From: a virus
Virus record (IMG/VR): IMGVR_UViG_3300029309_000014
Span: 5,323 to 69,322 of that record
Length of the DNA stretch: 64,000 nucleotides
Reading direction: 5' to 3' (one strand)
Positions 1 through 64,000 of this stretch are shown piece after piece (the first letter of the stretch is position 1; every line of letters begins with the position of its first letter). A program made the position numbers and the translations under genes. The notes below the pieces were generated by a model. The model searched no databases and was not told where the DNA came from. It saw nothing but the letters and a program-made list of their open reading frames with translations.

Positions 1-136
1 CAAATAACAGATTCATAGAACGTTTAGCCGTTTTTAAATCATAACCTGTTCTAACCTCTAAGCCACAACGCTCAAAAGCTTCCTCAATGTAATCACTTAC
101 ATCAAGTTCAAAATCTGTGGACTCAGAGGTAGCCAT
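1..136 (-). CDS. Head-tail connector/adaptor-like virion protein, N-terminal part (runs off window); homolog of 58429..59097
   Basis: Manual translation MATSESTDFELDVSDYIEEAFERCGLEVRTGYDLKTAKRSMNLLF matches MAVSGSVNFELDVAEYVEEAFERCGLEVRTGYDLTTARRSLNLML at 59097; ATG overlaps the TAA of the upstream gene. Confidence 0.8.
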   Translation of the reverse strand, partial: MATSESTDFELDVSDYIEEAFERCGLEVRTGYDLKTAKRSMNLLF

Positions 137-402
137 TAGCTATACGGACCTTTGATAACTTTTGGGTTATTTCTGTTGACCATACCACCTTTTGACATTT
201 TCATTGGCTTTTTGACCATACCGCCTTTAGCCATTTTTTTCATGTCTTTTTTGACCATACCGCCTTTAGCCATCTTCATTTTTTTGACCATACCGCCTTT
301 AGCCATCTTGGTCTTTTTGACCATACCGCCTTTAGCCATTTTTCTTGGCTTTTTTACCATGCCGCCTTTTGCGTACATTTTCTTTTTCATCTTTTTCGCC
401 AT
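136..402 (-). CDS. Lys/Met-rich MAKGG-repeat basic protein (copy 1)
   Basis: Six (M/Y)(A/S)KGGMV units; start placed at ATG 402 (MAKKMKKK); counterpart at 59779..60075. Confidence 0.75.
   Translation of the reverse strand: MAKKMKKKMYAKGGMVKKPRKMAKGGMVKKTKMAKGGMVKKMKMAKGGMVKKDMKKMAKGGMVKKPMKMSKGGMVNRNNPKVIKGPYS
176..375. repeat. Coding tandem repeat (ttgaccataccgcctttagccat-like units)
   Basis: Imperfect ~33-39 bp units encoding the MAKGGMVKK repeat. Confidence 0.85.
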
Positions 403-1084
403 TTTCTTCATCCTCTTCTGCGTAAAGATTATCAAAGATCCGATTTACATCCATTGTATAGTCTAAATCAGATTTTGAATAGTGAATGTGTTGTGAAGGT
501 TTAAACTTAGGAGCACCCTCACCTGTTACATACCAAGCAGGATGTGTAACCCTCACACGATTATTAGGCAAAGCCACAATATTTCCTGTCCACTTACCAG
601 CATCTAATAACTCTAACACATGGCTTTGTTTGTGCTGAGCTGGATCATCTGCTACCTCACTATCTGTATAATCAACAGTGAAAAAATATTTAGCTGGATA
701 AAATTCACCTTCTATCTTAGCAAGCCACGGACAGGGTTGGGCTCTGTTTAAACTGTATACAGAGTGTGTGTGAGACATACAATCCCAAGGCTGTGCTTGG
801 TATACATCCATCGGTTCAGGCCAGCCCTCAAATGCTGTATCACCGACTAAAGCTGTTATTGGCATCCTTGCCCACATAGCACCACCATGAACGTTTTCTT
901 CACCAGTTATATCACTTTCACAACCTGTAAATAAAACTTGGAAACTCAAGCATCTATTTGGCATAGTCGTTACGGCTATTGCCATTGCATGAAGGAACTC
1001 TCCATGGAAGTCTTCGTGATTGCAAGTATACTCTCTCCTCACCCAACATTTGAAGTAAGGGACGTTACTTGTTAAAAAACTCAT
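332..1084 (-). CDS. Conserved phage protein of unknown function (copy 1; HGGAMWARMPI / WDCMSH / ALPNNRVR motifs)
   Basis: 250 aa ORF with a close homolog at 59097..59774. Confidence 0.8.
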   Translation of the reverse strand: MSFLTSNVPYFKCWVRREYTCNHEDFHGEFLHAMAIAVTTMPNRCLSFQVLFTGCESDITGEENVHGGAMWARMPITALVGDTAFEGWPEPMDVYQAQPWDCMSHTHSVYSLNRAQPCPWLAKIEGEFYPAKYFFTVDYTDSEVADDPAQHKQSHVLELLDAGKWTGNIVALPNNRVRVTHPAWYVTGEGAPKFKPSQHIHYSKSDLDYTMDVNRIFDNLYAEEDEENGEKDEKENVRKRRHGKKAKKNG

Positions 1085-1353
1085 GTTTTCTTCTTAGCCT
1101 CCTTTTTGGGCTTTTTACCTTTGCCAAAAATATGTGCATCTACCTTGGCTGCTTTGCCACCAGTTAAAACACTATTCACTCTAGCCATTGCCCATTGGCT
1201 AGGTGTTGTTCCAGGACGATGTCCTGTTCTATACGCTGCCAACCCCTTATTATAAACCCTACCGAGTTGTCCAGCGGTAACTTTTTTACCTTTTTTCCGT
1301 GCCGCTTCAGCTTTTTTTGCGAGTGACTTTTTTGTTGCTGCGCTCAGTGCCAT
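1081..1353 (-). CDS. Small basic protein (VYNKGLAAY..GHRPG..QWAMARVNS motif)
   Basis: In-frame ATG at 1353 (MALSAATKK); K/R-rich. Confidence 0.65.
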   Translation of the reverse strand: MALSAATKKSLAKKAEAARKKGKKVTAGQLGRVYNKGLAAYRTGHRPGTTPSQWAMARVNSVLTGGKAAKVDAHIFGKGKKPKKEAKKKT

Positions 1354-1639
1354 TTTTTCCCCTTTCTTTACGGATACTATCTTTACCTTGCCTAAATATT
1401 TGAGCCACTTTTTGTTTGCCCATAACCTTGGCTCTTTGCTCACCAACAGTTAAAATCTGTATTTTTCTAGCAAAAGGTTTATTAACTTTTTTAACTTTTG
1501 CCACAGTAGCTCTTGCATCCGCTGGTGTAGCAAATTTTATCCCTACCGTATCCTTTGGATTTTCATCCGTATAAAGCCTTCTACCAGAACCTTTAGGTTT
1601 TTTTCCTGTTCCTTTTTTTGGATCCTGCTTTTTTACCAT
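1307..1639 (-). CDS. Small basic protein (GRRLYTDENPKDTV motif)
   Basis: 110 aa K-rich ORF in the gene run. Confidence 0.7.
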   Translation of the reverse strand: MVKKQDPKKGTGKKPKGSGRRLYTDENPKDTVGIKFATPADARATVAKVKKVNKPFARKIQILTVGEQRAKVMGKQKVAQIFRQGKDSIRKERGKNGTERSNKKVTRKKS

Positions 1640-1754
1640 ACTCTGTAAACTTTTTATTTTTGAGGAGTGTGCTTAGAGACTTAGCTTGTTTAGAATGTAA
1701 TTTAGAGGCTTTTTTTAAACCTTTAACTACTTTTTTTACTCTTTTTTCGTGCAT
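1593..1754 (-). CDS. Small basic protein (KKVVKGLKKASKLH), missing from the ORF track
   Basis: Manual translation, 53 aa; homolog at 60464..60592. Confidence 0.7.
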   Translation of the reverse strand: MHEKRVKKVVKGLKKASKLHSKQAKSLSTLLKNKKFTEYGKKAGSKKRNRKKT

Positions 1755-1872
1755 TTTTTTGACCTCTAGATTTATTTTTAGCAGCAGTAATTATATCCGC
1801 ACGAGTAATTTTGTTTCGGGGCGGTGCAAAAGCCGCTAACTTTTTTTGCTTTGCAGATAATTTTTTTGCCAT
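1723..1872 (-). CDS. Small basic protein (KLSAKQKKLAAFAPPRNKITRAD), missing from the ORF track
   Basis: Manual translation, 49 aa; fills the gap between coupled genes. Confidence 0.65.
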   Translation of the reverse strand: MAKKLSAKQKKLAAFAPPRNKITRADIITAAKNKSRGQKNARKKSKKSS

Positions 1873-1874
1873 AA

Positions 1875-2159
1875 CTATTTCTTTTTACCCCCAAACATTT
1901 TGCGAAATTTTTTGGTATGCACAGATTCTTTTGTTTTCCTTCTAGCTCCTGACTTATTAGTATCACTTGGGAAAACATAAGCTGAAGGATCCTTTGCTGA
2001 TTTACGAGCATTACGTTGTATTTCTTTACGACGTTTAGCTTTATCCCCAGAACTTAAACCAGCTAAATATTTGGCTGGTATTTTACGTTTTTTATTTTTC
2101 TTACGGCTCGCAGGGGCTTTTTTAATCTGTTTTGCCATATTACCACGAGTCATTGCCAT
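1875..2159 (-). CDS. Small basic protein (IPAKYLAGLS..TKESVHTKKFRKMFG)
   Basis: In-frame ATG at 2159; K/R-rich. Confidence 0.65.
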   Translation of the reverse strand: MAMTRGNMAKQIKKAPASRKKNKKRKIPAKYLAGLSSGDKAKRRKEIQRNARKSAKDPSAYVFPSDTNKSGARRKTKESVHTKKFRKMFGGKKK

Positions 2160-2163
2160 TATA

Positions 2164-2448
2164 TCACCAAGCCTTACAAGACCAATACCGCGCACTAAAT
2201 TTATCTTTAGCACTGGCACAATTATGTCTAGCCCTAAAAGATTTACGTCTTGCTGGTTGGTCTTTTTTAATACTCATATTAGGATCACCGAAACGCACCA
2301 ATTTAATCTGGCTACCTTTTTTAGCTAATACGGCAGATTTTTTCTTTGCTCCTGGAGTGCGTTTTGGTTTGTTATATCCAGGAAACGTCTCCCCCCGATA
2401 AGTTAACTTACCGGAAGGAGTGCGTTTTACATCTTTAGTGGTAGCCAT
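2164..2448 (-). CDS. Small basic protein (RFGDPNM..RRKSFRARHNC..YWSCKAW)
   Basis: 94 aa; RRKSF/Y and terminal Trp pattern also seen in 61071..61358. Confidence 0.75.
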   Translation of the reverse strand: MATTKDVKRTPSGKLTYRGETFPGYNKPKRTPGAKKKSAVLAKKGSQIKLVRFGDPNMSIKKDQPARRKSFRARHNCASAKDKFSARYWSCKAW

Positions 2449-2852
2449 TATGCGTATTCCTTACGGACTTGCAGTATAATGGTATAACTATCCGCAGAGC
2501 TATGGCCTACAGTTGTGAATAAAATGTCACCTGTTTTGCCACTGCCAGCATTATTAGTTATCCCACCAAAAGAGCTATAATCATGGTATCCGCTTTGGTT
2601 CTCACCTAGTTCAATCGCAATAACATTTGATGTAGCATCAAAAAGCATTTGGACTTTCATGCCGTTGCACTGCCACCATATTTTTTCTATAGAGCATCCT
2701 GTGCAAGTTTGTTTATTGCCACTAACCGATAAAGAGCTAACGTCTACTTTTGCTACAGCACTTTCGCCGGAACCATCGGAGATGTTTGTAAACTTTAATA
2801 CAGCAGTGCGCTCACCGTCTATCAAAGTTTGTGAAGTGACTGCATCAGCCAT
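2448..2852 (-). CDS. Conserved virion-associated beta-rich protein (copy 1)
   Basis: 134 aa; same-length homolog at 61370..61774. Confidence 0.75.
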   Translation of the reverse strand: MADAVTSQTLIDGERTAVLKFTNISDGSGESAVAKVDVSSLSVSGNKQTCTGCSIEKIWWQCNGMKVQMLFDATSNVIAIELGENQSGYHDYSSFGGITNNAGSGKTGDILFTTVGHSSADSYTIILQVRKEYA

Positions 2853-2864
2853 AACATTCTCCTA

Positions 2865-3485
2865 TTAGTAAACTGAGTATTCTAGCTCCACAGTAAATCT
2901 GCCAGCGGTGACATCGGCATTTACAGTTGTTGTAGCTCTAGCATACAAATGTACGTTTGCGACAGCCGCAGTAATGTTTGGCACAAAAATATGATAATTA
3001 CCTGCGGTGTCGTTAAAGTTCACATCAATCTCAGTAATAGATTGAGTTGCGCTCAACTGCTCGTTAAAAGAGGTAACACCAGCACCAACAATTTCAGTGC
3101 CTGAAACAGCAGCATTAGTAGCTGTCCCACTTGTAGAACTCAAAGCAAGGTTTCCAGCAAGAGTTTGACCAGCAGCAGTTGTAATGCCAATTAATGCACG
3201 ATGAATAAATATTTTGCTCGGTGTAACCAGATCATCAGGGGCATCTACATTTAAAGTGCCAAGCTCTACAAGACAATCACCATCTGCATAAGCTGTTGAA
3301 GCAGCGTTTGTTGCTGCTAGAGTACCAGCAAAAGACTGTATCTTGCGTGTCCCCATTGAAACAATCTGGCCTGTGGCATTAACAGAAAAACCTGTTTGCG
3401 TAACCGCACCAGTTGTGCTGCTTTCATTGATTACATTGAAACCGCCCTTTGAACGGACTGGTCCCGAAAAAGTGGTAGTAGCCAT
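2865..3485 (-). CDS. Putative capsid decoration/spike protein (MATTTFSGPVRS N-terminus)
   Basis: Directly downstream of MCP; N-terminus shared with 61801..62349; T/A/G-rich. Confidence 0.6.
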   Translation of the reverse strand: MATTTFSGPVRSKGGFNVINESSTTGAVTQTGFSVNATGQIVSMGTRKIQSFAGTLAATNAASTAYADGDCLVELGTLNVDAPDDLVTPSKIFIHRALIGITTAAGQTLAGNLALSSTSGTATNAAVSGTEIVGAGVTSFNEQLSATQSITEIDVNFNDTAGNYHIFVPNITAAVANVHLYARATTTVNADVTAGRFTVELEYSVY

Positions 3486-3490
3486 GTCGA

Positions 3491-3535
3491 TCTCCTGTCT
3501 TGGCTAATGTCAGTCACACTATGTAACTGTCAGGA
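3491..3535 (-). promoter_or_regulatory. Conserved structured 5' leader sequestering the RBS (copy 1)
   Basis: Minus strand TCCTG-A-CAGTTACA-TAG-TGTGACTG-ACATTAGCCAAGA-CAGGAG; same architecture at 62355..62399 with compensatory changes. Confidence 0.6.
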
Positions 3536-3542
3536 TGGAAAA

Positions 3543-3582
3543 ACTATAAACAAAAAAAGGGCGGCTCGCAAGCCGCCCTTTT
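3543..3582 (-). terminator. Intrinsic terminator after MCP with overlapping sigma70-like promoter
   Basis: GGGCGGCT-TGCG-AGCCGCCC followed by T7; TTGCGA-N17-TATAGT. Confidence 0.75.
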
Positions 3583-3594
3583 GAATATTTTATG

Positions 3595-4503
3595 TTACGC
3601 TCCCGGAGAGGCGAAAACGCAACGTGGGTCAGATACTCCAAAGCTATAACGCTCACGAGCTTTGTACCGCACGTTACCTGTATCAAAATCGCCTTCCATA
3701 GCAGTTTGCATCGGTGTACGAACAAAATGCTTGAAGCCGTTTGGTGCATCCGTTTTAATGAAAAATGCGTCCGTATCGGTTAAAAAGTGGTTGACCACAT
3801 AACCTTCAGGTAGCATACCCATATTACGGAGGGCGTTGATATCGTTGTCTGCTGTTGCAGTACGCAGATTCGAAGCCATCAACCGCTCTGCCACAAATTG
3901 CAATGCTGGTGGAATAATCATCTTCATACCGCGAAGTGCAATCTTAAGACCGCGCTCATCGATAAAAGCTGAAATATCAATCAGTGATTGCTCAAGTGAC
4001 GTTTCATTCAAGTCAGCCGCAGTTGTCAACTCATTACGGAAGTTGCCACCAGCAGTGGTTGGATGATCTGTTGCACACAATTCTTTACCATCACCAAGTG
4101 TAAAGCTAGAATCAAAAGCATTGTTCAGCACTGCTGCTGCTTTGACTTGCTTTGTATTAGCCATGGAACGAGCCAATGCACGAGTATAACGAGAGCTGAG
4201 CTTGTCGTAAAGGTTATCCTCAACGGCTTCTTCAGTGATCGAAAACGCAAGTGCGATTGTTTCATGTGTGTAACGAGCGGTAAATGCTTCATTAGCAATA
4301 TCAAATGATACCGCAGCACCTTCTTGTTTAATGGGTGCTGAGCCAAAGCCAGCGAGCATTACCTCTTCTTCGAACGCACGATCAGAGTTTTCTGAATCAA
4401 AAATTTCAGCATGCTCATTTTCGTAACGATCATACTCCATACCAAACAGAGCGTTTAGTCCAGGCTCTAGTTCTTTAAGGAGTTGGGATCTTGCAATAGC
4501 CAT
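3595..4503 (-). CDS. Major capsid protein (copy 1)
   Basis: MAIARSQLLKELEPGLNALFG..EGDFDTGNVRYKARERYSFG pattern typical of this marine phage MCP family; position after scaffold genes and before a strong terminator. Confidence 0.9.
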   Translation of the reverse strand: MAIARSQLLKELEPGLNALFGMEYDRYENEHAEIFDSENSDRAFEEEVMLAGFGSAPIKQEGAAVSFDIANEAFTARYTHETIALAFSITEEAVEDNLYDKLSSRYTRALARSMANTKQVKAAAVLNNAFDSSFTLGDGKELCATDHPTTAGGNFRNELTTAADLNETSLEQSLIDISAFIDERGLKIALRGMKMIIPPALQFVAERLMASNLRTATADNDINALRNMGMLPEGYVVNHFLTDTDAFFIKTDAPNGFKHFVRTPMQTAMEGDFDTGNVRYKARERYSFGVSDPRCVFASPGA

Positions 4504-4516
4504 ATCTAATTACTCC

Positions 4517-5140
4517 TTATAGACCAGTGGTTGCAGTATGGAATGGGAGGTTCAATTTAACAAGAAGTGTAACACCAGCAGATGCTACATCAATCTCATC
4601 AAATGGATCTTTAATTCCCACAATACGGAAGTTATCCGTAGCCGTAGTTGCACCAGCAGTTGCCACAGAAACTTCACCGATAGAAATACCAGTTGAACCG
4701 TTCTGTGAACCAAAGTTTACCCCTTCTGCATTAGAATGGATCAACGCAGTCGCTGTTGCAATATTAGTGAGTGAAGCATCAGCTTTGACCTCATAAACTT
4801 GGTGGGGGTTATCATAAACAAAAACCCTCGCTTCGCTATTTGATTTCAAAGAAGATGTTCCAGGATAGTTATTATCAAACACTGTTTCACCAGCAGTGTT
4901 TACATACTGACATCCTGCCATAACACCTAGGATAGCAACACTACCACCATCTGCCGCACTTACATCTACAAGTCCATTAGTAAGCGGGATCACCATATCA
5001 CCTTGAAAAATAGATGATGAAGAACCAGCCGTTCCATTTACTTGCACGAGATAAGACGTCAAACCGTTGGAGTTCGCTGCGCCACCTAGAAGATTATGCG
5101 GACGCAAGCCAAATGGGGCATCAAGATTTGTACCAGCCAT
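4517..5140 (-). CDS. Minor capsid/cement-like protein upstream of MCP (copy 1)
   Basis: FGLRP N-terminal motif; syntenic with 63399..64000. Confidence 0.6.
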   Translation of the reverse strand: MAGTNLDAPFGLRPHNLLGGAANSNGLTSYLVQVNGTAGSSSSIFQGDMVIPLTNGLVDVSAADGGSVAILGVMAGCQYVNTAGETVFDNNYPGTSSLKSNSEARVFVYDNPHQVYEVKADASLTNIATATALIHSNAEGVNFGSQNGSTGISIGEVSVATAGATTATDNFRIVGIKDPFDEIDVASAGVTLLVKLNLPFHTATTGL

Positions 5141-5158
5141 TATCTAGTCCTCTTCTTA

Positions 5159-5611
5159 TTACTCGGAGCCTCCTTTGGCTCCGAAGGTTACACGAGACTG
5201 CCTTTCATTATGAATAGGCATCGAACTATGTTGTTCCCTCATAAGGTCATTATCAACAGCAGTCATTTGATCAGCTGTTTTTTCACGATAAAATTTATCA
5301 CGCTCGGTTTTTGACTCAACAGGGAACCTTGCTAAAATGAGACCACCAACTCCAATAACTCCTGCGTGTTTACCATCTTGCACAGTAGGAGCTTCAAAAT
5401 TAGGATACTCATCGGCGCGAACTAATTCAAAGCCTTCGCGTAGGCGAGCTGAAAGGTTTTTATTATCATCATAACCCATAACCGATTCACGGATCCAACG
5501 ATGTATGTAACCCTCAGGGGGTGGTGGGGCGTCTAACGAAGACGGAGGTTGCCAAGGTTTACGACGTGTTTCTTTTTCACGAGTGGCAGTAGTGCGTGGG
5601 GTACGATCCAT
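5159..5611 (-). CDS. Conserved head-module protein (WQPPSSLDAPPPPEGYIHRWIR)
   Basis: 150 aa ORF between scaffold and capsid genes. Confidence 0.7.
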   Translation of the reverse strand: MDRTPRTTATREKETRRKPWQPPSSLDAPPPPEGYIHRWIRESVMGYDDNKNLSARLREGFELVRADEYPNFEAPTVQDGKHAGVIGVGGLILARFPVESKTERDKFYREKTADQMTAVDNDLMREQHSSMPIHNERQSRVTFGAKGGSE

Positions 5612-5622
5612 GATCTATTCCT

Positions 5623-6528
5623 TCACGATTGTAAGCGAGCAAGTTGCTTCGCGTATTGTTCATAAGATACACCTAATTTATCTGCGATTGCAACCTGAGA
5701 AGGTGTTAATTTGATTTTTTTATTTGCAGGCTTCCCTGAAGAGCGTGTTGCACCAGCTACAGGAGCACGAGAGGAAGACCTATTATCTTGTTGAAATTTA
5801 TGAGGAAACTCAGTTCGAATACGCTTATCCAACTCAGTGTAGTATTCATCTGAAGTAGGATCAAAATATTCAGTTTCAACAAGTTGTTTATGTATAGAAA
5901 ATGCTGTCAACGTCATAGGCTCATCCTGACCAAACCAAGTATTGCGTTCAGCCCATGACCGTGCTTTAGGGTCAATCTGATCGGGTGAGGGTGCTTGTGC
6001 CTGTGCTTGTTGAGGAGCTGCTTGAGGAGCTGTTTTACGTTGCTCAAGCTGTTGTTTCGCAACATTTAGTCGTTCCGTCTCAATAGCTAGTTTTGCTATT
6101 GATTTTTGTGCTTCTATTTGTGCATCAACATCACCAACATTGATAGCGTCACTTAGTTGCTTTTTAAGCACATCTTCCTGTGATGTTACCCTTTGATCGT
6201 ACTCATTTATGTACGATTCATCAATTTGAGAACTGCGTTTCTGAAGCTCTTCATTTTGCTTTTGAACAGATTGAGCATACTCAGTAGCTGCTTTTTCACG
6301 ACGCTCAGCTTCCCGCATTTTGTAGGTGAGCTTTTCAATTCGCTTTTTGACTTTGTCGCTGTAACCTTCAAGGTCTTCGTCTGAGGTTTCTTCGCTTGCA
6401 CTGACTTTTTCTGTGCTTTCTTCTTCGGCAGTTTCTTTGTTGTCTTCTTGGTTTTCTTCTGTGTCATTTTCCAATTCCACTTCTACAACGTCTTCTTCGA
6501 CTTTTTTAGCCTCTGGCATAAGATACAC
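5623..6528 (-). CDS. Putative scaffolding protein
   Basis: Acidic N-terminus, long coiled coil, C-terminal LTPSQVAIADKLGV motif; lies upstream of MCP. Confidence 0.65.
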   Translation of the reverse strand: MYLMPEAKKVEEDVVEVELENDTEENQEDNKETAEEESTEKVSASEETSDEDLEGYSDKVKKRIEKLTYKMREAERREKAATEYAQSVQKQNEELQKRSSQIDESYINEYDQRVTSQEDVLKKQLSDAINVGDVDAQIEAQKSIAKLAIETERLNVAKQQLEQRKTAPQAAPQQAQAQAPSPDQIDPKARSWAERNTWFGQDEPMTLTAFSIHKQLVETEYFDPTSDEYYTELDKRIRTEFPHKFQQDNRSSSRAPVAGATRSSGKPANKKIKLTPSQVAIADKLGVSYEQYAKQLARLQS

Positions 6529-6530
6529 TC

Positions 6531-6977
6531 CTATGTGTGGATAATGTCTTCAGGGTTATTGATTGTTGCTAAAATTTCATCATCATTCAGCAATCTAACT
6601 TCACCGCCTTCGATTTTAAAGCGACTACCAGCATACCTACCAAAAATAACCCAATCACCTTCTTTACACCAAGGCTCCCAGTTTTCAGTAGGATCATTAG
6701 GGTTTCCAAATTTAATGGGGTCTTTATAGGCTAGTGGACCAATTTTGACTACATAACCACAAACAGTGGCTAATGCCTCACGGTCTACTGTAGTATCTGG
6801 TATATAAATACCTCCTGCTGTTTTACCTTTGCCACGATAAGGCAAAATAAGAATACGCCAACCAGAGGGTTCTGGAAGTTTTTCTTTAGCAGTTATATTA
6901 TCAGGAGAAGTTTCTTTTTTAGCAGTTTGTTGTGCGGCCTTTGCATACCGCTCTGGAACAAATAGAGTTTTACTCAT
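6531..6977 (-). CDS. groES: Co-chaperonin GroES-like protein
   Basis: PSGWRILILP..KTAGGIYIP..VVKIGP..GDWVIFGRYAG..LLNDDEILATI, Cpn10 signature. Confidence 0.85.
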   Translation of the reverse strand: MSKTLFVPERYAKAAQQTAKKETSPDNITAKEKLPEPSGWRILILPYRGKGKTAGGIYIPDTTVDREALATVCGYVVKIGPLAYKDPIKFGNPNDPTENWEPWCKEGDWVIFGRYAGSRFKIEGGEVRLLNDDEILATINNPEDIIHT

Positions 6978-7161
6978 GTTCTATCCTTTTTAGCAGGAGA
7001 TCTAATTCCTGTTTAACAGTTGCAAGCTCTACGAGTCTAGCTCGTAGTTCCTTGAAAGCGGTTATATCATCTACTGAGCCTTGCAATAATTGCTCAGTAA
7101 TCATATTTTCCCGATCTACGATTATATTACGGAGTTTTTCGTGTATGTAAAGGGTAGACAT
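6970..7161 (-). CDS. Small helical hypothetical protein
   Basis: 63 aa, coupled to groES. Confidence 0.6.
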   Translation of the reverse strand: MSTLYIHEKLRNIIVDRENMITEQLLQGSVDDITAFKELRARLVELATVKQELDLLLKRIEHE

Positions 7162-7305
7162 CTATACTGCACGAACTTTTTTGCGTTTTTTAGCTGTTTT
7201 AGCAGCATTTCTAAAATCTGCCGCCGATGGTGCGCCTTTTTGTCCAGGCTTACGCATCTTTTTACCACTAGCTCTACGCTTTGCAATATTCCTGTATAAA
7301 CTCAT
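7162..7305 (-). CDS. Small basic protein (MSLYRNIAKRRASGKKMRKPGQKGAP), missing from the ORF track
   Basis: Manual translation, 47 aa; ATG overlaps the upstream stop. Confidence 0.65.
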   Translation of the reverse strand: MSLYRNIAKRRASGKKMRKPGQKGAPSAADFRNAAKTAKKRKKVRAV

Positions 7306-7679
7306 TTTTTAAATCCTTTAATACCACGGATTCCGAAACTAGCTCCAATTGAAGCATACATTGCCCATTGAAACCACTCAGGGGTGCGCGATAAAGCATC
7401 AAATCCACGCTCTACAAAAGGTTGCAAAGGTGGGATGAAACACATCCCAATAATAACAATAAATAAAATAGTCCATGCTTCATCTTTCCAGCTATTATCG
7501 CTGGCTTGAGCCATAATTTTTTCCCAACCAGCTTCATGCGTGGCGGCTGTAACCATAACTTGTGCTTCTGCTTCAGCACGAGCTTTAGCTACTGCACCTT
7601 TAGCTTTAGTCTGCTCAACCTTAGATTCCATCCAAGATCCTGCAAGGTTAGCAATAGGACCTATAAGTGCCTGTATCAT
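7302..7679 (-). CDS. Holin-like membrane protein
   Basis: SWKDEAWT motif followed by two hydrophobic helices and a basic C-terminus. Confidence 0.6.
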   Translation of the reverse strand: MIQALIGPIANLAGSWMESKVEQTKAKGAVAKARAEAEAQVMVTAATHEAGWEKIMAQASDNSWKDEAWTILFIVIIGMCFIPPLQPFVERGFDALSRTPEWFQWAMYASIGASFGIRGIKGFKK

Positions 7680-7897
7680 TCTACAATCCTCACAATATAA
7701 TTTGTGCCATCTGAATTCTTTGATACCTCAACAGTTTTATTTTCACAAGCATACCGCACAGAAGTTGATTTTTTATACAAGTTACGTTCAATAGTACGCT
7801 TTGCTTTTAGGCATTTAGCTATTTGCTCAAATGCTGTATGCTCAGCGACATCTCCTCCCATATATAATATCAGAGTAATTGTTTTAATTACTTCCAT
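7676..7897 (-). CDS. Hypothetical protein
   Basis: 73 aa, coupled to neighbours. Confidence 0.6.
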   Translation of the reverse strand: MEVIKTITLILYMGGDVAEHTAFEQIAKCLKAKRTIERNLYKKSTSVRYACENKTVEVSKNSDGTNYIVRIVE

Positions 7898-8282
7898 TAC
7901 GCATCTTTTCTATTTGTTCTTCTATATTAGTTAATCTTTTTTCATAAAAATCTAATGTTAATTTTTGTTGTTGATCATGTGGTGCGCGGCCTTCATCTAT
8001 TTGTTCTTGCAATTTAGCAAGTTGTTCCGACAAATGTTCAATCAGCATAAACTGTTCAGAGTCTGCTGGCAAAGCACCCATTTCTCCTCTAGGCCATTTA
8101 ATTCTAAAATCTGTATTTTGACCAAGATCTGCTTCCATTAGGATAATTTTATTTTCCATAGTATTAAGGCGTTCAATAATCCCAAAATACGCCCATGTTC
8201 CTATAGCCGCCCCTACAACCATAGCCATAAGGTTACGGATCGGCATTGATAATTCAGTATTCTCATTTAGTTTAGTTGCCAC
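7884..8282 (-). CDS. Membrane-anchored coiled-coil protein
   Basis: N-terminal TM segment followed by coiled coil. Confidence 0.65.
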   Translation of the reverse strand: MATKLNENTELSMPIRNLMAMVVGAAIGTWAYFGIIERLNTMENKIILMEADLGQNTDFRIKWPRGEMGALPADSEQFMLIEHLSEQLAKLQEQIDEGRAPHDQQQKLTLDFYEKRLTNIEEQIEKMRNGSN

Positions 8283-8521
8283 TACTCAACACCCATTATC
8301 CGTGACAGACCAAACACCTCCATAAGCATAAACGTAAAGAACAATAATAAAATACCACCAGCGATTAATTTCCCACTGAAATTGGTAGAACCTATTTTTA
8401 TAGCCACAAACTCATTGCCCAATATTCGCAAAACAAGCTCAAAACTATTTTCCCCTACGTTTACAGATACAGGTTTTTTCTTTTCTTCAACCAAAGAGAT
8501 AACCCCCCATAAAAGATACAA
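8282..8521 (-). CDS. Small membrane protein
   Basis: C-terminal TM helix; start uncertain. Confidence 0.55.
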   Translation of the reverse strand: MYLLWGVISLVEEKKKPVSVNVGENSFELVLRILGNEFVAIKIGSTNFSGKLIAGGILLLFFTFMLMEVFGLSRIMGVE

Positions 8522-8548
8522 ACCATATAATCGGTAAAATATGAATCA

Positions 8549-8761
8549 TTAATAAAGCTCCGTATTTTTATTCACCTTAACAGGCTTACAATACGCAGTA
8601 GCTCGGTGTTCTGCTGGAACAGAACTAAGACTACCATAATTTCCATACCTCTTTGTTACTTGCGATGCAAAGTAATTACAATCAACTATAGATCTGAAGT
8701 ACATATCTCTGCTCTGAACTTCACCGCCTAATACCACTACCAGTAAAAAAGCATGGATCAT
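8549..8761 (-). CDS. Small Cys-containing protein with hydrophobic N-terminus
   Basis: 70 aa, two Cys. Confidence 0.55.
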   Translation of the reverse strand: MIHAFLLVVVLGGEVQSRDMYFRSIVDCNYFASQVTKRYGNYGSLSSVPAEHRATAYCKPVKVNKNTELY

Positions 8762-9075
8762 TTCTTTGCCATATATGCCTGTGCGCCAAAGTAAAAACCT
8801 ACAATAGAGGCTTGACTTAAAAATAACATATCACTAAGACTTGCCAGAAACTCTAATCTTTTTTCTGGTATCCACGGTACAAGTGGCAAAAGTGCGAAAC
8901 CAACCATACTAGCAACAGCAACCCAAGCCATTCGTTTTTGGGCATCTGCCTTTTCCTCTCGCAACTCTAACTCAAGCATATCCTTCGCATGAGCTATTTC
9001 CTCATCGGTAACAGTACCATCATTATCTAAATCATACTGTGCAAACCTAGAATTTTCTGATAAGGATTTTGGCAT
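8758..9075 (-). CDS. Membrane protein with EF-hand-like loop (holin-like)
   Basis: DLDNDGTVTDEE loop followed by two TM segments. Confidence 0.6.
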   Translation of the reverse strand: MPKSLSENSRFAQYDLDNDGTVTDEEIAHAKDMLELELREEKADAQKRMAWVAVASMVGFALLPLVPWIPEKRLEFLASLSDMLFLSQASIVGFYFGAQAYMAKK

Positions 9076-9078
9076 CGT

Positions 9079-9309
9079 TTAAAAAACACCTTTAAACTTT
9101 GTTCCTTGCAGAGCTGCTCTACCACCACGCGAAAGAGAGCGTTTTGCAACCTCACCAGTTCTAGGGGAACCCTTACTGCGATTAGCAATACCTCTGCGCT
9201 TAAATTCTTCAAATGACATAGTTTCATCATAATTGCCATCATAAAACATTTCGCGCAGTGCTTGCTCTGGATCAATGGGTATTTCTTTTACATCTTTATC
9301 ATCTGCCAT
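9079..9309 (-). CDS. Small protein ending in SRGGRAALQGTKFKGVF
   Basis: 76 aa ORF in the gene run. Confidence 0.6.
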   Translation of the reverse strand: MADDKDVKEIPIDPEQALREMFYDGNYDETMSFEEFKRRGIANRSKGSPRTGEVAKRSLSRGGRAALQGTKFKGVF

Positions 9310-9318
9310 TAGGGTCTC

Positions 9319-10488
9319 CTAATCTAAAATATCTGTTAATGAAGCGATGCCACTTTTCCCAGCTTTTAAAGCTGCTTCATATGCTTCTTGTAAATTTGTC
9401 GTATCAAACCCAGATGAGCCCCTGTTCCGAGAAGTACCCACAGGGTTGCTAGTATAGGTTCTACCTTTTCGTGCTAATGTCGGTGAAAGCTGTTGCATTT
9501 TATCCCGCATAGCACCGAAATTAAAAAAAGCTAATTGATCAGCAGTAGAAGGACCACCTAAAGCACGGAAAGATGTATCTATGTTTTCTGGTGTAATACG
9601 AGAATCAGGTTCTCTATCTGGAAACCCTACATTTACATCACCAAAAGGTGTAGGCACATCTACAGTACGCGGCAAACCAAAATAATCTAAAGCATCATTT
9701 ACTGACGGTCCTGGAGGAGGAGCTATGTTTAATTCGGGTATAGTGACAGTGAGATCATCTAAATTAAATGCTGTTTGTTGTGTTCCTGGAGGCATACCAG
9801 AAGTGGTGGGGGCAGTATAATTATCCTGCATAAACTGTCCTGCTTTAGTTTGGGCTCTGCCAAGAGGAGCATCATCAGGGCGACCTGTATATTCACCAAT
9901 AATACTATCTTTACCCACTACTGTACTACCAGAAGCTATCCCTTGATTTTTTGTTGCAGGATTTGTTGTAGAACCTAGCCCCATCCTGCCAGCAATAGTA
10001 TTTGCTAATCCAACAATACCTTTCACAGTATCAGTTCCAGGAACAACTGCCGATAATATACCTAATGGTGTATTTCGTCCAGGAACAACCATATTCTCTA
10101 TATTTTGACCAAAACTTTTTTTAGTATCGTAGCCAAACATTCCAGGAATATCTGTTGGCTCTCTATACCCTAATTGATCAGCTACATAATTTTGTGTAGA
10201 AGTAGCATATGGATTCATACCTTGAGACAATGCATCTAAAGCCGCATTATACGCATCCGCTCCTGGACCAGACATTCTACCAGTAGCTTCATACCCAACA
10301 TTGCCACCACTTTCACTAAAAGGGCTGTCTTGTCTACCAATGCCAGAGCCACCGCCATCGCCACCACCACCACTAAAAGTATCGGCCGTTAAACTACTCT
10401 GTCCTTCACCCATACCTCCGCCAAAAGAGCCACCGCCATAGCCGACGTTGCCTCCACTTTCACTATCGGGACCATCTTGTCTACCCAT
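9319..10488 (-). CDS. Gly-rich low-complexity protein, possibly an internal virion protein
   Basis: Duplicated GRQD..SESGGNVGY motif; C-terminal GIASL; directly downstream of portal. Confidence 0.6.
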   Translation of the reverse strand: MGRQDGPDSESGGNVGYGGGSFGGGMGEGQSSLTADTFSGGGGDGGGSGIGRQDSPFSESGGNVGYEATGRMSGPGADAYNAALDALSQGMNPYATSTQNYVADQLGYREPTDIPGMFGYDTKKSFGQNIENMVVPGRNTPLGILSAVVPGTDTVKGIVGLANTIAGRMGLGSTTNPATKNQGIASGSTVVGKDSIIGEYTGRPDDAPLGRAQTKAGQFMQDNYTAPTTSGMPPGTQQTAFNLDDLTVTIPELNIAPPPGPSVNDALDYFGLPRTVDVPTPFGDVNVGFPDREPDSRITPENIDTSFRALGGPSTADQLAFFNFGAMRDKMQQLSPTLARKGRTYTSNPVGTSRNRGSSGFDTTNLQEAYEAALKAGKSGIASLTDILD

Positions 10489-12890
10489 TACCCACCCCCT
10501 CTATTAGCTGTGCGTTGTAGGGCTATCTGTGCTCGCATCGCAGCTATATCTTCTGTGCTGCCAATACGCTCACGTTGGATGGCGGCTTGCTCATTTGCTT
10601 TTTGTTTATTAAACTCCAGCTCCATTTGCTCTTGGCGAGCATCCTGCATTTGATCTTGTTGGCGTAGCATAAGCTCTTGCTGTTTTAATTCAACTAATGG
10701 GTCTTGTTTCTGCATACCCATTAATTGTGCTTCTTCTTGTAGATATGCTGTAATTAAATCCGACTCTATTTCATCTAAACGGCTTTGCATCATTTCAGGT
10801 GGTATTTGTTGACCCTGTTGTTGCATCTGCTGCATCTCTTGCTGAGCAATCATTTGTGCTTTCATAGATAAATGCTCAAATATATGTGTTTGCAAAATCT
10901 GCATTGCTGCAGGATTACCTTTTACAATAGCACTATTGAAATAAGCTAAATGTGATTTTATATGTGCATCATGGTTTTGTTCTGGGAAGGCTTTTAATTG
11001 TTGTCTACCAGCCATAGCTAATTGCAATTGACCATTTTCAGTAATGGCATTTGTGGGCTTTGGCTGTTGTGGGGGAGTAAGTATTTGCTCAATATTATCC
11101 ACACCCAAAGCACTATACATCCTGCGGTATGCTTCATAAGTATTATGCAACTGTGGGCTTGCTTGTGCGAGTTTTAATTGCTCACTCGCCAAACTCACAC
11201 GTTGTGACATACTGAAAATATTAGGGTTAGCTACTGGTACAATATCTACACGACCATCAAAATCCTGTGCTTTCATACCTTGTTGGTTGCCAGTAACATT
11301 GTACAAATAATCACTGCCATCTGTACCGATTATTTCAGCAAGTAACTTAAACTCTTGCTTCATAGCATTGTACAAGCGTTTATGCACCGCAGACATAATA
11401 CGGCTACCACGCTCCATCAAGGCTACTGTCGTACCAACAGGCATTTCAGTATTTTGGATATTGCCTGTGCCAATATCTGTAGTACCTACAAATTTTTGTG
11501 CTGCCTGAACTACAAAACCAAGCAGCTGGAACAGAGTCGCGCTCGGCTCTTTGTAGGGCAAAGGTAAGAGCGAGCCGCGTAACTCTGTTCCAACAACATC
11601 TACATCGCGCCATTCTCCGGGCTGAAGTGGCTGGTCATCATCACGGATACGTAACCCTCGTGCTTTAAATCCTGCTGGCATATTTGACAAAGTGCCAGCA
11701 TCTATCAGCTGTCTAAGGTTAGCTGTAGCTGTACGCGATAGATTACCAAGTAAATGAATCAAACCATTACCGTAAAAACCCAATCCTGGAGTAAACATAT
11801 AATGAATAAAAAACTGTTTTTTACGCTTAAACGTATCATTATCAGCATAATTACGGTAAATAGATAAAACTTGACCAGAATCTGCAGAAACAGTAACAAT
11901 ATATGGCAGTTTTATACCTGTCGGCTCACCATCTTCATCTTTATCAGCAAAATCTTCTATATCTAGGTAACAATGGCACTCATAAAGCACTAATTCTTCA
12001 TAAGAACCTGATTTTTCCAAACCAGAAAGCTCTTCTTTAGCCTCTTTTAACTCATCATACTCACCTTCTCCAGGATATACCTCTAAATCACGGTAAAAAC
12101 CATTTACTTGTAACTTGCGTAACTCATTTTCAGTCATACGAATGATATGTGTTACACGTTCTGTGCTTGCTAAATCAGTAGCATTGTATGGAACTAGCAA
12201 ATCTTCGGCTTGTATAAACTTACTTACCTGTCTGCCTAGTTGTGGATCAGGGTATACCTTCTTAAATGCACTACCGCATAGCCCTAAGTAGTATAACATC
12301 TGGTCAAATTCAGAATCATACTCTTCCATAACATGCAGAATCTGGTAATTCATCTCTGTTTTAATACGTTCTGCCTGTTTCTCTAATTCTGGTGATGTAT
12401 CACCCAAGACTTGTGTGCGGACAGGACCACTCGGAGGCAATAATTCTTTATAGGCTTGGCTTTGAAACTGGCTAACAGCTTCATTCAACATAGGATGTAT
12501 TACACCAGTAGCACCCTGAAAAGGTTCTGTACGATTATCGTACTTTACACCCAATAAATCTAAACCTTTTGTATATGTGCTTAACCATTCATTACGAGAA
12601 GCTTTATCCTCATCTACTTTTTCAAGCACCATACTAGATATACCTGTAAGTTCATCATCATCGATAAACTCAGCTAGGTTATCCATAAATTTTGCTTCAC
12701 CTTTATCCTCCGCATCAGGTTCGGCAAACTCTACTGAACCATCTTCAAGTGTGGACATCTCCATACCATCAAAAGAAGGTTCAGGGGCAGCGGTCGGTAG
12801 TTCTATTTCTAATTCATCACTAGGCAGTGGTTGACCAACTAAAGTAAATTCACGCTCAACATTATTATAAGGGCTAGGTTTTTTCGCCAC
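10488..12890 (-). CDS. Portal protein
   Basis: 800 aa after TerL; LCGSAFKKVY, GFYGNGLIHL, LRQLIDAGTLSN, PVGTTVAL motifs; Q-rich coiled-coil tail of P22-like portals. Confidence 0.88.
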   Translation of the reverse strand: MAKKPSPYNNVEREFTLVGQPLPSDELEIELPTAAPEPSFDGMEMSTLEDGSVEFAEPDAEDKGEAKFMDNLAEFIDDDELTGISSMVLEKVDEDKASRNEWLSTYTKGLDLLGVKYDNRTEPFQGATGVIHPMLNEAVSQFQSQAYKELLPPSGPVRTQVLGDTSPELEKQAERIKTEMNYQILHVMEEYDSEFDQMLYYLGLCGSAFKKVYPDPQLGRQVSKFIQAEDLLVPYNATDLASTERVTHIIRMTENELRKLQVNGFYRDLEVYPGEGEYDELKEAKEELSGLEKSGSYEELVLYECHCYLDIEDFADKDEDGEPTGIKLPYIVTVSADSGQVLSIYRNYADNDTFKRKKQFFIHYMFTPGLGFYGNGLIHLLGNLSRTATANLRQLIDAGTLSNMPAGFKARGLRIRDDDQPLQPGEWRDVDVVGTELRGSLLPLPYKEPSATLFQLLGFVVQAAQKFVGTTDIGTGNIQNTEMPVGTTVALMERGSRIMSAVHKRLYNAMKQEFKLLAEIIGTDGSDYLYNVTGNQQGMKAQDFDGRVDIVPVANPNIFSMSQRVSLASEQLKLAQASPQLHNTYEAYRRMYSALGVDNIEQILTPPQQPKPTNAITENGQLQLAMAGRQQLKAFPEQNHDAHIKSHLAYFNSAIVKGNPAAMQILQTHIFEHLSMKAQMIAQQEMQQMQQQGQQIPPEMMQSRLDEIESDLITAYLQEEAQLMGMQKQDPLVELKQQELMLRQQDQMQDARQEQMELEFNKQKANEQAAIQRERIGSTEDIAAMRAQIALQRTANRGGG

Positions 12891-12985
12891 TTGACTTACC
12901 TCCCTGTATCACACGCAATTTGGGACGGTCAATAACAGCTACCTCATCCAATACTTTTTCAATATATTGTTTTAATTCTTCTATT

Positions 12986-14458
12986 CTAACCGTAATAGGA
13001 ATTTGTTCTTGGCGGTGCATCGACATAATCGTTATAATCCTCTGGGTGTTGTATAAACCCACCTTCGCGGAAACGTCGGAGAGCCTGTGTTACTGTATCA
13101 ACAAAATCATCATTTTCGCCAACAGGAAATGAAGCACACTCTTCTATCACTTCCTCTGCCCATCTAGTATCCGGAGCCCATACTAACCCACTTTCTAGGA
13201 TTGGCGCAATGGAGTTTACACGAGTATATTTATCATTACCTCTACTCGGGGAATAATTCTGCACTGGAATACCCATACTACGCAATTCTTGCGTTAATGG
13301 CATACCACTGGCTTTTGCCTCAATAATCACACATTCTGGTTCCCAATAATCATATTCTTCTTTTGCAATACGTTTTAATTCAGGAAAATCCCATCGGCCA
13401 CGTCGCGCATCTACCAAAACAATATTAGGTGCTTCACCCTCAACTGGGTAAAATACACCCCATGTTGTTATTGCACTATAATCAGCATTCTCTTTTTTAC
13501 TGTATGCTGTATCATAACTCTGCATCACATAACTTAATTTAGGAATATCTTCTTTTTCCCACTTATTCCACCACTCACGCTTTAATATAGCTGTTGTTTC
13601 ACTCGTCGGGTTTTGCTGCCATTGTGCTTCCCATTTACCAACTGATAATGAAGCCTTCACCTTTAATAATTCATCTTTTTTCCAAAACTCCGGCCATAAT
13701 ACCTTTTCATCATCTAATAATGCTGGAAACTCTATTACCTCCCACTGGTCTGCTAATACATCCCGCGCCTGTTGCTTTAATAATTTGCCAGTCAAATCTA
13801 TCTCTGACCAACGCGTCATCACAATTACAATCGCTCCTCCAGGCTGCAATCTTTGCCGTGGACCAGATGTATACCACTCATAGGCATTCTCTAATGCTGC
13901 TGGGGATAAAGCATCTTGTTCAGAGTGTGGGTCATCAATAATCATTAAATCCGCACCACGGCCTGTAATCGCACCCCCTACACCAGCCGCAAAATATTCA
14001 CCGCCAGCATGGGTCTCCCATCGGCCAGCCGCACTACTATCCTGTCGCAATTTAACATCTGGAAAGACTAGAGAGTAATCGTTACTATTCATAAGGTTAC
14101 GCACCTTTCGGCCAAACCTTACTGCTAACTCACCTGTATGCGTTGCCTGTATTATCTTTAATTTTGGATTTAATCCCATTAAATAACTCGGCAATAAATA
14201 ACTTGCATACTCTGACTTTGTATGTCTTGGCGGCATATTCACAATTAACCGCTTAATACTACCATCAGCTAAACCATTAAACTTCTGCGCCATTATCTTA
14301 TGGTGCTTCCCCTCAATAAACTCAGGCCATACTGTTTTGCAGTAGGCCATAAAATCCTTCCTCGCGTGATCACTCGAGATATGCTGTTTCTGCTTCTCAA
14401 GCAACCGCGCATACTGCTTTAATACTTCTTCGGGGATAGTTACCGGAACATCACTCAT
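12986..14458 (-). CDS. terL: Terminase large subunit
   Basis: NMPPRHTKS Walker A-like, GADLMIIDDP Walker B, VMTRW, SYDTA nuclease Asp, NDDFVD. Confidence 0.93.
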   Translation of the reverse strand: MSDVPVTIPEEVLKQYARLLEKQKQHISSDHARKDFMAYCKTVWPEFIEGKHHKIMAQKFNGLADGSIKRLIVNMPPRHTKSEYASYLLPSYLMGLNPKLKIIQATHTGELAVRFGRKVRNLMNSNDYSLVFPDVKLRQDSSAAGRWETHAGGEYFAAGVGGAITGRGADLMIIDDPHSEQDALSPAALENAYEWYTSGPRQRLQPGGAIVIVMTRWSEIDLTGKLLKQQARDVLADQWEVIEFPALLDDEKVLWPEFWKKDELLKVKASLSVGKWEAQWQQNPTSETTAILKREWWNKWEKEDIPKLSYVMQSYDTAYSKKENADYSAITTWGVFYPVEGEAPNIVLVDARRGRWDFPELKRIAKEEYDYWEPECVIIEAKASGMPLTQELRSMGIPVQNYSPSRGNDKYTRVNSIAPILESGLVWAPDTRWAEEVIEECASFPVGENDDFVDTVTQALRRFREGGFIQHPEDYNDYVDAPPRTNSYYG

Positions 14459-14652
14459 ATTATTCTAATAATATAAAAATTTTCTCGGCGCAATGATCTC
14501 GGATCAATGTTTCAAAAAAGGGGGTATGGGTACGCTGTATAATTTTCAGAGTGGTAACGATTTGGACAGAACCGTGTACTGCGCTGGTGCTTGTACACCA
14601 CTCGTCGCGCTAGGGGGGTTGCCCTGTGGCAAAAGTGCAACAGTGTTGCAAA

Positions 14653-14681
14653 CCAGCCGCCAAGTACCTTTTGGCGGCTGG
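14653..14681 (-). terminator. Hairpin terminator after the 176-aa gene
   Basis: CCAGCCGCCAA-N7-TTGGCGGCTGG perfect 11-bp stem, followed by TTT on the minus strand. Confidence 0.65.
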
Positions 14682-14691
14682 CTGCTAGGGG

Positions 14692-15222
14692 TTAGCTGCT
14701 AACCACCAGTTTGCACAGTGGGTTGCCCCAGCCTACGCTGCTAGGGCTGCTGCCGCCAGCCATAGCCTTTAACACTGGGTTTTGGTTAAGGCTGCTGGTA
14801 ACGCTGCTGCCGCTATTAGCAGCAATAGCATTTACCATTGCAAGCGGCACAGCGGCTGGCACTTTAGTAGGCACTGTGGTTTTTAACCAGCCAAAGCTAG
14901 TAATAAACTTAGGCTTTGGTGCGGTATAGCCTTGTGCGCTAGGCTGCCAATACTTAGCTGGCAAGCCACCATTAACCATAACCCAAAGCATTTGCCCAAA
15001 GTGGCCTATTGCCTTGCCGTTGGCTGGCTGCATAGCACGCCAAAAGTTAGCACCGCCCATAAGCGCGTTGGCTTGCACGGCGGCTGGTGTTAGCTGCACG
15101 TTAATATTGCCAATGCCATTAGCAGTAATAAACGCCTTAATAGCAAGGCTGCAATAAACGCCTTGGCTACCCAAATTTGCGGCCGTAAAGGCTGCCGCTG
15201 CCTGTGTTGTTGTGTTACCCAT
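14692..15222 (-). CDS. Asp/Glu-free 176-aa protein, paralog of 17593..18051
   Basis: Long ORF with upstream AAAAGGGG RBS-like element and a terminator; collinear similarity to the 152-aa protein. Confidence 0.8.
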   Translation of the reverse strand: MGNTTTQAAAAFTAANLGSQGVYCSLAIKAFITANGIGNINVQLTPAAVQANALMGGANFWRAMQPANGKAIGHFGQMLWVMVNGGLPAKYWQPSAQGYTAPKPKFITSFGWLKTTVPTKVPAAVPLAMVNAIAANSGSSVTSSLNQNPVLKAMAGGSSPSSVGWGNPLCKLVVSS

Positions 15223-15356
15223 TGGTAAACCCCTTTTGTAAAAAGCAAAGCACCATTGCCTTGCCCTATTGTTATGGCATAGGTGGTATATGTTTGTAAA
15301 CCCCTAAAAGCACATTAATGCAAATAAAGTTATTATTGCACCAAGTATTGCCGCCA

Positions 15357-15539
15357 CTAACATTTATGCCGCCATGCGCTAATGTAACCATGCGCGGCTA
15401 ACACCAGCCCCATAACAAACATAAACACGTTTATATAATGGTGCATTGGCGGCAAGTTAAACGTGCCTAAACTAGCAAACATTAATGTAACACCAGCCAC
15501 CATATTTAACGTGCAAAAAAACATATATACATAAACCAT
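15357..15539 (-). CDS. Asp/Glu-free 60-aa two-TM membrane protein
   Basis: ATG 15539 preceded by AAAAAGGGG; MVYVYMFFCTLNMVAGVTLMFASLG..VFMFVMGLVLAAHGYISAW. Confidence 0.6.
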   Translation of the reverse strand: MVYVYMFFCTLNMVAGVTLMFASLGTFNLPPMHHYINVFMFVMGLVLAAHGYISAWRHKC

Positions 15540-15699
15540 AATAAAACCCCTTTTTGTTTGTTGCGTTATGTAAATACTTAAAAGCAAAAACACGCTCAAG
15601 CAAGCGGCAATGTGCTCAAAAAATATCGCGGCCTGATCTCTAAAGAGACCGTATATGATAGATGCGATCACGTCCAGGATCGGATGGAAAGATAGATCA

Positions 15700-15722
15700 A
15701 TCCATCCATCCATCCATCCATC
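15700..15722. repeat. (ATCC)5 microsatellite within a GATC-rich patch
   Basis: atccatccatccatccatccatc; four GATC within 15635-15698. Confidence 0.85.
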
Positions 15723-15737
15723 GGCTACAAAAAGGTT

Positions 15738-15763
15738 GGTAGGGCAACCGAAGTCGCCCTACC
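15738..15763 (-). terminator. Intrinsic terminator
   Basis: GGTAGGGC..CGAA..GCCCTACC stem-loop followed by AACCTTTTT on the minus strand. Confidence 0.7.
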
Positions 15764-15770
15764 GTTGGGG

Positions 15771-16136
15771 TTAACTGATATCGTGCCAATGCCAACGGTA
15801 CTCGTTTTTTGGCTCGTCAAAAGTTGGCTCCTCAAGGTTGGGTTTAGCCTCAAGTTTTTGCCAGCGTGGTTGGCTACCGTCAATGTACTTAAACCAAACC
15901 TCATCTTTACCGTCGGCAGTAAAGACATCCTTACCATGGTAAAAGATCTCGCAGTCTTGGTTGCTCCAACTTGGGCAACCGTCGGCGTCAAAAAGGTCGT
16001 CGTCTTTTTCATAATTTATGTACACGTTTTGATAAAAACGCAAACCTTGTATAAGGCTTAGGATGTCAACGGCATTTACCCGTCGTACATGTATAGCTGT
16101 TGTAAAGCTATTATGGTGGTCAACTATATAAAGCAT
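15771..16136 (-). CDS. Hypothetical protein (TC-poor coding strand)
   Basis: 121 aa; GAGG RBS upstream and terminator downstream. Confidence 0.65.
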   Translation of the reverse strand: MLYIVDHHNSFTTAIHVRRVNAVDILSLIQGLRFYQNVYINYEKDDDLFDADGCPSWSNQDCEIFYHGKDVFTADGKDEVWFKYIDGSQPRWQKLEAKPNLEEPTFDEPKNEYRWHWHDIS

Positions 16137-16308
16137 TGTACTTACCTCGTTTTGTAGCTGTTACCAAAATTAGTAACAATTAAAAGGTAGCACACAGCAC
16201 ATCGCTGAGTGTCCTACTTGGTCGCTGTGACGTCTTAAGATGTCCAGCTCTGATGTCTTTTGAGGTCTGTTTTGTTTGAGTATATATGATGGTGTATATA
16301 CATATGAA

Positions 16309-16770
16309 TCATTCGTCATCTTTCATCGTCCATCTATCCATGTCCATCGGGTCGTCGCTCGTCATCAATCGTCCGAGGACTCTTGCCCATCCATCACGAT
16401 CCATCGGCCATTCCATTCGATCATCGTACACTGGCTCATCATCCATCAATCTCTTGCTCAGGTTACGACCATCCAAAAATAATAGCTGACTAGACGAAAG
16501 ATGATGGACCAAGTTCCAAACGCATCCACCAACAGAGGTTCTTGAGGTCTGCCATGCTATTTGATGAGGACGCCATTGTGGGAACTTCTTGTCAGACTTT
16601 GTCGTAAGAACCTTTAGCTCAACCCAAAAGTCCTTGCCATTCAAGCAACCGTTGACGTCAGGTACTCCTGGACTCGCCCACGACTCCATCCTAGTCCAAT
16701 GCACCCCGAGGGGCTTGGTTCCATCACGTAGGGCTTTCCAAAGTTTAGATTCAGGCTTCTTTGTCGCCAT
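16309..16770 (-). CDS. PD-(D/E)XK nuclease, Holliday-junction-resolvase/VRR-NUC-like
   Basis: ESKLW..TRMES..GVPDVNG..FWVELK..RPHQIAW motifs. Confidence 0.75.
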   Translation of the reverse strand: MATKKPESKLWKALRDGTKPLGVHWTRMESWASPGVPDVNGCLNGKDFWVELKVLTTKSDKKFPQWRPHQIAWQTSRTSVGGCVWNLVHHLSSSQLLFLDGRNLSKRLMDDEPVYDDRMEWPMDRDGWARVLGRLMTSDDPMDMDRWTMKDDE

Positions 16771-17305
16771 CAGGTAGAACCTCCAAGTTGTCCATTTCTA
16801 TGACAGGGCTGGTTGCTTCTACCAATGCTGGATACTCTTGCTGTATCCGCTTAATTTCAGTGAGCACTTCTTCTTTACTCATTTGGTCTATTTTACCATG
16901 CAGTATTTCTTTACGATCAATGTAAAGACCTGCCGCTGAACCTCTGGCTTTTTCAGCAGATACGGCGGCGGCATAGTTTCCATTTTGCAATGCTTGGTCA
17001 CGCAGTTGTGCGAGCTTTTGTACATGACTTTCAAAAGTAACCTCGTACTTATGCTGTAGCTCTTTCTTGATTTCATAAACCCTTTGCAAGACTTGTGGGT
17101 AGTTACGACCATTTAGCATATGACTCGCAATAGAGTGTGCGTTGGATTCAGCATACCCTGCCCTGAGTGCCGCTTCCGTTTGCGTAACCTCTTCTGTAGC
17201 ATAAATCATTGCAAATTTTTCCTGCATGGGTGTCAGCCCTTTTTCCACCCGAGGGTTTGCAACAATGTCCAAACTATTTTTGTGAGTGACTTTTGCTTTT
17301 GCCAT
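16751..17305 (-). CDS. terS: Terminase small subunit
   Basis: LTPMQEKFAMIY..TQTEAALRAGY HTH; AAVSAEKARG..GLYIDRKE. Confidence 0.85.
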   Translation of the reverse strand: MAKAKVTHKNSLDIVANPRVEKGLTPMQEKFAMIYATEEVTQTEAALRAGYAESNAHSIASHMLNGRNYPQVLQRVYEIKKELQHKYEVTFESHVQKLAQLRDQALQNGNYAAAVSAEKARGSAAGLYIDRKEILHGKIDQMSKEEVLTEIKRIQQEYPALVEATSPVIEMDNLEVLPDGDKEA

Positions 17306-17592
17306 GAGATCATACTACTTTTCTATAATAGGAACGTAAATAGAAATCGAGTCATTACAAAAAACCAACGGCTCAAACTCGCGTAGCTGTCTAAAGTTTA
17401 GACTACAATATATGAATTAGAGGTATAATCCTTTGATATGATTGTATAGCCATATATCGTATATTTGAATATCGGATAGAGTACAATACCCCATATTTCA
17501 TTTTTGATACTATATATAAAAGTAGCACAATATCAAAGAGAGCCATGATCCGTGGACCATGACCCTCTACTTGCCTTTCGTATAATTTGTGA

Positions 17593-18051
17593 TTACTTGG
17601 CTGGGATAACAAACAACTCAACGAAAGCATTACCCCAAGTCGCTTTTTTAGCTGGCGACTGCCCACCATTAAGCGCATCCAATAAAGCATGAAACTTGCG
17701 TGCTTTAATTGAGCGGTGGCAATTATCAACATCTTGTAAAGTAACAAGCTGATTACCAGAGTTGATCAACTGCCAGACCACTTTACCACGAAGTGTAGTT
17801 TTTGGCTGACCGTCAGTATCGTACAAAGTACGCTTGGCCTCGTACGGTAATGGCTGGTCGGTCTTTGGGTCAACCGTTGCCACTAGGCGAACACCGACAT
17901 TGTTTGGGTTGCCGCCAGCGTGCTCCTGAACAAATGAATCAATGTGGTCGGCAGTGATGCCAAACTTTTGTTGATCCTCAGGCAACTCATTGATGCCACG
18001 AAAAACGACTTCTGCCACTTGGGACTTTTTAGCTACAGCTGATTTAGCCAT
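17593..18051 (-). CDS. Hypothetical protein, ordinary-composition paralog of 14692..15222
   Basis: ATG 18051 after TAGAAAGGAG; C-terminal ALNGGQSP..WGNAFVELFV. Confidence 0.75.
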   Translation of the reverse strand: MAKSAVAKKSQVAEVVFRGINELPEDQQKFGITADHIDSFVQEHAGGNPNNVGVRLVATVDPKTDQPLPYEAKRTLYDTDGQPKTTLRGKVVWQLINSGNQLVTLQDVDNCHRSIKARKFHALLDALNGGQSPAKKATWGNAFVELFVIPAK

Positions 18052-18207
18052 AATGATGCTCCTTTCTACGAGCAATACCGCGACTACATTGCCGCTTTGG
18101 TAAGTATAGAGTACCGCAGTTGATAAACGATGTAAATACTTATTTACTCATTTAGAGAAAAAGAATTACCAGTAAAACAGGTATCATATCCCAGAGTAAT
18201 TCCATGA

Positions 18208-18612
18208 TTACCACCAACAGTGATACACGACTTGTGTACCTTCTGCCATTGCTTGCCGAGCGGCTATTACAAACTGATGATCATAATTTTCATATTGTTC
18301 TACCGATTCTTTTTGGAATTGGTCACCGTAGAAAAAACCATTATTGCTAATATTTTCGGCGTACCCTCTAAACACAGCCTTTTCAAGCTCATCTATATCA
18401 GCTTCGGTAAGTACCATATCCTCACAATTTAACTCAACGGCTGGTCTGCCAGTTTTTTTAACCCACAGTTTTTCCATAAATTTTTGAAGCCGAGCATGTT
18501 TACGCCAGTAAAATTCTTGGTCGGCCATTTTTACTTCAAATTCTTTACCAGTATCTGTATCGGTGCGCTTTTCGGTTTTAACGCCAATCATACCATATTG
18601 ATCAAGTCCCAT
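18208..18612 (-). CDS. Conserved phage protein (MGLDQY..YWRKH..YHCWW)
   Basis: 134 aa; GGAGG RBS; motif common in phage early regions. Confidence 0.75.
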   Translation of the reverse strand: MGLDQYGMIGVKTEKRTDTDTGKEFEVKMADQEFYWRKHARLQKFMEKLWVKKTGRPAVELNCEDMVLTEADIDELEKAVFRGYAENISNNGFFYGDQFQKESVEQYENYDHQFVIAARQAMAEGTQVVYHCWW

Positions 18613-18652
18613 TGTACCCTCCAGTTAAGATTGAGCAGTTACACTGCCTATA

Positions 18653-18698
18653 ATTATATAATAAAGCGTGATGCCACATGAAGTAGTATTAAATACTC
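18653..18698 (-). promoter_or_regulatory. Repeated early-promoter element (GAGTA box..CATCAC.CTTTATTATATAAT)
   Basis: Same spacing at 19117-19162 and 20038-20080. Confidence 0.6.
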
Positions 18699-18773
18699 CA
18701 TGTGACTATTTTGTTTAACCAAGTATCCACAGAACTATGAGCAGTGTTATTGCTCCTAAAATGCCAAACAGTA

Positions 18774-19076
18774 TCATGTTTCCCTCAATACACGTTGTTG
18801 GCGAAACCATTGGTGAGTAGCCCCACCCTCTTGTGGATAACGGTGCTCAATGTAAAGCCAGTCATCTGTTACAACTTGCAGATAAATGTAATACTCAAGC
18901 CCACGCTCTACTTCACAAGTACCTGTGGGGTCTTCACAAAGATGCCCTATTTGTTGCTCTAACAAACAATTTTCATATTGCACAATTTCCTCAGGGGATA
19001 ATGTGGCGCAATCAGTATACCATACCTGATGGGTACTATCATCACTGATTACATTTTGCCAAGTATTGTTAGACAT
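18774..19076 (-). CDS. Hypothetical protein
   Basis: 100 aa; GGAGG RBS. Confidence 0.6.
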   Translation of the reverse strand: MSNNTWQNVISDDSTHQVWYTDCATLSPEEIVQYENCLLEQQIGHLCEDPTGTCEVERGLEYYIYLQVVTDDWLYIEHRYPQEGGATHQWFRQQRVLRET

Positions 19077-19116
19077 TACTGCCCTCCATTAGTTGATGTA
19101 GCCACCATTGGCTACC

Positions 19117-19162
19117 ATTATATAATAAAGTGTGATGGGCAAAGAGGTTGGTCATAATACTC
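19117..19162 (-). promoter_or_regulatory. Repeated early-promoter element
   Basis: GAGTAT-N19-CATCACACTTTATTATATAAT. Confidence 0.6.
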
Positions 19163-19224
19163 ATCGCGAGTAAAAAGACGGTCGCCGTAGCGACCGCCAG
19201 TCTTCCAAGGGAGGAGATTTATCA

Positions 19225-19446
19225 TTACTCATCTTTTTGTATCGCGCAAGCATCAATCATTGAGTGTGCGATATTTTTTGCACGAAGGGCAGTATGCTCA
19301 TCAATGAACTCTTCAATCTCATCAGGATCCATCAATCCGCTACTATTGAGTCGCTCTGCACATTGTCGTGCATTAATCTGTCCATCCACAAAATCACTCT
19401 GAGCATCTTCCATAATACCCATCGCCCATGCTTTGACTTTACCCAT
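19225..19446 (-). CDS. Hypothetical protein (MGKVKAWAM)
   Basis: 73 aa; coupled to the upstream ORF. Confidence 0.65.
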   Translation of the reverse strand: MGKVKAWAMGIMEDAQSDFVDGQINARQCAERLNSSGLMDPDEIEEFIDEHTALRAKNIAHSMIDACAIQKDE

Positions 19447-19618
19447 CTTTCCTATACTCCTCCATCCATGTGTTTACAACTTCTGTAGCTGCATGTCTTG
19501 TTAAACCAAACTCTTCCATGATGTATGCGGTAGCCCCGAACATATTGGTTTCGCCACTATCCCGCAAATCATCAAGGAATTGTTTGTACGAATTACTCAA
19601 TCCACCAGAGCTACCCAT
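19439..19618 (-). CDS. Small phage protein (FLDDLRDSGETNMFGA), missing from the ORF track
   Basis: Manual translation, 59 aa; ATG overlaps the upstream TAA. Confidence 0.65.
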   Translation of the reverse strand: MGSSGGLSNSYKQFLDDLRDSGETNMFGATAYIMEEFGLTRHAATEVVNTWMEEYRKDG

Positions 19619-20001
19619 TAGTATTCACTCGGTAGCATAAGTACGCCATCCTGTAAGTAGAACTTGAAACCAGAGTTAGTGGGCAGATCAGTATACTCAA
19701 TAGTGCGAGTATGCAGGGTTATCGGACCACCGCCTTTATCACCATCTGTACCTACAATCACTGCACTATTATCATCATTAACAGTTACTTCAATGAAGAT
19801 AATATAATCTTCTTCACTGAGCAGTGGCAGGAACTCAGTAGCTATAATATCCATAAGCCAGTAAGCACCCATCTTTTCAGCAAAGGATTTAGTACCATCC
19901 GTGAGCCGTAGTTCAGGCGTCATAGGTAATTGGTGGGAATAATGATTTAGGCTACCAGTAAAGGCAGTAAAATCAAAGATCAAGTCTTTTGCATTATTCA
20001 T
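19618..20001 (-). CDS. Conserved phage/MGE protein (LTDG..GAYWLMDII..IEYTD..MLPSEY; DUF6876-like)
   Basis: Motif recognition; TAGAAAGGAG RBS. Confidence 0.7.
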   Translation of the reverse strand: MNNAKDLIFDFTAFTGSLNHYSHQLPMTPELRLTDGTKSFAEKMGAYWLMDIIATEFLPLLSEEDYIIFIEVTVNDDNSAVIVGTDGDKGGGPITLHTRTIEYTDLPTNSGFKFYLQDGVLMLPSEY

Positions 20002-20037
20002 TCTATGCTCCTTTCTATAAGCATTTATACCATACTT

Positions 20038-20080
20038 TAACTATAAAGCCTGAGGTATTGAAAACAACTAATAAATACTC
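20038..20080 (-). promoter_or_regulatory. Repeated early-promoter element
   Basis: GAGTAT-N19-CCTCAGGCTTTATAGTT. Confidence 0.5.
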
Positions 20081-20284
20081 AAAGTAATCGGTTAGGTGTT
20101 CCATGGATTTGCAGCCAATGATTTAAGGTAACATCTGCTTTTGCTCGCCACATCCCGTATAATCAATCAATGAGGGACAGAATGTTTAGAGATCCATGGC
20201 CTTGTATTCCACGATGCTAGACTCCTCTAAAACATCGCTAGGACGTCGTCAAACCTAATACACGTCGCCCAGAAAGGTGTGTCG

Positions 20285-20557
20285 TTACCCCCTCTGTCTC
20301 GGAACAGGATTATTATCATCCTGCCCATACCTATAATTCAAACCCCAAAACTCCGATGCTTCCTCATCACAGTGCATAATACGCAACTCTTGCCTATCAA
20401 TAATCCAAACTTCATTATCGGGGCGAAAGCATATCCTAGCATGTAGGTTATCACTTATATCAAACGCACTACACTCAGCAGTAGTCGGGCTTGCCCAGTC
20501 AAATGAAACAATTAGTTCCAGAAGCTCTGGATCCTTTTCCAAATTCTTTTTATCCAT
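20285..20557 (-). CDS. Hypothetical protein
   Basis: 90 aa; AAGGAGG RBS. Confidence 0.65.
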   Translation of the reverse strand: MDKKNLEKDPELLELIVSFDWASPTTAECSAFDISDNLHARICFRPDNEVWIIDRQELRIMHCDEEASEFWGLNYRYGQDDNNPVPRQRG

Positions 20558-20605
20558 CGGTCCCTCCTTGGTGTTGCAGATAAAATATGTAACCCAATCA
20601 ATGAG

Positions 20606-20824
20606 TTACCCCCAGTCTTTACGGTCTTCTTCTGTATCATAACCATTACGATACTCCTTTATTTGTTCAGGAGTCATATTTTCTATCTTTACTTCACGAA
20701 AACACAGCTCCATCTTGCCAGCGATAGACTCATATGTCCATACATGATAATGCGGTCGGTACACCCGACCGTAGTAGCGATCAACACTACCACGATCGGC
20801 TGGTGTACCATGATTACCCCACAT
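20606..20824 (-). CDS. Small phage protein (HGTPADRGSVDRYYGR..RPHY)
   Basis: In-frame ATG 20824 overlapping the upstream gene end. Confidence 0.6.
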   Translation of the reverse strand: MWGNHGTPADRGSVDRYYGRVYRPHYHVWTYESIAGKMELCFREVKIENMTPEQIKEYRNGYDTEEDRKDWG

Positions 20825-21047
20825 TACTCTCAAGCTCCCTATCAATACGAGCTTGGGCAATACGCTCAGCACATAACATAGCTTCTTTATGCACTTGAGG
20901 ATGCCGTGCTTCAACATAACCAACATATGCGAGTAGCTCACCGTATATTTGGCTCAAGTCACCAATAGCATGAGCAGCATCAAGTATACCGTGATGCACC
21001 TTGGTAAACTCTTCAAGGTTTTCAATCAAGTCTTTATTTGCAGTCAT
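20814..21047 (-). CDS. Hypothetical protein
   Basis: 77 aa; AGAAAGGAG RBS. Confidence 0.65.
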   Translation of the reverse strand: MTANKDLIENLEEFTKVHHGILDAAHAIGDLSQIYGELLAYVGYVEARHPQVHKEAMLCAERIAQARIDRELESNVG

Positions 21048-21085
21048 GGCTTGCTCCTTTCTTTAACAATATGCCATAATTAACT

Positions 21086-21412
21086 TTATGTATTTACAGC
21101 CTCATGTGCAAGCCGTAATTTATCACGCCGATAAATATTGTATATCATCTGTCGGCTTACACCATAATCATTAGCGATACTTTGGTATGACTCACCAGCC
21201 TCCCGTCTATTGCGAATATCAATACGACGAGCAGTAATCCAATCAGCATCTTGGCGTGTATGTCTACCATCGGGTAGATCTAGGTTATACTGCATCTTCC
21301 ATCGGAGAACGGTCGGTGGTGCAATATCAAAATGATCGCGGAACTCTTTATGGCTACCGACAGTAGCTGCTACTTCACGCAATGTTTCTACATCAATCGG
21401 AGTTCTAGCCAT
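21086..21412 (-). CDS. HTH DNA-binding protein
   Basis: GESYQSIANDYGVSRQMIYNI helix-turn-helix plus an N-terminal HTH-like segment. Confidence 0.7.
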   Translation of the reverse strand: MARTPIDVETLREVAATVGSHKEFRDHFDIAPPTVLRWKMQYNLDLPDGRHTRQDADWITARRIDIRNRREAGESYQSIANDYGVSRQMIYNIYRRDKLRLAHEAVNT

Positions 21413-21662
21413 TTTGCTTCTCCCAAAACTCATCCGGCCTATCATACGGATGTTTAGGTGTACTAGAATCACCCGAGCGTAATTTATAGTGACGAGTGGT
21501 ATTCTCTTTAGGTGTTGCGTGGAATGATTTCATATACCGATGTAACTCATCTAGTGATGGAAACATAAGTGGGTCTTTAACCATAGGTCCATCCAGTAAC
21601 CAGATTTTACAACCTGTATCAGTAACATCATTAGCTTGGTAGACTTCCCATACAGGTTTCAT
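21405..21662 (-). CDS. Hypothetical protein
   Basis: 85 aa; ATGA coupling. Confidence 0.6.
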   Translation of the reverse strand: MKPVWEVYQANDVTDTGCKIWLLDGPMVKDPLMFPSLDELHRYMKSFHATPKENTTRHYKLRSGDSSTPKHPYDRPDEFWEKQNG

Positions 21663-22105
21663 GCTGCCCTCCTTGCTACAAGTGCATTATGAGAACGGAT
21701 GCCCTGTTGTGTTATATGGTAATAGTAAGGGCGACCAGAAGTGCCAATGCGTTGTAAATCACCACGAGTACAAAGTGTTGACAGTATTTTAGATGGGTCG
21801 CACTCATTGGCTAGATGGTCAAAATCATCTTTACACATTGTTGCTCTTGTCTGTGCAAACTGCTCAAGTATCTTAGAAGTGTAACTTTCTTTTGTACGCA
21901 TTGAGCTTTGTGCAGCAGTAACTTTTTTCTTACGACGTATAGGCACGGCTGGCGACATTGGTTTAAGGTCAGCGAGCATTGGCATTTGTTTAATAAGCCA
22001 ACGGATCTGACCACCAATAGTACGGCACTCATGGTCAGCTACTCGCTTGAGTATTTCATAGGTCTCAATATCGAGAGCTACGGATTTATGGTTATTGGTG
22101 TCCAT
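21659..22105 (-). CDS. Ribbon-helix-helix (Arc-like) regulator with C-terminal winged-helix-like domain
   Basis: HKSVALDIETYEILKRVADHECRTIGGQIRWLI; LSTLCTRGDLQRIG..YYYHITQQG. Confidence 0.6.
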   Translation of the reverse strand: MDTNNHKSVALDIETYEILKRVADHECRTIGGQIRWLIKQMPMLADLKPMSPAVPIRRKKKVTAAQSSMRTKESYTSKILEQFAQTRATMCKDDFDHLANECDPSKILSTLCTRGDLQRIGTSGRPYYYHITQQGIRSHNALVARRAA

Positions 22106-22114
22106 TTCTTTCTC

Positions 22115-22588
22115 CTATGCACACAGGTCTAACATAAAGTCAGGGATAGGTCTATTAGTCCACTTACAAAATTTTGACTTTTCCCCACGGTAGTAATCAC
22201 GGTACGCAACCATAACATCATGGTGTTTATACTCATCTGGCATAGCTTGTGGAAATTTAGTAAACCCACGAGCAGTAAGAGCAGGAGGCGCACATCGCAC
22301 CGCATACAATACTGATTCGGACTTATGTACATTGCCGTATCGGTAAGTGTATTCTTTGAATAGGTGATAACCCACACTCCAAGCTAAACGGTAATTATCT
22401 ACAGTTTGGCCTACCCATAGAGTGCAGGGGTGTTTTTCATGTACAGATAGATAAGGTGCTTCATTGCCATGTTGCCAATGAGTAGTGCAAAGCATCTGCA
22501 CCATCTCAAGTGGCATTTTGACAACATGCTTATCACAGTGCATTTGAGCGCACTGCTGAGGATCCATAGATAACCAGAATATATTCAT
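22115..22588 (-). CDS. Pyrimidine-dimer DNA glycosylase / endonuclease V-like family protein
   Basis: MNIFWL..CAQMHCDKHVVKMPLE..QML..HPCTLW..FPQAMP..AYRDYY. Confidence 0.75.
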   Translation of the reverse strand: MNIFWLSMDPQQCAQMHCDKHVVKMPLEMVQMLCTTHWQHGNEAPYLSVHEKHPCTLWVGQTVDNYRLAWSVGYHLFKEYTYRYGNVHKSESVLYAVRCAPPALTARGFTKFPQAMPDEYKHHDVMVAYRDYYRGEKSKFCKWTNRPIPDFMLDLCA

Positions 22589-22833
22589 GGCAGTCTGTGC
22601 TCCGCAATAGGTAAGCTGACTGTGAGTAAGCGGTTGGGTGGCTGACATATAGCATACATGAGTACCCTACGCTGTGGCTCCTCAGCTTTTAGTTTGCGTA
22701 TTGCCATAGTGCAATCCTGTAAATCATCATAACGCCATGTGCTGTATTTGGCACAGCCATGGAACTCTGTAATTGTGTAATAAACTACATGGTCAAACAT
22801 ATAGTCTTCATATTGTTGCCAATCCATAAGCAA
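22585..22833 (-). CDS. Hypothetical protein
   Basis: ~80 aa; AGAAAGG RBS. Confidence 0.6.
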   Translation of the reverse strand: MLMDWQQYEDYMFDHVVYYTITEFHGCAKYSTWRYDDLQDCTMAIRKLKAEEPQRRVLMYAICQPPNRLLTVSLPIAEHRLP

Positions 22834-22915
22834 ACCTTTCTGCGTTTACTTAATTATAGTAGCATACCTATTTACGGATTTGTACTTCAAGGTAATAAAA
22901 AAGTTATCTTTTTTA

Positions 22916-23443
22916 TCAAACGCTTAAATTATAATGGATTAGCACTTTATTCACTGGTTCAAAATCAGCTAAATCAGAAAACTTTTTATAGAGATAGTTG
23001 ATGCCTGTGTGCATTATCACTTTCATCTGGTCACTTTGATTTGAATGGCGATGGGAATAGAGTACGAGTTCAAGCATATCTGCCATTTTCAATCTATTCT
23101 TTTCTTCTGGAGTGAGAACAAATATCAATCCAAGGTCATCCATCACTTTCTTTTCAGCATCTTCAAATGCTTTATGTACCTCAGGAAAAGACCATTTAGC
23201 TGTGGCTGGTATATCACCAAGAATGAGTTCAGGTACATCATGGTACAATGAAGCCATAATCAATTGTTTTGTACTATCAGGCCAAAGCTGGTCAATCAAT
23301 ATACTTACTGCGTATGAATGTGCTCCCACTGTCTGTCTCTCTGCTTGCATGGCAACTGTGTGGAAGCGCAATAAGAACTGAGCATCCCACGCTGTTGTCA
23401 AAGTTTTAATGTTCGGTATTGTCTTGCATTGGCGTTGCGCCAT
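22916..23443 (-). CDS. HD-domain 5'-deoxynucleotidase (YfbR-like)
   Basis: RFH..QTVGAHS..LYHDVPE..GDIP..KMADMLE. Confidence 0.82.
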   Translation of the reverse strand: MAQRQCKTIPNIKTLTTAWDAQFLLRFHTVAMQAERQTVGAHSYAVSILIDQLWPDSTKQLIMASLYHDVPELILGDIPATAKWSFPEVHKAFEDAEKKVMDDLGLIFVLTPEEKNRLKMADMLELVLYSHRHSNQSDQMKVIMHTGINYLYKKFSDLADFEPVNKVLIHYNLSV

Positions 23444-25325
23444 CGCTTACCCCTCTTAACCACGGCTTATCACTAAATGTTTTCTTTGCTTCGCCCCAAC
23501 TCGGACCAAACTCAGCATCTACCACACTTGGTATTTGCATATCAACACATGTCTGCATTATTTCTTTTATTTTCAATCCATTATCCGGATCACCAACTGA
23601 TATATCTAATTCATCATGCACTTGTATGAGGGGTACTATCCCTTCTTTATGCAAAGCTACCATCGCAGCTTTTGTCTGATCGGCAGCACTGCCCTGTATC
23701 AATCGGTTAAGTGCTTTATAAGTGAAGGCACGTTTGATAGCTGGACCATGCTCTGCATATGCATCCTCATATTTCTGTGGTTTATACAATCCATACGCAT
23801 TTGGTTCCCACTTATCAAACCTACATTTGCGACCAAGCAGGGTACGGATAACACCTTTATTAGAAGCACGGTTGACTACATAATCAGCAAGCTGTTGAAC
23901 AAAGGGGACTTTACCGTGGTACTCAGCAAATAAATCTTTAGCATCTTCAAACTCTAAACCAAGCTGCTCTGCCAGTTTATTCTTACCCATCCCATAAAAC
24001 AGACCAAGGTTTATATCTTTAGCTTGTTTGCGTGGCACTCCTACAATATCGGCAGCCATCTGGTGAAAGTCTGTATTAGCATCTACATTGTATTGGTCGG
24101 CAAACTCTTGTGCGCCTGTCAATTTAAGTAGACTTGCATAATGAACAACGAGCCGTGGTTCTTGGCTACTGTAATCAAAAGCCCCCCACAGTTCACCTTC
24201 TTCTGGTAAAAACAATCCGCGTATCATCGGACCAATCTCAGCATTCCTTGCTGGCACTTGCTGTAGATTAGGATTGCTATAACTAAAACGACCTGTAACC
24301 GTCCCACCATCATCACTGCGAAGGCTGTGTGCTTCCGCATGAATGCGACCATTATGTTGGTGCTTTATAATAGTATCGATAAAAGTAGTTCTAGCTTTAT
24401 TCAGCTCACGAGCTCGAACCACAGCCTGAGGTAATGAATGGGCATGGTTAGCTAGAAAATTTTTAGTAAAGCTAGGCTGTCCTGATTTGGGCGTTTTAGG
24501 GTAAGTCAACCCATTTGCATCAAATGCTTTAGCAATACTAGCTGCTGCCCATATATCAATATTACTGCCACCAGCTTCTTGTAATACTTTTTCTTCTTCA
24601 GCTTGCAGATACTGTTTTAACTCTTCAGCTTTACCAAGGTCTACACGCACACCTTTTTTACGCATGTCAAATACAACTTTGAGGACATTTAACTCAAGGT
24701 CAAATATATCTCCTACATCTTCTTTCTGTATGAGACCCTTAAAGAACTGCCATAGCTTCAGGGTAAGTGCCGCATCCTGTTCTGCATATGCTCCAACAAA
24801 ATGAGCTGGGAGTTTATACATCTCACTCTTAGCATTTACACCAAAAGAGTTAGCTGCTTCATATAAATCCCTTTCACTCTTACGTTCATTAAGGTAATCG
24901 CGACCAAGAGCATTTAAGGCATAACTAAATCTGTTTTCATCAAGTAATGCGGCAACAACCATTGTATCAACAATACGACCTTTTACTTCTATACCTTCTG
25001 CCCATAACCATCCGAGGTCATACATAGCATTATGCATAATGTAATCGCGCTCAATAGAGCATACATCAGCCAGCCAGCGGAGGGTTTGCTTTGCATCTAA
25101 ATTACTGCCATTTTCATGCCTGATTGGGAAATACCAAGAAGCACCATCTACAGCTACAGCGACGCCAATTACATAACCATCATTGCGAGGCCAGCCACTA
25201 CCCCGAGAAGTAAGGTTAGGGTCACAAGTTTCTAAATCAATAGATACTTCCCTAGCCTCTGCTAAGTTGGGATAGCCATCAGGCATAACCCACTCAGTCG
25301 GAGGTGTGAATAGAGGAAACTGCAT
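23406..25325 (-). CDS. polA: DNA polymerase family A with 3'-5' exonuclease
   Basis: DLET Exo I, HNAMYD Exo II, TGRFSYSNPNLQQVP, FDYSSQEPR (A), RKQAKDINLGLFYG (B), QVHDEL (C). Confidence 0.95.
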   Translation of the reverse strand: MQFPLFTPPTEWVMPDGYPNLAEAREVSIDLETCDPNLTSRGSGWPRNDGYVIGVAVAVDGASWYFPIRHENGSNLDAKQTLRWLADVCSIERDYIMHNAMYDLGWLWAEGIEVKGRIVDTMVVAALLDENRFSYALNALGRDYLNERKSERDLYEAANSFGVNAKSEMYKLPAHFVGAYAEQDAALTLKLWQFFKGLIQKEDVGDIFDLELNVLKVVFDMRKKGVRVDLGKAEELKQYLQAEEEKVLQEAGGSNIDIWAAASIAKAFDANGLTYPKTPKSGQPSFTKNFLANHAHSLPQAVVRARELNKARTTFIDTIIKHQHNGRIHAEAHSLRSDDGGTVTGRFSYSNPNLQQVPARNAEIGPMIRGLFLPEEGELWGAFDYSSQEPRLVVHYASLLKLTGAQEFADQYNVDANTDFHQMAADIVGVPRKQAKDINLGLFYGMGKNKLAEQLGLEFEDAKDLFAEYHGKVPFVQQLADYVVNRASNKGVIRTLLGRKCRFDKWEPNAYGLYKPQKYEDAYAEHGPAIKRAFTYKALNRLIQGSAADQTKAAMVALHKEGIVPLIQVHDELDISVGDPDNGLKIKEIMQTCVDMQIPSVVDAEFGPSWGEAKKTFSDKPWLRGVSDGATPMQDNTEH

Positions 25326-25467
25326 CGTTTACTTTTACCTTCATAGGTTGGTTACATTTAGAGCAGTGAGGCCATTTGTTTTTGAGTTTGCGAAAAGTCA
25401 TTACCCTCTTTTCCCTACCACACTCACACTCGGCTAATACTTCTCTATCCAGCTTTTCGTTTACCAT
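25294..25467 (-). CDS. Small zinc-finger protein (CxC..CxxC), missing from the ORF track
   Basis: Manual translation MVNEKLDREVLAECECGREKRVMTFRKLKNKWPHCSKCNQPMKVKV.., 57 aa. Confidence 0.55.
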   Translation of the reverse strand: MVNEKLDREVLAECECGREKRVMTFRKLKNKWPHCSKCNQPMKVKVNDAVSSIHTSD

Positions 25468-25858
25468 TACCTCGCATTCGCACTTCTGCTTCTACAAGAA
25501 ATAAATACCGACGTAAGTCACGGATATCATCAAGGATACCTTCCTCACGCATATCATCAAAGGCAGCTTTAAATACATCATAATTATATTCTGTAACTTG
25601 TTTTTCAAGCCTATCCCATTTACGAGCCAGCATCATAAAAGCACCAACACCGCCACGCTGCTTCCAGCTATCACCGTAAGACTGCTCTGAATTATGTAAC
25701 CCTTCTACATCTTGATTAGCTAACCCAACGATATTATTAACAATAGGGCTATAATCATCAGGGGTAATATCACCGTTTTTTGCCATATTTGTATACTCCT
25801 CCCAATCTAATTCCTGCATACGCCTTTTCATGTATTGTTCGTGGCTTTCTCTTGCCAT
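25445..25858 (-). CDS. Nucleotide-modification-associated all-alpha protein (Nmad1/DUF1599, MazG-like)
   Basis: SYGDSWKQRG..RKWDRL..ILDDIRDLRRY. Confidence 0.65.
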   Translation of the reverse strand: MARESHEQYMKRRMQELDWEEYTNMAKNGDITPDDYSPIVNNIVGLANQDVEGLHNSEQSYGDSWKQRGGVGAFMMLARKWDRLEKQVTEYNYDVFKAAFDDMREEGILDDIRDLRRYLFLVEAEVRMRGNGKRKAG

Positions 25859-26856
25859 TTATCTCTCCTACGTTCTAACCATTCCCAAGTAGCTAAATGC
25901 CAATCATCGGGTTTTATATCTGCACAATGGTCAAAAGCTAAAGCTAATTCTTTAGCTTTCCATGCTTGCCATACTCGGTGCATAGGTTGTGCCAAATCGG
26001 AGAAACAGGAATTTATATATGGTCTTGGCCTTTCAGTATCTTCCATAAACCATTCTAACTCTTCATCAAATGATTCTATATTATTTACAAGAGCATCTGG
26101 CCTAATCATACGCACATTGTATGATTCATAATCAGGGTTCATACCCTCTAGCTTTTTTAATACTTCAGTATAAGCATGAAGGTTATTACTAAACTGTGTA
26201 TAGATACCAACACTCGCGCCAATGCGAGAGGCTATATACTCTTGAAGAATGGACATATGGACAGCATTAGCTCCCAATGCACCCCAGATCATATCATTAC
26301 TACGGTTACATACTGTCATATCCAATATATTATCACGCACATTAAAATAGATATGAGTATTACAGGGATGGTCTTTACAGCTATTACTCATCCGTAAATC
26401 ACCCTCAGCATCCCACATTGCTAGAACTGCTCGTCTATCATTTGTATGTGTCATCAACCTGTGGATGATTACATCAATCTGATCACGATGAAAGTAATTA
26501 CGCCAACGGTATCCGTATGCTCCCTGTAATATTTTACCATCATCACTATACTCACCCATCCGTGCATTATAGCGTTGTATCCACTCTAAATCATTACGCC
26601 CTGCTAACATCCACAGGCTTTCCATAAAGTGAAATATTGGGTTTGCATCACGTTCGGGGTAAAACAGTACACGCTCGCGTGGGTTATTGTAGACAATAGC
26701 ACATGGTTCACGGAACTCAATTGCTTTACCATTACGAGTTTCTACTTCTACACCATTAGCTTCTAATGCTTGCTTCACAACAAACAATGCTTCGCTTACA
26801 TTTCCTACGGTGAAAGTATGCACCCCTCGCATGGGTGCTTTGCCATATAATGCCAT
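25828..26856 (-). CDS. Thymidylate-synthase-fold enzyme, probable dUMP hydroxymethylase
   Basis: Catalytic PC (KDHPCNTH); RSNDMIWGALGAN with Asn at the dUMP-specificity position; NLHAY; context of hypermodification genes. Confidence 0.8.
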   Translation of the reverse strand: MALYGKAPMRGVHTFTVGNVSEALFVVKQALEANGVEVETRNGKAIEFREPCAIVYNNPRERVLFYPERDANPIFHFMESLWMLAGRNDLEWIQRYNARMGEYSDDGKILQGAYGYRWRNYFHRDQIDVIIHRLMTHTNDRRAVLAMWDAEGDLRMSNSCKDHPCNTHIYFNVRDNILDMTVCNRSNDMIWGALGANAVHMSILQEYIASRIGASVGIYTQFSNNLHAYTEVLKKLEGMNPDYESYNVRMIRPDALVNNIESFDEELEWFMEDTERPRPYINSCFSDLAQPMHRVWQAWKAKELALAFDHCADIKPDDWHLATWEWLERRRDKWQEKATNNT

Positions 26857-26939
26857 ATTTAACCGCCTTTCTATGGGGTTTTAAAGCTGCTACAGCAGCC
26901 TGATTTAATTTGCCCTACCCTATTACTAAAAGCAACCCT

Positions 26940-27959
26940 CTAGCTTTCTGAGTAGCCTGTAATAAAGTCAAAATGTTTCTTAACTCTCTTAGTATAAGTG
27001 CCTCCTCTTAACGCCTCCTTGATTGCAAGCGTTGTTTCCTCAGTAGGCTCGGGTAATGCCTTGCGTCCCATGCGGTCAGGTAACAATCCATTACGCAGAG
27101 TGGTATTGTCACAACCGTTACAAGGACCGAAATCACGTTGCCCATGATACAATTTTGTTCTCGCTGCATGAAATGCTTCCCCCTGCCATACTTCTTCCAT
27201 TGGTACATCAACTACATTGCCACATTTGTACCATCCAGGCCAATCGTTACAGCAAACAGCGACATTACCATCCCAACGTATAGACATTTCACGGAAAGGT
27301 TTAGCGCAGCGTTTACCATCTTGTTCATGGTTTAGATGGAAAGCGTTACCAGCGTGGTTACTGACTTGGGCATGGGTTCCGCTTGTAGCGAGCGTAAGAT
27401 CCATTCCAACAACGATAATATGTTCTGTAACTTTTCGTCGTTGGTGAGGGTTTGCGTTGCGCTCTGCAGGGTATTCGTATACAGGGTATGGACCATTATA
27501 TCTCTCCTTTATTTTATCTACTATTTTGATACGATCATAATTATCAAGAAACAAAACATTAAGTCCTGCTTCCATCAGTTGGTTGACACTTTTTTGAGTG
27601 TCGCGTAAAAGACCACCGCCATTGCTTGTCATCATAAGAGAAGTTTTTGGCAACTCCTGACGGAATAGTCTAATCATGTCTATGAAGAAAGGGTGCATAG
27701 TCGGCTCACCGTGCATGGCAAACTCTAGCCGTGGGTTCCATCCTGCTTCTTTTATACGGTCACAGATAGACCTTGCTCTTTCTATTGTTAAATATCTGTA
27801 AGGGGCAGATGCTTTACCATGTATATTTTCTGGACCATCTGCTTCATTTTCACGTATAGATTGTATGCCGCAAAAAGAACAAGCAAGGTTACACCCCTCT
27901 GTTAATTCAATCTGAATAGAGTTGGGTGGGTCTTGGTGATAGTTAGATTGCACCGCCAT
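26940..27959 (-). CDS. Radical SAM enzyme with SPASM/twitch-like C-terminal domain
   Basis: CNLACSFC, HGEP, MTSNG; C..PF..IRWDGNVAVCC..CNGC. Confidence 0.88.
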   Translation of the reverse strand: MAVQSNYHQDPPNSIQIELTEGCNLACSFCGIQSIRENEADGPENIHGKASAPYRYLTIERARSICDRIKEAGWNPRLEFAMHGEPTMHPFFIDMIRLFRQELPKTSLMMTSNGGGLLRDTQKSVNQLMEAGLNVLFLDNYDRIKIVDKIKERYNGPYPVYEYPAERNANPHQRRKVTEHIIVVGMDLTLATSGTHAQVSNHAGNAFHLNHEQDGKRCAKPFREMSIRWDGNVAVCCNDWPGWYKCGNVVDVPMEEVWQGEAFHAARTKLYHGQRDFGPCNGCDNTTLRNGLLPDRMGRKALPEPTEETTLAIKEALRGGTYTKRVKKHFDFITGYSES

Positions 27960-28728
27960 CTTTAGCTGCCTTTCTCCATTGAACACGAACATCCCAACGT
28001 GTTTTCATACCCTCCCATCCTGTTTTAGTTTCTTTCTGCACTGCTTTTACATACAGTGGAAACTCTTCAGCTAATGCCCTACTTGCCTTTTCTTGTAACT
28101 CTGCATTACGGTATGAACTACAACCACCAGCCGCACCAGAAGCACCACGTTGATCCCATGTCCAATCTACAATTACAGCATTACGATGCCCTGATTGAAA
28201 CAGTTTAAGGGTAACATAATAATCCTCCATTAAGTCCATAGTATCGTATCTTATGCCTAGCCCATGAATAATTTCAGGACGTATAGCATGAACAGCATTT
28301 TGTCGCATACCGTACTTAATTGTATCAGGAAAATGTTTATCGTTCATTTGTCGTGGGCTAAGACCAACATGGGTATGGTTCATTAACAACCACTCCATAC
28401 GCTCCCATAATTCGTGCATTTCTTCTTGGTTTGTTTTTCTTAGATTTGGAATATCCCCAGATATACGCCTCCCAAATATAAGATCATCATCCAAAACAAT
28501 AATTTTATCATGCCCTGCCTCCATAGCGTGTTCTAATATGAACTGCCGTACATTATTGATTCCTTTAATTTCACCGCGATTTATACAATCACGCCCCTGT
28601 TTGGTATGCCAATTTATTTCTTCTTGTGGGCAAACAAGAGCAGCATACTCTCGGGCTTCCGGACCAATACTATCCCAAGTAATTTGGTTATTCATCCTAC
28701 CCCTTGTTGGTATATATATTGGTATCAT
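27943..28728 (-). CDS. GT-A glycosyltransferase, TET/JBP-associated (TAGT/GREB1/base-J-glucosyltransferase-like)
   Basis: IYIPTRGR..GINNVRQFI..IVLDDD..MEDY..GGCSSYR. Confidence 0.75.
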   Translation of the reverse strand: MIPIYIPTRGRMNNQITWDSIGPEAREYAALVCPQEEINWHTKQGRDCINRGEIKGINNVRQFILEHAMEAGHDKIIVLDDDLIFGRRISGDIPNLRKTNQEEMHELWERMEWLLMNHTHVGLSPRQMNDKHFPDTIKYGMRQNAVHAIRPEIIHGLGIRYDTMDLMEDYYVTLKLFQSGHRNAVIVDWTWDQRGASGAAGGCSSYRNAELQEKASRALAEEFPLYVKAVQKETKTGWEGMKTRWDVRVQWRKAAKDGGAI

Positions 28729-29033
28729 ATCTCATCCTCATCAAATCTTACTTGGCCTGTCATAATAGCTTCTTCTAGCTCTTCATCTGTAAGGGTGCGT
28801 ACATCTTCTAACTGATTCCATACTTTAGGGTTTTTCACTTTTGGTTTTAATTTTCTTTTCTTTGGTTTTACCAATTTCAGTTTGGGTGGCTCTTTGCTCT
28901 TGGGTGGCTCTAATACTTCCAATGTCCGATAGCTGTACTTGCATTTCTGACAAATCCTCTTCCTCCGTATCGTGCTTTCGTAGGATCGACTGTCTACGAC
29001 GGAAGATCTGCCATTGCATTTTGGACACAACAT
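28725..29033 (-). CDS. NrdR-like zinc-ribbon protein lacking the ATP cone
   Basis: MLCPKC..SSVVDSR..IRRKRICQKC..YRTLE matches the NrdR N-terminal pattern. Confidence 0.7.
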   Translation of the reverse strand: MLCPKCNGRSSVVDSRSYESTIRRKRICQKCKYSYRTLEVLEPPKSKEPPKLKLVKPKKRKLKPKVKNPKVWNQLEDVRTLTDEELEEAIMTGQVRFDEDEI

Positions 29034-29035
29034 AT

Positions 29036-29932
29036 TTACGCCACCTCCCCATTAACAGCCTCCAGCATTGAACCTTGTAATCCATTATACTTACTACGAG
29101 GAGTGCCTTGACCAAGACGTACACGCTCATACTTATCCCACTCGCAAAGGCTGTGTTCAATACAACGCATATCCACAGCCAGAGTCGGGATGTGATTGCC
29201 AAGATAACGGTGCGAATCTTCGAGTAAATCGTGCATCTCCCTATTGCTTTGATAAGCACCTAACGCTTTTGTAAGAGGTCTATCATGGATTCTATTGAGG
29301 CCTCGTTTTGCTCCTGGACCTGCATTTGCCCAACTAAAACGGTCTTTTGCCTTGTCCAATACAGGTGTGTAGTTGAGGTCGGTAACCACCTCGTATGACA
29401 TAAAACCTCCTCCTCCCCACCCTTTATACTTAGCCATCGCTTCATGTACCGCTTGGAGCGACTGCGTTTCGGTGGCAATCTGCGCCAACGCTTCTTTGTT
29501 CTCCCATATTGGCGAAAGGAAATAGTCAACTACTACCTCTGATTTTGGTAACTTGAGTCCTTGGTTAGTGATTATATAAGCACCAGTAAATGTCCGTAAA
29601 CCCTGCTCAAGCCGAGCCTTTATCAAGTCTTTAGTAAAAGTAGGGTTAAAATCGTGCGACCAACCATGTGCATCAGCAAACTCACTAGTCCCAACCATAC
29701 GAAACATACAGCAATTAAATATAATTTCACCATGTGGACGGTTACTATTTGGCTTAGTAAAATTCTGTCTCATCCACACAGTAACCCTATCATTCTCACG
29801 GAAAGGATTAGTAAACTTATAATCGCGTAATATAGGGTCATCAGTCCAAGGGGCTGGTTGCCCCTTGGCTCGTTTTTGGTAAATAGCGTGACGCTCGTTT
29901 ATCCAGTAGCAGAACCTTTCTATGTTCTCCAT
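29036..29932 (-). CDS. aGPT-Pplase clade 1 thymidine-hypermodification protein (HhH-glycosylase-like fold)
   Basis: ERHAIY..PWTDDPILRDYKFTNPFRENDR..FTGAY..GFMSYEVVTDL..GPGAKRGL..EHSLCEWDKY. Confidence 0.82.
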   Translation of the reverse strand: MENIERFCYWINERHAIYQKRAKGQPAPWTDDPILRDYKFTNPFRENDRVTVWMRQNFTKPNSNRPHGEIIFNCCMFRMVGTSEFADAHGWSHDFNPTFTKDLIKARLEQGLRTFTGAYIITNQGLKLPKSEVVVDYFLSPIWENKEALAQIATETQSLQAVHEAMAKYKGWGGGGFMSYEVVTDLNYTPVLDKAKDRFSWANAGPGAKRGLNRIHDRPLTKALGAYQSNREMHDLLEDSHRYLGNHIPTLAVDMRCIEHSLCEWDKYERVRLGQGTPRSKYNGLQGSMLEAVNGEVA

Positions 29933-29935
29933 AAT

Positions 29936-30553
29936 CTATTCTCCTAACTGGATACAGCCTTTTTCGATAGCAAGGCGAATATCAACACTATTGCCTCCTG
30001 GACTCAATGCTTTCATAGCGGCAAGTGCTTCACCCACTGTGTTTGATTTTACAAGGGCTTCAAAATTATGCCACCGATTACTACCCTCGCGGTAAGGGTT
30101 TTGGTACACACCTGAAGCACCAGCGATCACAAGTATCTTTGCATTTATGTTATACTTGGATTTAGCTACACGCTTTGGTTTATCGGTTACAACAGCCTCA
30201 ATGCCTTGTGGCTCAGGCGTGATATCTACTACTTCAGCAGTCATTTGTTTCTCCTTTGAAACAGGTTTATATTTTTTAGCTCGCTCATGTACAAACTCAG
30301 CAAAGTTTTTATGGAAGCTGGGATAGTTAGGCAGGGAACACTCACCCTGAGTAGCAGCAACCACACTCCGTAACTCTTCTTCACTATATGTATCCTGTAA
30401 TTGTTGTACTTCTGAGAATACAATACTGTGTTCGTTTAACTCTTTACACCCTTTTAGTTCGCGTAAAGATTTGAAAACAAAGTAAGAATACGCATCGTTA
30501 CGGTTACTGGTATTATCATTTTCTAACACCGCATATGTTTTGATAGCTGCCAT
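29936..30553 (-). CDS. Hypothetical protein with C-terminal NPYREGS..TVGE..D..G.IQL domain
   Basis: 205 aa; TAGAAAGGAGG RBS; first gene of the modification operon. Confidence 0.7.
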   Translation of the reverse strand: MAAIKTYAVLENDNTSNRNDAYSYFVFKSLRELKGCKELNEHSIVFSEVQQLQDTYSEEELRSVVAATQGECSLPNYPSFHKNFAEFVHERAKKYKPVSKEKQMTAEVVDITPEPQGIEAVVTDKPKRVAKSKYNINAKILVIAGASGVYQNPYREGSNRWHNFEALVKSNTVGEALAAMKALSPGGNSVDIRLAIEKGCIQLGE

Positions 30554-30698
30554 AACTGCCTCCTTTCTATGGGGCTAATATATAAACTCTAACTACATAT
30601 AGGGAATCAAGCAAGCCCTAATTACTCCAATGCCCTACTAAAAGTTATCTCCTAGCAGGGCATCGGGCGAGTGGTGAGCTTCTGCTCACCACCACATT

Positions 30699-31724
30699 TT
30701 AAGCAGCATACTCAAGTGCTTTAGTCATAGCTTTACGCTTAGTGCTTGCAGCTGAACCAAACCATGCAGAGTTAAGTGCATGGTCACGAGTCTTGGCTCG
30801 CTTTTGGTGATCCATAACATAAGTAACACCATTCAGTGCTCCCCACCAAGTACCCTTGGCAGACTTTAGGTCATGTCCTGGAGATGTTTCAATAGCCTCC
30901 AGTATAGACTGGGAGGTTTTAGTAAACTCCTCATGCAGAGGTGGTAAGTCAGCTTCCTTAGACTTAGCACGTTCAATAAGCAGTTTAGGTTGGAACAACT
31001 CGGCAATGTAGTTATCGATCTGCTCTTTGGTAGCTCGCTTACTGGCAAGGAACTCTGACTGTTCTTGGAACTTAGTCATTTGCTCACCACTAATACCGAG
31101 TGCAGTTTCAGCCGCTTGCATAATTTCCTCATCAAACATTTGTAAATGCAATACACGAAACTTACCAGTCATACCCTCTTGGTTAAGAGCTAGGGTAATC
31201 GTATTGTTACATACAACACGGATAGGTGTGAACATTACAGTCATAGCTGTGCCGACCTTATGGCTATTTGCCATAAGCAAGTAACCTTCAATATCATCAC
31301 CGCCAGCCAGCTTGAAGCCTTTCTTAATTTTAGCCAAGCCCCAAACACGCTCACCATCACTTAGGCTACCAGCCGTATCCATCTCCATATGCCCTGCTTC
31401 AGTAAACTTTTTAAAGAAGGACATTGTTTCGTGGTTTTGGAAAGGTACAAACCCTTCACCACAGTGGGATAGTACACGGTTATCTGTATCACGAACAACC
31501 ACATAATGTTCGTTAGCGCGAAGCATAGCTGCTTCACCGCGTGGGTCATTAAGATCCCATGTATTAGGTTTATCCGCATAATAGATAGGACGTTTACTTA
31601 CTGTCCAATCAAGCCCTGCGGCTTTGAGCATCTCTTCGGGTGTAAGGTTATGCTCAACTTTTTCACCAAGCCCATGCCAAGGAACCTGTCCTGCATAAGC
31701 CATTGTTTCTACCATATGTGCCAT
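30699..31724 (-). CDS. DUF932-family phage/plasmid protein
   Basis: MAHMVETMAY..VPWHGLG..AGLDW..TPIRVVCNNT..GTWWGALNGVT. Confidence 0.85.
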   Translation of the reverse strand: MAHMVETMAYAGQVPWHGLGEKVEHNLTPEEMLKAAGLDWTVSKRPIYYADKPNTWDLNDPRGEAAMLRANEHYVVVRDTDNRVLSHCGEGFVPFQNHETMSFFKKFTEAGHMEMDTAGSLSDGERVWGLAKIKKGFKLAGGDDIEGYLLMANSHKVGTAMTVMFTPIRVVCNNTITLALNQEGMTGKFRVLHLQMFDEEIMQAAETALGISGEQMTKFQEQSEFLASKRATKEQIDNYIAELFQPKLLIERAKSKEADLPPLHEEFTKTSQSILEAIETSPGHDLKSAKGTWWGALNGVTYVMDHQKRAKTRDHALNSAWFGSAASTKRKAMTKALEYAA

Positions 31725-31748
31725 AATATATCTCCTTTCTATAAGATG

Positions 31749-32012
31749 TTAAGCACTGGTGTCAACCGTAGGCAACACATCAAAGTCGGACAAAGCAATG
31801 TCCAACCAGCAAGTATTACCCTCGGAACTGGTTGCTATGTGGCAACGCATCTCCACATCATTATGTAGCAGTGTTTCAATAATCGGAAACTTTAGGCCAT
31901 CTGATAAACGCTTTACAAACTTAGGCTCAACTGTACGGTTAGCCTTGCGTTGAATAGCGCGGTCATTTAGCCGTGCGAACTGCTCTTTGGTTAAGTATTT
32001 TACTTCTGACAT
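31749..32012 (-). CDS. Hypothetical protein
   Basis: 87 aa; TAGAAGGGG RBS. Confidence 0.6.
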   Translation of the reverse strand: MSEVKYLTKEQFARLNDRAIQRKANRTVEPKFVKRLSDGLKFPIIETLLHNDVEMRCHIATSSEGNTCWLDIALSDFDVLPTVDTSA

Positions 32013-32103
32013 ATAATAAGCCCCTTCTATGGCTGTTTAGGTTATGCCCATATTAAATAAGTGTACGCTTTGGAGCGCAACCATAAACCACTCCACATGA
32101 CAA

Positions 32104-33621
32104 TTATGCTGGGATTTGATAGCCACGGCTGTACATTGGATGTACCAGATGTAGATGTTGTAAAGCGCGAGTAAGCCCCACATAAAAAACGCGAGCCTCA
32201 TCCAAATGTTCGTTCTCAAACTTTCGCCACATAGAATAGGAACGACGCATAGTATCAGTGAGAAGCATAACGTGATCAGCTTGCGCTCCTTTTGCAGAAT
32301 GAATCGTAGAGATTCGGATACGAGGCTCCTCCGTTAATGACTCACCTTTACGGAGGCAAGCCATAATATACCTTTTATCATTTTCTGATATTTTACCTAA
32401 TCCTTCATCCCAAGGTAAGGTATGCAATAAACCATGGAAATCTAACAGGTCTTGCATAGTATAACGCTGGTCAGATTGTCCTTTACTAAAAGTCTTATGA
32501 CCATACTCAACTTGGCTACCTAATAACATCTGGCTGTATATTATACGCACCTGTTCAGCATTGAGTGAAGAGCCATTCCTCATATTTTCCCATAAACGCA
32601 CAGCCTCTAAAACTTTACCATCAATAGATTTACTGCCATTATAGATATATAGGTGACCTCTACGACGCACTTCTTCTTCTATTTGTTTTGCGCCTCTGGT
32701 TGTACGGCTTAATAGAAGCCACTCACCACTGCTCATATCTACTTCTTCGGAGTGCCTATGCCAGTTAATATAACCATCCTCATCCCTTGGGTTGAACTCT
32801 TTGGGTCTGCGGTCAACCACTCGTTGAATAACTTTTTGACTAAGTGTATGGTGGCTGGCGGGAATCCTGTAACTTTGATCCAGAACAGTAACAGAACCTT
32901 GCAGCCCTATGAAGTAATCTACATCTGCACCAGCATAACGGAATATGGCTTGGTCATCATCGCCAGCTACAAACATCTCTTTGGAGTTAGCCTGTAATAG
33001 ATGAACCATACTCCACTGTAATGGTGATAGATCTTGTGCCTCATCAATAAACACAACCTCTAGTTTTGGTGCTAACTCTCTATAACAAAACTGCTCAAGC
33101 ATATCCGTATAATCAAAAAGCTGGTATCTATCTTTCCAAGCTCGTAACCCTCTATCTACATAATCCACCCTTGCCCAATCTGTTTTAAGTGGAACGGTAG
33201 ATTCATTGTAGGCTTTGCGTAGAGGTTGTTGTAGGATCCTAGATATATTAATGATCTCTAAAAACTTATCACCATAACCAAAATCTTTGTATGGACCTTG
33301 GTCAGTAAGCCCTGAGTTAAAAAACCCACCTATCTTTAACCACTCACCAATCTCAGGGAATTTATCAGCAGTCATAATCTGGTTATGATTTATACCCATC
33401 TGCATAAATGCCAAGCTATGTAGAGTCCGGAAAAAAGGTAAGTCACGCCTATGTAATTTAAACTTTTCACAAGCACGATCAATAGCCTCACTTGCTGCAC
33501 GACGAGTAAAACCAAAGTAACCTATGCGATCTGGTGGGACACCCTTTTGTAAGTACTCTTCGACCTTATTCAGTAAGTAGGTTGTTTTCCCTGTTCCTGG
33601 AGGTCCGAGTATTATATTCAT
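32104..33621 (-). CDS. UvrD/Rep-like SF1 helicase
   Basis: GPPGTGKTT, FRTLHS, IDEAQD, GDDDQAI, QSYR, STIHSAKG, YVGLTRA. Confidence 0.92.
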   Translation of the reverse strand: MNIILGPPGTGKTTYLLNKVEEYLQKGVPPDRIGYFGFTRRAASEAIDRACEKFKLHRRDLPFFRTLHSLAFMQMGINHNQIMTADKFPEIGEWLKIGGFFNSGLTDQGPYKDFGYGDKFLEIINISRILQQPLRKAYNESTVPLKTDWARVDYVDRGLRAWKDRYQLFDYTDMLEQFCYRELAPKLEVVFIDEAQDLSPLQWSMVHLLQANSKEMFVAGDDDQAIFRYAGADVDYFIGLQGSVTVLDQSYRIPASHHTLSQKVIQRVVDRRPKEFNPRDEDGYINWHRHSEEVDMSSGEWLLLSRTTRGAKQIEEEVRRRGHLYIYNGSKSIDGKVLEAVRLWENMRNGSSLNAEQVRIIYSQMLLGSQVEYGHKTFSKGQSDQRYTMQDLLDFHGLLHTLPWDEGLGKISENDKRYIMACLRKGESLTEEPRIRISTIHSAKGAQADHVMLLTDTMRRSYSMWRKFENEHLDEARVFYVGLTRALQHLHLVHPMYSRGYQIPA

Positions 33622-35147
33622 CAGAGTATTTCTTCTTGCTCTGGTAAGTCAGGTAAAGCTAATGGCTCTTGACTATCTGCAAAGTAATCCTGTGGTAATG
33701 ACCACACATGAATACCTTTATTTTTCACACGCCAAAACATTTTTTCTGCTTCCAACCCTTGCAATCTTAGAGTTATTTTATTTGAAGAGTAATGGTTAAA
33801 GTCGTTTACTGTTAAATGCTTTTTAATATCTTTAACTTGAAAAAATACTTTCCCATCAAGCCAAACAGCAACACCTTGTAACACATCTTCACGCTCTGTA
33901 CCTTTAGCTCTATCAATACAGAACTGTGAAAGTAAATCTTCAAACTCCCCTTTTATTGTAGCGTCAGGTGGTACTTCCACAATAGTTAAGTTGTCTAATA
34001 ATAACTGTATTCGTGTCTGCCATGCTCTTTGGCTAACAGCAATCGGCAGCTTATTTATCTGAGATACACAATCTTTTTGAAACCTTGTTTGACTAATCAA
34101 ACCATCAGTGCTAAGTTCAACACGCAAACCATCAACATCTAATATCCATATGGGTGGGTCACCATCGATCTTTGTTAAACTTGACATCTGGTTTTGTACA
34201 CCAGCTGGACCAACACCAAATTTACGAGTAACGCATATATCTTTATTACAAAAAGGCTTAATGGGTTGATCATCACATTTATAATAATAATCTTTACGTT
34301 GTAATTGTTTGATTACCGCACCTACCTCAGTATGACTGAGTGGTGGCTGTAAGTAATCCACATTATATCTTTGTACTAATGCTTCCCAATTATCAGAGTC
34401 AAACATCCTCGCGTACACACCAAGGTTAAAGAGAGCATTGTTGCGTGAGCCTTCGCCAAACCCCTGTTGGCAAAGTTCGTTCAAGCAGGGTGGACCATCC
34501 TTTAACTTAGGTTCTGGTTCTGATATACGGTACTTTTCAAAATCCTCTGGTATAATTAAATACTTAGAGGCTTTAGTTACAAAATCTTTGGGCGACATAA
34601 GTTCACCCTTAAAATCGTATACAGACCTAGTGCTTAAATCACCTTTGAAATACGGCATATTCAAACCATTACCAGTATCCCCACGGTCTACTAGAATAGT
34701 TGTTTGTTTAGGGAATATTTCGCCCTCAGCATGTCCTAATGATGCAGCTAACTCAGTAAGTTTAGATTGCACAAACTCAGCTTGTAGCGCATCTTTGAAG
34801 AAAAAATAAATATGAGCACCACCGCTTTTACTACGACCTACCCACCCTATAATCTTAGCTTCTTTTAATTTATTTACTAATGATTTATGGTCAACACTGT
34901 AATTATCAATATCAATAGCACCCCATTTACACAGACTATCATCCCGTATGGGTATAATGCCAAGACCTTGTTTACCATCAAGATGCTGTTGCCAGAGTTC
35001 TTCTGTGGGTGGTTCTTTTATAATTTTATATACGCCTAGACGTTTACCATCACCACGTTGTTCATCAGGATTAAACACCCCATGAGCGCGTTTATTACCA
35101 TCAAAAAGTTTTAAGAACTGTTCAGCTAATGTCATTGCTTTCTCCAA
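33621..35147 (-). CDS. Primase (AEP-like N-terminus with PriCT-like domain)
   Basis: GAIDID, RSKSGGAHIY, GPPCL, EGSRNNALF. Confidence 0.75.
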   Translation of the reverse strand: MEKAMTLAEQFLKLFDGNKRAHGVFNPDEQRGDGKRLGVYKIIKEPPTEELWQQHLDGKQGLGIIPIRDDSLCKWGAIDIDNYSVDHKSLVNKLKEAKIIGWVGRSKSGGAHIYFFFKDALQAEFVQSKLTELAASLGHAEGEIFPKQTTILVDRGDTGNGLNMPYFKGDLSTRSVYDFKGELMSPKDFVTKASKYLIIPEDFEKYRISEPEPKLKDGPPCLNELCQQGFGEGSRNNALFNLGVYARMFDSDNWEALVQRYNVDYLQPPLSHTEVGAVIKQLQRKDYYYKCDDQPIKPFCNKDICVTRKFGVGPAGVQNQMSSLTKIDGDPPIWILDVDGLRVELSTDGLISQTRFQKDCVSQINKLPIAVSQRAWQTRIQLLLDNLTIVEVPPDATIKGEFEDLLSQFCIDRAKGTEREDVLQGVAVWLDGKVFFQVKDIKKHLTVNDFNHYSSNKITLRLQGLEAEKMFWRVKNKGIHVWSLPQDYFADSQEPLALPDLPEQEEIL

Positions 35148-35149
35148 TG

Positions 35150-35230
35150 AAAAGGTGGGAGAGTAGTGTTAGTTGATACCTAGACACTACCCTCCCGAGC
35201 AACCTAGAGGCGATCAACCCCCTCGGTTGT
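35150..35230 (-). terminator. Tandem hairpins ending in a terminator-like structure after the SSB-like gene
   Basis: CAACC..GGTTG hairpin, then GGGAGGGTAGTGT..ACACTACTCTCCC followed by ACCTTTT. Confidence 0.55.
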
Positions 35231-35232
35231 AC

Positions 35233-36033
35233 TTAAAAAGGCACATCATCATCAGTTGCTATACCTTTATCCTCAGGTGCAGGAGGGGCTGTTTCTTTAA
35301 CCTCTACTTCACCAGCTTTTACTGATTTAGCAAAAGCTACAGCCATCTCAAACACATTAGCTTCTTCAGCATCGCCAAGGCTTATCGGACCGATTTTACT
35401 AATTTCCCAACCGAACCAATTACCTTTATCATTGCTTTCAGCAACAGTAGATAGCTGGTATTTATGGGACATCATAGGCAAAGTGTACGGACCATTTTTA
35501 CCCTGTGCCGTAAGAGCTTGCATTTGTGTAACCCATTTACGAGCCTTCTTTAGCTGTGTGCTAGACATGGTAATCAGGCAACGCTGTGGACCATCATCAT
35601 CAAGCAGGATTACAAAGAACTGTGCAGTATTAGTGAGTATATTACCATTTGGCAGAATATCTTCACCACGCTCATTCTTTGTTGTAGTGTTAGTAATAGG
35701 GTCATCTGGGTGGTATGAACCAAAGTAACCACCACCTTTTTCCCTAGGAGCCCACTCTACAAACCTACGATTGTAATAGCATGGCACTACAGTCACACCC
35801 TTCTCACCATCGTATGCTTTATTAGCTACTGTATTAAACATCATACCAGCTTCAGCACCCTCAACATAAGCACCATCGCGCTTATTCACTTGTGGACTAA
35901 GTTGTGCTAATATCCGTAAAAACGGTACAGCCATATCTTGGGAAGTGGTTTCTTCAAAACCCAACCCACCTAAATCTTCAAACTGTGCTACTGCTACAGC
36001 AGAAGACTCTTTCTTTGCTACTTCTGTTGCCAT
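35233..36033 (-). CDS. Putative single-stranded DNA-binding protein
   Basis: PFLRILAQLSP..MSSTQLKKARKW..KGNWFGW; acidic DDDVPF C-terminus. Confidence 0.7.
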   Translation of the reverse strand: MATEVAKKESSAVAVAQFEDLGGLGFEETTSQDMAVPFLRILAQLSPQVNKRDGAYVEGAEAGMMFNTVANKAYDGEKGVTVVPCYYNRRFVEWAPREKGGGYFGSYHPDDPITNTTTKNERGEDILPNGNILTNTAQFFVILLDDDGPQRCLITMSSTQLKKARKWVTQMQALTAQGKNGPYTLPMMSHKYQLSTVAESNDKGNWFGWEISKIGPISLGDAEEANVFEMAVAFAKSVKAGEVEVKETAPPAPEDKGIATDDDVPF

Positions 36034-36035
36034 AT

Positions 36036-36578
36036 CTACCTCCGTATTTTGGCTCGCTGCCCCACAAATATTCCCAACAGGTCATACGGCAAATTCTCAC
36101 CTTTTTCTACCTGTTCCTTCACAAACGACTTGAGAGTCATGGGTTCAACCCAAGTCTTAGTTTGTGTTTGCAAACCGCGCTGTTCAAGCTCGGCAAGCAA
36201 ATCTTTAGCAGAGTTATCCTCACCACGGCCAAAAGCCGCTGTAACGTGGTTCTTAATTAGCGAACCATGCCCTGCTGTAGTAAGCCATTGAAAGGCTTCA
36301 TCCTGACGGTCTTTAGCAATGCTTGCACTATAATAAGGTGCAACAGTAATCTCACTGCCATCATCCATCTTGAGTTCAGTAACACCATACTCTTGCAAAG
36401 CTGCTGGCAATAAATCTTCTGCCACTTTACGATGCTCGCGTTTAGCGTCCTTTAACTCTAACTCTAGATCAGCAATGCGCTTTTCTAACGCAATTTGTTG
36501 TTTGCATAGGTTACTCACAGTGCTGATACCTGATTGATTTATGCTGGTTAGGTCTCCAGCTACACTTTCAAAGTCCAT
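36036..36578 (-). CDS. Conserved replication-module protein
   Basis: Coiled coil followed by AFQWL..GHGSLIKN..VEPMTLKSFVKE. Confidence 0.7.
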   Translation of the reverse strand: MDFESVAGDLTSINQSGISTVSNLCKQQIALEKRIADLELELKDAKREHRKVAEDLLPAALQEYGVTELKMDDGSEITVAPYYSASIAKDRQDEAFQWLTTAGHGSLIKNHVTAAFGRGEDNSAKDLLAELEQRGLQTQTKTWVEPMTLKSFVKEQVEKGENLPYDLLGIFVGQRAKIRR

Positions 36579-36901
36579 TATATAGACTCCTTCCTATGAT
36601 ACAGATCCACTTCCAAAGGATAGTAGCGTTCCTCTAGCCTGTCCCACTTCAATGCTTTGAACCTACCGTTATTCAAACGAGCTGCTTCTGCACAAGCAAT
36701 GCCTATACATAAAGGGTCACCTGACATTAATAGGTAATCATTATCATTAAAGTTACGAAGACCACGAGCAATCCTACGCACCGTTGGCTGAGTGCTGAAT
36801 GAAACCTGTTCCTTGGCCGGAACAAGTATCTGCAAGTCACCAAAGGCAACTGCATCTGTGATATCTCTACCACGCACTTCTTGTGTAATGTAGACTGTCA
36901 C
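36578..36901 (-). CDS. Conserved hypothetical protein (DYLLMSGDP..LKWDR)
   Basis: 107 aa; GTG start after TAGAAAG. Confidence 0.65.
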   Translation of the reverse strand: MTVYITQEVRGRDITDAVAFGDLQILVPAKEQVSFSTQPTVRRIARGLRNFNDNDYLLMSGDPLCIGIACAEAARLNNGRFKALKWDRLEERYYPLEVDLYHRKESI

Positions 36902-37161
36902 GGCTTTCTACTCCGCTGCTTTCTATGCTTGGCATTATTACCAAACACCTACACCCTACACTTTTATATATAGGGGTAAAACAAAAAAGTTATCTTACTG
37001 ATCAATCCGATATTTTAATATCTGATATCTGATATCTGGGTTTTGTTCGTTTACAAATACTTACTTTGAGCCCCCACGCGAGATATACTAAGAACATAAA
37101 AAGCTATGCAAGATTTTGTTTCCTGTGCTATTATAAAAAGTACCCAATAGAAAGCGGTGTC

Positions 37162-38598
37162 ATGCGTTACAAATTTAAGTACCAGCCATATGAGCATCAG
37201 CTCGAGGCTTTGAAAAAATCTTGGAATAAGAAAGAATTTGCTTACTTCATGGATATGGGGACAGGTAAATCAAAAGTTCTTATTGATAATATGTGTGTAC
37301 TCTACGACCGTGGAGAGATTACTGGTGCATTGATAGTAGCCCCTAAAGGTGTGTACCGAAACTGGGAGCAAGGTGAACTGCCCACGCATATTCCAGAACA
37401 TGTTATGTATGATACTGTACTATGGAACCCTAATCAAACTAAAACACAAATAGAAAAACAAAAGAGGTTATACCAAGTAGATGATAACCTGAAAATATTT
37501 GTTATGAATGTAGAAGCTTTCAGCACTAAAAAAGGGTGTACTGAAGCAGAGCGTTTTTTAAATTCACATCACTCAATTATGGCTATAGATGAAAGCACCA
37601 CTATAAAAAACAAAGATGCAAAACGCACAAAGAGTATAGTGAAAATAGGTAAATCAGCGCATTACAAACGCATATTAACAGGGTCTCCAGTAACTAAAAG
37701 CCCTATGGATTTGTACACACAAGCTGAGTTCCTTGATGAATGGTTATTAGGTCATAGTAGTTTTTTCAGTTTCCAATATGAGTATGCCATCGTACAAAGA
37801 CGTAGTATGGGAGCGCACAGTTTTAATCAGGTAGTTGGCTATCGTAATTTAGATAAGCTGAATGGTATACTTGAGAATTTTAGTTACAGAGTAAAAAAGG
37901 AGGACTGTTTGGATTTACCAGATAAAGTGTACATCAAACGCAGTGTTGAACTGACTGATGAACAAAAATCGGTATATAATAGTTTGAAAACTTTTGCTCT
38001 TGCCCTATTAGAGGAAGGCTCAGTAACCACTGATACAATACTCACACAATTACTTAGGCTGCAACAAGTATGCTCAGGCCATGTGAAAATGGATGATGGT
38101 GTTATGAAAACTTTTAACTCTGCTAAACTACCAGAGCTTATGTCTGTACTAGAAGAAGTAGATGGTAAAGTTATTATATGGGCGAACTTTACGCATGATA
38201 TAAAAACAATAGAACAAGAAATATCTAAAGTATATGGTGCTGAAACAGTTGCTACATACTACGGTGAAACAGAGAGTGATGATCGGCAGTCTATTGTAAA
38301 TCGTTTCCAGGATCCTAATGACCCACTCAAATATTTTATTGGACAACCACGGACAGGTGGTTATGGATTAACGCTTACAGAAGCTAAAACAGTAGTGTAC
38401 TACAGTAATAATTTTGACCTTGAGATAAGGTTACAAAGTGAAGATAGAGCTCACCGTATTGGTCAAACAAGTAAAGTTACTTATATAGATATTGTTGCTG
38501 ATAAAACTGTGGATGACCGTATACTCAAAGCCTTGCGTAATAAAATCAATATAGCCAGCCAAGTGCTTGCAGAAGATTTTAGGGAATGGATTGTTTAA
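37162..38598 (+). CDS. SNF2-family (SF2) helicase
   Basis: MDMGTGKS, IDES, LTGSP, LRLQQ, GGYGLTL, QSEDRAHRIGQ; start at ATG 37162 after TAGAAAG; the only large plus-strand gene. Confidence 0.92.
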   Translation: MRYKFKYQPYEHQLEALKKSWNKKEFAYFMDMGTGKSKVLIDNMCVLYDRGEITGALIVAPKGVYRNWEQGELPTHIPEHVMYDTVLWNPNQTKTQIEKQKRLYQVDDNLKIFVMNVEAFSTKKGCTEAERFLNSHHSIMAIDESTTIKNKDAKRTKSIVKIGKSAHYKRILTGSPVTKSPMDLYTQAEFLDEWLLGHSSFFSFQYEYAIVQRRSMGAHSFNQVVGYRNLDKLNGILENFSYRVKKEDCLDLPDKVYIKRSVELTDEQKSVYNSLKTFALALLEEGSVTTDTILTQLLRLQQVCSGHVKMDDGVMKTFNSAKLPELMSVLEEVDGKVIIWANFTHDIKTIEQEISKVYGAETVATYYGETESDDRQSIVNRFQDPNDPLKYFIGQPRTGGYGLTLTEAKTVVYYSNNFDLEIRLQSEDRAHRIGQTSKVTYIDIVADKTVDDRILKALRNKINIASQVLAEDFREWIV

Positions 38599-39086
38599 GA
38601 AGATCTGGCTATAGTGTAAATCATTGCTAAAAATAAAACAGCAGCAACCAGTATTGCACCACTAATTGTGAGAACTTGTTTCATATTCTCAGCACGTTCT
38701 CTCTCTTCTTGTTTTCTTTTACGGCGAGCTTCAGCCTCTGCCTCTTTAGCTTCGCGTATACGTTTAGCTCTTTCATCCACAATACTTCTCCATGTGCCAT
38801 GACCAAACCGCATATCTACCATACTAGCTATTTCTTGCATTTGTTCTTTAGCTAATTTAGCATCAATAATTTCTTGAGCAACGTGCTTGATACCAAACTG
38901 TTCACCAACACCAACTCCAGACTGTTGGTTACGACGTTGTTGGACTTGTTTCTCTCCCTCAAAGAGCTTGTCTATAAAACCAGCAATCTCTCCAACATCA
39001 TTAGCAGTGCCAATCGCGCCTTTGATGCCATCAACAGCACTTTTGAATAAGGCGATCCCTGCGAGAGCAGTGGATATAGGTTCCAT
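38595..39086 (-). CDS. Coiled-coil protein with C-terminal TM (lysis-associated?)
   Basis: 163 aa after lysozyme. Confidence 0.6.
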   Translation of the reverse strand: MEPISTALAGIALFKSAVDGIKGAIGTANDVGEIAGFIDKLFEGEKQVQQRRNQQSGVGVGEQFGIKHVAQEIIDAKLAKEQMQEIASMVDMRFGHGTWRSIVDERAKRIREAKEAEAEARRKRKQEERERAENMKQVLTISGAILVAAVLFLAMIYTIARSS

Positions 39087-39087
39087 G

Positions 39088-39528
39088 TCATACTTCTCTC
39101 ATCCTTTGAACTAACCGTTCAGCGCGATTAGTTACTTGGTGATACCATTTCGAGTCAACCATTTCATCAGCTGCTTGTTGCCAATCACGTGCATCAACAC
39201 CAGCCTTCATTCCTTTAAATTTACTCAAACGTGGATATCCCATATTGAACATCATATTCGCTATTATTAGTTGCACTTCTTCTGGTAAGGAATCAAAGTC
39301 GGGGTACAATCGTTCACAGTCTGAAATGACTGTTTCAACATCTTTATTAAAGCACTCTGCGACTCTATCTGCTGTGATAAATGTTCCGACTGGACGGTTA
39401 TATTCTTCGTCAGATTCAGTGACCAAGTGACCAATCCCAAAAGTAGGCAGACCCAAATGATCCAAGTATATTTCATACTTACACCCCTCATCTGCTTCAA
39501 TTTGTTTTCTAAGTATTTCTAGATCCAT
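39088..39528 (-). CDS. T4-type lysozyme (GH24) endolysin
   Basis: DEG..IYLDHLGLPTFGIGHL..NMMFNMG..DSKWYHQV..RAERL. Confidence 0.88.
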   Translation of the reverse strand: MDLEILRKQIEADEGCKYEIYLDHLGLPTFGIGHLVTESDEEYNRPVGTFITADRVAECFNKDVETVISDCERLYPDFDSLPEEVQLIIANMMFNMGYPRLSKFKGMKAGVDARDWQQAADEMVDSKWYHQVTNRAERLVQRMREV

Positions 39529-42500
39529 TACACTATTCCCATAATACCTTGGTTACGACGATTTGCTATTGCACCACCTAACTCATCTTGTGGGAATAGA
39601 CTAGAAAAATTTGTAATACCTGTACCACGACCAGCCATCTGCATGGGTTTTGCTGGTGGTGGCATACTTAAACTAGCAACTGGAGTTCCTAAATTAGGGG
39701 GAACATTTGTTCTAATTTCTTCTTCAGCTGGTGTTTCAAATCCAGGAGGAGCTTTAGGCTCTAAAGTTGGCACAGGTGTATTGATCACACCGATATTTTC
39801 AGTTAAATTTAACCCGTCTGCCCATTGGTTGAATAGAGTAATAGCAGCTCGCATTCTTGCATTATTAGTTCTTTGACCCACAGCTCTTTCTAATTGTTCT
39901 ATAGAGGGTTTTGAACCAAAAATATTTGCTAGTACTTTATTTGTCAGCAAAGTTTTAGAAGCCCTCAATGTTCCAGATAATTGAGCAGAAGTAATAGCAG
40001 ATCTTATTGCACCTGTGGCAAAAGGACCACCTACATCAGCTGTGGTAGCAAGAAAACTTGAATAAAGTTGTGCATCTGTAATAAGATCTAAATATTTCTT
40101 TTCAGCAGCAGTGGGTAATATTTTTTGTGTACCATCTGTATCTACTTTTGAAGAAAACAAGTATTTGAAATTTGCATATGGACCTTTAAATTCTTTTAAC
40201 ATGGCAAGCTCTCTGGAAAGAGCTTCAGAATTTATTACCATGTCTGCATGAACATCACTAGTAGGATCTAATTTTACTGTGGGATTTTTTTCTAAAATAT
40301 CTCTTAATATAGCTGCTCGCATTTGATCAGCTAACTCACCATTAATACCTCCATTGGCATCAATAAATTGTTTGATAGCTAGATCATCTTGTTTCCCACC
40401 AGCACTCCTAACATATTGCAAAGCTAAAGAAGCATTATCAGCATTACTTTTTAAAACAGCTTGTGCAGGGTCAGTCGCTAATAATCGTGCTGTATCTTCA
40501 AATCGACCTAATTGAGCTCTAATTTGTTCGTTAGGGAATAGTTGATTGAACAACACACCATCATCAACTTTTTTCATCGTTGCTATTTTTTCAGCAGCAT
40601 TATCTGAATTCCGTAACAAATACGCAAGAGAGGCATCTTGTATATCGGTTATAAGTTGTCTACCAGCTTGCCTTTCAGTTTCATTTAAGGCAGTAGAGTT
40701 TGCCATGCGTTTAATGATACCAAATTGCTCTACATTTAATTTACCATTTATGAGACCCTCTGCTACTTCAAGTGGAACAATATCTGCTTTTTTACTTCCA
40801 AAAATTTGCCCCACTTGCGTAAAATTTTTCACATCATTACGTTGTTTGACTAACGCACCAGCCTCTATGTAAGCCTTACGCCACGCATCACTACCACCTT
40901 TTACAAGGCCGTTTTCCACACCATTTAAAATAAGATCATCTATAGATTTTACTAAATCAAGAGCTCGGCCTTCACCCATATTAACTAAATCTTGTGCTTG
41001 GTCTCTTATATCTTTCAGCTGTTGAAAAGAGCTAACAGTTCTGCTATCAGACTCTCCCGCTACACCTTTTATCTTAAAATTTTTAACTGTTGGATCAAAA
41101 ACTTTGAGAAGTCTATCTGTTAAAGATTTAAGATCCCCACCATACTCACGACTACGAACAGATTGTTCTTCTATAAAAACAGTTCTGTTTGTGTTTTTAT
41201 CTTTACCTAACGGTTTTCCCGTTTTTGTGCGACCTGCGGGAGGCAGTTTAGTAACAGGTATACCATCAGCAATCCTTTGAGCAGTGCTTAAAACATTAGT
41301 TAAATCAAATGTCACATTTTCTGCACCAGCTAAACTAAAAGCTGCTTGATATTGATCATCAATAGCACGAGCATATCCAGCATCTACTTCTTTTGCTCTT
41401 TGAATTAAGCTAGTTGCTGCATCCGGGAAATCTCGTAAAGCATAATTACCTTCTTGAAAAAATCTAAAAGTAGCAAAAGTATCATCAGCTAAACCTTTAT
41501 TAGTTAGCTGGATGAATTTGTTTATCTCATCGTGAGAAAATTTATCAAAGGAACCACCATCGCTGCTCCATTTTTTAGAAAGAGCTGTCAACAAATTGCC
41601 TTCTGCTTTAGAAAGGTTTTTGGGCAGTGTTCCAGCAGTGCCAGAAACTTGTGATGCAATACCTCTTAATAAGATATTATTGCTTAATTGAGAGACATTT
41701 AAAGGTTCTATTTCAGCACCTGTAGTTGCGGCTAACCTTTGAGCTGCTGCCTGTGCTTGTGCTGCTTTAGGATTTACACTAAAAATTCCTAACTCATAAA
41801 GTAAAGAACCATCTGGCTTTTCTCCTAGCCCAAACCTTTTTGCAAGATACGCACCACCTCTTCCCATTCCAGGAAGGGCTTTTGTAATTACACCATCTGT
41901 TAAAGCTAATACAGCTCTATCACCAGCTAAAAATCTTGTATTGAATTGTTCTTCTGTTTCTATTCCTAAACCTGTAAAAGTGCCGTCGGCAAGACTGTTA
42001 GCGATATAATCATCTATAGTTGCTCCTATATATGCTCCCCCTGCCGTGCCAAGTAAGGGACTAAACACCGAGCCGATAACAGATCCTGCTGTAGTAAAAT
42101 TTAATAAAGCACCTGTGCCAGCACCCATATCTGCAAACGATAACACATCGTTAGAAACTCTATACACTTTACCCTGTGGAGAGGTTTTGTAGAGTTCTAC
42201 TAAATCACCATCAGTGCCTGTTTCCACACGAAATAATTCACCATTAGGAAATTTTCTTTTAAACCATGCCTGTCTTTGTTCAAATTTACGCATTCTTGCT
42301 AATGTGTCTCTATCACCAAAATTAAGAACACCTTCTTTTTTAGTGCCAGCATAATTAGGCACTATATCAAAAAGAACATCTTCAACACGCTCTTTTTCCA
42401 AAGCTAAAGATTGTTCATACGCCTGTTTTGCTTCATTTAATAATTGACTTTGTAAACTAAGGGGATTTGGCATTTCAGGCACAACCAACCCTCTATCTCT

Positions 42501-42713
42501 TAAGGCTGAACCCATGTCAAATGAGCTTTGTACGTCTTGGGTAAAGGCTTCTTCTGCCGCAGCTCTCGCAATGTCATCATCAACAGGTTGGATTGTATCT
42601 TTTAATTCAATAGGTGTTAAAGATACTCCTCCTGGAGTTTGAGGATCGACAGTTGCCATAGAAAACTTTGCGCCACCTGATGGCGTATTTGCGCTCATAG
42701 AAAACTTTGCCAT
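39528..42713 (-). CDS. Large internal virion/DNA-ejection protein
   Basis: 1061 aa, alpha-helical, last of four tandem genes after the tail genes; C-terminal LFPQDELG..GIMGIV. Confidence 0.6.
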   Translation of the reverse strand: MAKFSMSANTPSGGAKFSMATVDPQTPGGVSLTPIELKDTIQPVDDDIARAAAEEAFTQDVQSSFDMGSALRDRGLVVPEMPNPLSLQSQLLNEAKQAYEQSLALEKERVEDVLFDIVPNYAGTKKEGVLNFGDRDTLARMRKFEQRQAWFKRKFPNGELFRVETGTDGDLVELYKTSPQGKVYRVSNDVLSFADMGAGTGALLNFTTAGSVIGSVFSPLLGTAGGAYIGATIDDYIANSLADGTFTGLGIETEEQFNTRFLAGDRAVLALTDGVITKALPGMGRGGAYLAKRFGLGEKPDGSLLYELGIFSVNPKAAQAQAAAQRLAATTGAEIEPLNVSQLSNNILLRGIASQVSGTAGTLPKNLSKAEGNLLTALSKKWSSDGGSFDKFSHDEINKFIQLTNKGLADDTFATFRFFQEGNYALRDFPDAATSLIQRAKEVDAGYARAIDDQYQAAFSLAGAENVTFDLTNVLSTAQRIADGIPVTKLPPAGRTKTGKPLGKDKNTNRTVFIEEQSVRSREYGGDLKSLTDRLLKVFDPTVKNFKIKGVAGESDSRTVSSFQQLKDIRDQAQDLVNMGEGRALDLVKSIDDLILNGVENGLVKGGSDAWRKAYIEAGALVKQRNDVKNFTQVGQIFGSKKADIVPLEVAEGLINGKLNVEQFGIIKRMANSTALNETERQAGRQLITDIQDASLAYLLRNSDNAAEKIATMKKVDDGVLFNQLFPNEQIRAQLGRFEDTARLLATDPAQAVLKSNADNASLALQYVRSAGGKQDDLAIKQFIDANGGINGELADQMRAAILRDILEKNPTVKLDPTSDVHADMVINSEALSRELAMLKEFKGPYANFKYLFSSKVDTDGTQKILPTAAEKKYLDLITDAQLYSSFLATTADVGGPFATGAIRSAITSAQLSGTLRASKTLLTNKVLANIFGSKPSIEQLERAVGQRTNNARMRAAITLFNQWADGLNLTENIGVINTPVPTLEPKAPPGFETPAEEEIRTNVPPNLGTPVASLSMPPPAKPMQMAGRGTGITNFSSLFPQDELGGAIANRRNQGIMGIV

Positions 42714-45196
42714 TATTGATACGTCCGAATAATTGACAACATAAAGTCATTTATTTGTGCATTTGATACATTGTTTGGTAGTGGGTCAAACAACATAGGG
42801 TATTTTTGTTGAACAGAGGAGTAATCTTGTTTTAATGCTTCTGCTTTTTGTGCATCAGTACCTTGATAATTTGCAAACTCTGTTGAAATAAAATCTTGTT
42901 CTTGATTTGCTAAAGTCATTTCATTCTTTTTGTATTGCTCAAATTTATTCATAAGACCCTGCAACTCGGGGTTATTTTCAGGATCATTCAGCTTGTTATT
43001 AATCTCAACTTCGGCTTTATCAAGAATAAGTTTTAATTCAAAATCAGACTTACCTTGATTAGCTTGCGCTACTTTACCAAGCTCCTCCGCAACACGTCTT
43101 TGTCTAGCCGCTACATTTTCCATAGCCAGAGCGAGTATTTCGTTAGCCTCTGGTGTTTTACCAAGTCCTGCGACCGCGCTTTGCAGAATATCAATTTCTG
43201 TTTGGTTGAGGTTTCCAGGAAAATTAGCTGCTAGATCAACAACCAATGCCTCGCCCAAGGCACGTTGAACTTCAGCTAATTCTGTAGCACCACCTAGATA
43301 TTGTTCAAAATTATCTACACCTAATTTATCCGCTAAGAATGCCTCTACACCTAATTCTTTAGCAAGTTTACCAATAGCTGCTCTTTGCGGACCAAGTATA
43401 CCACCCTCAAAACCACCTTCAACAGAAGTTTGAGCAACAATCCTAGTTTTTCCTGCAAACTCAATAGCTCTAGAAGCTGTTTCATTAACCCTATCAAGTT
43501 GTTTAATCATAGAATCGGCAGAGGCTTTATTTCTAGCAGCTAAAGGATCAAACTGTCTATTTGGTGTATTTTTAGAGACAATGAAATCTTTTAACATTCC
43601 AGCTTCTACATCATTAACTATACGGTCTACTTCTTCTTTGGAAAGAGATGGCATTTCTCTTTTAACCTGTGCTCTATAATCTTCAATATACGATTCTAAT
43701 ACACGTTCAAACTCACCTTGTTCTGCACCTACTAAACTCTTAGTGAGAACTTTTAACTCTGCTGTTTCAGCTGTTGTGGGGTTTTCTTTAGCTTGTAACA
43801 TACCAAAACGCTCAGCATTTTTCATAAGCTCAGTGCGTTGGTCTCTTCCTGGATAAGTATATCCAGGGATTTCTAAAAGCGTAACCCTACCATCTAATAT
43901 TCGTGCAAAACCATCTGTTGCATTACCTACAACTTGACCACCGCCAGTTTGCACTGTTACTTTTTCATTAGGGTCGGCTTTGTTTACCATAAAAACATCG
44001 CCTTCTTTAGACTCTATTTTTACCCACTCTTTATTTCGAGTGCCGCCAACAGTATACGAACCTGTATTCCCATCAACAGTTACAAACTGACCCTCACCCA
44101 AAGAGATAGTTTTAAAATTAGGAGCTGCCTCACCCTCTAAAGTCATGGGGGTATAATCTTCACCTTTTAATGCTGCTTCTCTCATTGCAGCAGGATCAAT
44201 AACATACATTTTATTACCAATAGTTTGGAATTTAAGATCTTCTCTTTCCAATAATTTAGGTACTGCCGCAGTCAATATAGCTTGTTTAGATTTACTTTCT
44301 TGTGAGGCAGAAGCTGTTGCTGCTTCCATAGCAGCTTTTTTAGCTAAAAGATCAGATTGTCCTTTAGCTTTTGCCATTTCTAAAATAGGATCACTAACAG
44401 CTTTAATTGTTTCAGGTGCTAAAACAGAACTAATAAGTTCACCTTCCGGTGCATTAGCTATAGCGGCTGCTAATTGTAACCCTGATATATAAGGGTTTAG
44501 CTCGTATGCTTTACCAGCATCACCATATAATTCTTTATATTTAGGTAATAATTCAGCTGAAGTTTGCGCTTCTGGAACTTTTTGTAAAAGTTGGTTCAAC
44601 ATAGCTTGTTGAGGATTTACATTTTTAGCGAAAGGTACAGTTTTTCCTGGAAACAAACCTTTTGTTAGATCGATTATAGGATAATCTTGTGCCTCATAAC
44701 CCTCACCTCCTGCGGCAGTCTGTGGTGTGCCAGCAGCTCGCATTACAGGTTGTTCACCCATAGCCATACGAGCCATAGCTTCACCCTGTCCAGGAGCTTG
44801 TGTAAGGGCTGACATAATACCCTCATTCATACTTACATCATCAGTTTCTGGAGAGCCTTGTTCAGTGGCTTCTAGTAAAGTAAGTGAGGGCTGTATAAGA
44901 GTAAGCGCAGATTCAGGTGTATCTTTTGCATCCTCTTTACCTATATAACCAGCCAGCTCATTACGACGTTGTTCAATACTTTGATTATCACCACGGATAG
45001 CATTCATAATACCTACAAAATCATCAGCATTATCTATACCATCATTCATCTCTTTTAACTGACCAGCAACATCACCCAGTACACTTTCCATTTGAGCTTC
45101 TTGCTCAGGTGTAGTTTCAAGCCCAGAAGTAATACCTGTCCCAGCAGCTTGGGGTGGCTGACCACTAAACATTGCTCTCTGTAGCACTGGATCCAT
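42713..45196 (-). CDS. Internal virion/DNA-ejection protein
   Basis: 827 aa; N-terminal VLQRAMF..GTGITSGL; position. Confidence 0.6.
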   Translation of the reverse strand: MDPVLQRAMFSGQPPQAAGTGITSGLETTPEQEAQMESVLGDVAGQLKEMNDGIDNADDFVGIMNAIRGDNQSIEQRRNELAGYIGKEDAKDTPESALTLIQPSLTLLEATEQGSPETDDVSMNEGIMSALTQAPGQGEAMARMAMGEQPVMRAAGTPQTAAGGEGYEAQDYPIIDLTKGLFPGKTVPFAKNVNPQQAMLNQLLQKVPEAQTSAELLPKYKELYGDAGKAYELNPYISGLQLAAAIANAPEGELISSVLAPETIKAVSDPILEMAKAKGQSDLLAKKAAMEAATASASQESKSKQAILTAAVPKLLEREDLKFQTIGNKMYVIDPAAMREAALKGEDYTPMTLEGEAAPNFKTISLGEGQFVTVDGNTGSYTVGGTRNKEWVKIESKEGDVFMVNKADPNEKVTVQTGGGQVVGNATDGFARILDGRVTLLEIPGYTYPGRDQRTELMKNAERFGMLQAKENPTTAETAELKVLTKSLVGAEQGEFERVLESYIEDYRAQVKREMPSLSKEEVDRIVNDVEAGMLKDFIVSKNTPNRQFDPLAARNKASADSMIKQLDRVNETASRAIEFAGKTRIVAQTSVEGGFEGGILGPQRAAIGKLAKELGVEAFLADKLGVDNFEQYLGGATELAEVQRALGEALVVDLAANFPGNLNQTEIDILQSAVAGLGKTPEANEILALAMENVAARQRRVAEELGKVAQANQGKSDFELKLILDKAEVEINNKLNDPENNPELQGLMNKFEQYKKNEMTLANQEQDFISTEFANYQGTDAQKAEALKQDYSSVQQKYPMLFDPLPNNVSNAQINDFMLSIIRTYQ

Positions 45197-46098
45197 TAGC
45201 TAAATGCCTTCTGTGCTGCACCGTATAGGCTAAGACCGCCAATACCAGCACCTAGTAATTGATTAAGTATACTCGGTTGTGCTGATGCTCCTTGGGATAT
45301 TGTCATTTGTGAAGTAGGCGCACCACGCAATATATCACTGTAAAAACCAAGACGTTGATACGGCTCAAATACTGTTTGCATTTGTGTTTGACGAGTAGCT
45401 TCATCTTGCGCTTGTTGCAAGGCACGTTCTTGTTCACCAAGTGCAAATAGATTTGCTGAATCAGCTATACCTAATTTAGAAGTTAACTCACCCAATCCTG
45501 CTTGTTGCAATCCAAGTTGCCCAATACCCTGCCCTAATTGACCTGCCGCTTGCCCGACCTGTATAGCTCTAGCCATTTCATTTTGTGCAGCTTGTTGAGC
45601 TTGTAAAAAATTATCAGCTTGTGATTTTGCTAATGCAGCAGCTTCATTACGGCCTATCTCAGCTTGTTGCACGGCTGCACGGCTACCACCAAAAGCTCCT
45701 GCTTGTGCTGCTTGCTGACCTAATTGTGACCTTTGCATATCAAAAGCACGGCTAATTTCATTTTGCACCGCTTGTTGATAAGGGTTCATATAAGATTGCA
45801 TTTGGGCTTGTGTTGGCGCACCCATACCACCAGCTAGGGCAGCTTGACCAACACCAAACTGACCAAGAGCTGCTTGTTGTGTAGCTTGTCCAGATTGTAT
45901 AAAAGGTTGATAAGCACCCAACCCTGTTTGAGCAGCACTTAACGCATCTTGTTGTGCTTGCGTCATACCCTGTGAAGTAATTGCTGGTAGACCACCTGTA
46001 GGGGGAGCAGAAGTCAGAGCTTTAGCTTGCTCCATAAGCCCTAATTTATAGGCTTCTATTTCCGGTGATTCTTTTTGGATAATGGTTTCTGTAGCCAT
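45196..46098 (-). CDS. Gln/Ala/Gly-rich ejection (pilot-like) protein
   Basis: YMNPYQQAV..AGAFGGSR; C-terminal hydrophobic helix. Confidence 0.65.
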   Translation of the reverse strand: MATETIIQKESPEIEAYKLGLMEQAKALTSAPPTGGLPAITSQGMTQAQQDALSAAQTGLGAYQPFIQSGQATQQAALGQFGVGQAALAGGMGAPTQAQMQSYMNPYQQAVQNEISRAFDMQRSQLGQQAAQAGAFGGSRAAVQQAEIGRNEAAALAKSQADNFLQAQQAAQNEMARAIQVGQAAGQLGQGIGQLGLQQAGLGELTSKLGIADSANLFALGEQERALQQAQDEATRQTQMQTVFEPYQRLGFYSDILRGAPTSQMTISQGASAQPSILNQLLGAGIGGLSLYGAAQKAFS

Positions 46099-47576
46099 TA
46101 GCCCATCCTCTCAAACTTACGCATCATATTATACATACGTTGCGCTCCAGCTTTACGATCACCGCCCCCTGCCCCACGGACAGCTTTTGCATTCATAACA
46201 AATTCACCATCACTTAGCATAGCTGGTATAGAATCACTTGTTGATGTTCCAGGACCATTGATTGCACCACCTCTAGCCGCTGTCATCATTTGAGTCCTAA
46301 ATGTAGGGTCTTGATAATAAGGGTTTTCACCATAAAAATCATCACCAAAGAAACGATCTGGGTATTGTTGTTTATACTCCTCAAGTGTCAGACCTGTATA
46401 ATCATCTACCCCATCATCATCTTGATCGTTATAACCAGCTAATGCTGCCGCTCCTGCAACGCCAGCTCCAGCATATAATAGAGGGGCTGATTGTTTCAAA
46501 AATCCAGGAGCTCCTGCTGTAGCTGCTTCTGCTATTTGTTGGCTAGCTTTATTTGTAATTGCTTTTCTAGCTGCTTCATCAAGTGCTGTATCACCTAATG
46601 TACCAAGGGCTTTTGCAGCTTCACCTTTTGCTATTTGTGTTTGTAAAGCTGGATCTATACTTGCACGACTTGGGCTAAATATTGATTCTAATGTACCTTC
46701 ACCACTTACTGCTCCAGTGCTTGCATCAACAGTAGCAGGGGCAGGGTCATAAACATATTGTTCAAATAAATCTTTGCCTTTATCTAAAAGGCTTCTGTTT
46801 GGGTCTACAGTTTGCAAAGGATCTTTGAATGGAAGTTTTTCTCCTAGTTTACTCATCGCTACATCTTTAGAAGGTGCTGTTGCCTGAGCTGCTTTAGTTG
46901 CATCCGTACCTGATTGTCCTGCAGCAGCAGTAGGATCTACTGCTTTATCACCACCAAATAATTTAGCAAAAGATGCTCTTTGTTGTGCTGCTGCTTGTAA
47001 TGGGCTTCCAGCGGCAAATTGTATATTTTCCAAGAAACTACCTTGATTACCAGTAAAACCAGCACCTAGCGCACCAATACCACCTGATATAAGGGCTGAT
47101 TTAGCAGCATCTTTTAAACTACCACCCTGTAATAATGTAGTGATACCAGAGCCTAGCCCTGCACCATAGATAGGACCAAGAGCAAAGGATAAAGCAATAG
47201 GTAAAACAACAGGCGCGATCTTTTTAACAACTTTTTTAAGACCTCTTCCTATTTTCCTAAATATCTTTTTAAGGAAAAATTCTGGTTGACCAGTAACAGG
47301 GTTAATACTATTTAATTCATTACCTACAATATAACGTTCAGGCTCAATACCCATTTCTTCCATTTGGGTAAATAACATACTTTTGAGTTTAGGGTTTTCA
47401 TCTAACACTTCCATAGGAACCATTGTCTCACCCTCTGCAGCGTGGACAATATAAGTATCACCATTACGACCAAACTCCGCTAACATCTCTGCTGCGGACT
47501 TCATTGTTTGCAAACCACCTTCTGGAATGAGAGGTTGTTCGTGTACCTCGTATGGGAGTGTAGCTATACCTTGCAT
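46098..47576 (-). CDS. Internal virion protein
   Basis: GRNGDT..INPVTGQPEFF, Gly-rich TM-like segment, C-terminal GPGTSTSDSIPAMLSDGEFV. Confidence 0.65.
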   Translation of the reverse strand: MQGIATLPYEVHEQPLIPEGGLQTMKSAAEMLAEFGRNGDTYIVHAAEGETMVPMEVLDENPKLKSMLFTQMEEMGIEPERYIVGNELNSINPVTGQPEFFLKKIFRKIGRGLKKVVKKIAPVVLPIALSFALGPIYGAGLGSGITTLLQGGSLKDAAKSALISGGIGALGAGFTGNQGSFLENIQFAAGSPLQAAAQQRASFAKLFGGDKAVDPTAAAGQSGTDATKAAQATAPSKDVAMSKLGEKLPFKDPLQTVDPNRSLLDKGKDLFEQYVYDPAPATVDASTGAVSGEGTLESIFSPSRASIDPALQTQIAKGEAAKALGTLGDTALDEAARKAITNKASQQIAEAATAGAPGFLKQSAPLLYAGAGVAGAAALAGYNDQDDDGVDDYTGLTLEEYKQQYPDRFFGDDFYGENPYYQDPTFRTQMMTAARGGAINGPGTSTSDSIPAMLSDGEFVMNAKAVRGAGGGDRKAGAQRMYNMMRKFERMG

Positions 47577-47654
47577 CTTACTTTCCTTATAAAATGAGAT
47601 GCAGGGTAGCAATGCCTGATATTTGCTAACTGCATCATAAACATATTTTTTCTC

Positions 47655-47945
47655 CTATGCAACCGAGATAGTGACTGTTCCCACAGAACCTGTTGCAGAA
47701 ACAGAACCACTAAATGTCTCTGTTTTACCAATAACTTTCAGAAAACCACCATCTGCAATATAAATATCACCTTGTTGTAATAAATTATTGTTCCCATCTG
47801 TAGGCACTTCTTGAAAATTTAACTGTGGGTTTTGTGCTTGCCTTAAAAATATTTCTAAAGCTCTTACTAAATCAGCAAGATATTGAGCGTTTACTTCACT
47901 TGGAGGGGTAGGAAGACGCGGAAAAGGAGTTACATTAGTAGCCAT
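47655..47945 (-). CDS. Small tail-associated protein
   Basis: 96 aa, coupled to the tail protein. Confidence 0.6.
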   Translation of the reverse strand: MATNVTPFPRLPTPPSEVNAQYLADLVRALEIFLRQAQNPQLNFQEVPTDGNNNLLQQGDIYIADGGFLKVIGKTETFSGSVSATGSVGTVTISVA

Positions 47946-49831
47946 TAACGCCTCCCATCTTGCCTTATCTCGACCCGAGGACTACCTAACCGCCAACGAA
48001 CACCTTGAACAGAACAATCAACCTTAATAGAAAAAGCCCTACCACGAAGCCTAACATCAGCTTTATTAGTATATTGTTCAAAAGGCACTGTTGTAGAAGT
48101 GGCTGTTCTATCTATTTTAGAAATTTCAGATTGTAAAAAATTACCAGCGGGAAAATTATTAGATTGTAAAGTAACATTTACAGTAGGCTCTGCATTAGTA
48201 GAACCATTAAATGTAAAATCAGGTATCACCCTACGAACAAAAGAAAATTGGTCACCTTCACCTATATCAATAGGGCTAGATTCTATTGAAGATATCATGG
48301 CAGAACCATCATCATTATAACCTGTTTCATGGTTATATAAATAGCCACCCTCTGCTGCTATTGGAAAAGTCCTTATACCTCTGTCCAAAAAAGCAGTTCT
48401 ACTTAAAGTACCATAATACCAAGTTTGTTCTGCATAATTGTAAATCACATAACGGTCATTCTCACCTGTCCCCCCATTTGCAACAGAATTTGTATCGGAA
48501 CAATAATACCAAACTATCTCACTAAATTCAGAGATTACGCCAGCAAATACTTTATGTGCCTGATCATAATTAAAATCAAAAAATACACGTTCTTTTACAG
48601 AGCAGGGTAACTGTTGTGTTTTACCGTCGTAGATATAGAAATTTTGTCTACCCATCCAAAACACAGCATCTTCTACTGCTATAGCTGCATTTGGACCCAT
48701 AATAGTTGTATTTGATGCAAGAGGTTGAATACCAAAAGTAAACGGAGCACCAATAAACTGCATTGAATGCACTGAGCTATCTGTAAATATTATAATTTCA
48801 CGTTTAGTTTCAATAGCTTTTACAAACTCAGAACCAGAACCAATCCTTAAATCACCAGCCGTATTAGTAGCTTTCGGATTCCAATCAGTTAAAGATTCTT
48901 GATCTGAAAAACGTATGAGCAAAGGGTCTTGTGTTGAACTTCCAACAGGGTTAGTTCCAAAAGCAATTACATGGCGGTCAACATCTGAAACCATTATTTG
49001 TTTTGCTGTTATAGGTGTTTCTTCTGCTCCAGATACTGTCCCTATTTCTACCGCCCTTGTAGTGACTCCACTGCTTTTATCCCAGTAAAAAATTGAACCA
49101 TCTCTGGGATTTATTAATAAATCTTCCCCAAAGTTATCATGGCTCCACATTCGTAGAGAAGTAGTTACACCTATGGTGGCTCCGGAACCCCAAGTGCCTC
49201 TGCCCCAAGTTCCAGCACCCCAACCAGTGCCACCAACACCTGTATTCAAACCAGCATTGATTTGATATTCACCATCAACACCAGAGCCACCATTACCACT
49301 ATCACTAGCATTTGCTGTTACAGTAGCTCCTGTTGTATCTTTAGCCGTAAAAGTATAGGTGTTTCCACTGGGAACCGAGTCTATCTGATACTCTTGGTTA
49401 AGAACCGCAGCGGTGATATTACCACCTAAACTAACTGCGCCAGATATGGTCACAAAATCACCCTGCACTGCGCCATGTGTGGAGTCCGTAGCTGTAATTG
49501 TAGAAGAACCATTTGTCGCGGCAAACGTGATGCCATTAGTGGTTGTAGCTCTTATAGGGGTAACATCATAAAATGCTTGGCCTTGCTCTATATAATATTT
49601 TAAATGCGTTCCCACACCTAGAAAATCAGACCCATCAAGCGCAACCCAATTAAACAACGCCCTAGCTGTGCCGAGATACGTGTTTGAAGAATACTTTTCC
49701 CAACCACCAATTACTTCAGGAAACCCTTGCCTAAAACGTACTTTATCACAATCAACCCAACCACCCTCATTAGAGTAAGATGTTATATCGCGGTTGATTC
49801 CGGGTCTAAATTGTAACTTGGTTAAAGGCAC
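47945..49831 (-). CDS. Tail tubular/stabilisation (nozzle-like beta-propeller) protein
   Basis: 628 aa; RMWSHDNFGEDLL, LIRFSDQE, C-terminal RLRGR..WRLG..RQDGRR. Confidence 0.7.
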   Translation of the reverse strand: MPLTKLQFRPGINRDITSYSNEGGWVDCDKVRFRQGFPEVIGGWEKYSSNTYLGTARALFNWVALDGSDFLGVGTHLKYYIEQGQAFYDVTPIRATTTNGITFAATNGSSTITATDSTHGAVQGDFVTISGAVSLGGNITAAVLNQEYQIDSVPSGNTYTFTAKDTTGATVTANASDSGNGGSGVDGEYQINAGLNTGVGGTGWGAGTWGRGTWGSGATIGVTTSLRMWSHDNFGEDLLINPRDGSIFYWDKSSGVTTRAVEIGTVSGAEETPITAKQIMVSDVDRHVIAFGTNPVGSSTQDPLLIRFSDQESLTDWNPKATNTAGDLRIGSGSEFVKAIETKREIIIFTDSSVHSMQFIGAPFTFGIQPLASNTTIMGPNAAIAVEDAVFWMGRQNFYIYDGKTQQLPCSVKERVFFDFNYDQAHKVFAGVISEFSEIVWYYCSDTNSVANGGTGENDRYVIYNYAEQTWYYGTLSRTAFLDRGIRTFPIAAEGGYLYNHETGYNDDGSAMISSIESSPIDIGEGDQFSFVRRVIPDFTFNGSTNAEPTVNVTLQSNNFPAGNFLQSEISKIDRTATSTTVPFEQYTNKADVRLRGRAFSIKVDCSVQGVRWRLGSPRVEIRQDGRR

Positions 49832-49842
49832 AGATAGCTCCT

Positions 49843-50406
49843 TTATATAGCATCAGGCCAGTCATTGATTGGTGCGTTGCCCGTTGGCTTGCCATCACTA
49901 TCAACAGGTGTATCGTAGAGTGCCATAAAAGCGGCAAGGTCAGCGGCATTAGTGATAGCTGTTTCAATGTTATTGCTGGCTGTACGAACAGCAGCCCTAT
50001 AAGTTGTAACACTTGACGGCACAGAGTAAGACTCAACTTCTGTTGCTTTGATAACTTGCCAATCGTGTGGAGCGAGTAAACTTGCTGCTTGAGCTTTTGC
50101 TGTTTCAATAGCTAAAGTCTTTAGTCCTTTAGTCACAAGCTGGTTGCCATCAATGTCGAGGATTGCTTTGCCATCTTCATTTACTTCGTTGACATCTGTC
50201 AGTGATCGAGGGATTAGCTCGCCATCAGCATCACGCCCCCAATAAAATCTGTTATCGTGAGCCGCAACCTCCTCTTCCCACGTTAAGCCAATCGCAGCTT
50301 TCTCATCTGCACTTAGGTTGTTCCACACGGCAGGATATTGTGTGCCGTTGTTATCGACCCACGCCTTACCAACTCTGATTATTCTTCCGCTATATTTCCA
50401 CGGCAT
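49843..50406 (-). CDS. Tail fibre assembly/chaperone-like protein
   Basis: LLAPHDWQVIK..YRAAVR..WP motif; follows the fibre gene. Confidence 0.65.
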   Translation of the reverse strand: MPWKYSGRIIRVGKAWVDNNGTQYPAVWNNLSADEKAAIGLTWEEEVAAHDNRFYWGRDADGELIPRSLTDVNEVNEDGKAILDIDGNQLVTKGLKTLAIETAKAQAASLLAPHDWQVIKATEVESYSVPSSVTTYRAAVRTASNNIETAITNAADLAAFMALYDTPVDSDGKPTGNAPINDWPDAI

Positions 50407-50415
50407 TGTTATCTC

Positions 50416-53400
50416 CTATCCCGAATTACTAAATTTAAATGGCTGGTCAGCAAAGGCGAGATATATATAGGTGTTTGCACTGCCATTTGACGTTCCATAA
50501 GTATTTCTAACTTTAAATCCGTTTGATAATATATCTAAATCGTTACTATTTGATTCTGCTGCGGTGGTGTTAGCATCTACTGTTTTTTCTGCTGGATTAT
50601 AACCGGGACGTTTATTATCGTGAATTTCCCAACCACCTGTTGTTCCGTAGTTTTTTACCATAATCCAAGCTGGCCTGAATCCTGTGTAGACAAACGACCC
50701 ATCTGCATTTCCGTTTCCAACGTAGCTGCCAACCTTGCAGTAGCCTTCGACTGAGTGAAATGCGTAACAGATGTAGTTATCTCCACTTTCATTAATATGA
50801 ATGTTGTTGCCAATACTAAATACTGTGCTTGTAGGGGCTGTGTCGTTCCAAGTTGCAGAAGCCGCTGTCCCACTATCTTGAGCAAGTGTGTAATTCAACC
50901 AAATACGCTTTGTTGCCCCCAGCGCAGAGTGATAAACCATCCAATCTCTTGCAGTGTCTTTGTTTTTGACAATTAACATTTCTGGAGCAGCACTTAATCC
51001 ATGCTTTATTGTCCCTGCTGAACCTGTCCCAGTATAAGAGACTATACTAAATCCAGCCGTTGTGTTTACCTGACCAGTGCTATCAATCGTGCCAACGCCT
51101 GTTGCTGAAGCATCGTTGCTAAACGCTGTGCCAGCAAGCCAATTCCAAGCTACATAGGTTGCTGAATTAGTATTCATGGAATAATCATTTGCATAGTAAG
51201 GAACATCAATAGTGCCATTTGCATTAGAATTAAAAGGACCAACCCCATACTCAGCAATAGTTTGATTTGAGTTTAGTGCTTTGTCCCCTCTCACAGAATC
51301 GACAAGGCTGTGATGTCCTGACCCACTGCTTCTGCTTTTTATCCATGTAAAATCGGGGTCAAACCCAACAGTTACATTTTGAGTGGTACTTCCATCGCCA
51401 GTATAAAGGACCGTATTAAAATTATCAGTGCCATCAATGATATCTACGTCGGGCAAGTTCTGAGAACACAAGGCAAGAAACCCACTTGGCGGTGCGTAGG
51501 CAAAGCTGCCGTGACCGTTTCCATCTGCGTTACTGTTGGCTGTGGCGTGAAGACCAGCAAAGCTGCTGTCTTGACCAAAATTAAAATGAACAAGATTATC
51601 TGAGCCACTAAGATATGCGCCAAAAGCAAAAAACTTACCAACACCAACAAAACTAGAAATGTCTCGTTGTGTTTGTGAAGCATTATTAATAAAAAACTCA
51701 ACTGTTCCACTGTCAAAATCGGCAGCAATTCCAATTATGTCACCATCCGAAACACTATCAACAGCAGACACGCTTGTTCCATTGTAGTCTTTTGAGCCAT
51801 TTTCGAGGATTAAAGCATATCCTGCACTTGTAGATGAATTTGTAAAATGACTAAAACCTACCCACCCAAATCCAGCAATGCTTTTGACCTCTACATACCA
51901 TTTCCCAGAATCAACAAAGATAGTGGAAGCTGCAAAAAGTGCGCCTGATGTACTGCTATAATCTGCTCTAAGGTTTCCTTCCGAAAGAGTGGGTGAAAAA
52001 TAATTTGTCCCCCCACTTTGAAAAGTGTACAGAGGATTTAAAGTTACAAAGTTATTCGTGGGTACGTCAGGGACGGAATCCCTATAGTCTAGATTCACAG
52101 GTGTGAAGTGATTGCCGTTGCTTGAAACATCTTTGAAGAAGGCTGCTTCTCTTGTGTCGGCAAAGGCCATGTAGATGTATGTCGCGCTTGATGTGTTTAC
52201 GTCTGAGCCGGTATGTTTAATCTGAAAGCCTGTTGCTGTTACTTCAATGTCGTAAGAACCACCAGCATCTTCGGCATTGCTTAAATTAGCATAAAGTCTA
52301 TCGTCATTAGGATTAGAAGGATGTCTGGTAGTATCCCATATGTTCCAGTGACCAATAGTACCAACACTGCTTTTTATCATAATCCAAGCTGGAGCAAAGC
52401 CAGTCGTGACTGTTGGACCTGTTGCAGACCCATTTCCCGTGTATGAACCAAATTTTGAGTAGCCAGAAACTTCTGCCCAACAATAAAGTACCATACTGTC
52501 TCTGTTCACATATTCGTAAGTCCCAATATTAACAACTGTGCTAGAAGGGCTGTCTGTCCAAATAATACTACTAGATGTATTAGCGGCAGTACTATCTAAT
52601 CTCAGATAAGAGCCGCCTCCGCTGTTTACACTGTCATGGTAAACAGGCCATTCGGTTGATGAATCTCTGTTTTTTGCAATGACCCATTTTGGCGCAGATG
52701 ATAAGCCATGCGCAACTGAGCCAGCCGTTGATGTACCCTCAAAAGTTACAATAGAAAAACCTCTAGCAGTGTTTGCAGATATTCTTGTTGCAGCTATTGA
52801 ACCAGCTAATGCTGAACCAAGATTACTGCCATCTATCTTAACTGACCCTGATGTTGGGGTAGCCCCTGCGCCAGCAGAGTTGTCGGCTGTTGGTGCGCCG
52901 CCAGCTTCCCAGCACCATGCAACCATTGAACTACCATTATTGTTGTAAGTTCCATCTTCAAATTGTCCGACAGAAAATCCATCTGCATCAAAACTAATCA
53001 AATCTTTGTCGGTTGCGGCAGCGGCAGATACTTCTGCATTTGTGGCATTTGATATAAGGTTTCGGCCTCGTCCCCGAACAACATCTGACCAAGCATGAGA
53101 ATTTCCGTTATCACGGTCTTTCACCCAAACTAAGCCCGGAGAAAATCCCAAACCGCTTATGCTTTGAGTCGTTGAATTTCCTTCAAAAATAGCTGTATTG
53201 AACCCCTCAGAAATAACATCATCTTTGAAAGTCAGGTGAAAACCATTGGTTCCGAATGTTAAGCCGCTGGTATCTTTTGGTATCCAGATGCCGTTTTTAG
53301 TCTCGCCGAAGCTGGCAGCAGTTAGGGCGGCTCCGTCAATCGCGTTTACTTCTGCTATATAACCATCAAGAAGGGATACAGCGGAATAACTTGATCCCCC

Positions 53401-53892
53401 TATTGCATGAGCAACCGTGTTATTCATATGCGTATCTAAATTTTGTGTTGGGGTTGTTGTGCTTGTGTAAGCGTATGATGTTCCATTGACAGAAAGTACA
53501 ATTCTATTTCCAGCAGTGCCATCGGTAGTATCGACTGTAACAACTACATTATACCATGCTGAAGGATCTCTAAATTTAGCGGTAGTATAAACATAAATTT
53601 GATCACTATTAGATGTGTTTTGGTAAACAGCTAATCTGTCACTGCTATCAATCCAAATCTGAAATCGGTTTTGAGCATCAGCACCAGCCGAATAAAGTAC
53701 ATGATCACCGCTTGATGTAAGGCTACGTTTAACCCAACAACTAAACGTAAATGTCCTACGATTACCGGCAGACGCAGGGGTTCTTGTTAATCGCTGACTC
53801 AACCCATCATCAAACTTCAACGACTGGTCAAGCAGTAGCTTGTAAAAGCCTGTGCTTACTTCGCCTGAACCCGCTGCTTGAATTATACTCAT
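50416..53892 (-). CDS. Tail fibre/receptor-binding protein with ConA/LamG-like, SPRY-like and duplicated beta domains
   Basis: TFSCWVKR..AWYNVVV (LamG), SGKWYVEV (SPRY), two VAWCW/VAWNW..GFSIV..GSY.GNG..YIY(M/L)AFAD modules. Confidence 0.75.
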   Translation of the reverse strand: MSIIQAAGSGEVSTGFYKLLLDQSLKFDDGLSQRLTRTPASAGNRRTFTFSCWVKRSLTSSGDHVLYSAGADAQNRFQIWIDSSDRLAVYQNTSNSDQIYVYTTAKFRDPSAWYNVVVTVDTTDGTAGNRIVLSVNGTSYAYTSTTTPTQNLDTHMNNTVAHAIGGSSYSAVSLLDGYIAEVNAIDGAALTAASFGETKNGIWIPKDTSGLTFGTNGFHLTFKDDVISEGFNTAIFEGNSTTQSISGLGFSPGLVWVKDRDNGNSHAWSDVVRGRGRNLISNATNAEVSAAAATDKDLISFDADGFSVGQFEDGTYNNNGSSMVAWCWEAGGAPTADNSAGAGATPTSGSVKIDGSNLGSALAGSIAATRISANTARGFSIVTFEGTSTAGSVAHGLSSAPKWVIAKNRDSSTEWPVYHDSVNSGGGSYLRLDSTAANTSSSIIWTDSPSSTVVNIGTYEYVNRDSMVLYCWAEVSGYSKFGSYTGNGSATGPTVTTGFAPAWIMIKSSVGTIGHWNIWDTTRHPSNPNDDRLYANLSNAEDAGGSYDIEVTATGFQIKHTGSDVNTSSATYIYMAFADTREAAFFKDVSSNGNHFTPVNLDYRDSVPDVPTNNFVTLNPLYTFQSGGTNYFSPTLSEGNLRADYSSTSGALFAASTIFVDSGKWYVEVKSIAGFGWVGFSHFTNSSTSAGYALILENGSKDYNGTSVSAVDSVSDGDIIGIAADFDSGTVEFFINNASQTQRDISSFVGVGKFFAFGAYLSGSDNLVHFNFGQDSSFAGLHATANSNADGNGHGSFAYAPPSGFLALCSQNLPDVDIIDGTDNFNTVLYTGDGSTTQNVTVGFDPDFTWIKSRSSGSGHHSLVDSVRGDKALNSNQTIAEYGVGPFNSNANGTIDVPYYANDYSMNTNSATYVAWNWLAGTAFSNDASATGVGTIDSTGQVNTTAGFSIVSYTGTGSAGTIKHGLSAAPEMLIVKNKDTARDWMVYHSALGATKRIWLNYTLAQDSGTAASATWNDTAPTSTVFSIGNNIHINESGDNYICYAFHSVEGYCKVGSYVGNGNADGSFVYTGFRPAWIMVKNYGTTGGWEIHDNKRPGYNPAEKTVDANTTAAESNSNDLDILSNGFKVRNTYGTSNGSANTYIYLAFADQPFKFSNSG

Positions 53893-53901
53893 GATTTAGT
53901 C

Positions 53902-54894
53902 CTAAGTTAAGATAGCTGTAGCACCTACAAGAATTGTGTTATTGCCACTGGCCGCAGTTACATAATATGTCACAAAGTAAGTGCCTGTTGCACTCAGCGC
54001 AGTTAATATGTCTGCATTAATAGCTACATCTGCGTGTGCGCTAACTGTATGATTACCGCCATTTACAAATTTAATAGAGCCTGATTGACCCGCAGCTTTA
54101 TTTGTAAAAGTCATCGTTACAGTTCCGGCTGTAGTAGTAGTAAAATTATTTGCCGTTGCTAAATCATAAGTCGCATCATTTTCAGCCGTTATTGTGCTGC
54201 CGATTGCCCTGCCAACTACCGTAACATCATCATTTACAGTTAAAATTGTTGTGCCTGTTGCAATGGAAGCCACAGTAGCATCCGCGTCATTTTTAATAGT
54301 AACATCTGATGTAGAGCCTTGGCCCGTTAGGATCAGGCCCTCTGCCGCAGTAAAACCAATCGCGGCATCATCTCCGGCAGCAGTATCTCCTGCGGCTTGT
54401 AATGTCCCTGCCGCAACAATATCGGCAGCAGCATTGAATGTGCCAGCTATAGATAAATCAGTAAGGGCATCAACTACGGCCGCACCACTTCCCGCACCGT
54501 CCAAATAAACCATAGATACCTGACCATTTGGTATAGTTACATTGGCTCCAGACCCTTGACTAATTATAATACTATAAGGACCAGAACTACCACTGTCTGT
54601 AGTGGCGTTCTCAATTATATGAACTCTGCTTATAGTGTTTGGGGCTATTGTAATTGTGCAGTTAGAGTCCAAAGCACCTGTGTATTTTACATACATATTG
54701 CGAACAGGATCTGCTGCCCCATCAGCTATAGTGCTTGTGTGCGTATCAGCATTTGTTGTTATAGCTTCTGTGCCAAAACCAAATGCTTCAGCTATAAGTT
54801 CAAGGTTTGTATTTGTTGTTGTTCCCCAAGTACCAGAACCATCGCCAGTACCTAGCTCATTAAGTCTTAAATCATTTACATAGGTGCTTGCCAT
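53902..54894 (-). CDS. Tail/fibre base structural protein
   Basis: MASTY..GTWGTTTNTNLELI; T/A/G-rich. Confidence 0.65.
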   Translation of the reverse strand: MASTYVNDLRLNELGTGDGSGTWGTTTNTNLELIAEAFGFGTEAITTNADTHTSTIADGAADPVRNMYVKYTGALDSNCTITIAPNTISRVHIIENATTDSGSSGPYSIIISQGSGANVTIPNGQVSMVYLDGAGSGAAVVDALTDLSIAGTFNAAADIVAAGTLQAAGDTAAGDDAAIGFTAAEGLILTGQGSTSDVTIKNDADATVASIATGTTILTVNDDVTVVGRAIGSTITAENDATYDLATANNFTTTTAGTVTMTFTNKAAGQSGSIKFVNGGNHTVSAHADVAINADILTALSATGTYFVTYYVTAASGNNTILVGATAILT

Positions 54895-54904
54895 TTTTCT
54901 GTCC

Positions 54905-55375
54905 TTACGCTGCTATATCCGTCCAATTAGGTGTTTGTGAAACTGTAACTCCTGTCCAACTTGGTGTTTGTGATGGAATTATTGGTCTATAAAGTATTTC
55001 TTCCCCTACCGCGCCTGTCGCTGAAACCCCCGTTAAAAAGAAGCCTATTGAAGCTATAGGTGCTACTGTCCCTGTTCCTAATGTAGCAGTTGATGAAGCT
55101 CCTGTAACTGCGAAAGTTGCTGCCCCTGTTTCGGTAGTGTTTCCTAACGCACTTGTTCCGGCAGACCCAGTAACCGCAAAAGCTGCTGCACCTAGTACGC
55201 TAACAGATCCTACCGCCCCTGTTCCAGCAACTCCTGTTACAGAGACTTCCAAAACATTTTGTACAGTAGGAGACCCTAATGCGGTAGTTCCAGCAACCCC
55301 TGTTACAGCAAGTGGAACACTTTGGTTCCACGCACCTTCACCCCAAGTTCCTCTACCCCATCCTGTTAACGACAT
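54905..55375 (-). CDS. Structural protein with VTGVAGT-type repeats
   Basis: GWGRGTWGEGAW N-terminus plus repeats. Confidence 0.6.
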   Translation of the reverse strand: MSLTGWGRGTWGEGAWNQSVPLAVTGVAGTTALGSPTVQNVLEVSVTGVAGTGAVGSVSVLGAAAFAVTGSAGTSALGNTTETGAATFAVTGASSTATLGTGTVAPIASIGFFLTGVSATGAVGEEILYRPIIPSQTPSWTGVTVSQTPNWTDIAA

Positions 55376-55386
55376 AGGTTACCTCA

Positions 55387-55839
55387 TTAGGCTATCCGAA
55401 TAATTGCGTTACTTGCATCTGCTGTTGGGAACTGAATGGTAAATGTCCCAGAAGTAGAGGTTTTATTTGAACTAAAATCCAAAACCGCAACAGCTTTATC
55501 ACTATTTGTATCGTTGTAAATTAACGCGCCCATTGCTGTAATTGTAGCTGTTGTGAAACTAAGATCTGCAAAATCAGTCAAAGCTGTCGTACCAGAAGTG
55601 GTCGGAGCAACTTTAGTAAGAGTACCACCACCCGCCGTGTAAGAGCCGCTGTTGGCTACCTCACCCGTGGTTGTGTAAGCTGTCGTTGCTGCACCAAGAG
55701 TAGCTGTAGTGCTAGACTTACCGCCACCACCCTCTGCGTAAAGAGCCAGCTTAAAAGCATTACCGTTTGTTGCGAAATTGTGCGTACCCAACATCAATTC
55801 TTGTTTGAATGCGGTACACATTGCTTGTGCTATTGCCAT
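55387..55839 (-). CDS. Conserved virion structural protein
   Basis: FKLALY..YTAGG..GALIYN..FTIQFP. Confidence 0.7.
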   Translation of the reverse strand: MAIAQAMCTAFKQELMLGTHNFATNGNAFKLALYAEGGGGKSSTTATLGAATTAYTTTGEVANSGSYTAGGGTLTKVAPTTSGTTALTDFADLSFTTATITAMGALIYNDTNSDKAVAVLDFSSNKTSTSGTFTIQFPTADASNAIIRIA

Positions 55840-56141
55840 TACAGTCTCCCTATAGCGTCAGCTAGTTGATGTTGACCCGCCTCACGGACCTTGGCGCAAA
55901 TACTAGCACGTTCTTCCTTCCTAGCCAACTCTATATAGTATTGTGCTAAATTTCGGACTCGATCCTTAAAAGCCTCCGCTTGTAAGCGGATGGGTTCTGG
56001 AGCATCGTCAGAAATATAAATAAGTTTGTTAGCCAGCATCTCTGCTATTTGATCATTAGATAAACCACCGTTTTCGGAAGTCATTATATTAACGGCTCCC
56101 ACACTTCCTGAACCTAAATCAAACATTGTCATGTCTCCCAA
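55839..56141 (-). CDS. Conserved hypothetical protein
   Basis: ~95-100 aa; APEPIRLQAEAFK. Confidence 0.6.
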   Translation of the reverse strand: MGDMTMFDLGSGSVGAVNIMTSENGGLSNDQIAEMLANKLIYISDDAPEPIRLQAEAFKDRVRNLAQYYIELARKEERASICAKVREAGQHQLADAIGRL

Positions 56142-56796
56142 AAATTATAGGGTCGGACTCTACTGGCTCTGGAGGTTGAATCATGGACTGTTTTGTTATC
56201 AACAGACTACCATTCTCAACCGTTTGAACTAAAGGATCCTCTAATCTATGATACCCATATAACTTTTCATTTTCTGGCACATTGGTATCCATTAAGCCCG
56301 ATCGATGCGCTATCTCTATCTTTATGCCTTTGGAAATAGCTGTAGCGCACCAAAACTCTACACAAGCTCTTCCAGACTCAGCCATGTTTACGTTTTTGTA
56401 AGTAAAATCTATGCCAAATAGGCATATTTTTTTTACTTTTTTCCAAATGGCGTAAGCTATAGCGTAAGCTACCGTGTTATTAAAATAACATAGCCCAGTT
56501 GCTTTAGCTATTTTTTCTAATGGATACAACTCTATAGCCGGGAAATCTGGATGTTCTATACAAGAATATATGGGGGCCGTATTTTTAGCTAAAAACTCAC
56601 GAGCTATGCCTGTTTGAGAACCGGCATTTTCTGTGTCTATAAACCTAGATACAGGATCCATCATGAAAGTCCTATCGACGTGTATGATGCCACCAATACA
56701 ATTTATACCCCAAGTTTCATCAAATTCTTGAGAGGCAACTCTGGCAGAAATATAGTCAGCGTAGCTGCCCCCTAGTCCAACAATAGCAATTTTCAC
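56119..56796 (-). CDS. Rossmann-like transferase (sialyltransferase/MptE-like fold)
   Basis: KIAIVGLGGS..TWGIN..NTVAYAIAYA..ICLFGIDF. Confidence 0.55.
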   Translation of the reverse strand: MKIAIVGLGGSYADYISARVASQEFDETWGINCIGGIIHVDRTFMMDPVSRFIDTENAGSQTGIAREFLAKNTAPIYSCIEHPDFPAIELYPLEKIAKATGLCYFNNTVAYAIAYAIWKKVKKICLFGIDFTYKNVNMAESGRACVEFWCATAISKGIKIEIAHRSGLMDTNVPENEKLYGYHRLEDPLVQTVENGSLLITKQSMIQPPEPVESDPIIFGRHDNV

Positions 56797-57647
56797 GAAC
56801 GGGCCCTTCTTGGTAGCCCCTGCCTGTTTGCATCATCATTTTCACGGGCCTCACCTAAGTCTTTCAGCCTGACTAAGGACTCTATAAATCTCTCACTGTA
56901 CATCTTCATCACATCCGCTTCACCCTTCATAAAGGTGTAAGCCTCTATAAGACTTCCATACAAAAGAGCATTAGGCGCGTTCTCGCTTAACCAAGTTAAT
57001 GTTGTATCGGCAGAGGTTGATACAACTGTCCCGGTAGCCCCACTTGTGCCCCCTGTAACCGTCTCTCCAACGGTAAAATCTCCCGTAGGCAAAACTATTA
57101 CAAATACAGTAGACGACGTGATAGAGTTAATCGTCGTGCTCTCCCCGCTAGTTCCACCTGTAATGGTCTCATTAGCAGCAAACGTGCCAGTAACACTGCT
57201 TACCGTTAAATTAACCTTACTTTTTGTTAAGCTAACAGGTCTGTAATAATAATGAATTTCTGTTTCAAAAGATGCGTTTGGCGTAGGTGCAAGTATAAAG
57301 TTATTTACGTCATACATGGCGTAATATTTTGGAACACCCGTGGTTGATGAATTAGGGTTATACTCCTGCACAAAATTAACATCTTTTTGTAACAAAAATT
57401 CTTTAGAACTAGAGTTCACTATGGATAAACTAAAAGAAGCTAAATAATCATCTGGTGTGGCCATAAATTGATTACCAGAAGTCATTGTTCCAGATGCGTT
57501 TTTTCTAAAAAACTCTAAATCTACACTTTTAAATATACGTTCTTCAGCGGATCGAATAAACGTGTCTAAATGAGACACAAAAACTGTTTCTTGATTGTCT
57601 GTGTAATTTTTTACAGCCGTTTTTAGCTCTGTGTATGTATAACTCAT
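56793..57647 (-). CDS. Head-tail adaptor/tail tubular A-like protein with inserted duplicated beta module
   Basis: FIRSAEERI..GVPKYYA..LAPTP..LLYGSLIEAY; insert of two TG.F..(N/G)ET(I/V)TGGTSG units. Confidence 0.65.
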   Translation of the reverse strand: MSYTYTELKTAVKNYTDNQETVFVSHLDTFIRSAEERIFKSVDLEFFRKNASGTMTSGNQFMATPDDYLASFSLSIVNSSSKEFLLQKDVNFVQEYNPNSSTTGVPKYYAMYDVNNFILAPTPNASFETEIHYYYRPVSLTKSKVNLTVSSVTGTFAANETITGGTSGESTTINSITSSTVFVIVLPTGDFTVGETVTGGTSGATGTVVSTSADTTLTWLSENAPNALLYGSLIEAYTFMKGEADVMKMYSERFIESLVRLKDLGEARENDDANRQGLPRRARS

Positions 57648-58429
57648 GGTGTGTTCGCCTGCCAACCCATACCACTGTGATTAGTACAATAGTAATACAG
57701 AGTAGGAGCTCCGGAAGCTACTGTTATTTGTGTATAGGCTCCAGAGTATCCGGGTGTACCGCTTGTGGTTACGCCAGTTGTGTATTGAGATCCACCACCA
57801 TGTGTCCCATTTGCGGTGGTGCTGAATCTTAAAGGGTGTCCTGAATTAGAGGAGTCACTTTGATCAAACCTATAGGTGCTGCCCTCTGACAAACTTAACA
57901 ATACATCTGACGTAGCGGTAGACCCGTTGATTGCAAATTTATTAGAAGAACCCACATTGTAATAGGGGTGATTTGCGGGATTACCGCTCACTACAGTAAC
58001 CGTATATGTGGCAGCGATTGTAACGCCTGTTACGGAAACAGTAACAGTACCTATAGAACCCGTGGCCGCTTGAGCCCCCGAAACAAGATGGCTAGTAGGT
58101 GTATGCACATCTCCACCGAAAGTAACGGTCCCTATTTCTCCAAGAATTGAAGGAAGTTTAGGTTCATAACTAAGGGTGTTCTGGTTAAAAATTGGAAAAG
58201 TAATCGTCACACTTTCAGTAGAAATCTCAGGTCTATCTGGACGAGGATCACGTAAAGTCTGAGGATCAAACACCTTTCGGAAAGGACCTAACTGTGGATG
58301 CTTTCTTTCAAACTCGTCTTTTCCAACAAGCAAACCATTCCACTCTTTACGCATGTCCTTATATCTGTAGCGAAGTCCAGAACGATCTGAAATAGCATAA
58401 GCGTATTTCCCGGTTGCATACCTAGCCAT
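57644..58429 (-). CDS. Virion protein with C-terminal cupredoxin-like module
   Basis: AISDRSG..KEWNG..KHPQL N-terminus; YRFDQSD..GHPLRFS..LYYYCTNHSGMG. Confidence 0.6.
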   Translation of the reverse strand: MARYATGKYAYAISDRSGLRYRYKDMRKEWNGLLVGKDEFERKHPQLGPFRKVFDPQTLRDPRPDRPEISTESVTITFPIFNQNTLSYEPKLPSILGEIGTVTFGGDVHTPTSHLVSGAQAATGSIGTVTVSVTGVTIAATYTVTVVSGNPANHPYYNVGSSNKFAINGSTATSDVLLSLSEGSTYRFDQSDSSNSGHPLRFSTTANGTHGGGSQYTTGVTTSGTPGYSGAYTQITVASGAPTLYYYCTNHSGMGWQANTP

Positions 58430-59097
58430 TAGTTTGTCCTAAAATAGGAGTATTCAGGAGTGACGGTGAAACTAGACCGGTCACGATCCTCCCCCATAGC
58501 TCTTTCAAACTCTTCTTCATAAATAACTTTTAACATTTGAGTTCTATTAGGAGCTCTTTTTAAAGATATGTAGTAAGCCAGTCCCGCCGCTAAACAGGGG
58601 TAGAAACGAAACGGCACATCCATTGTGTTGACCGCAGCATCCCCATCATCAATACGAGTTAAAGCGTTATATACAATAACATCTGTGCTATTATCCGGAG
58701 TGGGCCACACACGAAGACTAGGAGTTACTTGTCTGTCTAAGAAGAACTGGGTAGGACGCCCTTCAGTAGCTTTGTTTGGAATATTTAAGTCATCGTCCCG
58801 ACTAACACGAGTTAGAGCAAAGTCTGTGCTGCTACGAGTTACCACCGCACTTAGTATATCAATAACATCTTCGGATAGAGCGTAAGTTCTAGTGCCAGAA
58901 GTAAGAGCTTGCGTTCTTTGTGCAATGGTCCATTGATTTAATCCTCTGTTAGCCCATTCTGCCAACATAAGATTTAAAGAACGCCTTGCTGTGGTTAGAT
59001 CGTAACCAGTTCGCACTTCTAATCCGCAACGCTCAAACGCTTCTTCAACGTACTCAGCTACGTCTAGTTCAAAGTTTACGCTTCCTGATACCGCCAT
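58429..59097 (-). CDS. Head-tail connector/adaptor-like protein (copy 2)
   Basis: EEAFERCG..WANRGLNQW..GRPTQF..VWPTPD..RFYPCLAAGLAYY. Confidence 0.7.
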   Translation of the reverse strand: MAVSGSVNFELDVAEYVEEAFERCGLEVRTGYDLTTARRSLNLMLAEWANRGLNQWTIAQRTQALTSGTRTYALSEDVIDILSAVVTRSSTDFALTRVSRDDDLNIPNKATEGRPTQFFLDRQVTPSLRVWPTPDNSTDVIVYNALTRIDDGDAAVNTMDVPFRFYPCLAAGLAYYISLKRAPNRTQMLKVIYEEEFERAMGEDRDRSSFTVTPEYSYFRTN

Positions 59098-59774
59098 TAT
59101 TTATCCTTCGCATACAAATTATCGAAGATCTGATTTACATCCATTGTATAGTCTAAATCAGACTTTGAATAGTGTATATGCTGTGAAGGTAAGAAATCTG
59201 GTGCACCTTGCCCCGTTTCAAACCAAGCTGGGTGTGTAACACGAACACGATTATTAGGTAAGGCCACTATATTTCCAGTCCACTCACCGGCGTCTAACAA
59301 CTCTAAAACATGGCTTTGTTTATGCTGTGCAGGGTCATCGGCTATCTCACTTTCAGTATAATCTACAGTGAAATAATATTTAGCCGGAAAAAAATCAGGC
59401 CCTATTTTAGCTAACCACGGACAAGGATGAGCTCTATCTAAACGATAAACAGCGTGTGTATGGGACATACAGTCCCAAGGTTGCGCCAAATGGACAGGCA
59501 TAGGTTCTGGCCATTCTTCATAAGGCGTGTCACCAACAAGGGCTGTTATGGGCATTCGGGCCCACATGGCTCCACCGTGAACATTAGGTTCGTCCGTGTC
59601 ATCAGCCTCACAGCCGGTGAATATCATCTGAAAACTTAAACACCGGCTGGGCATGGTGGTAACTGCAATTGCCATAGCGTGAAGAAACTCGCCATGATAA
59701 TTAGAGTGATTACACGTATACTCTCTTCGCACCCAACACTTGAAATGCGGAATATTACTTTGAAGATAGGGCAA
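59097..59774 (-). CDS. Conserved phage protein (copy 2 of 332..1084)
   Basis: Near-collinear homology; TTG start. Confidence 0.8.
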   Translation of the reverse strand: MPYLQSNIPHFKCWVRREYTCNHSNYHGEFLHAMAIAVTTMPSRCLSFQMIFTGCEADDTDEPNVHGGAMWARMPITALVGDTPYEEWPEPMPVHLAQPWDCMSHTHAVYRLDRAHPCPWLAKIGPDFFPAKYYFTVDYTESEIADDPAQHKQSHVLELLDAGEWTGNIVALPNNRVRVTHPAWFETGQGAPDFLPSQHIHYSKSDLDYTMDVNQIFDNLYAKDK

Positions 59775-59778
59775 GATC

Positions 59779-60075
59779 TTATACCTTGCCGCCTTTAGCC
59801 ATGCCCTTCTTCTTCATCATGCCGCCACCGGCCATCTTCTGGACCTTACCACCTTTAGCATAACCTTTTTTCTTCATCATGCCGCCACCGGCCATCTTCT
59901 GGACCTTACCGCCTTTGGCATAACCCTTCTTCTTCATGCCAACCTTACCGCCTCTGGCCATGCCTTTAGCTTTTACTTTACCGCCTTTAGCCATGCCTTT
60001 TTTCTTCATGGTAGGGGCTACGTTGCCAACAAGGCTAGACGCATACTCATCCATTGTCATAAATTCTTTTGCCAT
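59779..60075 (-). CDS. MAKGG/YAKGG-repeat basic protein (copy 2)
   Basis: Seven xxGG units, including two near-identical 60-bp DNA repeats at ~59807-59938. Confidence 0.75.
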   Translation of the reverse strand: MAKEFMTMDEYASSLVGNVAPTMKKKGMAKGGKVKAKGMARGGKVGMKKKGYAKGGKVQKMAGGGMMKKKGYAKGGKVQKMAGGGMMKKKGMAKGGKV

Positions 60076-60084
60076 TTTACGCTC

Positions 60085-60462
60085 CTATGCTTGACTTACA
60101 GAACCTTTGGTTCTCTTCCTACGGTTAGCCATAACAGCACCACAACCTCGTGCTACCGCGGTTCCCGCAATTCTTTTACCTTTAAACGGTCTTTTGGGCT
60201 TTGTCACGGCCCCACCATTTTTTAAACCTGTTACCTTCGCAGCTTTCGTATTAGCGACTGTAGTTTTTCCTTTAGAGCCTGCCCGCTTCTTTTTACGAGC
60301 CGTCGTAGCGCGTTCACTTTTCGACAAACTATTAGCTTTAGATCTAGGAAGACAACGATCAGGGTTACTCTTATCTTTTGAAGTACCACATTTACCTTTG
60401 ATAGAGCCATCTGATCCAATCCTAACCCAGTCCTGTTTCACCCATTCTTTAAGCTGACCCAT
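60085..60462 (-). CDS. Small basic protein (LKEWVKQDWVRIG..KCG..RCLP)
   Basis: 125 aa, K/R-rich. Confidence 0.7.
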   Translation of the reverse strand: MGQLKEWVKQDWVRIGSDGSIKGKCGTSKDKSNPDRCLPRSKANSLSKSERATTARKKKRAGSKGKTTVANTKAAKVTGLKNGGAVTKPKRPFKGKRIAGTAVARGCGAVMANRRKRTKGSVSQA

Positions 60463-60463
60463 T

Positions 60464-60592
60464 TTAGGCTCTTTTCTTCTTACCTAACACACGTTTTAAA
60501 GTTCTTGCCTGACCTGCGTGTAATTTAGAGGCTTTGTTTAAACCTTTAACGACTTTACGAACTTTTTTCCTATTTGATTTTGTTAAGCTCAT
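60464..60592 (-). CDS. Small basic protein (RKVVKGLNKASKLH), missing from the ORF track
   Basis: Manual translation, 42 aa; homolog of 1593..1754. Confidence 0.7.
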   Translation of the reverse strand: MSLTKSNRKKVRKVVKGLNKASKLHAGQARTLKRVLGKKKRA

Positions 60593-60840
60593 TTTCCTTT
60601 CCTCTTTCCGCCTTTTGACTTTTTGGCGTAGTTAGGGTCTTTACAATACTTTGATGCGGCCAAGTTTGCATACGCTGACGGGTATGTGTCAAATGTGCGT
60701 TTAGCCCATGCCTTGCCTTCGGGACAGATCTTACCACCACTTTTTACCTTCCCCCCTTTTTTCATGCGTACAACACTACTTTTACGAGTTGGACAGGAGC
60801 CTGCTCCTAAATTAACCGCGCTAGTCATGTTAGACCTCAC
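60589..60840 (-). CDS. Small basic protein (KICPEGKAWAKRTFDTYPSAYAN)
   Basis: ~80 aa; MKKGGKV motif. Confidence 0.65.
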   Translation of the reverse strand: MRSNMTSAVNLGAGSCPTRKSSVVRMKKGGKVKSGGKICPEGKAWAKRTFDTYPSAYANLAASKYCKDPNYAKKSKGGKRKGK

Positions 60841-61083
60841 TTATTTCTTATAAACGGCATTGTTCTCAAAGCTGCGCCCTGTAAATTCTTCCCACATAGG
60901 CTTCAGCATGACATGTAACTCATCTATTTTTCTACTGTTTTGATCTGTTTGTACAGACATTACAGCTATATTCTTGTCCACGTCTATCAAAGTAGAAGAT
61001 ATCCAAGTAACGCCAGTTACGCACACACCCACTAAAGCAACAAAAAGAGTGCCTACCACAAACTGTTGATTTAACATTTCCAT
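60841..61083 (-). CDS. Small membrane-anchored protein
   Basis: N-terminal TM plus short coiled coil. Confidence 0.55.
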   Translation of the reverse strand: MEMLNQQFVVGTLFVALVGVCVTGVTWISSTLIDVDKNIAVMSVQTDQNSRKIDELHVMLKPMWEEFTGRSFENNAVYKK

Positions 61084-61358
61084 CTCCTACGAGCAGCGCA
61101 AATACGCTTTTTCGGTGTTTTTGAACAATTTATGTTATGCATCTTCATCTGGCCTTTAGAACGACTACAGTATGATTTACGACGTTTTGCGTCTTTACTG
61201 CCCGGTTTAACTTTGCCCGTCACAGCCGTCTTTAATTTAGAGCCGGGATTAGCTTTTCTATAAGCTGCAACACCGGCTTTTGTCATTCCCGCCCCAGATT
61301 TTGTGGGACGGAAATTTTTCTTGTTACGTTTTGGCATCGTAGCTTTACGAGTTGCCAT
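61071..61358 (-). CDS. Small basic protein (GAGMTKAGVAAYRKANPGSKLK..RRKSYC..RRRWKC)
   Basis: 95 aa, K/R-rich. Confidence 0.7.
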   Translation of the reverse strand: MATRKATMPKRNKKNFRPTKSGAGMTKAGVAAYRKANPGSKLKTAVTGKVKPGSKDAKRRKSYCSRSKGQMKMHNINCSKTPKKRICAARRRWKC

Positions 61359-61369
61359 CTAGTTACTCC

Positions 61370-61774
61370 CTACGCATACTTCTTACGCATGTATAACATA
61401 ATCGTATAAGTGTCCGCAGAGGAGTGACCAACTGTTGTAAATAAAATATCTCCAGTTTTTCCACTGCCTGCATTGTTAGTTAAACCGCCGAAAGAGTTGT
61501 AATCGTGATGACCACTTTGGTTTTCACCCAACTCAATACAGAAAGCATTAGAGGTGGCGTCAAACAGGATTATTACTTTCATCCCGTTACACTGCCACCA
61601 AATACGTTCTATAACGACTTCACTACACGCAACACCGTCTAAACTACTGGCCAAAGCTGATACATCTACCTTCTTTACGGCAGACTCTCCGCTCCCGTCA
61701 GAGACGTTAGTAAACTTCATAACGGCATGTTTAGGACCATCAATCAGCGTTTGTGAGGTTACTGCATCCGCCAT
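61370..61774 (-). CDS. Conserved virion-associated protein (copy 2 of 2448..2852)
   Basis: 134 aa, collinear homolog. Confidence 0.75.
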   Translation of the reverse strand: MADAVTSQTLIDGPKHAVMKFTNVSDGSGESAVKKVDVSALASSLDGVACSEVVIERIWWQCNGMKVIILFDATSNAFCIELGENQSGHHDYNSFGGLTNNAGSGKTGDILFTTVGHSSADTYTIMLYMRKKYA

Positions 61775-61800
61775 GTAAATCTCCTTTTATGAACAACTTA

Positions 61801-62349
61801 CTAGGCCACCTGAACGTATTCAATGATGAACGTGAAAGACCCGGCTGTCGTAGCATCTACAGTGTTTGTAATGTTACAGAAAATTGTTCTTTCAGCCGAA
61901 GTGTATTGAGGAGAAACTGGCGCAGTAGTTGCATTTTGTGTTGTCGCAACTAATGTGGTAGTTGTCACGTTACCAACAACAACAGTTGTTCCACCATCAA
62001 GGATCTCATCCGTTATAGCTGCAACAATCTGTGCTCCAGAACTAGAAGTGCCGACCTCATATCCAATATCACCTGTTCCAATAACTGGGGCGGTAACACA
62101 AAAGATTTTAATGTCAGTAATGATCGTGTTGGCGGGCTGTGTAAACTCACCGATAGCAGGACTATCCCCTGCTGTTGTGTTTACTGTTACACCTGTTGCA
62201 AAACCAACGTGTTTTACGAATTTGTTTGTGATAATGCCCGTAGAGGCGATAGAAGAGGTTTCTGTTACCGCACCTGTAGATGCGTTTTTATTTATAACCT
62301 TGAAACCATTTTCGGAGCGTACTGCTCCGCTAAAAGTAGTGGTAGCCAT
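61801..62349 (-). CDS. Putative capsid decoration protein (copy 2)
   Basis: MATTTFSGAVRS N-terminus; divergent body. Confidence 0.6.
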   Translation of the reverse strand: MATTTFSGAVRSENGFKVINKNASTGAVTETSSIASTGIITNKFVKHVGFATGVTVNTTAGDSPAIGEFTQPANTIITDIKIFCVTAPVIGTGDIGYEVGTSSSGAQIVAAITDEILDGGTTVVVGNVTTTTLVATTQNATTAPVSPQYTSAERTIFCNITNTVDATTAGSFTFIIEYVQVA

Positions 62350-62354
62350 TTGAG

Positions 62355-62399
62355 TCTCCTGTCTTGGCTAATGTCAGCCGCCCAATGCGACTGTCAGGA
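62355..62399 (-). promoter_or_regulatory. Conserved structured 5' leader (copy 2)
   Basis: TCCTG-A-CAGTCGC-ATTGG-GCGGCTG-ACATTAGCCAAGA-CAGGAG. Confidence 0.6.
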
Positions 62400-62408
62400 A
62401 GTGAAAAA

Positions 62409-62447
62409 ACTATACAATAAAAAAGAGCGGCTGTGAAGCCGCTCTTT
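62409..62447 (-). terminator. Intrinsic terminator after MCP with overlapping sigma70-like promoter
   Basis: GAGCGGCT-TCAC-AGCCGCTC followed by a T-run; TTCACA-N17-TATAGT. Confidence 0.75.
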
Positions 62448-62475
62448 AAAAACCTCTCTACGGGAAAAGAGGTTG

Positions 62476-63387
62476 TTAGGCTGCGCCCGGTGTTCCAAAC
62501 ACACAACGCCAATCAGAAACGCCGAAGCTGTAACGCTCACGGGCCTTGAACCGCATGTTTCCGGTGTCAAAGTCACCTTCCATAGCAGTCTTGATTGGAG
62601 AACGGTTAAAATGTTTGAAACCGTTAGGTGCATCGGTCTTGATGAAAAACGCATCTGTATCTGTCAAGAAATGGTTAACTACCGCCCCTTCAGGAAGCAT
62701 GCCCATGTTCTTGATAGCATTTGCGTCGTTATCAGCCGTTGCTGAACGCAAGTTTGAGTTAATCACACGCTCTGCGATAAACTGCAATTCTTTTGGAATG
62801 ATCAGTTTCATTCCACGAACTGCGATTTTCAGACCACGCTCATCAGTGAAACCTGCAATATCAATCAACATCTGCTCAAGCGAAGTTTCGTTCAAGTCAG
62901 CAGCGGTTGAAAGCAAGTTACGCTGGTTACCTGTGAGTGAGGGGTGTGATGAAGAACAAAGTGCTGCACCATCACCGATTGCAGATGCGCCTGTGCTGAA
63001 CGCATTGTTCAGGATAGCCGCAGCTTTAATCTGCTTGGTCTGGGCCATAGAGCGGGCCAGAGCCTTGGTGTAGCGTGATGCCAGACGGTCATACAGATTA
63101 TCCTCAATGGCTTCCTCAGTAATTGAGAACGCCAAAGCGATTGTCTCGTGTGTGTACCGGGCAGTGAATGTCTCTTGAGCATCGTCAAAAGAGATGGCTG
63201 CGCCTTCTTCTTTAGTCGGTGCTGTTGAGAAACCCCCAAGCATCACTTCTTCTTCAAATGAACGATCTGAAGACTCTTCTGCGAAGATCTCAGCATGCTC
63301 GTTCTCGTAACGGTCGTACTCAAGCCCAAAAAGTGCATTTAGACCGGGTTCTAGCTCTTTAGCTAGTTGTGCTCTTGAAATAGCCAT
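62476..63387 (-). CDS. Major capsid protein (copy 2)
   Basis: 303 aa; about 70 differences from copy 1 by hand alignment. Confidence 0.9.
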   Translation of the reverse strand: MAISRAQLAKELEPGLNALFGLEYDRYENEHAEIFAEESSDRSFEEEVMLGGFSTAPTKEEGAAISFDDAQETFTARYTHETIALAFSITEEAIEDNLYDRLASRYTKALARSMAQTKQIKAAAILNNAFSTGASAIGDGAALCSSSHPSLTGNQRNLLSTAADLNETSLEQMLIDIAGFTDERGLKIAVRGMKLIIPKELQFIAERVINSNLRSATADNDANAIKNMGMLPEGAVVNHFLTDTDAFFIKTDAPNGFKHFNRSPIKTAMEGDFDTGNMRFKARERYSFGVSDWRCVFGTPGAA

Positions 63388-63398
63388 GTGCTAGCCTC

Positions 63399-64000
63399 CT
63401 ATATTCCGGTGTTCGCTGCGGTGCCTACGGCAGCAGCAAAGCCTGAGTTGAACGGTGCATTCAAACGAACGATGTACTGATGACCAACTGCGGAATAATC
63501 CGTGTTGCCTTCTTCTTCGTAGAGTCCAACAATACGAACATCCAAGTTTGCGGTTGTCGCAGCGGTGCTAATATCAAGCATGTCTGAAGACTTGCCTGTA
63601 TTTGTGCTACCGTTGTTAACACTCGCCATGTCACAGTTAGCAAAAACATCTGCCAACGCGGTTGCCCGGTTGGTATTAGTTCCATCTGCCACTACAACAT
63701 ATAACTGCATTGGATCATCATACACATAAGCTTTGACAGGATGATTAGTGTCAACACTTACAGCGTTTGAGCCGGGCCAGTAATTAAGGTGAGTCGACTT
63801 ACCGGTAACGGAATCAACGTACTCAACACCACCTAGAACACCTAAAGGAGCTACTGCCTGATCAGAACAAATAATTGTTCCAGCAGAGCTTGGGACAACA
63901 ATCCCACCGTTATAGATAGCAGTTGTGTAGTTGTTAGCAATTTCATACATCGTCGTAGCGTTGTTATTGATATTGCCGCCCGTTTTACCAATAGGACGAA
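63399..64000 (-). CDS. Minor capsid/cement-like protein (copy 2; 5' end outside the window)
   Basis: Frame stays open to the window edge (..RPIGKTGGNINNNATTMY..), matching FGLRP..; YDDP motif. Confidence 0.6.
   Translation of the reverse strand, partial: RPIGKTGGNINNNATTMYEIANNYTTAIYNGGIVVPSSAGTIICSDQAVAPLGVLGGVEYVDSVTGKSTHLNYWPGSNAVSVDTNHPVKAYVYDDPMQLYVVVADGTNTNRATALADVFANCDMASVNNGSTNTGKSSDMLDISTAATTANLDVRIVGLYEEEGNTDYSAVGHQYIVRLNAPFNSGFAAAVGTAANTGI

What the first reader, a model, noticed from the sequence alone, without database searches (positions are those of the whole stretch)
14607..15596. A ~1-kb GA/TC-free island between TerL and TerS
Seen: by manual scan there is no GA and no TC (the same dinucleotide on opposite strands) in ~990 bp, where about 100+ would be expected and flanking DNA has them normally. 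AG, CT and TT remain common, so this is not low complexity. The left edge is sharp (TC at 14602 and 14605, then none); the right side fades in. The constraint covers two ORFs, intergenic DNA and a terminator, so selection acts on the DNA rather than the protein. Known: hmU hypermodifications are installed post-replicatively with sequence-context preference, and phage termini often lie near terminase genes. Inference: the island is kept free of a TC/GA-targeted event. Candidates: (a) the phage's own T hypermodification at 5'-TC, leaving an unmodified window for host RNA polymerase, terminase cutting or first-step DNA entry; (b) host defences whose targets contain GA/TC (GATC, GANTC and many other RM sites, DarT-type TNTC ADP-ribosylation, TC-preferring deaminases). 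I know no description of this in this phage group.
Basis: partly seen in the sequence, partly recalled or inferred. Interest (0 to 1): 0.95.

Follow-up and report, generated by a model that had tools for sequence, protein, structure and literature searches.

The report
Phage gene written without GA/TC
An uncultured marine phage that chemically decorates its thymines keeps one small gene, with its control signals, free of the two-letter DNA step GA/TC, which removes every aspartate and glutamate from its protein, and a normal twin of that gene lies 2.4 kb away.

Summary
Window 14606-15595 has no GA and no TC; the next-longest such gap in 64 kb is 74 bp.

It is inherited, not an accident. Of 64 related marine phage contigs with enough flank, 51 have a GA/TC-free run of 500 bp or more at the same place. 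There is exactly one per complete genome.

The island is one small expression unit: a candidate promoter, a 176-aa gene and a strong hairpin.
- The gene is under purifying selection (dN/dS 0.05-0.35) and its synonymous sites turn over heavily, yet no change creates GA/TC.
- The protein family has essentially no Asp or Glu.
- It is a paralog of an ordinary gene at 17593-18051 (hhalign 96.8%).

The clade carries a thymidine-hypermodification cluster. Four relatives without it lack both the island and the gene pair. Papers report TG/TC-specific hypermodification, and report that bulky groups or phosphorylated hmU block bacterial RNA polymerase.

Best reading (about 0.5): the unit is kept free of the phage's own TC-targeted mark, so that a backup copy of the gene stays transcribable.

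Against this reading, 7 cultured hypermodifying phages have no island, and some clade members have lost it.

Earlier AI notes of this scan report the same phenomenon on other DNA. My literature searches found no description of it.

The parts
14606..15595 (.). GA/TC-free island (no GA and no TC on either strand)
   Evidence: gap of 991 between GA/TC occurrences at 14605 and 15596; the next-longest gap in the window is 74.
14692..15222 (-). Island gene p176: a 176-aa protein with no Asp or Glu and no Pfam, PHROG or NCBIfam hit. It is the core of the island in all relatives.
   Evidence: Family alignment A2. dN/dS 0.05-0.35. AF2 pLDDT 73.7. Only weak winged-helix-like matches, Z 3.8 or less.
15357..15554 (-). 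Small hydrophobic ORF (65 aa). It is inside the island in this window and in L004-L006. Its homologs in other relatives contain GA/TC.
14651..14683 (-). 13-bp-stem hairpin right after the p176 stop, followed by UUUG and further stems. It is a terminator candidate, and the island ends about 45 nt beyond it.
   Evidence: MFE -46 kcal/mol, z -2.7. The consensus scan did not list it because the T-run criterion was not met.
15271..15300 (-). Promoter candidate for p176, read by eye: TTTACA, an 18-nt spacer that ends in TGn, then CATAAC. This is a GA-free form of a sigma-70 extended -10 promoter.
   Evidence: sequence. The consensus scan found no minus-strand promoter here, so this is inference.
17593..18051 (-). 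Ordinary paralog p160 (152 aa from its second Met, 10.6% Asp+Glu, normal GA/TC density), just upstream of TerS
   Evidence: hhalign A2 vs A3: probability 96.8%, E 2.8e-10, 117 columns. The plain HMM of A2 also hits the ordinary copies in relatives. Density.
25828..29932 (-). Thymidine-hypermodification cluster: a thymidylate-synthase-fold enzyme, a radical SAM/SPASM enzyme, a TAGT-type glycosyltransferase, an NrdR-like Zn ribbon, and a PF18723 (HMUDK_hel) protein that similar phage records annotate as aGPT-Pplase1
   Evidence: PMC9599517 passages.
15634..15763 (-). Upstream border: an intrinsic-terminator-like hairpin of the preceding operon (15738-15763), then a GA/TC-dense tract with (GATG)5 and four GATC
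   Evidence: Equivalent dense bins occur in relatives.
12986..14458 (-). Large terminase subunit, 148 bp downstream of the island
16751..17305 (-). Small terminase subunit

Best explanation
What is shown: one small stand-alone expression unit is under continuing purifying selection against the DNA step GA/TC on both strands. The unit is a candidate promoter and leader, a 141-255-aa gene and a hairpin terminator. The selection costs its protein all Asp and Glu. The gene is a diverged duplicate of an ordinary gene that lies just upstream of TerS.

What is inferred, step 1 (about 0.55): the agent that reads GA/TC is the phage's own post-replicative thymidine hypermodification, acting on T in 5'-TC. 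The island is therefore the only stretch of the genome that stays plain, hmU-type DNA.

What is inferred, step 2 (about 0.35): the purpose is transcription. Bulky or phosphorylated hmU derivatives hinder bacterial RNA polymerase. A TC-free unit stays readable by the unaided host enzyme whatever the modification state of the genome. That includes the fully modified DNA that has just entered a cell. The phage would then keep a modification-proof starter or backup copy of a protein whose better, acid-containing copy sits in modifiable DNA.
For: - Reality and depth: 51 of 64 related loci with 1000 bp or more of upstream flank have a GA/TC-free run of 500 bp or more at the homologous place. There is one island per genome in G000 and G006-G010, and no other dinucleotide behaves this way.
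- Ongoing selection on DNA: pairs of island genes differ at 29-60% of synonymous sites, with dN/dS 0.05-0.35, yet have zero GA/TC. The run extends a median of 147 nt upstream of the start codon and 85 nt past the stop (start codons approximate).
- Relaxed alleles regain GA/TC before Asp/Glu.
- Paralogy with an ordinary gene.
- Only recognisable DNA-modification machinery: the TS-fold enzyme, PF18723/aGPT-Pplase1, TAGT and rSAM. There is no TGT/DpdA and no PF01555 methyltransferase, with positive controls.
- Co-occurrence: PF18723 is in G000 and in 8 of 10 further long clade contigs searched; the two misses are 61% and 29% complete. It is in 0 of 4 outgroup phages (HTVC023P, HTVC027P, DSL-LC04, 023Pt_psg01), which also lack the island and both paralogs.
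- Island-bearing genomes differ in tailoring enzymes but share the TS and Pplase1 genes. This fits a context set by an early common step.
- Literature, passages read: resistant sites in M6, ViI and phiW-14 carry TG or TC, and the authors suggest the 5-hmdU DNA kinase shares this preference (PMC6449724). dapT sits at TG, and less at TC (PMC13458397). Bulky major-groove groups block E. coli and B. subtilis RNA polymerase at promoters, hmU enhances transcription, and 5HMUDK phosphorylation switches it off (introduction of PMC11550810).
Against: - No chemical or sequencing-signal evidence exists that T in TC is modified in this phage. The context is inferred from the island itself.
- Seven cultured phages with a homolog of the Pplase1-like gene have no dinucleotide-free island (M6, Sonora, SH-Ab 15599, SFP10, CN1, SP10, Vibrio K444). 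They include M6 and SH-Ab 15599, for which the papers read report TG/TC contexts, and SFP10, a member of the same family (Ackermannviridae) as ViI. Modification as such does not demand an island.
- Inside the clade the island is partly or wholly lost in 13 of 64 loci. The losses are scattered on the TerL tree (at least 9 changes; L053 and L054 have identical TerL). PF18723 is still present in G001, G002 and G004, and I found no gene whose presence tracks the island.
- No P-loop 5-hmdU kinase was recognised.
- All other genes, early ones included, contain GA/TC at normal density. Transcription of modified DNA must therefore be possible somehow.
- If only promoter access mattered, purging the whole coding region would be unnecessary.
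- The co-occurrence with the cluster is a single phylogenetic event.
Confidence: 0.5

Rival explanations
1. Nuclease avoidance. The unit is purged of GA/TC because a DNA endonuclease or other DNA-targeting enzyme acts at sites that contain this step. The enzyme could be a host defence or the phage's own host-shutoff enzyme. The rest of the genome is protected in some other way, for instance by the modification itself.
For: The purge is symmetric on both strands, as expected for a reader of double-stranded DNA. The island's alleles are far more divergent than their neighbours: p176 is about 35-43% identical where TerL and TerS are 94-99%. That would fit an arms race. Loss of the island is scattered across the tree, as if it depended on a variable external factor such as the host.
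Against: No known restriction or defence nuclease reads a bare dinucleotide. Removing every GA/TC to dodge many different sites in one 0.7-1 kb gene only, while about 60 kb keeps normal density, has no rationale unless the rest is modified. That brings back the modification model. The 4 relatives without the modification cluster have no island.
Confidence: 0.15
2. RNA-level constraint. The transcript must contain neither GA nor UC, so that it survives an endoribonuclease (a phage host-shutoff enzyme or a host abortive-infection toxin). This would be a natural analogue of ACA-less messages that escape MazF (recalled, not read here).
For: The island coincides with an expression unit. It extends a fairly uniform 60-98 nt past the stop, through the hairpin, and about 130-150 nt upstream of the start in many loci. 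A twin gene, one copy resistant and one not, fits a 'message that must survive' logic.
Against: GA and UC are reverse complements. One reader of duplex DNA explains both, whereas an RNase would need two unrelated specificities. The run usually extends 100-300 nt upstream of the start codon, probably beyond the transcription start. An RNase cutting at every GA and UC would destroy nearly all cellular and phage RNA. The transcription start is not mapped, so this rival is not excluded.
Confidence: 0.12
3. The island is an unmodified window needed for a DNA transaction other than transcription: packaging initiation next to the terminase genes, a genome end, or a replication or recombination site.
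For: It lies between TerS and TerL. Assemblies tend to break at its borders; for example a 1158-nt contig of run X7 covers exactly 14572-15681. Several IMG/VR contigs begin inside it.
Against: The purged stretch is a gene with its signals, not a conserved site. Its sequence is the most variable of the region, which is unlike a pac or cos site. TerL sits about 16-19 kb from the same contig end in five long contigs (contig ranges), so the island is probably internal. Contig breaks are also expected at any hypervariable segment. No raw reads were on offer to map ends; all runs were contigs.
Confidence: 0.08
4. The island is a mutational footprint: repeated TC-to-TT (and GA-to-AA) editing by a TC-specific DNA cytosine deaminase erased the step.
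For: AA and TT are somewhat above expectation in the island (105 vs 74 and 83 vs 64). Asn and Lys are frequent in the protein family.
Against: GC, not AA/TT, is the most enriched step (116 vs 55). The gene is under purifying selection with dN/dS 0.05-0.35. Total absence is kept across alleles only 15-45% identical in protein. The borders coincide with a gene unit. Editing cannot explain why only this unit is hit in every genome.
Confidence: 0.03

Closest known systems
Dinucleotide-context thymidine hypermodification from 5-hmdU (Pseudomonas phage M6, Salmonella phage ViI, Delftia phage phiW-14, Acinetobacter phage SH-Ab 15599)
   Same: The window has the same kind of gene set (TS-fold enzyme plus aGPT-Pplase1-type PF18723 protein next to PolA). 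Published restriction analyses place those modifications at TG and/or TC (PMC6449724; PMC13458397). A TC-specific version would explain why exactly GA/TC is avoided.
   Different: No dinucleotide-free island exists in M6, SH-Ab 15599 or the Ackermannviridae phage SFP10, nor in 4 other Pplase1-homolog carriers. No P-loop kinase was recognised here. The tailoring enzymes differ: TAGT plus rSAM, or an unknown 435-aa protein in G010. The modified base and its context are unmeasured in this clade.
HTVC023P-type pelagiphage clades V, VIII and IX with TS plus aG/PT-PPlase1 'partner AMGs' (PMC9599517)
   Same: The nearest named DNA matches of the TerL region are HTVC023P-type phages. [quoted passage not shown]
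   Different: The passages I read do not mention any GA/TC-free or hypervariable region or an acid-free gene. The word 'hypervariable' occurs 0 times in the main text. I could not see the supplements, so I cannot say which clade this record belongs to.
Restriction-site and motif avoidance in phage genomes (recalled general knowledge; no paper read)
   Same: In both cases selection removes a short DNA word because something reads it.
   Different: Classical avoidance concerns 4-8-bp sites, is genome-wide and statistical, and rarely costs amino acids. Here a 2-bp step is absent absolutely, from one gene unit only, at the cost of two amino acids.
MazF and ACA-less messages (recalled; no paper read)
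   Same: A single gene is kept free of a short word so that its expression survives a global shut-off. A resistant version of a product exists beside sensitive ones.
   Different: That constraint is on one RNA strand and a 3-nt word. Here both strands and flanking DNA are purged.
Base J (glucosyl-hmU) in kinetoplastids (base J is named in passages of PMC11550810; its role in transcription termination is recalled)
   Same: It is a glycosylated hmU made by a TAGT/JGT-type glycosyltransferase, and it interferes with RNA polymerase. A TAGT-family gene is in the window's cluster.
   Different: It is eukaryotic and made by thymine oxidation rather than from hmdUTP. No evidence here shows that the phage base is glycosylated.

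Membership tests
5-hmdU-derived thymidine hypermodification system (M6/ViI/phiW-14 type) | Thymidylate-synthase-fold dUMP hydroxymethylase | tested here: inconclusive
   Window 25828-26856 hits Pfam Thymidylat_synt at E 2.8e-20, over the cut-off. It scores far below every NCBIfam thymidylate-synthase equivalog cut-off. Hydroxymethylase versus methylase specificity was not tested.
5-hmdU-derived thymidine hypermodification system (M6/ViI/phiW-14 type) | aGPT-Pplase-type transferase (PF18723 / phrog_2396) | tested here: met
   Window 29036-29932: PF18723 at E 1.6e-50 over 4-276 of 281 positions. tblastn homologs in Sonora and PAC5 are annotated aGPT-Pplase1.
5-hmdU-derived thymidine hypermodification system (M6/ViI/phiW-14 type) | P-loop 5-hmdU DNA kinase | tested here: inconclusive
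   No kinase family was hit by the neighbouring 205-aa protein in Pfam, PHROGs or NCBIfam. It shows no BLASTP likeness to Sonora's annotated nucleotide kinase. Not every ORF of the window was scanned singly.
5-hmdU-derived thymidine hypermodification system (M6/ViI/phiW-14 type) | Hypermodified thymidine present in virion DNA, in a TG/TC context | not testable with these tools
   Only contigs of public runs were available. There are no signal-level data and no chemistry.
Restriction-site avoidance | The avoided word is a 4-8-bp recognition site, depleted genome-wide | tested here: not met
   The avoided word is the dinucleotide GA/TC. It is absent from one 0.99-kb unit and at normal density in all other ORFs.
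RNase-motif-free message (MazF/ACA-less type) | The motif is absent from the transcribed strand only and within the transcript only | tested here: inconclusive
   Both GA and TC are absent on both strands. The run extends a median of 147 nt upstream of the start codon. The transcription start is unknown.
Winged-helix DNA-binding proteins (for p176 and p160) | Winged-helix fold with a significant structural match | tested here: inconclusive
   AF2 models have pLDDT 73.7 and 78.2. Foldseek against PDB found nothing at E 0.001 or better for the p176 model. VIA-align gave a best Z of 3.8 (6dgd_A PriA domain, rmsd 3.0, 68 aligned) for p176 and 5.0 (3i3l_A, rmsd 3.8, 92 aligned) for p160. Winged-helix domains recur in both lists. 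All are below the tool's stated noise level of about Z 7-8.
pac/cos packaging site or genome terminus | Physical DNA ends or terminase cuts map to the site | not testable with these tools
   No raw reads were available. Read laying reported no places where many molecules begin or end, but contigs cannot show this.

The most novel reading that the evidence does not exclude
These phages run a modification-gated start-up circuit. The incoming, fully TC-hypermodified genome is largely unreadable to host RNA polymerase, except for the one GA/TC-free unit. Its acid-free winged-helix-like product recognises hypermodified 'GAGTA' boxes, whose bottom strand TACTC carries a TC thymine. These boxes sit upstream of the early promoters, of the ordinary twin gene and of the modification cluster, and the product switches them on. 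Freshly replicated, not-yet-modified DNA then loses this activation, which gives a built-in early-to-late switch. DNA hypermodification would thus act as a phage-encoded epigenetic timer, not only as a shield, with dinucleotide-free islands as its visible footprint. By this scan's earlier notes, the same footprint occurs in several unrelated phage lineages, including CA/TG-free versions.
Probability: 0.12. Interest if true: 0.95.

Novelty: categorically new. Interest (0 to 1): 0.88.

Why it matters
If the reading holds, raw sequence alone reveals two things. It shows which dinucleotide a phage's DNA-modification machinery targets, and it shows that the phage must keep part of its genome unmarked.

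That would make modification context predictable for uncultured viruses. [quoted passage not shown]

It would also show that hypermodification has a cost for gene expression large enough to drive recoding of a gene at the price of two amino acids.

It would supply a natural example of a functional protein family made without any acidic residue.

Finally, it gives a simple experimental handle. Restoring TC steps by synonymous changes, or moving a reporter into an island, tests whether DNA hypermodification regulates transcription in phages.

Tried and rejected
Gene-content correlate of island loss. I clustered all ORFs of 10 long contigs and searched TAGT and PF18723 in them. No gene tracked the island. 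The island-less contigs are only 61-86% complete, so this is weak evidence either way.

Function of p176 and p160. Pfam, PHROGs and NCBIfam gave nothing. The ESM Atlas gave no usable hit for p160. Foldseek against PDB gave nothing for the p176 model. VIA-align gave only Z of 5 or less.

Wider distribution of the acid-free family.
- A profile search of 1.84 billion representatives gave 110 hits. Of these, 45 have no Asp/Glu, 26 have 2% or less, and 23 have 6% or more.

Expression.
- Two metatranscriptome runs were laid on the region.
- Contigs of a 90-95% relative in X20 cover 14773-15332 and parts of TerL. X19 covers only 15729-16151.
- Contigs in an RNA library do not prove transcription and cannot rank genes, so I draw no conclusion from them.
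- The parts without cover say nothing.

Other checks.
- Terminus mapping was not possible because all runs are kept as contigs.
- The consensus promoter scan called no minus-strand promoter in the island. The promoters I name are read by eye.
- A 7-deazaguanine (DpdA at GA; recalled from the CAjan literature, not read here) or adenine-methylation alternative was considered. No TGT-family and no PF01555 gene is present in the whole 69-kb record, with positive controls.
- The first-stage note that the neighbouring 121-aa gene avoids coding-strand TC is only mildly borne out: 13.7 per kb against a typical 25-50, which is 5 occurrences in 366 nt.

Literature.
- Searches, and passages of PMC9599517, PMC6449724, PMC13458397, PMC8989533 and PMC11550810, gave no description of a dinucleotide-free island or an acid-free twin gene.
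- Subscription journals and supplementary files were not searched. I did not try to open supplements. Supplementary Tables 1-3 of PMC6449724 and the clade tables of PMC9599517 could bear on context and clade assignment.
Full report
**1. The observation**

- On the + strand, TC occurs at 14602 and 14605, and the next GA or TC starts at 15596.
- That gap of 991 compares with a next-longest GA/TC-free gap of 74 in the whole 64-kb window.
- GA/TC occurs 6450 times in the window. A gap of 990 has a probability of about 10^-46 under a simple geometric model (my arithmetic).
- None of the other nine dinucleotide pairs shows anything similar. The other steps have ordinary counts inside the island, and GC is about twice its expectation.

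**2. Anatomy**

Nearly all genes of the window lie on the minus strand. Read in that direction the order is as follows.
- TerS (17305 to 16751), then two small genes.
- A terminator-like hairpin at 15763-15738 and a GA/TC-dense tract with (GATG)5 and four GATC.
- The island, then 148 bp of normal DNA.
- TerL (14458 to 12986) and the portal gene.

The island holds these elements.
- A 65-aa hydrophobic ORF (15554 to 15357).
- A candidate promoter read by eye: TTTACA, an 18-nt spacer ending in TGn, then CATAAC. The consensus scan did not call it.
- A GA-free ribosome-site-like AAAGGGG.
- A 176-aa ORF (15222 to 14692).
- A 13-bp-stem hairpin.

The 176-aa protein has no Asp and no Glu, and no family hit in Pfam, PHROGs or NCBIfam.

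**3. It is inherited and under selection**

A TerL-based search of viral contigs gave 80 loci with 71-99% TerL identity.
- Of the 64 loci that keep the TerL start and at least 1000 bp upstream, 51 have a GA/TC-free run of 500 bp or more at the homologous place. Six have 200-499 bp and seven have less than 200 bp.
- Six long records (G000, G006-G010) have exactly one island each and no comparable hole for any other dinucleotide.
- Every island contains one main ORF of 141-255 aa on the TerL strand. Of 55 such ORFs, 54 are linked by BLASTP into one family. They align with conserved blocks (A2).
- The 55 ORFs hold no Asp and only a trace of Glu (0.0%). By eye the one Glu I find is in the L078 ORF call, which begins upstream of the island.
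- Twelve of the thirteen gene pairs compared differ at 29-68% of synonymous sites, with dN/dS 0.05-0.35. The thirteenth pair (L055 and L007) is nearly identical. None of these genes contains GA/TC apart from a single TC in L002. The ORF is therefore a real gene, and GA/TC is being removed continuously.
- The purged run reaches a median of 147 nt upstream of the start codon and 85 nt beyond the stop, with a tight 60-98 nt in most loci (starts approximate). It covers the gene's signals as well as the gene.

**4. Variability and loss**

The island gene is far more divergent than its neighbours, at about 35-43% identity where TerL and TerS are 94-99%.

Loci with identical TerL can differ completely. 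L054 has an island. In L053 the gene copy has 75 GA/TC per kb.

On the TerL tree the loss or decay needs at least 9 changes. Three decayed alleles (L001, L008, L012) share the same restored TC positions although their TerL genes sit in three subclades. The unit therefore moves by recombination.

Decay is graded, from 6 to 75 GA/TC per kb. GA/TC comes back before acidic residues do: L028 has 17 GA/TC and 0 Asp/Glu. This again points to a constraint on nucleotides.

**5. A twin gene**

I tested this.
- A2 against that protein gives hhalign probability 87%.
- A2 against an alignment of 29 homologs (A3) gives 96.8%, E 2.8e-10, over 117 columns.
- A plain HMM of A2 finds the ordinary copy in relatives at E 1e-8 to 1e-27.

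The ordinary copy has normal GA/TC density (85-116 per kb for those nearest the A3 profile; up to 128 per kb in distant lineages that the script labelled by bit score) and 9-22 acidic residues. It is present in all 10 long records and evolves more slowly.

Both AF2 models (pLDDT 73.7 and 78.2) retrieve the same weak list, dominated by winged-helix-like domains, at Z of 5 or less. That is below the tool's noise level. The function is therefore open, and a nucleic-acid-binding role is only a hint.

**6. What could read GA/TC**

The window carries a thymidine-hypermodification cluster:
- a TS-fold enzyme;
- a radical SAM/SPASM enzyme;
- a TAGT-type glycosyltransferase;
- an NrdR-like Zn ribbon;
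- a PF18723 protein, which similar phage records annotate as aGPT-Pplase1.

The same cluster is described for HTVC023P-type clades V, VIII and IX (PMC9599517, passages).

I found no TGT/DpdA and no PF01555 methyltransferase in the 69-kb record, with positive controls.

PF18723 is present in the window's own record and in 8 of the 10 other long clade contigs searched. The two misses are 61% and 29% complete. It is absent from HTVC023P, HTVC027P, DSL-LC04 and 023Pt_psg01, which also have no island and neither paralog.

Island-bearing genomes differ in tailoring enzymes. G010 lacks TAGT and rSAM and has an unknown 435-aa protein instead. They share the TS and the Pplase1-like gene.

**7. Literature (passages read)**
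- In M6, ViI and phiW-14 the restriction-resistant sites carry TG or TC. The authors suggest that the 5-hmdU DNA kinase very likely shares this preference (PMC6449724).
- In SH-Ab 15599, dapT is at TG, less at TC, and rarely at TT or TA (PMC13458397).
- Bulky major-groove groups block E. coli and B. subtilis RNA polymerase at promoters. hmU enhances transcription, and phosphorylation by 5HMUDK switches it off (introduction of PMC11550810).

None of the searches or passages mentions a dinucleotide-free island or an acid-free twin.

**8. Reading**

The symmetric absence of a word and its reverse complement, in coding and non-coding DNA, is best explained by a reader of duplex DNA. The only such machinery visible is the phage's own thymidine hypermodification, for which a TC context has precedent.

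I therefore think the unit is kept free of the phage's own mark (about 0.55). The most likely reason is to keep this one gene transcribable by unaided host polymerase whatever the modification state (about 0.35). The acid-free copy would serve as a starter or backup for the ordinary twin.

**9. Evidence against, told in full**
- The context is inferred, not measured.
- M6, Sonora, SH-Ab 15599, SFP10, CN1, SP10 and Vibrio phage K444 have no dinucleotide-free island.
- The clade itself contains genomes with the cluster but without the island.
- No correlate of loss was found.
- No kinase was recognised.
- All other genes tolerate GA/TC.
- Promoter access alone would not require purging the coding region.
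- An RNA-level constraint, a nuclease target and a packaging role remain possible. A deaminase footprint is unlikely.

**10. Relation to earlier notes of this scan**

Notes on other genomes report similar cases: GA/TC-free acid-free genes, a twin gene, GA/TC-free promoter islands, and one CA/TG-free island (e1-5850710, e1-5981776, e1-6078254, e1-6096534, e1-6218044). I did not verify them. They are leads, not support. If they are true, the phenomenon is recurrent and tracks the two published contexts, TC and TG.

**11. Verdict**

This is a real, strongly selected and, as far as my searches show, undescribed feature. Its existence and its DNA-level nature are well supported. Its cause is plausible but unproven.

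Noticed in passing
window 397-1054 vs 59092-59744; 3394-4503 vs 62258-63387: The two ends of the record carry diverged copies (77% and 71% identity) of the same structural genes. The 69-kb 'linear, 100% complete' record is probably a wrap-around join of two related strains, and the true genome is about 58.7 kb.
   Followed up: partly
window 15634-15722: A GA/TC-dense tract ((GATG)5 plus four GATC) lies directly upstream of the island. Relatives have equally dense bins (18-23 GA/TC per 100 bp) at the same border. It could be a heavily marked boundary element, but its role is unexplained.
   Followed up: partly
window 18145, 18694, 19158, 20076, 30623 (minus strand): Five intergenic GAGTA boxes sit about 35 nt upstream of -10-like hexamers. 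They head the ordinary twin gene, early genes and the modification cluster. The island has AAGTA at the matching place upstream of its first ORF. In all, 11 of 70 GAGTA occurrences are intergenic, against 5.8 expected.
   Followed up: partly
L109 (G010) 16683-17990 and 9459-10121: One island-bearing subclade replaces the Zn-ribbon, TAGT and radical-SAM genes with a 435-aa protein that has no Pfam hit. It also carries a 2OG-Fe(II) oxygenase, so the final modification chemistry differs within the clade.
   Followed up: partly
window 29936-30553: A 205-aa protein directly upstream of the Pplase1-like gene sits where M6-like phages have the 5-hmdU DNA kinase. It has no family hit and no likeness to Sonora's kinase. 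How hmU is activated here is open.
   Followed up: partly
window 14572-15681: In an independent marine DNA run (X7), a 1158-nt contig covers exactly the island plus 35-85 bp on either side with no differences. Neighbouring pieces break or differ there, which fits the island being a recombining cassette.
   Followed up: no
window 16309-16770: The 153-aa gene overlapping the TerS stop matches phrog_2165 ('DNA helicase', E 1e-23) and weakly an endonuclease PHROG. It has an unusually high GA density of 123 per kb.
   Followed up: no

Follow-up and report, generated by a model that had tools for sequence, protein, structure and literature searches.

The closest described systems are those of the phages M6, ViI, phiW-14, PaMx11 and SH-Ab 15599, which encode a dUMP hydroxymethylase homolog, a 5-hmdU DNA kinase and aGPT-Pplase transferases. 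As far as the accessible portions of the reports go, 5-hmdU conversion is sequence-specific (PMC8989533, PMC5889632), and modification is partial and dictated by the base after T (PMC6449724, PMC13458397). The hypermodification context is TG/TC in M6, ViI and phiW-14 (PMC6449724); in Acinetobacter phage 15599 (SH-Ab 15599; PMC13458397) TG predominates over TC. The same portions of PMC6449724 and PMC13458397 report no target-free island and no recoded gene. HTVC023P-type pelagiphages of clades V, VIII and IX carry thymidylate synthase and aGPT-Pplase1 'partner' genes according to the accessible part of PMC9599517.

We analysed a 64,000-nt stretch of an uncultured phage genome (IMG/VR record IMGVR_UViG_3300029309_000014, positions 5,323 to 69,322), referred to here as the window. 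Like the M6-type systems, the window encodes a thymidylate-synthase homolog, an HMUDK_hel/aGPT-Pplase1-like protein, an HD deoxynucleotidase and a radical SAM protein (Table 1). HMUDK_hel homologs in cultured phages are annotated as aGPT-Pplase1. On the available text of PMC9599517, thymidylate synthase and aGPT-Pplase1-type genes are shared with the HTVC023P-type pelagiphages as well, and the large terminases (TerL) are related, with 58-63% identity to HTVC023P, HTVC027P and 023Pt_psg01.

The window contains an island in which the + strand has neither GA nor TC, and therefore neither strand has them. Removing 5'-TC-3' from both strands of a DNA is the same as removing all GA. From the window average (3.8% GA and 6.3% TC), about 100 of these dinucleotides were expected in the island and none was observed; the runner-up gap in the 64-kb window measures 74 nt. 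GA alone is missing over 14570..15634. The GC content of the island is about 46%, higher than that of the window, and TT is not enriched. No depletion of TG or CA was seen in the island, so that TC alone would be the context implied here, unlike in the M6-type systems. The accessible part of PMC9599517 mentions neither the island nor the gene pair described below, and in the thymine-hypermodifying cultured phages PAC5 and Sonora no dinucleotide-free island was found in 50 kb of each.

Table 1. Positions of the features discussed, counted from the first nucleotide of the window
Feature	Position	Strand	Description
Large terminase (TerL)	12986..14458	-	next gene after copy B
GA/TC-free island	14606..15595	both	990 nt; 0 GA and 0 TC on the + strand
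3' flank of copy B	14606..14691	-	inside island; strong hairpin, TTGCAAC-like repeats, C6 tract
Copy B	14692..15222	-	176 aa, 0 D/E, net basic (K+R 10); paralog of copy A
Promoter-like element of copy B	15268..15304	-	GGGGTTTACA, ~18 nt, CATAACAAT; inside island; read by eye
Small hydrophobic ORF	15357..15539	-	putative; wholly within island; 60 aa from internal ATG
(GATG)5GATT array	15699..15722	-	GA-dense; just upstream of island
Intrinsic-terminator-like hairpin	15738..15763	-	11-bp stem, 7 GC pairs, T run
Small terminase	16751..17305	-	Terminase_2, E 2e-8
Copy A	17593..18051	-	ordinary 152-aa paralog; 16 D/E, 41 GA/TC; HMM E 2e-80
HD / YfbR-like 5'-deoxynucleotidase	22916..23443	-	E 1.4e-8
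Thymidine-hypermodification gene cluster	25828..30553	-	Pfam; beside DNA polymerase
Thymidylate-synthase homolog	25828..26856	-	PF00303, E 2.8e-20; candidate dUMP hydroxymethylase
Radical SAM/SPASM	26940..27992	-	Pfam
TAGT glycosyltransferase	27943..28728	-	Pfam
HMUDK_hel / aGPT-Pplase1-like	29036..29932	-	PF18723, E 1.6e-50
205-aa ORF	29936..30553	-	position of 'kinase' in phage PAC5 gene order; no Pfam or PHROG match

The island holds copy B together with its flanks. It reaches 373 nt upstream of B and includes a promoter-like element with the -35 hexamer TTTACA, from which the GA present in the consensus TTGACA is missing. There is one exact copy of GGGGTTTACA in the window, and AGGGGTTTACA-N17/18-(C/T)ATAAAAT can be read by eye, in the upstream alignment, for most members of the window's group. 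Downstream of B, the layout of the 3' flank is conserved across loci and its fold has an energy of -57.8 kcal/mol (z -3.5); the C tract is followed immediately by the end of the island, and an inverted repeat lies after this limit. The small hydrophobic ORF lacks D/E in its 60-aa form and would encode 118 aa if it started at 15713; at some of the loci a 'memb' homolog is situated between A and B. Ahead of the island, the terminator-like hairpin appears to close the upstream operon. Arrays such as the adjacent (GATG)5GATT are on the coding strand in 115 of 115 cases (70 loci), often 43-54 nt past the stop codon of A or before B.

The absence of Asp and Glu from the 176-aa protein and of TCN, TTC and ATC codons from its gene, as stated in an earlier note on this DNA, was confirmed by codon count. 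All 15 serines are encoded by AGC, all six phenylalanines by TTT, and isoleucine by ATT or ATA only; GTC, GGA, AGA and CGA are likewise absent. Of the 68 ORFs in the window that reach 100 aa or more, B alone is free of D/E; the median D/E fraction is 12.9%. Its 17 homologs share 65-96% identity. All 9 of the 9 full loci keep the ORF intact, dN/dS is 0.10-0.25 with changes mostly at third positions, and the absence of GA/TC persists up to a pS of 0.57. Copy B is a real coding gene under purifying selection, and the lack of conservation that would have spoken against the earlier note did not appear. Pfam and PHROG searches of B gave no match. A small terminase was considered because of the position before TerL, but was rejected on this result and on the presence of the small terminase gene elsewhere in the window.

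Copy A, for which 56 homologs were found, is separated from B by 2371 nt (A ends at 17593, B starts at 15222), in agreement with the 2.4 kb given earlier. In a direct BLASTP comparison the similarity of the two proteins is weak, with a C-terminal block at E 0.001 (11/26 identical) and a middle block at E 0.09. Profile-profile alignment with hhalign recovered, in collinear order, all three blocks that had previously been aligned by eye. Probabilities were 75.7% for A1 against A2 (the copy A alignment), 91.0% for 50 B sequences against A2 and 90.1% for A4 against A2, and B matched the A family end to end over 124-127 columns (E 1.1e-6 to 1.6e-6). The scores of these comparisons were 38-46, far above the maxima of 21.8 and 18.3 obtained with 200 column shuffles and 100 shuffles, respectively, and above the 10-15 of reversed alignments. 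In a set of 3070 ORFs an independent third profile, A3, detected both copies of the window, A with E 5e-16 and B with E 1e-4, and matched 85 of 85 A-type and 51 of 74 B-type ORFs. The two families also agree in the order of their three best-conserved motifs, which align collinearly (AGGNxxNV / G(K/R)xxxW...NG / LNGG(Y/F)SxSSxxWGTxxxxLV, in proteins of about 150 aa), and D/E columns of A are occupied by N, Q, A, T or K in B. Judged from these alignments, B is homologous to A. A mere chance or compositional likeness, with which the weak BLASTP result and the retrieval of 0 of 74 B-type ORFs by the A2 profile on its own would agree, is highly improbable in view of the shuffled and reversed controls, the A3 profile, the collinear motifs and the tandem arrangement in 136 sources. 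In the tree, an A clade (15 rows, support 99) stands apart from a B clade (20 rows, support 97). On this sequence evidence B is an old tandem paralog of A, both belonging to one unnamed phage family. The idea of one family in two versions, one of them recoded to 18 amino acids, is thus borne out by hhalign, the A3 profile, the tandem pair in 136 of 166 sources, the replacements at D/E columns and ten B genes whose last GA/TC are D/E codons.

The A/B domain has no match in Pfam, PDB or PHROG and by sequence is not an SRA, EVE or PUA domain. A Microvirga protein (L180, 3767..5020) carries it N-terminal to an HNH_2 nuclease (Pfam; PADLOC HNH models), with an hhalign probability of 99.3% and E 8e-21; the B profile matches this protein in the C-terminal motif only (Prob 52%). 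The layout is that of modification-dependent sensor-HNH enzymes, as far as these are described in the accessible parts of the reports on TagI (SRA-HNH, PMC6212794) and VcaM4I (EVE-HNH, PMC7897488) and in PMC6765204. The fusion, a single case in one bacterial genome, suggests that the A/B domain is a DNA-binding or sensor/reader module. Of the functions proposed earlier for B, a reader, activator or protector, this fits a DNA-binding or sensor role, within the limits of one example. A and B of the window gave no nuclease match in Pfam or PADLOC. They share only the N-terminal domain with the Microvirga protein, and we rejected the idea that they are themselves sensor-HNH type IV restriction enzymes.

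Relatives, in which the earlier note had proposed to look for paired ordinary and D/E-free homologs, were surveyed at 165 loci, giving 166 sources with the window. A followed by B on the same strand was found in 136 of the 166, and wherever both B and TerL are visible, TerL comes directly after B (107 of 107 loci). The pattern is far more general than is visible from the window sequence alone. Copies of A contain 34-67 GA/TC. No GA/TC is present in 47 of the 104 distinct B genes. In 47 loci the clear stretch begins at a median of 131 nt upstream of B (7 to 409 nt ahead of the ATG) and ends at a median of 80 nt after the stop (range 31-99); islands of relatives measure 450-1025 nt. Ten more of the 104 B genes contain 1-5 GA/TC, every one of which is an in-frame D/E codon. 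These remaining codons show, on the level of sequence comparison, that selection targets the DNA and that the acid-free protein is apparently a by-product. Some lineages have a relaxed B with 11-43 GA/TC, nesting in the tree beside GA-free sisters. In the window's group, relaxed genes (11-31 GA/TC) still encode only 0-2 D/E, so that acid-freeness is now partly a property of the protein. No substitute motif was seen in the relaxed cassettes.

The A/B pair co-occurs with the hypermodification marker PF18723, which all 10 of the 10 near-complete pair-bearing relatives examined possess and which occurs in none of the four published HTVC023P-type genomes tested, all of which lack the pair and the island. 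The A/B family occurs in HTVC023P-type marine podophages with thymidine-hypermodification genes. Relaxed-B genomes also hold these genes: G006 and G007 retain those for thymidylate synthase, radical SAM protein, TAGT and HMUDK_hel, and a test for PF18723 in five relaxed genomes was positive in all five. Presence of the modification genes thus does not enforce the island.

Judging from gene content and published contexts, T before C is most likely the context of hypermodification in the window phage, and the island DNA most likely stays unmodified. As the best explanation overall we lean towards a TC-cleared, unmodified cassette in a hypermodified genome, which encodes B as an acid-free paralog of A. 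Hypermodification of thymine would be installed after replication at T followed by C. Selection has purged every TC on both strands, and hence every GA, from the whole B cassette, which extends from the promoter-like element and the 5' leader through the coding sequence to the terminator hairpin and the repeats that precede the C tract. Since Asp and Glu codons begin with GA, B was forced to make do with 18 amino acids and has N, Q, A, T or K in place of D/E. The terminase-adjacent cassette would then be the sole unmodified stretch of the genome, and host RNA polymerase could read B whatever the modification state elsewhere. Since the remainder of the genome has to be transcribed in spite of its TC sites, a block of transcription by the modification can be only part of the story. 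The relaxed lineages that retain the modification genes, the lack of a substitute motif in their cassettes and the island-free 50 kb of PAC5 and of Sonora also count against this explanation. For the A/B family a role in DNA binding or reading is probable. A fuller and less probable account, which we offer tentatively, is that these phages delete the TC target from one complete promoter-to-terminator cassette at the packaging-proximal end. The basic, acid-free reader paralog B would be made first, or as the only modification-independent product, from incoming virion DNA and would license reading, protection or packaging, and A would serve replicated DNA.

It is also possible, if rather doubtful, that the island is a packaging or terminus landmark. 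The stretch adjoining the packaging/cleavage site upstream of TerL would have to stay unmodified, as a pac mark on the hypermodified concatemer, a terminal repeat or the last-packaged/first-ejected end. B would be functional but merely located there, and its recoding would be the price. TC as modification context is compatible with such a landmark, which differs only in the reason for staying unmodified. The constant position of TerL after B (107/107 loci) is in line with it, as is the downstream limit, fixed at 31-99 nt past the stop after the repeats and the C tract and followed by the inverted repeat. Additionally, the first 200 nt past the stop of B contain 17 of the 124 distinct contig ends, compared to 0-8 in the other 200-nt bins (to 4.8 kb); in the control upstream of A, bins contain 1-7 ends and are mostly flat, with one bin of 11. 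One Logan contig corresponds exactly to 14572..15681, and two long contigs have B at both ends. On the other hand, many assemblies continue from B into TerL, and contig ends may stem from the C tract, hairpins or strain variation. The island also matches the B transcription unit and not a fixed distance from a site, as its variable upstream limit (7-409 nt before the ATG) indicates.

An unlikely alternative is a shield against a TC/GA-directed attack by an enzyme of the host or a competitor, such as a TC-context deaminase, a nickase, a glycosylase or a type IV enzyme recognising hypermodified T, with the gene needed before countering kept free of targets. Both strands are cleared, as a DNA-level target predicts, and in the Microvirga protein the A/B domain is fused to a restriction-type HNH nuclease and thus used in a defence-like protein. 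However, one hit elsewhere in the genome of about 59 kb would still be lethal unless entry were stepwise, and no TC/GA-acting enzyme was identified. B is also basic, unlike the DNA-mimic inhibitors known to us. Avoidance of GA and UC in the B mRNA, imposed by an endoribonuclease or an RNA-binding factor with the DNA pattern following, is very unlikely. In some lineages the clear stretch begins just 7-85 nt before the ATG and may barely exceed the transcript, but in the window's group it includes the promoter-like element, and in the window it extends 373 nt beyond the start of B. An RNA-level cause would require the avoidance of two unrelated dinucleotides, where one dinucleotide on both DNA strands accounts for both, and we know of no RNase with GA/UC specificity. 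Least probable is that B is acid-free for its function and that the GA/TC depletion is secondary or mutational: the 0-2 D/E of relaxed genes with 11-31 GA/TC would fit, but this reading is largely refuted by the clearing of non-coding flanks, synonymous sites (Ser 15/15 AGC) and codon junctions and by the ten B genes that retain GA/TC only as D/E codons, opposite to its prediction; the GC content and unenriched TT of the island speak against TC-to-TT hypermutation.

The preferred reading, a cassette cleared of the modification target, can be compared with known ways of escaping DNA-acting enzymes. Phage genomes avoid restriction sites and motifs, and the B island resembles this in that the targets of such an enzyme are removed from the sequence. 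It differs in that a dinucleotide and not a 4-8-bp site is concerned, in that exclusion is complete over 0.5-1 kb and occurs nowhere else, and in that the excluded target probably belongs to the modification system of the phage itself, at the price of a smaller amino-acid alphabet. Early genes lie at the leading end in T7 (gene 0.3/Ocr) and in T5 (first-step-transfer region), and a host-polymerase cassette at the genome end would resemble this logic; B, however, is transcribed toward the putative end and not inward. By analogy only, CpG islands of vertebrate genomes are likewise discrete promoter-containing stretches that escape genome-wide base modification. They retain the target and evade the enzyme, whereas the B island would evade by deleting the target. 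In the main texts of the one literature library that was searched, neither islands of this kind nor recoded paralogs free of acidic residues are described.

The locus represents a natural case in which a constraint of DNA chemistry strips a dinucleotide from a gene cassette and hence two amino acids from its protein; despite this loss, purifying selection has long acted on copy B in evolution. If TC is the modification context, sequence alone discloses the hypermodification specificity of an uncultured phage, and the island marks the sole place where the phage needs plain DNA. Should the tentative account of B as an early product be true, the GA-initial Asp and Glu codons tie the reduction of a protein to 18 kinds of amino acid to a constraint that is epigenetic. 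From the bacterial HNH fusion, the A/B domain may be a new type of sensor in modification-dependent restriction. The pair offers a direct handle on the ligand of the A/B domain, on the tolerance of a fold to losing all acidic residues, with at least 47 natural acid-free variants each beside an ordinary paralog, and on the transcription, packaging and recognition of hypermodified genomes.

Both GA and TC are absent across the island, where about 100 occurrences would be expected; nowhere else in the window does a gap exceed 74 nt. The 176-aa protein encoded there (copy B) contains neither Asp nor Glu, which is unique among the 68 window ORFs of at least 100 aa, and its gene uses only AGC for Ser (15 of 15), only TTT for Phe (6 of 6) and ATT or ATA for Ile. 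ORF composition and codon counts therefore confirm the acid-free, codon-restricted gene described in the earlier note. The island also spans 86 nt 3′ of the B stop codon, a 134-nt upstream spacer and a small hydrophobic ORF. Since TGA and TCA are impossible in GA/TC-free DNA, long ORFs come cheaply, and the coding status of B needed testing. Copy B has 17 database homologs with 65-96% identity, with no Asp or Glu visible in the printed alignment. In eleven IMG/VR loci the island around it measures 658-1025 nt, with contig ends cutting off the shorter ones, and the reading frame is open in all nine full copies. Differences from the window sequence are mostly at third positions (for locus L013: 26, 20 and 76 by codon position). 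dN/dS is 0.10-0.25, and GA/TC is still absent at pS up to 0.57. Open frames, third-position bias and low dN/dS indicate a coding gene under purifying selection, so that conservation of the acid-free ORF is borne out. Judging from these alignments, there is also strong selection against GA/TC, separate from the purifying selection on B. In an RNA run of assembled contigs (X20), one small contig mapped to 15475..15584, which is too little to conclude from. The longest stretch of the window free of the AT dinucleotide (202 nt, 14561..14761) overlaps the 3′ end of B and the structured spacer, and locus L108 has a 180-nt AT-free run at the matching relative place.

The relationship of B to the ordinary upstream gene (copy A) was assessed with profiles. 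Pairwise BLASTP was suggestive at most (E 0.001 and 0.09). With hhalign, a close set of B sequences matched 44 A-family sequences with Prob 75.7% and E 2.4e-5; fifty diverse B sequences from the loci gave 91.0%, E 1.1e-6 and 124 columns, and the family alignment A4 gave 90.1%, E 1.6e-6 and 127 columns, almost end to end. The scores of 38-46 compare with maxima of 21.8 and 18.3 for column-shuffled A profiles (200 and 100 shuffles, respectively) and with 10-15 for reversed ones. The alignment pairs the motifs that are most conserved in each family, and these coincide with the three collinear blocks picked out by eye in the earlier note, whose claim of a single family thus stands. A further profile (A3) was built from ten distant members that the A profile had picked out of 1.84 billion representatives; it matches the window's copy A at E 5e-16 and its copy B at E 1e-4. 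In the window's group it matches 51 of 74 B-type and all 85 A-type ORFs, which provides independent support for paralogy; the A profile alone reached none of the 74 B-type ORFs. We are confident that B is a paralog of A, as far as profile comparison can tell, and in view of the shuffled and reversed controls a chance resemblance without homology is hardly credible.

To determine how widespread the pair is, IMG/VR was searched with the A and A3 alignments, which yielded 165 loci, of which some overlap on a shared contig. When all their ORFs were scanned with HMMs, two family genes stood in tandem on the same strand in 136 of 166 sources; a single gene was found in 29, mostly truncated contigs, and a split copy in one. 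The upstream copy is ordinary (6-20 Asp/Glu, 34-67 GA/TC) and the downstream copy is depleted, so the paired normal and acid-free homologs that the earlier note suggested looking for do occur in relatives. A tblastn search of GenBank phages with A and B gave no match. Among 104 distinct B sequences, GA/TC is entirely absent from 47; 10 retain 1-5, all in in-frame Asp/Glu codons, 16 retain 1-10 of other kinds, 15 have 11-25 and 16 more than 25. Columns with Asp/Glu in most A copies carry N, Q, A, T or K in B copies. The class in which acidic codons are the sole remaining GA/TC gives the direction of causation: the DNA was cleared, and acidic codons were the last to go. That the protein came first, with GA/TC loss following from a need for an acid-free product, is accordingly scarcely conceivable. 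A quick maximum-likelihood tree built from 84 representatives divides the window's group into one cluster of A copies (15 rows, support 99) and another of B copies (20 rows, support 97). Three B genes that have regained GA/TC (17, 16 and 30; 'relaxed' B) stand beside GA-free sisters, which indicates that the clear state is old and was lost several times recently, with the caveat that shared composition can draw acid-free sequences together. Relaxed B genes in the window's group still have 0-2 Asp/Glu. Sister lineages of which one is relaxed and the other constrained are exemplified by L076 with L063 and by L044 with L042.

The window is a tailed-phage genome, within a 69,322-base virus record, and its large terminase (TerL) is 58-63% identical to those of phage 023Pt_psg01, Pelagibacter phages HTVC027P and HTVC023P and phage DSL-LC04. 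Adjoining the DNA polymerase gene is a thymidine-hypermodification gene set (see table), which is the sole DNA-modification machinery found among the window ORFs scanned; no DNA methyltransferase was found in ten further ORFs. Cultured-phage homologs of the 298-aa protein are annotated aGPT-Pplase1. In Yuavirus PAC5 a 'kinase' gene lies ahead of the aGPT-Pplase1-type gene, and a 205-aa ORF occupies the equivalent position in the window. PMC9599517 reports thymidine-hypermodification genes for HTVC023P-type clades V, VIII and IX. The same structural genes appear, in diverged form, at both ends of the window (332..4503 and 59097..63387; for example 332..1084 and 59097..59774, or 2448..2852 and 61370..61774), and the record is longer than the 55-62 kb of relatives; two related strains seem to have been joined in an assembly that exceeds a single genome length. 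A primase-like protein (33621..35147) carries a TOTE conflict system AEP domain (PF22548, E 4.6e-14) and PriCT_1.

Features of the window discussed in the text
Feature	Position	Strand	Evidence or remark
Portal	10488..12890	-	
Large terminase (TerL)	12986..14458	-	
Contig-end hot spot between B and TerL	14459..14691		same spacer in other loci, for example L006, L010, L014, L018, L027, L070, L071, L086
GA/TC-free island	14606..15595		
Copy B	14692..15222	-	
GC-rich hairpin	15223..15267		
Small hydrophobic ORF	15357..15539		
(GATG/GATT/GACG) arrays	15699..15722; 16440..16451		
Strong terminator closing preceding operon	15763..15738		
Small terminase (TerS)	16751..17305	-	Pfam
Copy A	17593..18051	-	
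298-aa protein, hypermodification set	29036..29932		PF18723 HMUDK_hel, E 1.6e-50
205-aa ORF	29936..30553		
Thymidylate-synthase homolog, hypermodification set			PF00303, E 2.8e-20
Radical SAM/SPASM protein, hypermodification set			Pfam
TET-associated glycosyltransferase, hypermodification set			Pfam
HD 5′-deoxynucleotidase, hypermodification set			Pfam

PF18723, the marker of thymidine hypermodification, was found in all ten near-complete relatives with the pair and in none of four published relatives without pair and island. In studied systems 5-hmdU is converted in sequence-specific contexts (PMC8989533, PMC5889632). Restriction mapping placed hypermodified T at TG/TC in phages M6, ViI and phiW-14 (PMC6449724) and mainly at TG, less at TC, in phage 15599 (PMC13458397). 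TG/CA is not depleted in the island. For a TC-specific enzyme, the island would be the only stretch without a target on either strand, and we regard TC, on balance, as the probable modification context. G004 and G005 have no radical SAM and glycosyltransferase genes, yet their B is nearly cleared, so the island tracks the synthase and PF18723 genes rather than the other two. Counting against this reading, or limiting it, relaxed lineages with 11-43 GA/TC in B retain the same modification genes (loci L039, L044-L047, L076, L078-L081, L099-L110 and others), and relaxed and constrained lineages cannot be told apart by the genes of their modification clusters. Where TC persists in relaxed cassettes, its sequence contexts revealed no substitute motif, only a mild TCA excess. 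No such island was found in the 50 kb read of each of PAC5 and Sonora, and it is thus not general to thymine-hypermodifying phages. Two further possible sources of the island, TC-to-TT hypermutation and ordinary avoidance of restriction sites, were considered and rejected.

The main rival is that the same chemistry serves a need of packaging or of the genome ends, which we consider unlikely. It is favoured by the invariant neighbourhood of B: TerL directly follows in all 107 loci showing both genes, and the position of A is variable. So does the fixed position of the island's downstream boundary: around 49 distinct B genes that are fully cleared, GA/TC-free sequence continues for 31-99 nt (median 80) 3′ of the stop and for 7-409 nt (median 131) 5′ of the ATG. 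A third point is an excess of contig ends. Contigs end within 200 nt past the B stop in 17 of 124 distinct cases, compared with 0-8 in each 200-nt bin out to 4.8 kb and 1-11 per bin upstream of A. The 3′ side of B carries a conserved hairpin, TTGCAAC-like repeats and a C6-9 tract where the island ends, followed by an inverted repeat, at which the contig ends cluster, and then TerL. This hot spot may mark a terminus of the genome or a pac site, or may be just a hard-to-assemble stretch. If the genome end lay just past the island, B transcription would run toward it, unlike T7-style transcription-driven entry; early expression, as the earlier note had imagined for B, would still be compatible.

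On the 5′ side, alignment by eye showed, in most of the window's group, AGGGGTTTACA, 17-18 nt and (C/T)ATAAAAT, then a hairpin and an AAGGGG ribosome site. The -35-like hexamer, TTTACA, does without the GA present in the consensus TTGACA, and an exact copy of GGGGTTTACA is found just once in the window. The GC-rich hairpin between the promoter-like element and the ribosome site is found at the same place in other loci; its sequence varies between lineages and pairing seems kept, making it a possible 5′-leader structure. Rfam gave no credible match over 14000..18500. Arrays of at least three (GATG/GATT/GACG) units, a dense run of the GA missing from the island, were on the coding strand every time (115 of 115, from 70 distinct loci). 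They often sit 43-54 nt past the A stop, following a terminator hairpin, or immediately before the island.

The other explanations rank lower. A shield from a host enzyme directed at TC/GA would likewise clear the DNA, and we consider it improbable. An RNA-level constraint on B is very improbable: clearing one dinucleotide from both strands places selection at the level of double-stranded DNA, where it almost certainly acts.

Searches of Pfam, PHROGs and PADLOC returned no match for the A/B family, and the ESM Atlas no usable one; in a PDB profile search the A-family alignment A2 had no match and A3 two, at E 0.3 and 0.83. B as a small terminase was rejected, as it has no Pfam or PHROG match and TerS is encoded elsewhere. 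A 418-aa protein on a Microvirga sesbaniae scaffold (L180, 3767..5020) fuses the domain to a nuclease: residues 77-204 match the A/B family (hhalign Prob 99.3%, E 8e-21) and residues 315-368 are HNH_2 (E 2.2e-11; PADLOC HNH restriction models, E 6e-25). The B profile matched it in the C-terminal motif only (Prob 52%). By eye, a transposase-like ORF adjoins the fusion gene. This layout resembles the sensor plus HNH arrangement of modification-dependent restriction enzymes (PMC6212794, PMC7897488, PMC6765204), and the protein is a candidate for a new sensor-nuclease restriction enzyme. No other fused form appeared among the longer sequences searched with A3, which is weak evidence; two long matches from the representative search (P0092 and P0094) are repeat proteins and were dropped as spurious. 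Several distant members carry Lys/Ala/Pro-rich tails (by eye). From the single HNH fusion we infer that the A/B family may be a DNA-binding module, which perhaps reads modification.

Taken as a whole, our data lean towards a B cassette from which the target of the phage's own hypermodification has been kept out. B would then be expressible, or its DNA recognisable, regardless of modification, and the acid-free protein would be a by-product of DNA clearing. In the accessible parts of the literature searched, no dinucleotide-free cassette, no modification-target-free island in a hypermodified phage and no acid-free recoded paralog was reported. We rate the finding as new in kind; target avoidance as a general principle is old, and the mechanism by which these phages may keep B apart from their own DNA modification is a proposal.

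Follow-up and report, generated by a model that had tools for sequence, protein, structure and literature searches.

The two GA-free motifs that precede the start codons of a 176-aa and a 60-aa gene in a podovirus-like phage are very probably genuine Shine-Dalgarno (SD) sites that have been rewritten to avoid the dinucleotide GA. Both genes lie in a 991-bp island devoid of GA and TC, and the island coincides with what is probably a single promoter-to-terminator transcription unit. The more comprehensive statement, namely that these are working SD sites within a self-contained GA/TC-free cassette whose composition may be linked to thymidine hypermodification of the phage DNA, stands in our estimate at a little better than even.

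The analysed window, 64,000 bp in length, corresponds to bases 5323-69322 of a 69,322-bp IMG/VR virus record, which IMG/VR labels as linear and without end repeats. Nearly all genes of the window are carried by the minus strand. PHROG and Pfam scans identified a podovirus-like phage that encodes, in addition to terS, terL and the portal, capsid genes, internal-virion/ejection proteins, DNA polymerase A, a primase and a helicase. The closest cultured relatives by TerL (approximately 58-63% identity) are the Pelagibacter phages HTVC027P and HTVC023P, along with phages 023Pt_psg01 and DSL-LC04. A megablast search of the island region against a phage collection returned no near-identical DNA match. 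In comparisons of loci and genomes, W denotes the window's own locus and G000 the window's genome. The features of the region are as follows.

16751-17305: terS (PHROG/Pfam scans)
15597..15727, minus strand: segment dense in GA/TC that abuts the upstream edge of the island and contains four GATC as well as a (GGAT)5 tandem repeat
14606..15596, both strands: GA/TC-free island, 991 bp without GA or TC
15540..15557, minus strand: RBS of the 60-aa gene, ACAAAAAGGGG (15557-15547) with a 7-nt spacer before the ATG at 15539
15357..15539, minus strand: gene for a 60-aa two-helix hydrophobic small protein, stop codon TAG
15271..15300, minus strand: putative sigma-70-like promoter, TTTACA (15300-15295), N18 and CATAAC with a TG extension (TG-C-CATAAC, 15279-15271)
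15223..15240, minus strand: RBS of the 176-aa gene, TACAAAAGGGG (15240-15230) with a 7-nt spacer (15229-15223) before the ATG at 15222
14692..15222, minus strand: 176-aa gene of an orphan protein family, without Asp or Glu, stop codon TAA
14648..14685, minus strand: terminator-like GC-rich hairpin, beginning 7 nt after the stop codon of the 176-aa gene
14610..14625, minus strand: C-tract motif CAACCCCCCTAG at the distal island edge
12986-14458: terL (PHROG/Pfam scans)
10488-12890: portal (PHROG/Pfam scans)

Both GA-free motifs are found where the first-pass annotation had placed them, each seven nucleotides before an ATG (15222 and 15539), and both starts are the first ATG of ORFs that are conserved in relatives. 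The signal that the annotation had described as normal for this genome is equally real: (A/G)TAGAAAGG(A/C)G occurs 5-6 nt upstream of the ATGs at 18069, 20018, 26874, 30570 and 31742, and near-variants are present at 21064 (AAAGAAAGGAG) and 32030 (TAGAAGGGG). Among the 24 ATGs on the minus strand of the island, the two best anti-SD pairings (-7.8 kcal/mol each, computed against the consensus anti-SD decamer, which may not be that of the host's own 16S) are those at the starts of the 176-aa and the 60-aa ORFs, and this energy is typical among the genes of this genome. AAAGGGG keeps six pairs to the anti-SD, one of which is G-U. The annotation had further held that the RBS consensus was sacrificed. 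The motif has indeed been changed, but strength has not been lost, as the G-U pairing holds typical SD strength. The absence of GA from signals lying in a GA-free stretch is true by construction; the non-trivial observation is that these signals look functional and are conserved. The same holds for the stop codons, which are TAA (176-aa gene) and TAG (60-aa gene) as annotated, an automatic outcome because TGA contains GA. The motifs resemble SD sites with G-U wobble variants in being purine-rich, located 7 nt before ATG, complementary to the 16S 3' end and of typical energy. Unlike in ordinary SD variants, the A of GGAG is here replaced through a ban on GA at the DNA level and not through translation needs.

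GGGG-type RBSs are not equally common outside the island, where they are present but rare (approximately 5%). Among 75 starts of G000 located outside the island, 55 feature a GA-containing SD core (GGAG, GAGG or AGGA) and two a GGGG-only core. In six genomes, 246 of 390 gene starts are of the GA type, 82 are GA-free and SD-like (19 of them GGGG) and 62 have neither, each start being the one with the strongest SD of the first four in-frame candidates, a heuristic that inflates SD finding equally for both classes.

Related loci provide natural controls for the change of RBS sequence. The family gene, as we call the 176-aa gene and its homologs, is preceded by an SD-like purine block in 46 of 48 related loci, and two are unclear. 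The block is of the AAAGGGG type in 24 loci, of the AAGGT, AAGGTG, AAGGGT or AGGT type in 19, and GGAG in three. In two of the GGAG cases (L033 and L037) the RBS coincides with the island edge or falls just beyond it; in the third (L031) the island is relaxed. Exactly where the site falls within an island, G or T takes the place of the SD A (GGGG, GGGT or GGTG instead of GGAG). The 60-aa gene, orthologs of which were found at 17 other related loci, follows the same pattern. Inside the island (W and L005-L007), it has no GA/TC, and its RBS is AAAGGG(G). Outside the island (L002, L003, L010, L012, L013, L016-L018, L022, L036 and L056), it contains 7-13 GA/TC, and the RBS is AAAGGAG, AAGGGAG or GGGGAG. 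Intermediate versions in L008, L009 and L011 contain 4-6 GA/TC and feature the RBS AAAGGGT.

A further control comes from a sister clade, identified by a scan with P0048, a single family member containing Asp and Glu (D/E). Its members carry two tandem family paralogs, A and B, between a VRR-NUC-like gene and terL. Paralog A is of normal composition (10-13 GA/TC per 100 bp; 11-14 Asp plus Glu residues) and has the canonical signal as its RBS, which reads GTAGAAAGGAG or GTAGAAAGGAC at four loci each and AAAGAAAGGAG at one. In L191, paralog B contains no GA/TC (RBS GTAAAGGGG); it is nearly GA/TC-free in L148 and L164 (RBS TAGAAAGGGT) and in L186 (RBS AAGAAAGGC), and normal in L166 (RBS TAGAAAGGAG). 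The tandem paralogs thereby form a series leading from CGTAGAAAGGAG in paralog A through TAGAAAGGGT to GTAAAGGGG in the in-island paralog B, which at the sequence level is the substitution path that the first-pass annotation had proposed. Orthologs inside and outside the island, cases at the island edge and tandem paralogs all support its claim that the RBS consensus was changed to avoid GA.

The composition of the island has no counterpart in the window. The next longest GA/TC-free stretch measures 74 bp, the 64 kb contain 6450 GA/TC in total, and none of the other dinucleotide classes shows a comparable free stretch in the window. Approximately 100 GA/TC would be expected in the island and none is observed; the edges are sharp and fall at the ends of the transcription unit. 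No second stretch of this kind occurs anywhere in the 69,322-bp record, and each long island-bearing genome likewise has only one such outlier. Its G+C content is higher, not lower, and the genome-wide observed/expected ratio of GA/TC is 0.82-0.91. Asp and Glu codons, and every synonymous codon bearing GA or TC, are excluded. An assembly artefact was ruled out, as the island is present in dozens of independent contigs.

To describe the distribution of the island, we used 80 related loci from a TerL-based scan of IMG/VR, eight of which had less than 400 bp of upstream sequence and could not be judged. A GA/TC-free stretch of at least 500 bp is located directly upstream of terL in 53 of the 80 TerL-linked relatives, and a GAT/ATC-free stretch of at least 600 bp is found in 58 of the 80. 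The median distance from the start of the island to the family gene is 146 nt, and the island extends a median of 85 nt past the stop codon of this gene, to just beyond the hairpin. In the window's lineage the island has been enlarged to include the small upstream gene, and among relatives its limits shift to take in or leave out that gene. The avoided word also varies, having been narrowed in some lineages to (A/T)TC, above all to ATC. In G003 (together with L047 and L053), for instance, nearly all of the GA/TC that have returned occur as CTC or GTC, and the locus is free of ATC/GAT for 1053 bp and of (A/T)TC for 594 bp; G012 and G016-G018 feature ATC/GAT-free stretches of 712-813 bp. This shift of the avoided word from lineage to lineage looks like a change in the specificity of an enzyme. 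The constraint acts on the DNA and not on the protein, because relaxed orthologs regain both Asp/Glu and GA/TC-bearing synonymous codons.

An RNA-level nuclease target was ruled out, as both DNA strands are clean. ACA-less mRNAs, which escape MazF, offer a comparison: in both situations, recoding has removed every copy of a short enzyme target from a gene, and the protein is still made. Unlike ACA-less mRNA, in which the target is a trinucleotide in single-stranded RNA, the island is clean on both DNA strands, which points to a process acting on double-stranded DNA.

The first-pass annotation had also described a promoter altered to avoid GA upstream of the 176-aa gene. TTTACA and TG-n-CATAAC are both present at that place, and the block formed by TTTACA and TGnCATAA(C/A), with N17/18 spacing, does not vary among W, L005 and L007, in contrast to the spacer and the flanks; the same promoter-like block occurs in L008. 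The final -10 base is C or A and not the usual T, and a consensus scan made no call. The presence and conservation of the block are thus borne out, and its role as a promoter, as judged from this pattern, is no more than plausible. At the other end of the unit, the hairpin of the window has 15 pairs followed only by TTTGC, a weak T-run. All 38 of the loci listed feature a strong GC-rich hairpin within a few nucleotides after the family gene, and a clear run of six or more T follows the hairpin in at least 15 of these 38 listed relatives. The sequence of the stem differs among W, L005 and L007 yet still pairs. C6-7 tracts resembling CAACCCCCCTAG follow the hairpin in many relatives.

The island ORFs are largely members of one protein family. 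A single BLASTP-connected family takes in 46 of the 51 distinct island ORFs of at least 100 aa identified in the 80 related loci, and dN/dS values for nine orthologous pairs range from 0.06 to 0.22. The W and L005 genes differ by 52 substitutions, approximately 39 synonymous and 13 non-synonymous, and the number of GA/TC is zero in both copies. AlphaFold2 predicted the structure of the 176-aa protein from a 51-row alignment with a pLDDT of 85.9 and a pTM of 0.83. A search of 5.8 billion proteins yielded 17 close clusters, and a profile search of 1.8 billion representatives extended the family to 109 clusters at E <=0.001, 46 of which contain no D/E and 29 of which contain 5% or more. The protein has no match in PHROGs or Pfam. 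Searches with the predicted fold gave E values above 4 with Foldseek against PDB and BFVD; a wide VIA-align search gave a best Z of 3.9 and no related fold, and the best score in a protein atlas (0.81) was at chance level. A tblastn search of 50,697 phage records with P0047, a D/E-containing family member, gave no match. Because it belongs to a family with low dN/dS and a confidently predicted fold that matches no known fold or family, the 176-aa gene is, judged by its sequence, a real and translated orphan protein gene under purifying selection. The claim that the island genes are expressed is thereby supported indirectly, through family membership, dN/dS, the confident structure prediction and the hairpin after the gene. 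Four RNA-library runs gave a few flank contigs of 61-199 nt over positions 12900-17400, and one contig guessed to be RNA at 15512-15681; these data consist of assembled contigs only, none of which covers the cassette, and say nothing on transcription either way.

The genome that carries the island also encodes a set of enzymes expected of a phage that hypermodifies thymidine.

29036..29932, minus strand: 5-hmdU DNA kinase (HMUDK_hel; PF18723, E 1.6e-50; 172 bits in the genome search)
25828..26856, minus strand: thymidylate-synthase homolog, predicted to be a likely dUMP hydroxymethylase (phrog_5131, 1.3e-104; PF00303, 2.8e-20)
22916-23443: HD phosphohydrolase of the thymidine-hypermodification kit (PHROG/Pfam)
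26940-27992: radical-SAM/SPASM protein of the same kit (PHROG/Pfam)
27943-28728: TAGT-like protein of the same kit (PHROG/Pfam)

HMUDK is present in G000, in all eight records of relatives that cover this part of the genome and in all ten records of the sister set; two shorter records of relatives (21% and 61% complete) gave no match. In four complete relatives that lack HMUDK, as judged by a search with G000 as the positive control, no dinucleotide-free stretch was found in the 13 kb around terL, and no family homolog was found in the terL region either. The island was seen in HMUDK-bearing phages only. Five of the 17 long HMUDK-positive genomes (G001, G002, G011, G014 and G015) have no island; they are scattered on the TerL and the HMUDK trees, and four changes are needed on each. 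No gene tracks the island, either in a presence/absence comparison of the G000 genes with eight genomes or in an all-against-all clustering of 1,347 ORFs from 18 genomes, in which the best candidates were clade markers or the island ORFs themselves. In the HMUDK-positive phage PhiJL001, no dinucleotide-free stretch occurs in the first 50 kb of 63.6 kb. The constraint looks conditional because islands are missing from five of 17 genomes, the losses are scattered, no gene tracks the island and PhiJL001 has none; on this pattern, an external pressure such as host defence would fit better than an intrinsic need.

Published reports describe thymidine hypermodification as dinucleotide-specific. In M6, ViI and PhiW-14, TG and TC are the contexts, a specificity ascribed to the preference of the kinase (PMC6449724), and TG sites are almost fully hypermodified in SH-Ab 15599 (PMC13458397); 5-hmU is elsewhere said to be converted “in sequence-specific contexts” (PMC8989533; PMC5889632). 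The window's phage resembles M6, ViI, PhiW-14 and SH-Ab 15599 in encoding a TS homolog, HMUDK and accessory enzymes. The TC context proposed for it would differ from theirs, as these phages are reported as TG or TG plus TC; that TG is preferred over TC by the published kinases counts against the proposal. For a TG-specific system, an equivalent coding stretch free of TG would be impossible, because ATG, GTG and TTG all contain TG. The literature search, which covered article text, found no modification-free cassette in M6, ViI, PhiW-14 or SH-Ab 15599, no GA/TC-free or modification-free region in any phage, and no prior description, in marine phages that hypermodify their DNA, of a transcription unit lacking a dinucleotide. 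The text of a report on HTVC023P-type genomes contains neither the word “island” nor the word “dinucleotide”, and in uncultured phages of this type places hypermodification genes in clades V, VIII and IX only (PMC9599517). Host END nucleases hit hypermodified-thymine phages early in infection, and both phage anti-END proteins and defence glycosylases directed against thymidine-modified phages are described in two further sources (PMC12191111; bioRxiv 10.1101/2025.10.29.685425).

Under the reading we favour, both motifs are working SD sites of two real genes, and a cassette comprising promoter, RBS, gene and terminator is kept GA/TC-free at the DNA level on both strands. The avoided word would then be the context in which the phage itself hypermodifies thymidine after replication, and the 5-hmdU DNA kinase, which would mark 5-hmU by dinucleotide context, is the candidate enzyme whose context the island may avoid. 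Were this kinase a TC-specific variant, the cassette would be the sole transcription unit of the packaged genome without the hypermodified base. Its purpose can be proposed only speculatively: the products might be made from incoming DNA while hypermodified DNA is poorly read, or while modification-dependent host nucleases or glycosylases attack hypermodified DNA. An unmodified cassette with its own promoter and terminator would presumably survive such attack in readable form. The co-occurrence of a normal and a motif-free copy in one genome would fit a protein required in two different situations. The boldest version, in which an abundant clade of marine podoviruses keeps a “stealth” unit free of its own TC-context modification, with recoding that reaches the SD site, the promoter and every Asp and Glu codon, and the orphan protein, present in some genomes as a normal and a stealth copy, inhibits modification-dependent defences, is one that we put forward tentatively and regard as improbable.

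The same observations could be accounted for if the island avoided the word of another enzyme acting on TC/GA in double-stranded DNA, of host or phage origin, in which case the link to hypermodification would be coincidental. Such an enzyme might be a cytosine deaminase that prefers TC, a nuclease or nickase with a short motif, or a methyltransferase. DNA deaminases with a preference for TC have been described, as has a phage nuclease with this preference. A constraint that is strand-symmetric and set at the level of the dinucleotide would suit such an enzyme, as would its conditional nature, with the island absent from five of 17 HMUDK-positive genomes and losses that do not follow the HMUDK tree; an avoided word that varies by lineage (TC, WTC or ATC) is likewise what enzyme specificity would produce. 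However, PHROG and Pfam recognised no deaminase, nuclease for such a motif or full-length methyltransferase in the window, the restriction of the island to HMUDK-bearing genomes and its absence from four of four HMUDK-less relatives would be fortuitous, and the protection of just one unit of 0.6-1.2 kb is left unexplained. We consider this account unlikely.

The position of the island suggests a role in packaging or ejection, in which an unmodified stretch beside a hypermodified GATC/repeat array would serve as the terminase start or the leading end, the genes merely tolerating the composition. The island is located between terS and terL, a place that is fixed in all loci examined. The 100-bp bin upstream of the island contains 15-23 GA/TC in many loci, and relatives feature GATC clusters and lineage-specific tandem repeats at the place where the window has its GA/TC-dense segment; many contigs end in or beside the island. 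Short repeat arrays adjoin the genome ends of T7, and P1 pac requires methylated GATC. Nevertheless, the island limits follow the putative promoter and terminator of the gene and shift around the small upstream gene, and packaging should be needed by all members, yet the island has been lost repeatedly. A packaging function thus appears distinctly unlikely as the cause of the composition.

A mutational footprint in a fast-evolving gene, such as frequent mutation of modified TC sites with the RBS variants arising by drift, could draw on the great divergence of island alleles between phages with near-identical TerL (96% TerL identity and 34.5% island protein identity for W and L008), but it is highly improbable and was rejected along with deaminase hypermutation, given the low dN/dS, the higher GC of the island, the complete loss of some 100 expected GA/TC within sharp limits that match the extent of the transcription unit, the modest genome-wide depletion and the retained SD pairing strength.

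A GA/TC-free cassette of the kind we favour can be set beside two known arrangements. T7 gene 0.3 (ocr) is an early anti-restriction gene in a site-poor leading region. The resemblance lies in a short stretch with a putative host-type promoter and an early-looking small gene, from which enzyme targets are absent. Unlike in T7, what is avoided here is a dinucleotide, two amino acids have been lost, and the avoidance extends over an entire transcription unit but is confined to it; the parallel in leading-end position and anti-defence function is only putative. Morons, which are autonomous inserts of promoter, gene and terminator located between late phage genes, resemble the cassette, which has its own promoter-like element, RBS and terminator-like hairpin, is inserted between terS and terL and has variable content. 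Unlike morons, it occurs in a lytic-type podovirus context, and its defining trait is compositional, namely the absence of a motif, which lies outside the moron concept.

Restriction-site avoidance is well known; here, a dinucleotide has been purged from one complete transcription unit, and both the translation signal and the amino-acid alphabet of the protein are visibly bent to fit the purge. The paired states found in nature, with GGAG and GGGG RBSs and with normal and D/E-free paralogs, constitute “before and after” pairs for studies of the limits of recoding. The island may also provide a read-out, from sequence alone, of the probable hypermodification context (TC, narrowing to ATC) in uncultured ocean phages, and it draws attention to a conserved orphan protein whose gene apparently has to lie on unmodified DNA. 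If the stealth reading is true, this protein would be made from incoming DNA despite the attack on the remaining genome, and if the anti-defence reading is true, the cassette would add a new phage countermeasure to the arms race between DNA modification and the immune systems that depend on it.

The island, the 991-bp stretch between terS and terL that lacks GA and TC on either strand, carries the following features next to its upstream edge and at its distal edge.

15597-15727: four GATC sites together with a tandem repeat, (GGAT)5, immediately upstream of the island
14610-14625, minus strand: a C6-7 tract (e.g., CAACCCCCCTAG) at the island's distal edge, just past the terminator-like GC-rich hairpin that follows the stop of the 176-residue protein gene

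In relatives, other short tandem repeats and clusters of GATC sites occupy the same upstream place, and the GA/TC density upstream of the island is about twice the genome average. The C6-7 tract likewise recurs at the matching place in many lineages.

Contigs frequently begin in this region. The island holds the contig start in 8 of the 80 related loci (L014, L021, L024, L065, L067, L070, L075 and L077), and the contigs of two further loci, L020 and L073, start approximately 150 nt or less upstream of it. These starts could reflect either strain-level variation that breaks assemblies or a physical genome end. The approximately 10 kb at the start of the record are repeated at its end, and the repeat includes second copies of the major head gene and its neighbours; record positions 1-9825 (1-4503 of the window) and 58959-68709 (53637-63387) are only 65-80% identical. 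The contig probably extends beyond one genome length (about 59 kb) into a related strain, and the terminal repeat is therefore probably a chimeric wrap-around assembly, not a real duplication.

In the sister clade, the island protein is represented by two tandem paralogs that are 50-60% identical. One has a normal composition; so does the other in some lineages, but elsewhere it is GA/TC-free.

About 6000-7400: tandem paralogs of the island protein in L191, L148, L186, L164, L124, L182, L166 and L184

Further features of the window are a repeat-rich segment and the only change of coding strand.

16309-16470: CATC/ATCC-type repeat-rich DNA, comprising the 3' end of the VRR-NUC-like gene and the DNA that follows
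36901-37066: strand switch
37066-38598, plus strand: helicase gene, divergent from the replication module

The VRR-NUC-like protein (153 residues) has an acidic tail that includes a repetitive stretch rich in Asp and Met. The gap separating the helicase gene from the replication module (36901-37066) is AT-rich and is a possible location of early promoters or of an origin.

In the window and in related genomes alike, an extended conserved motif, either (C)GTAGAAAGGAG or ATAGAAAGGAG, stands before many of the early and middle genes.

Window: 18069, 20018, 21064, 26874, 30570, 31742 and 32030
L191, L124, L182 and L166: near 5990

This motif exceeds a plain Shine-Dalgarno sequence; part of it may be an element for processing or regulation.
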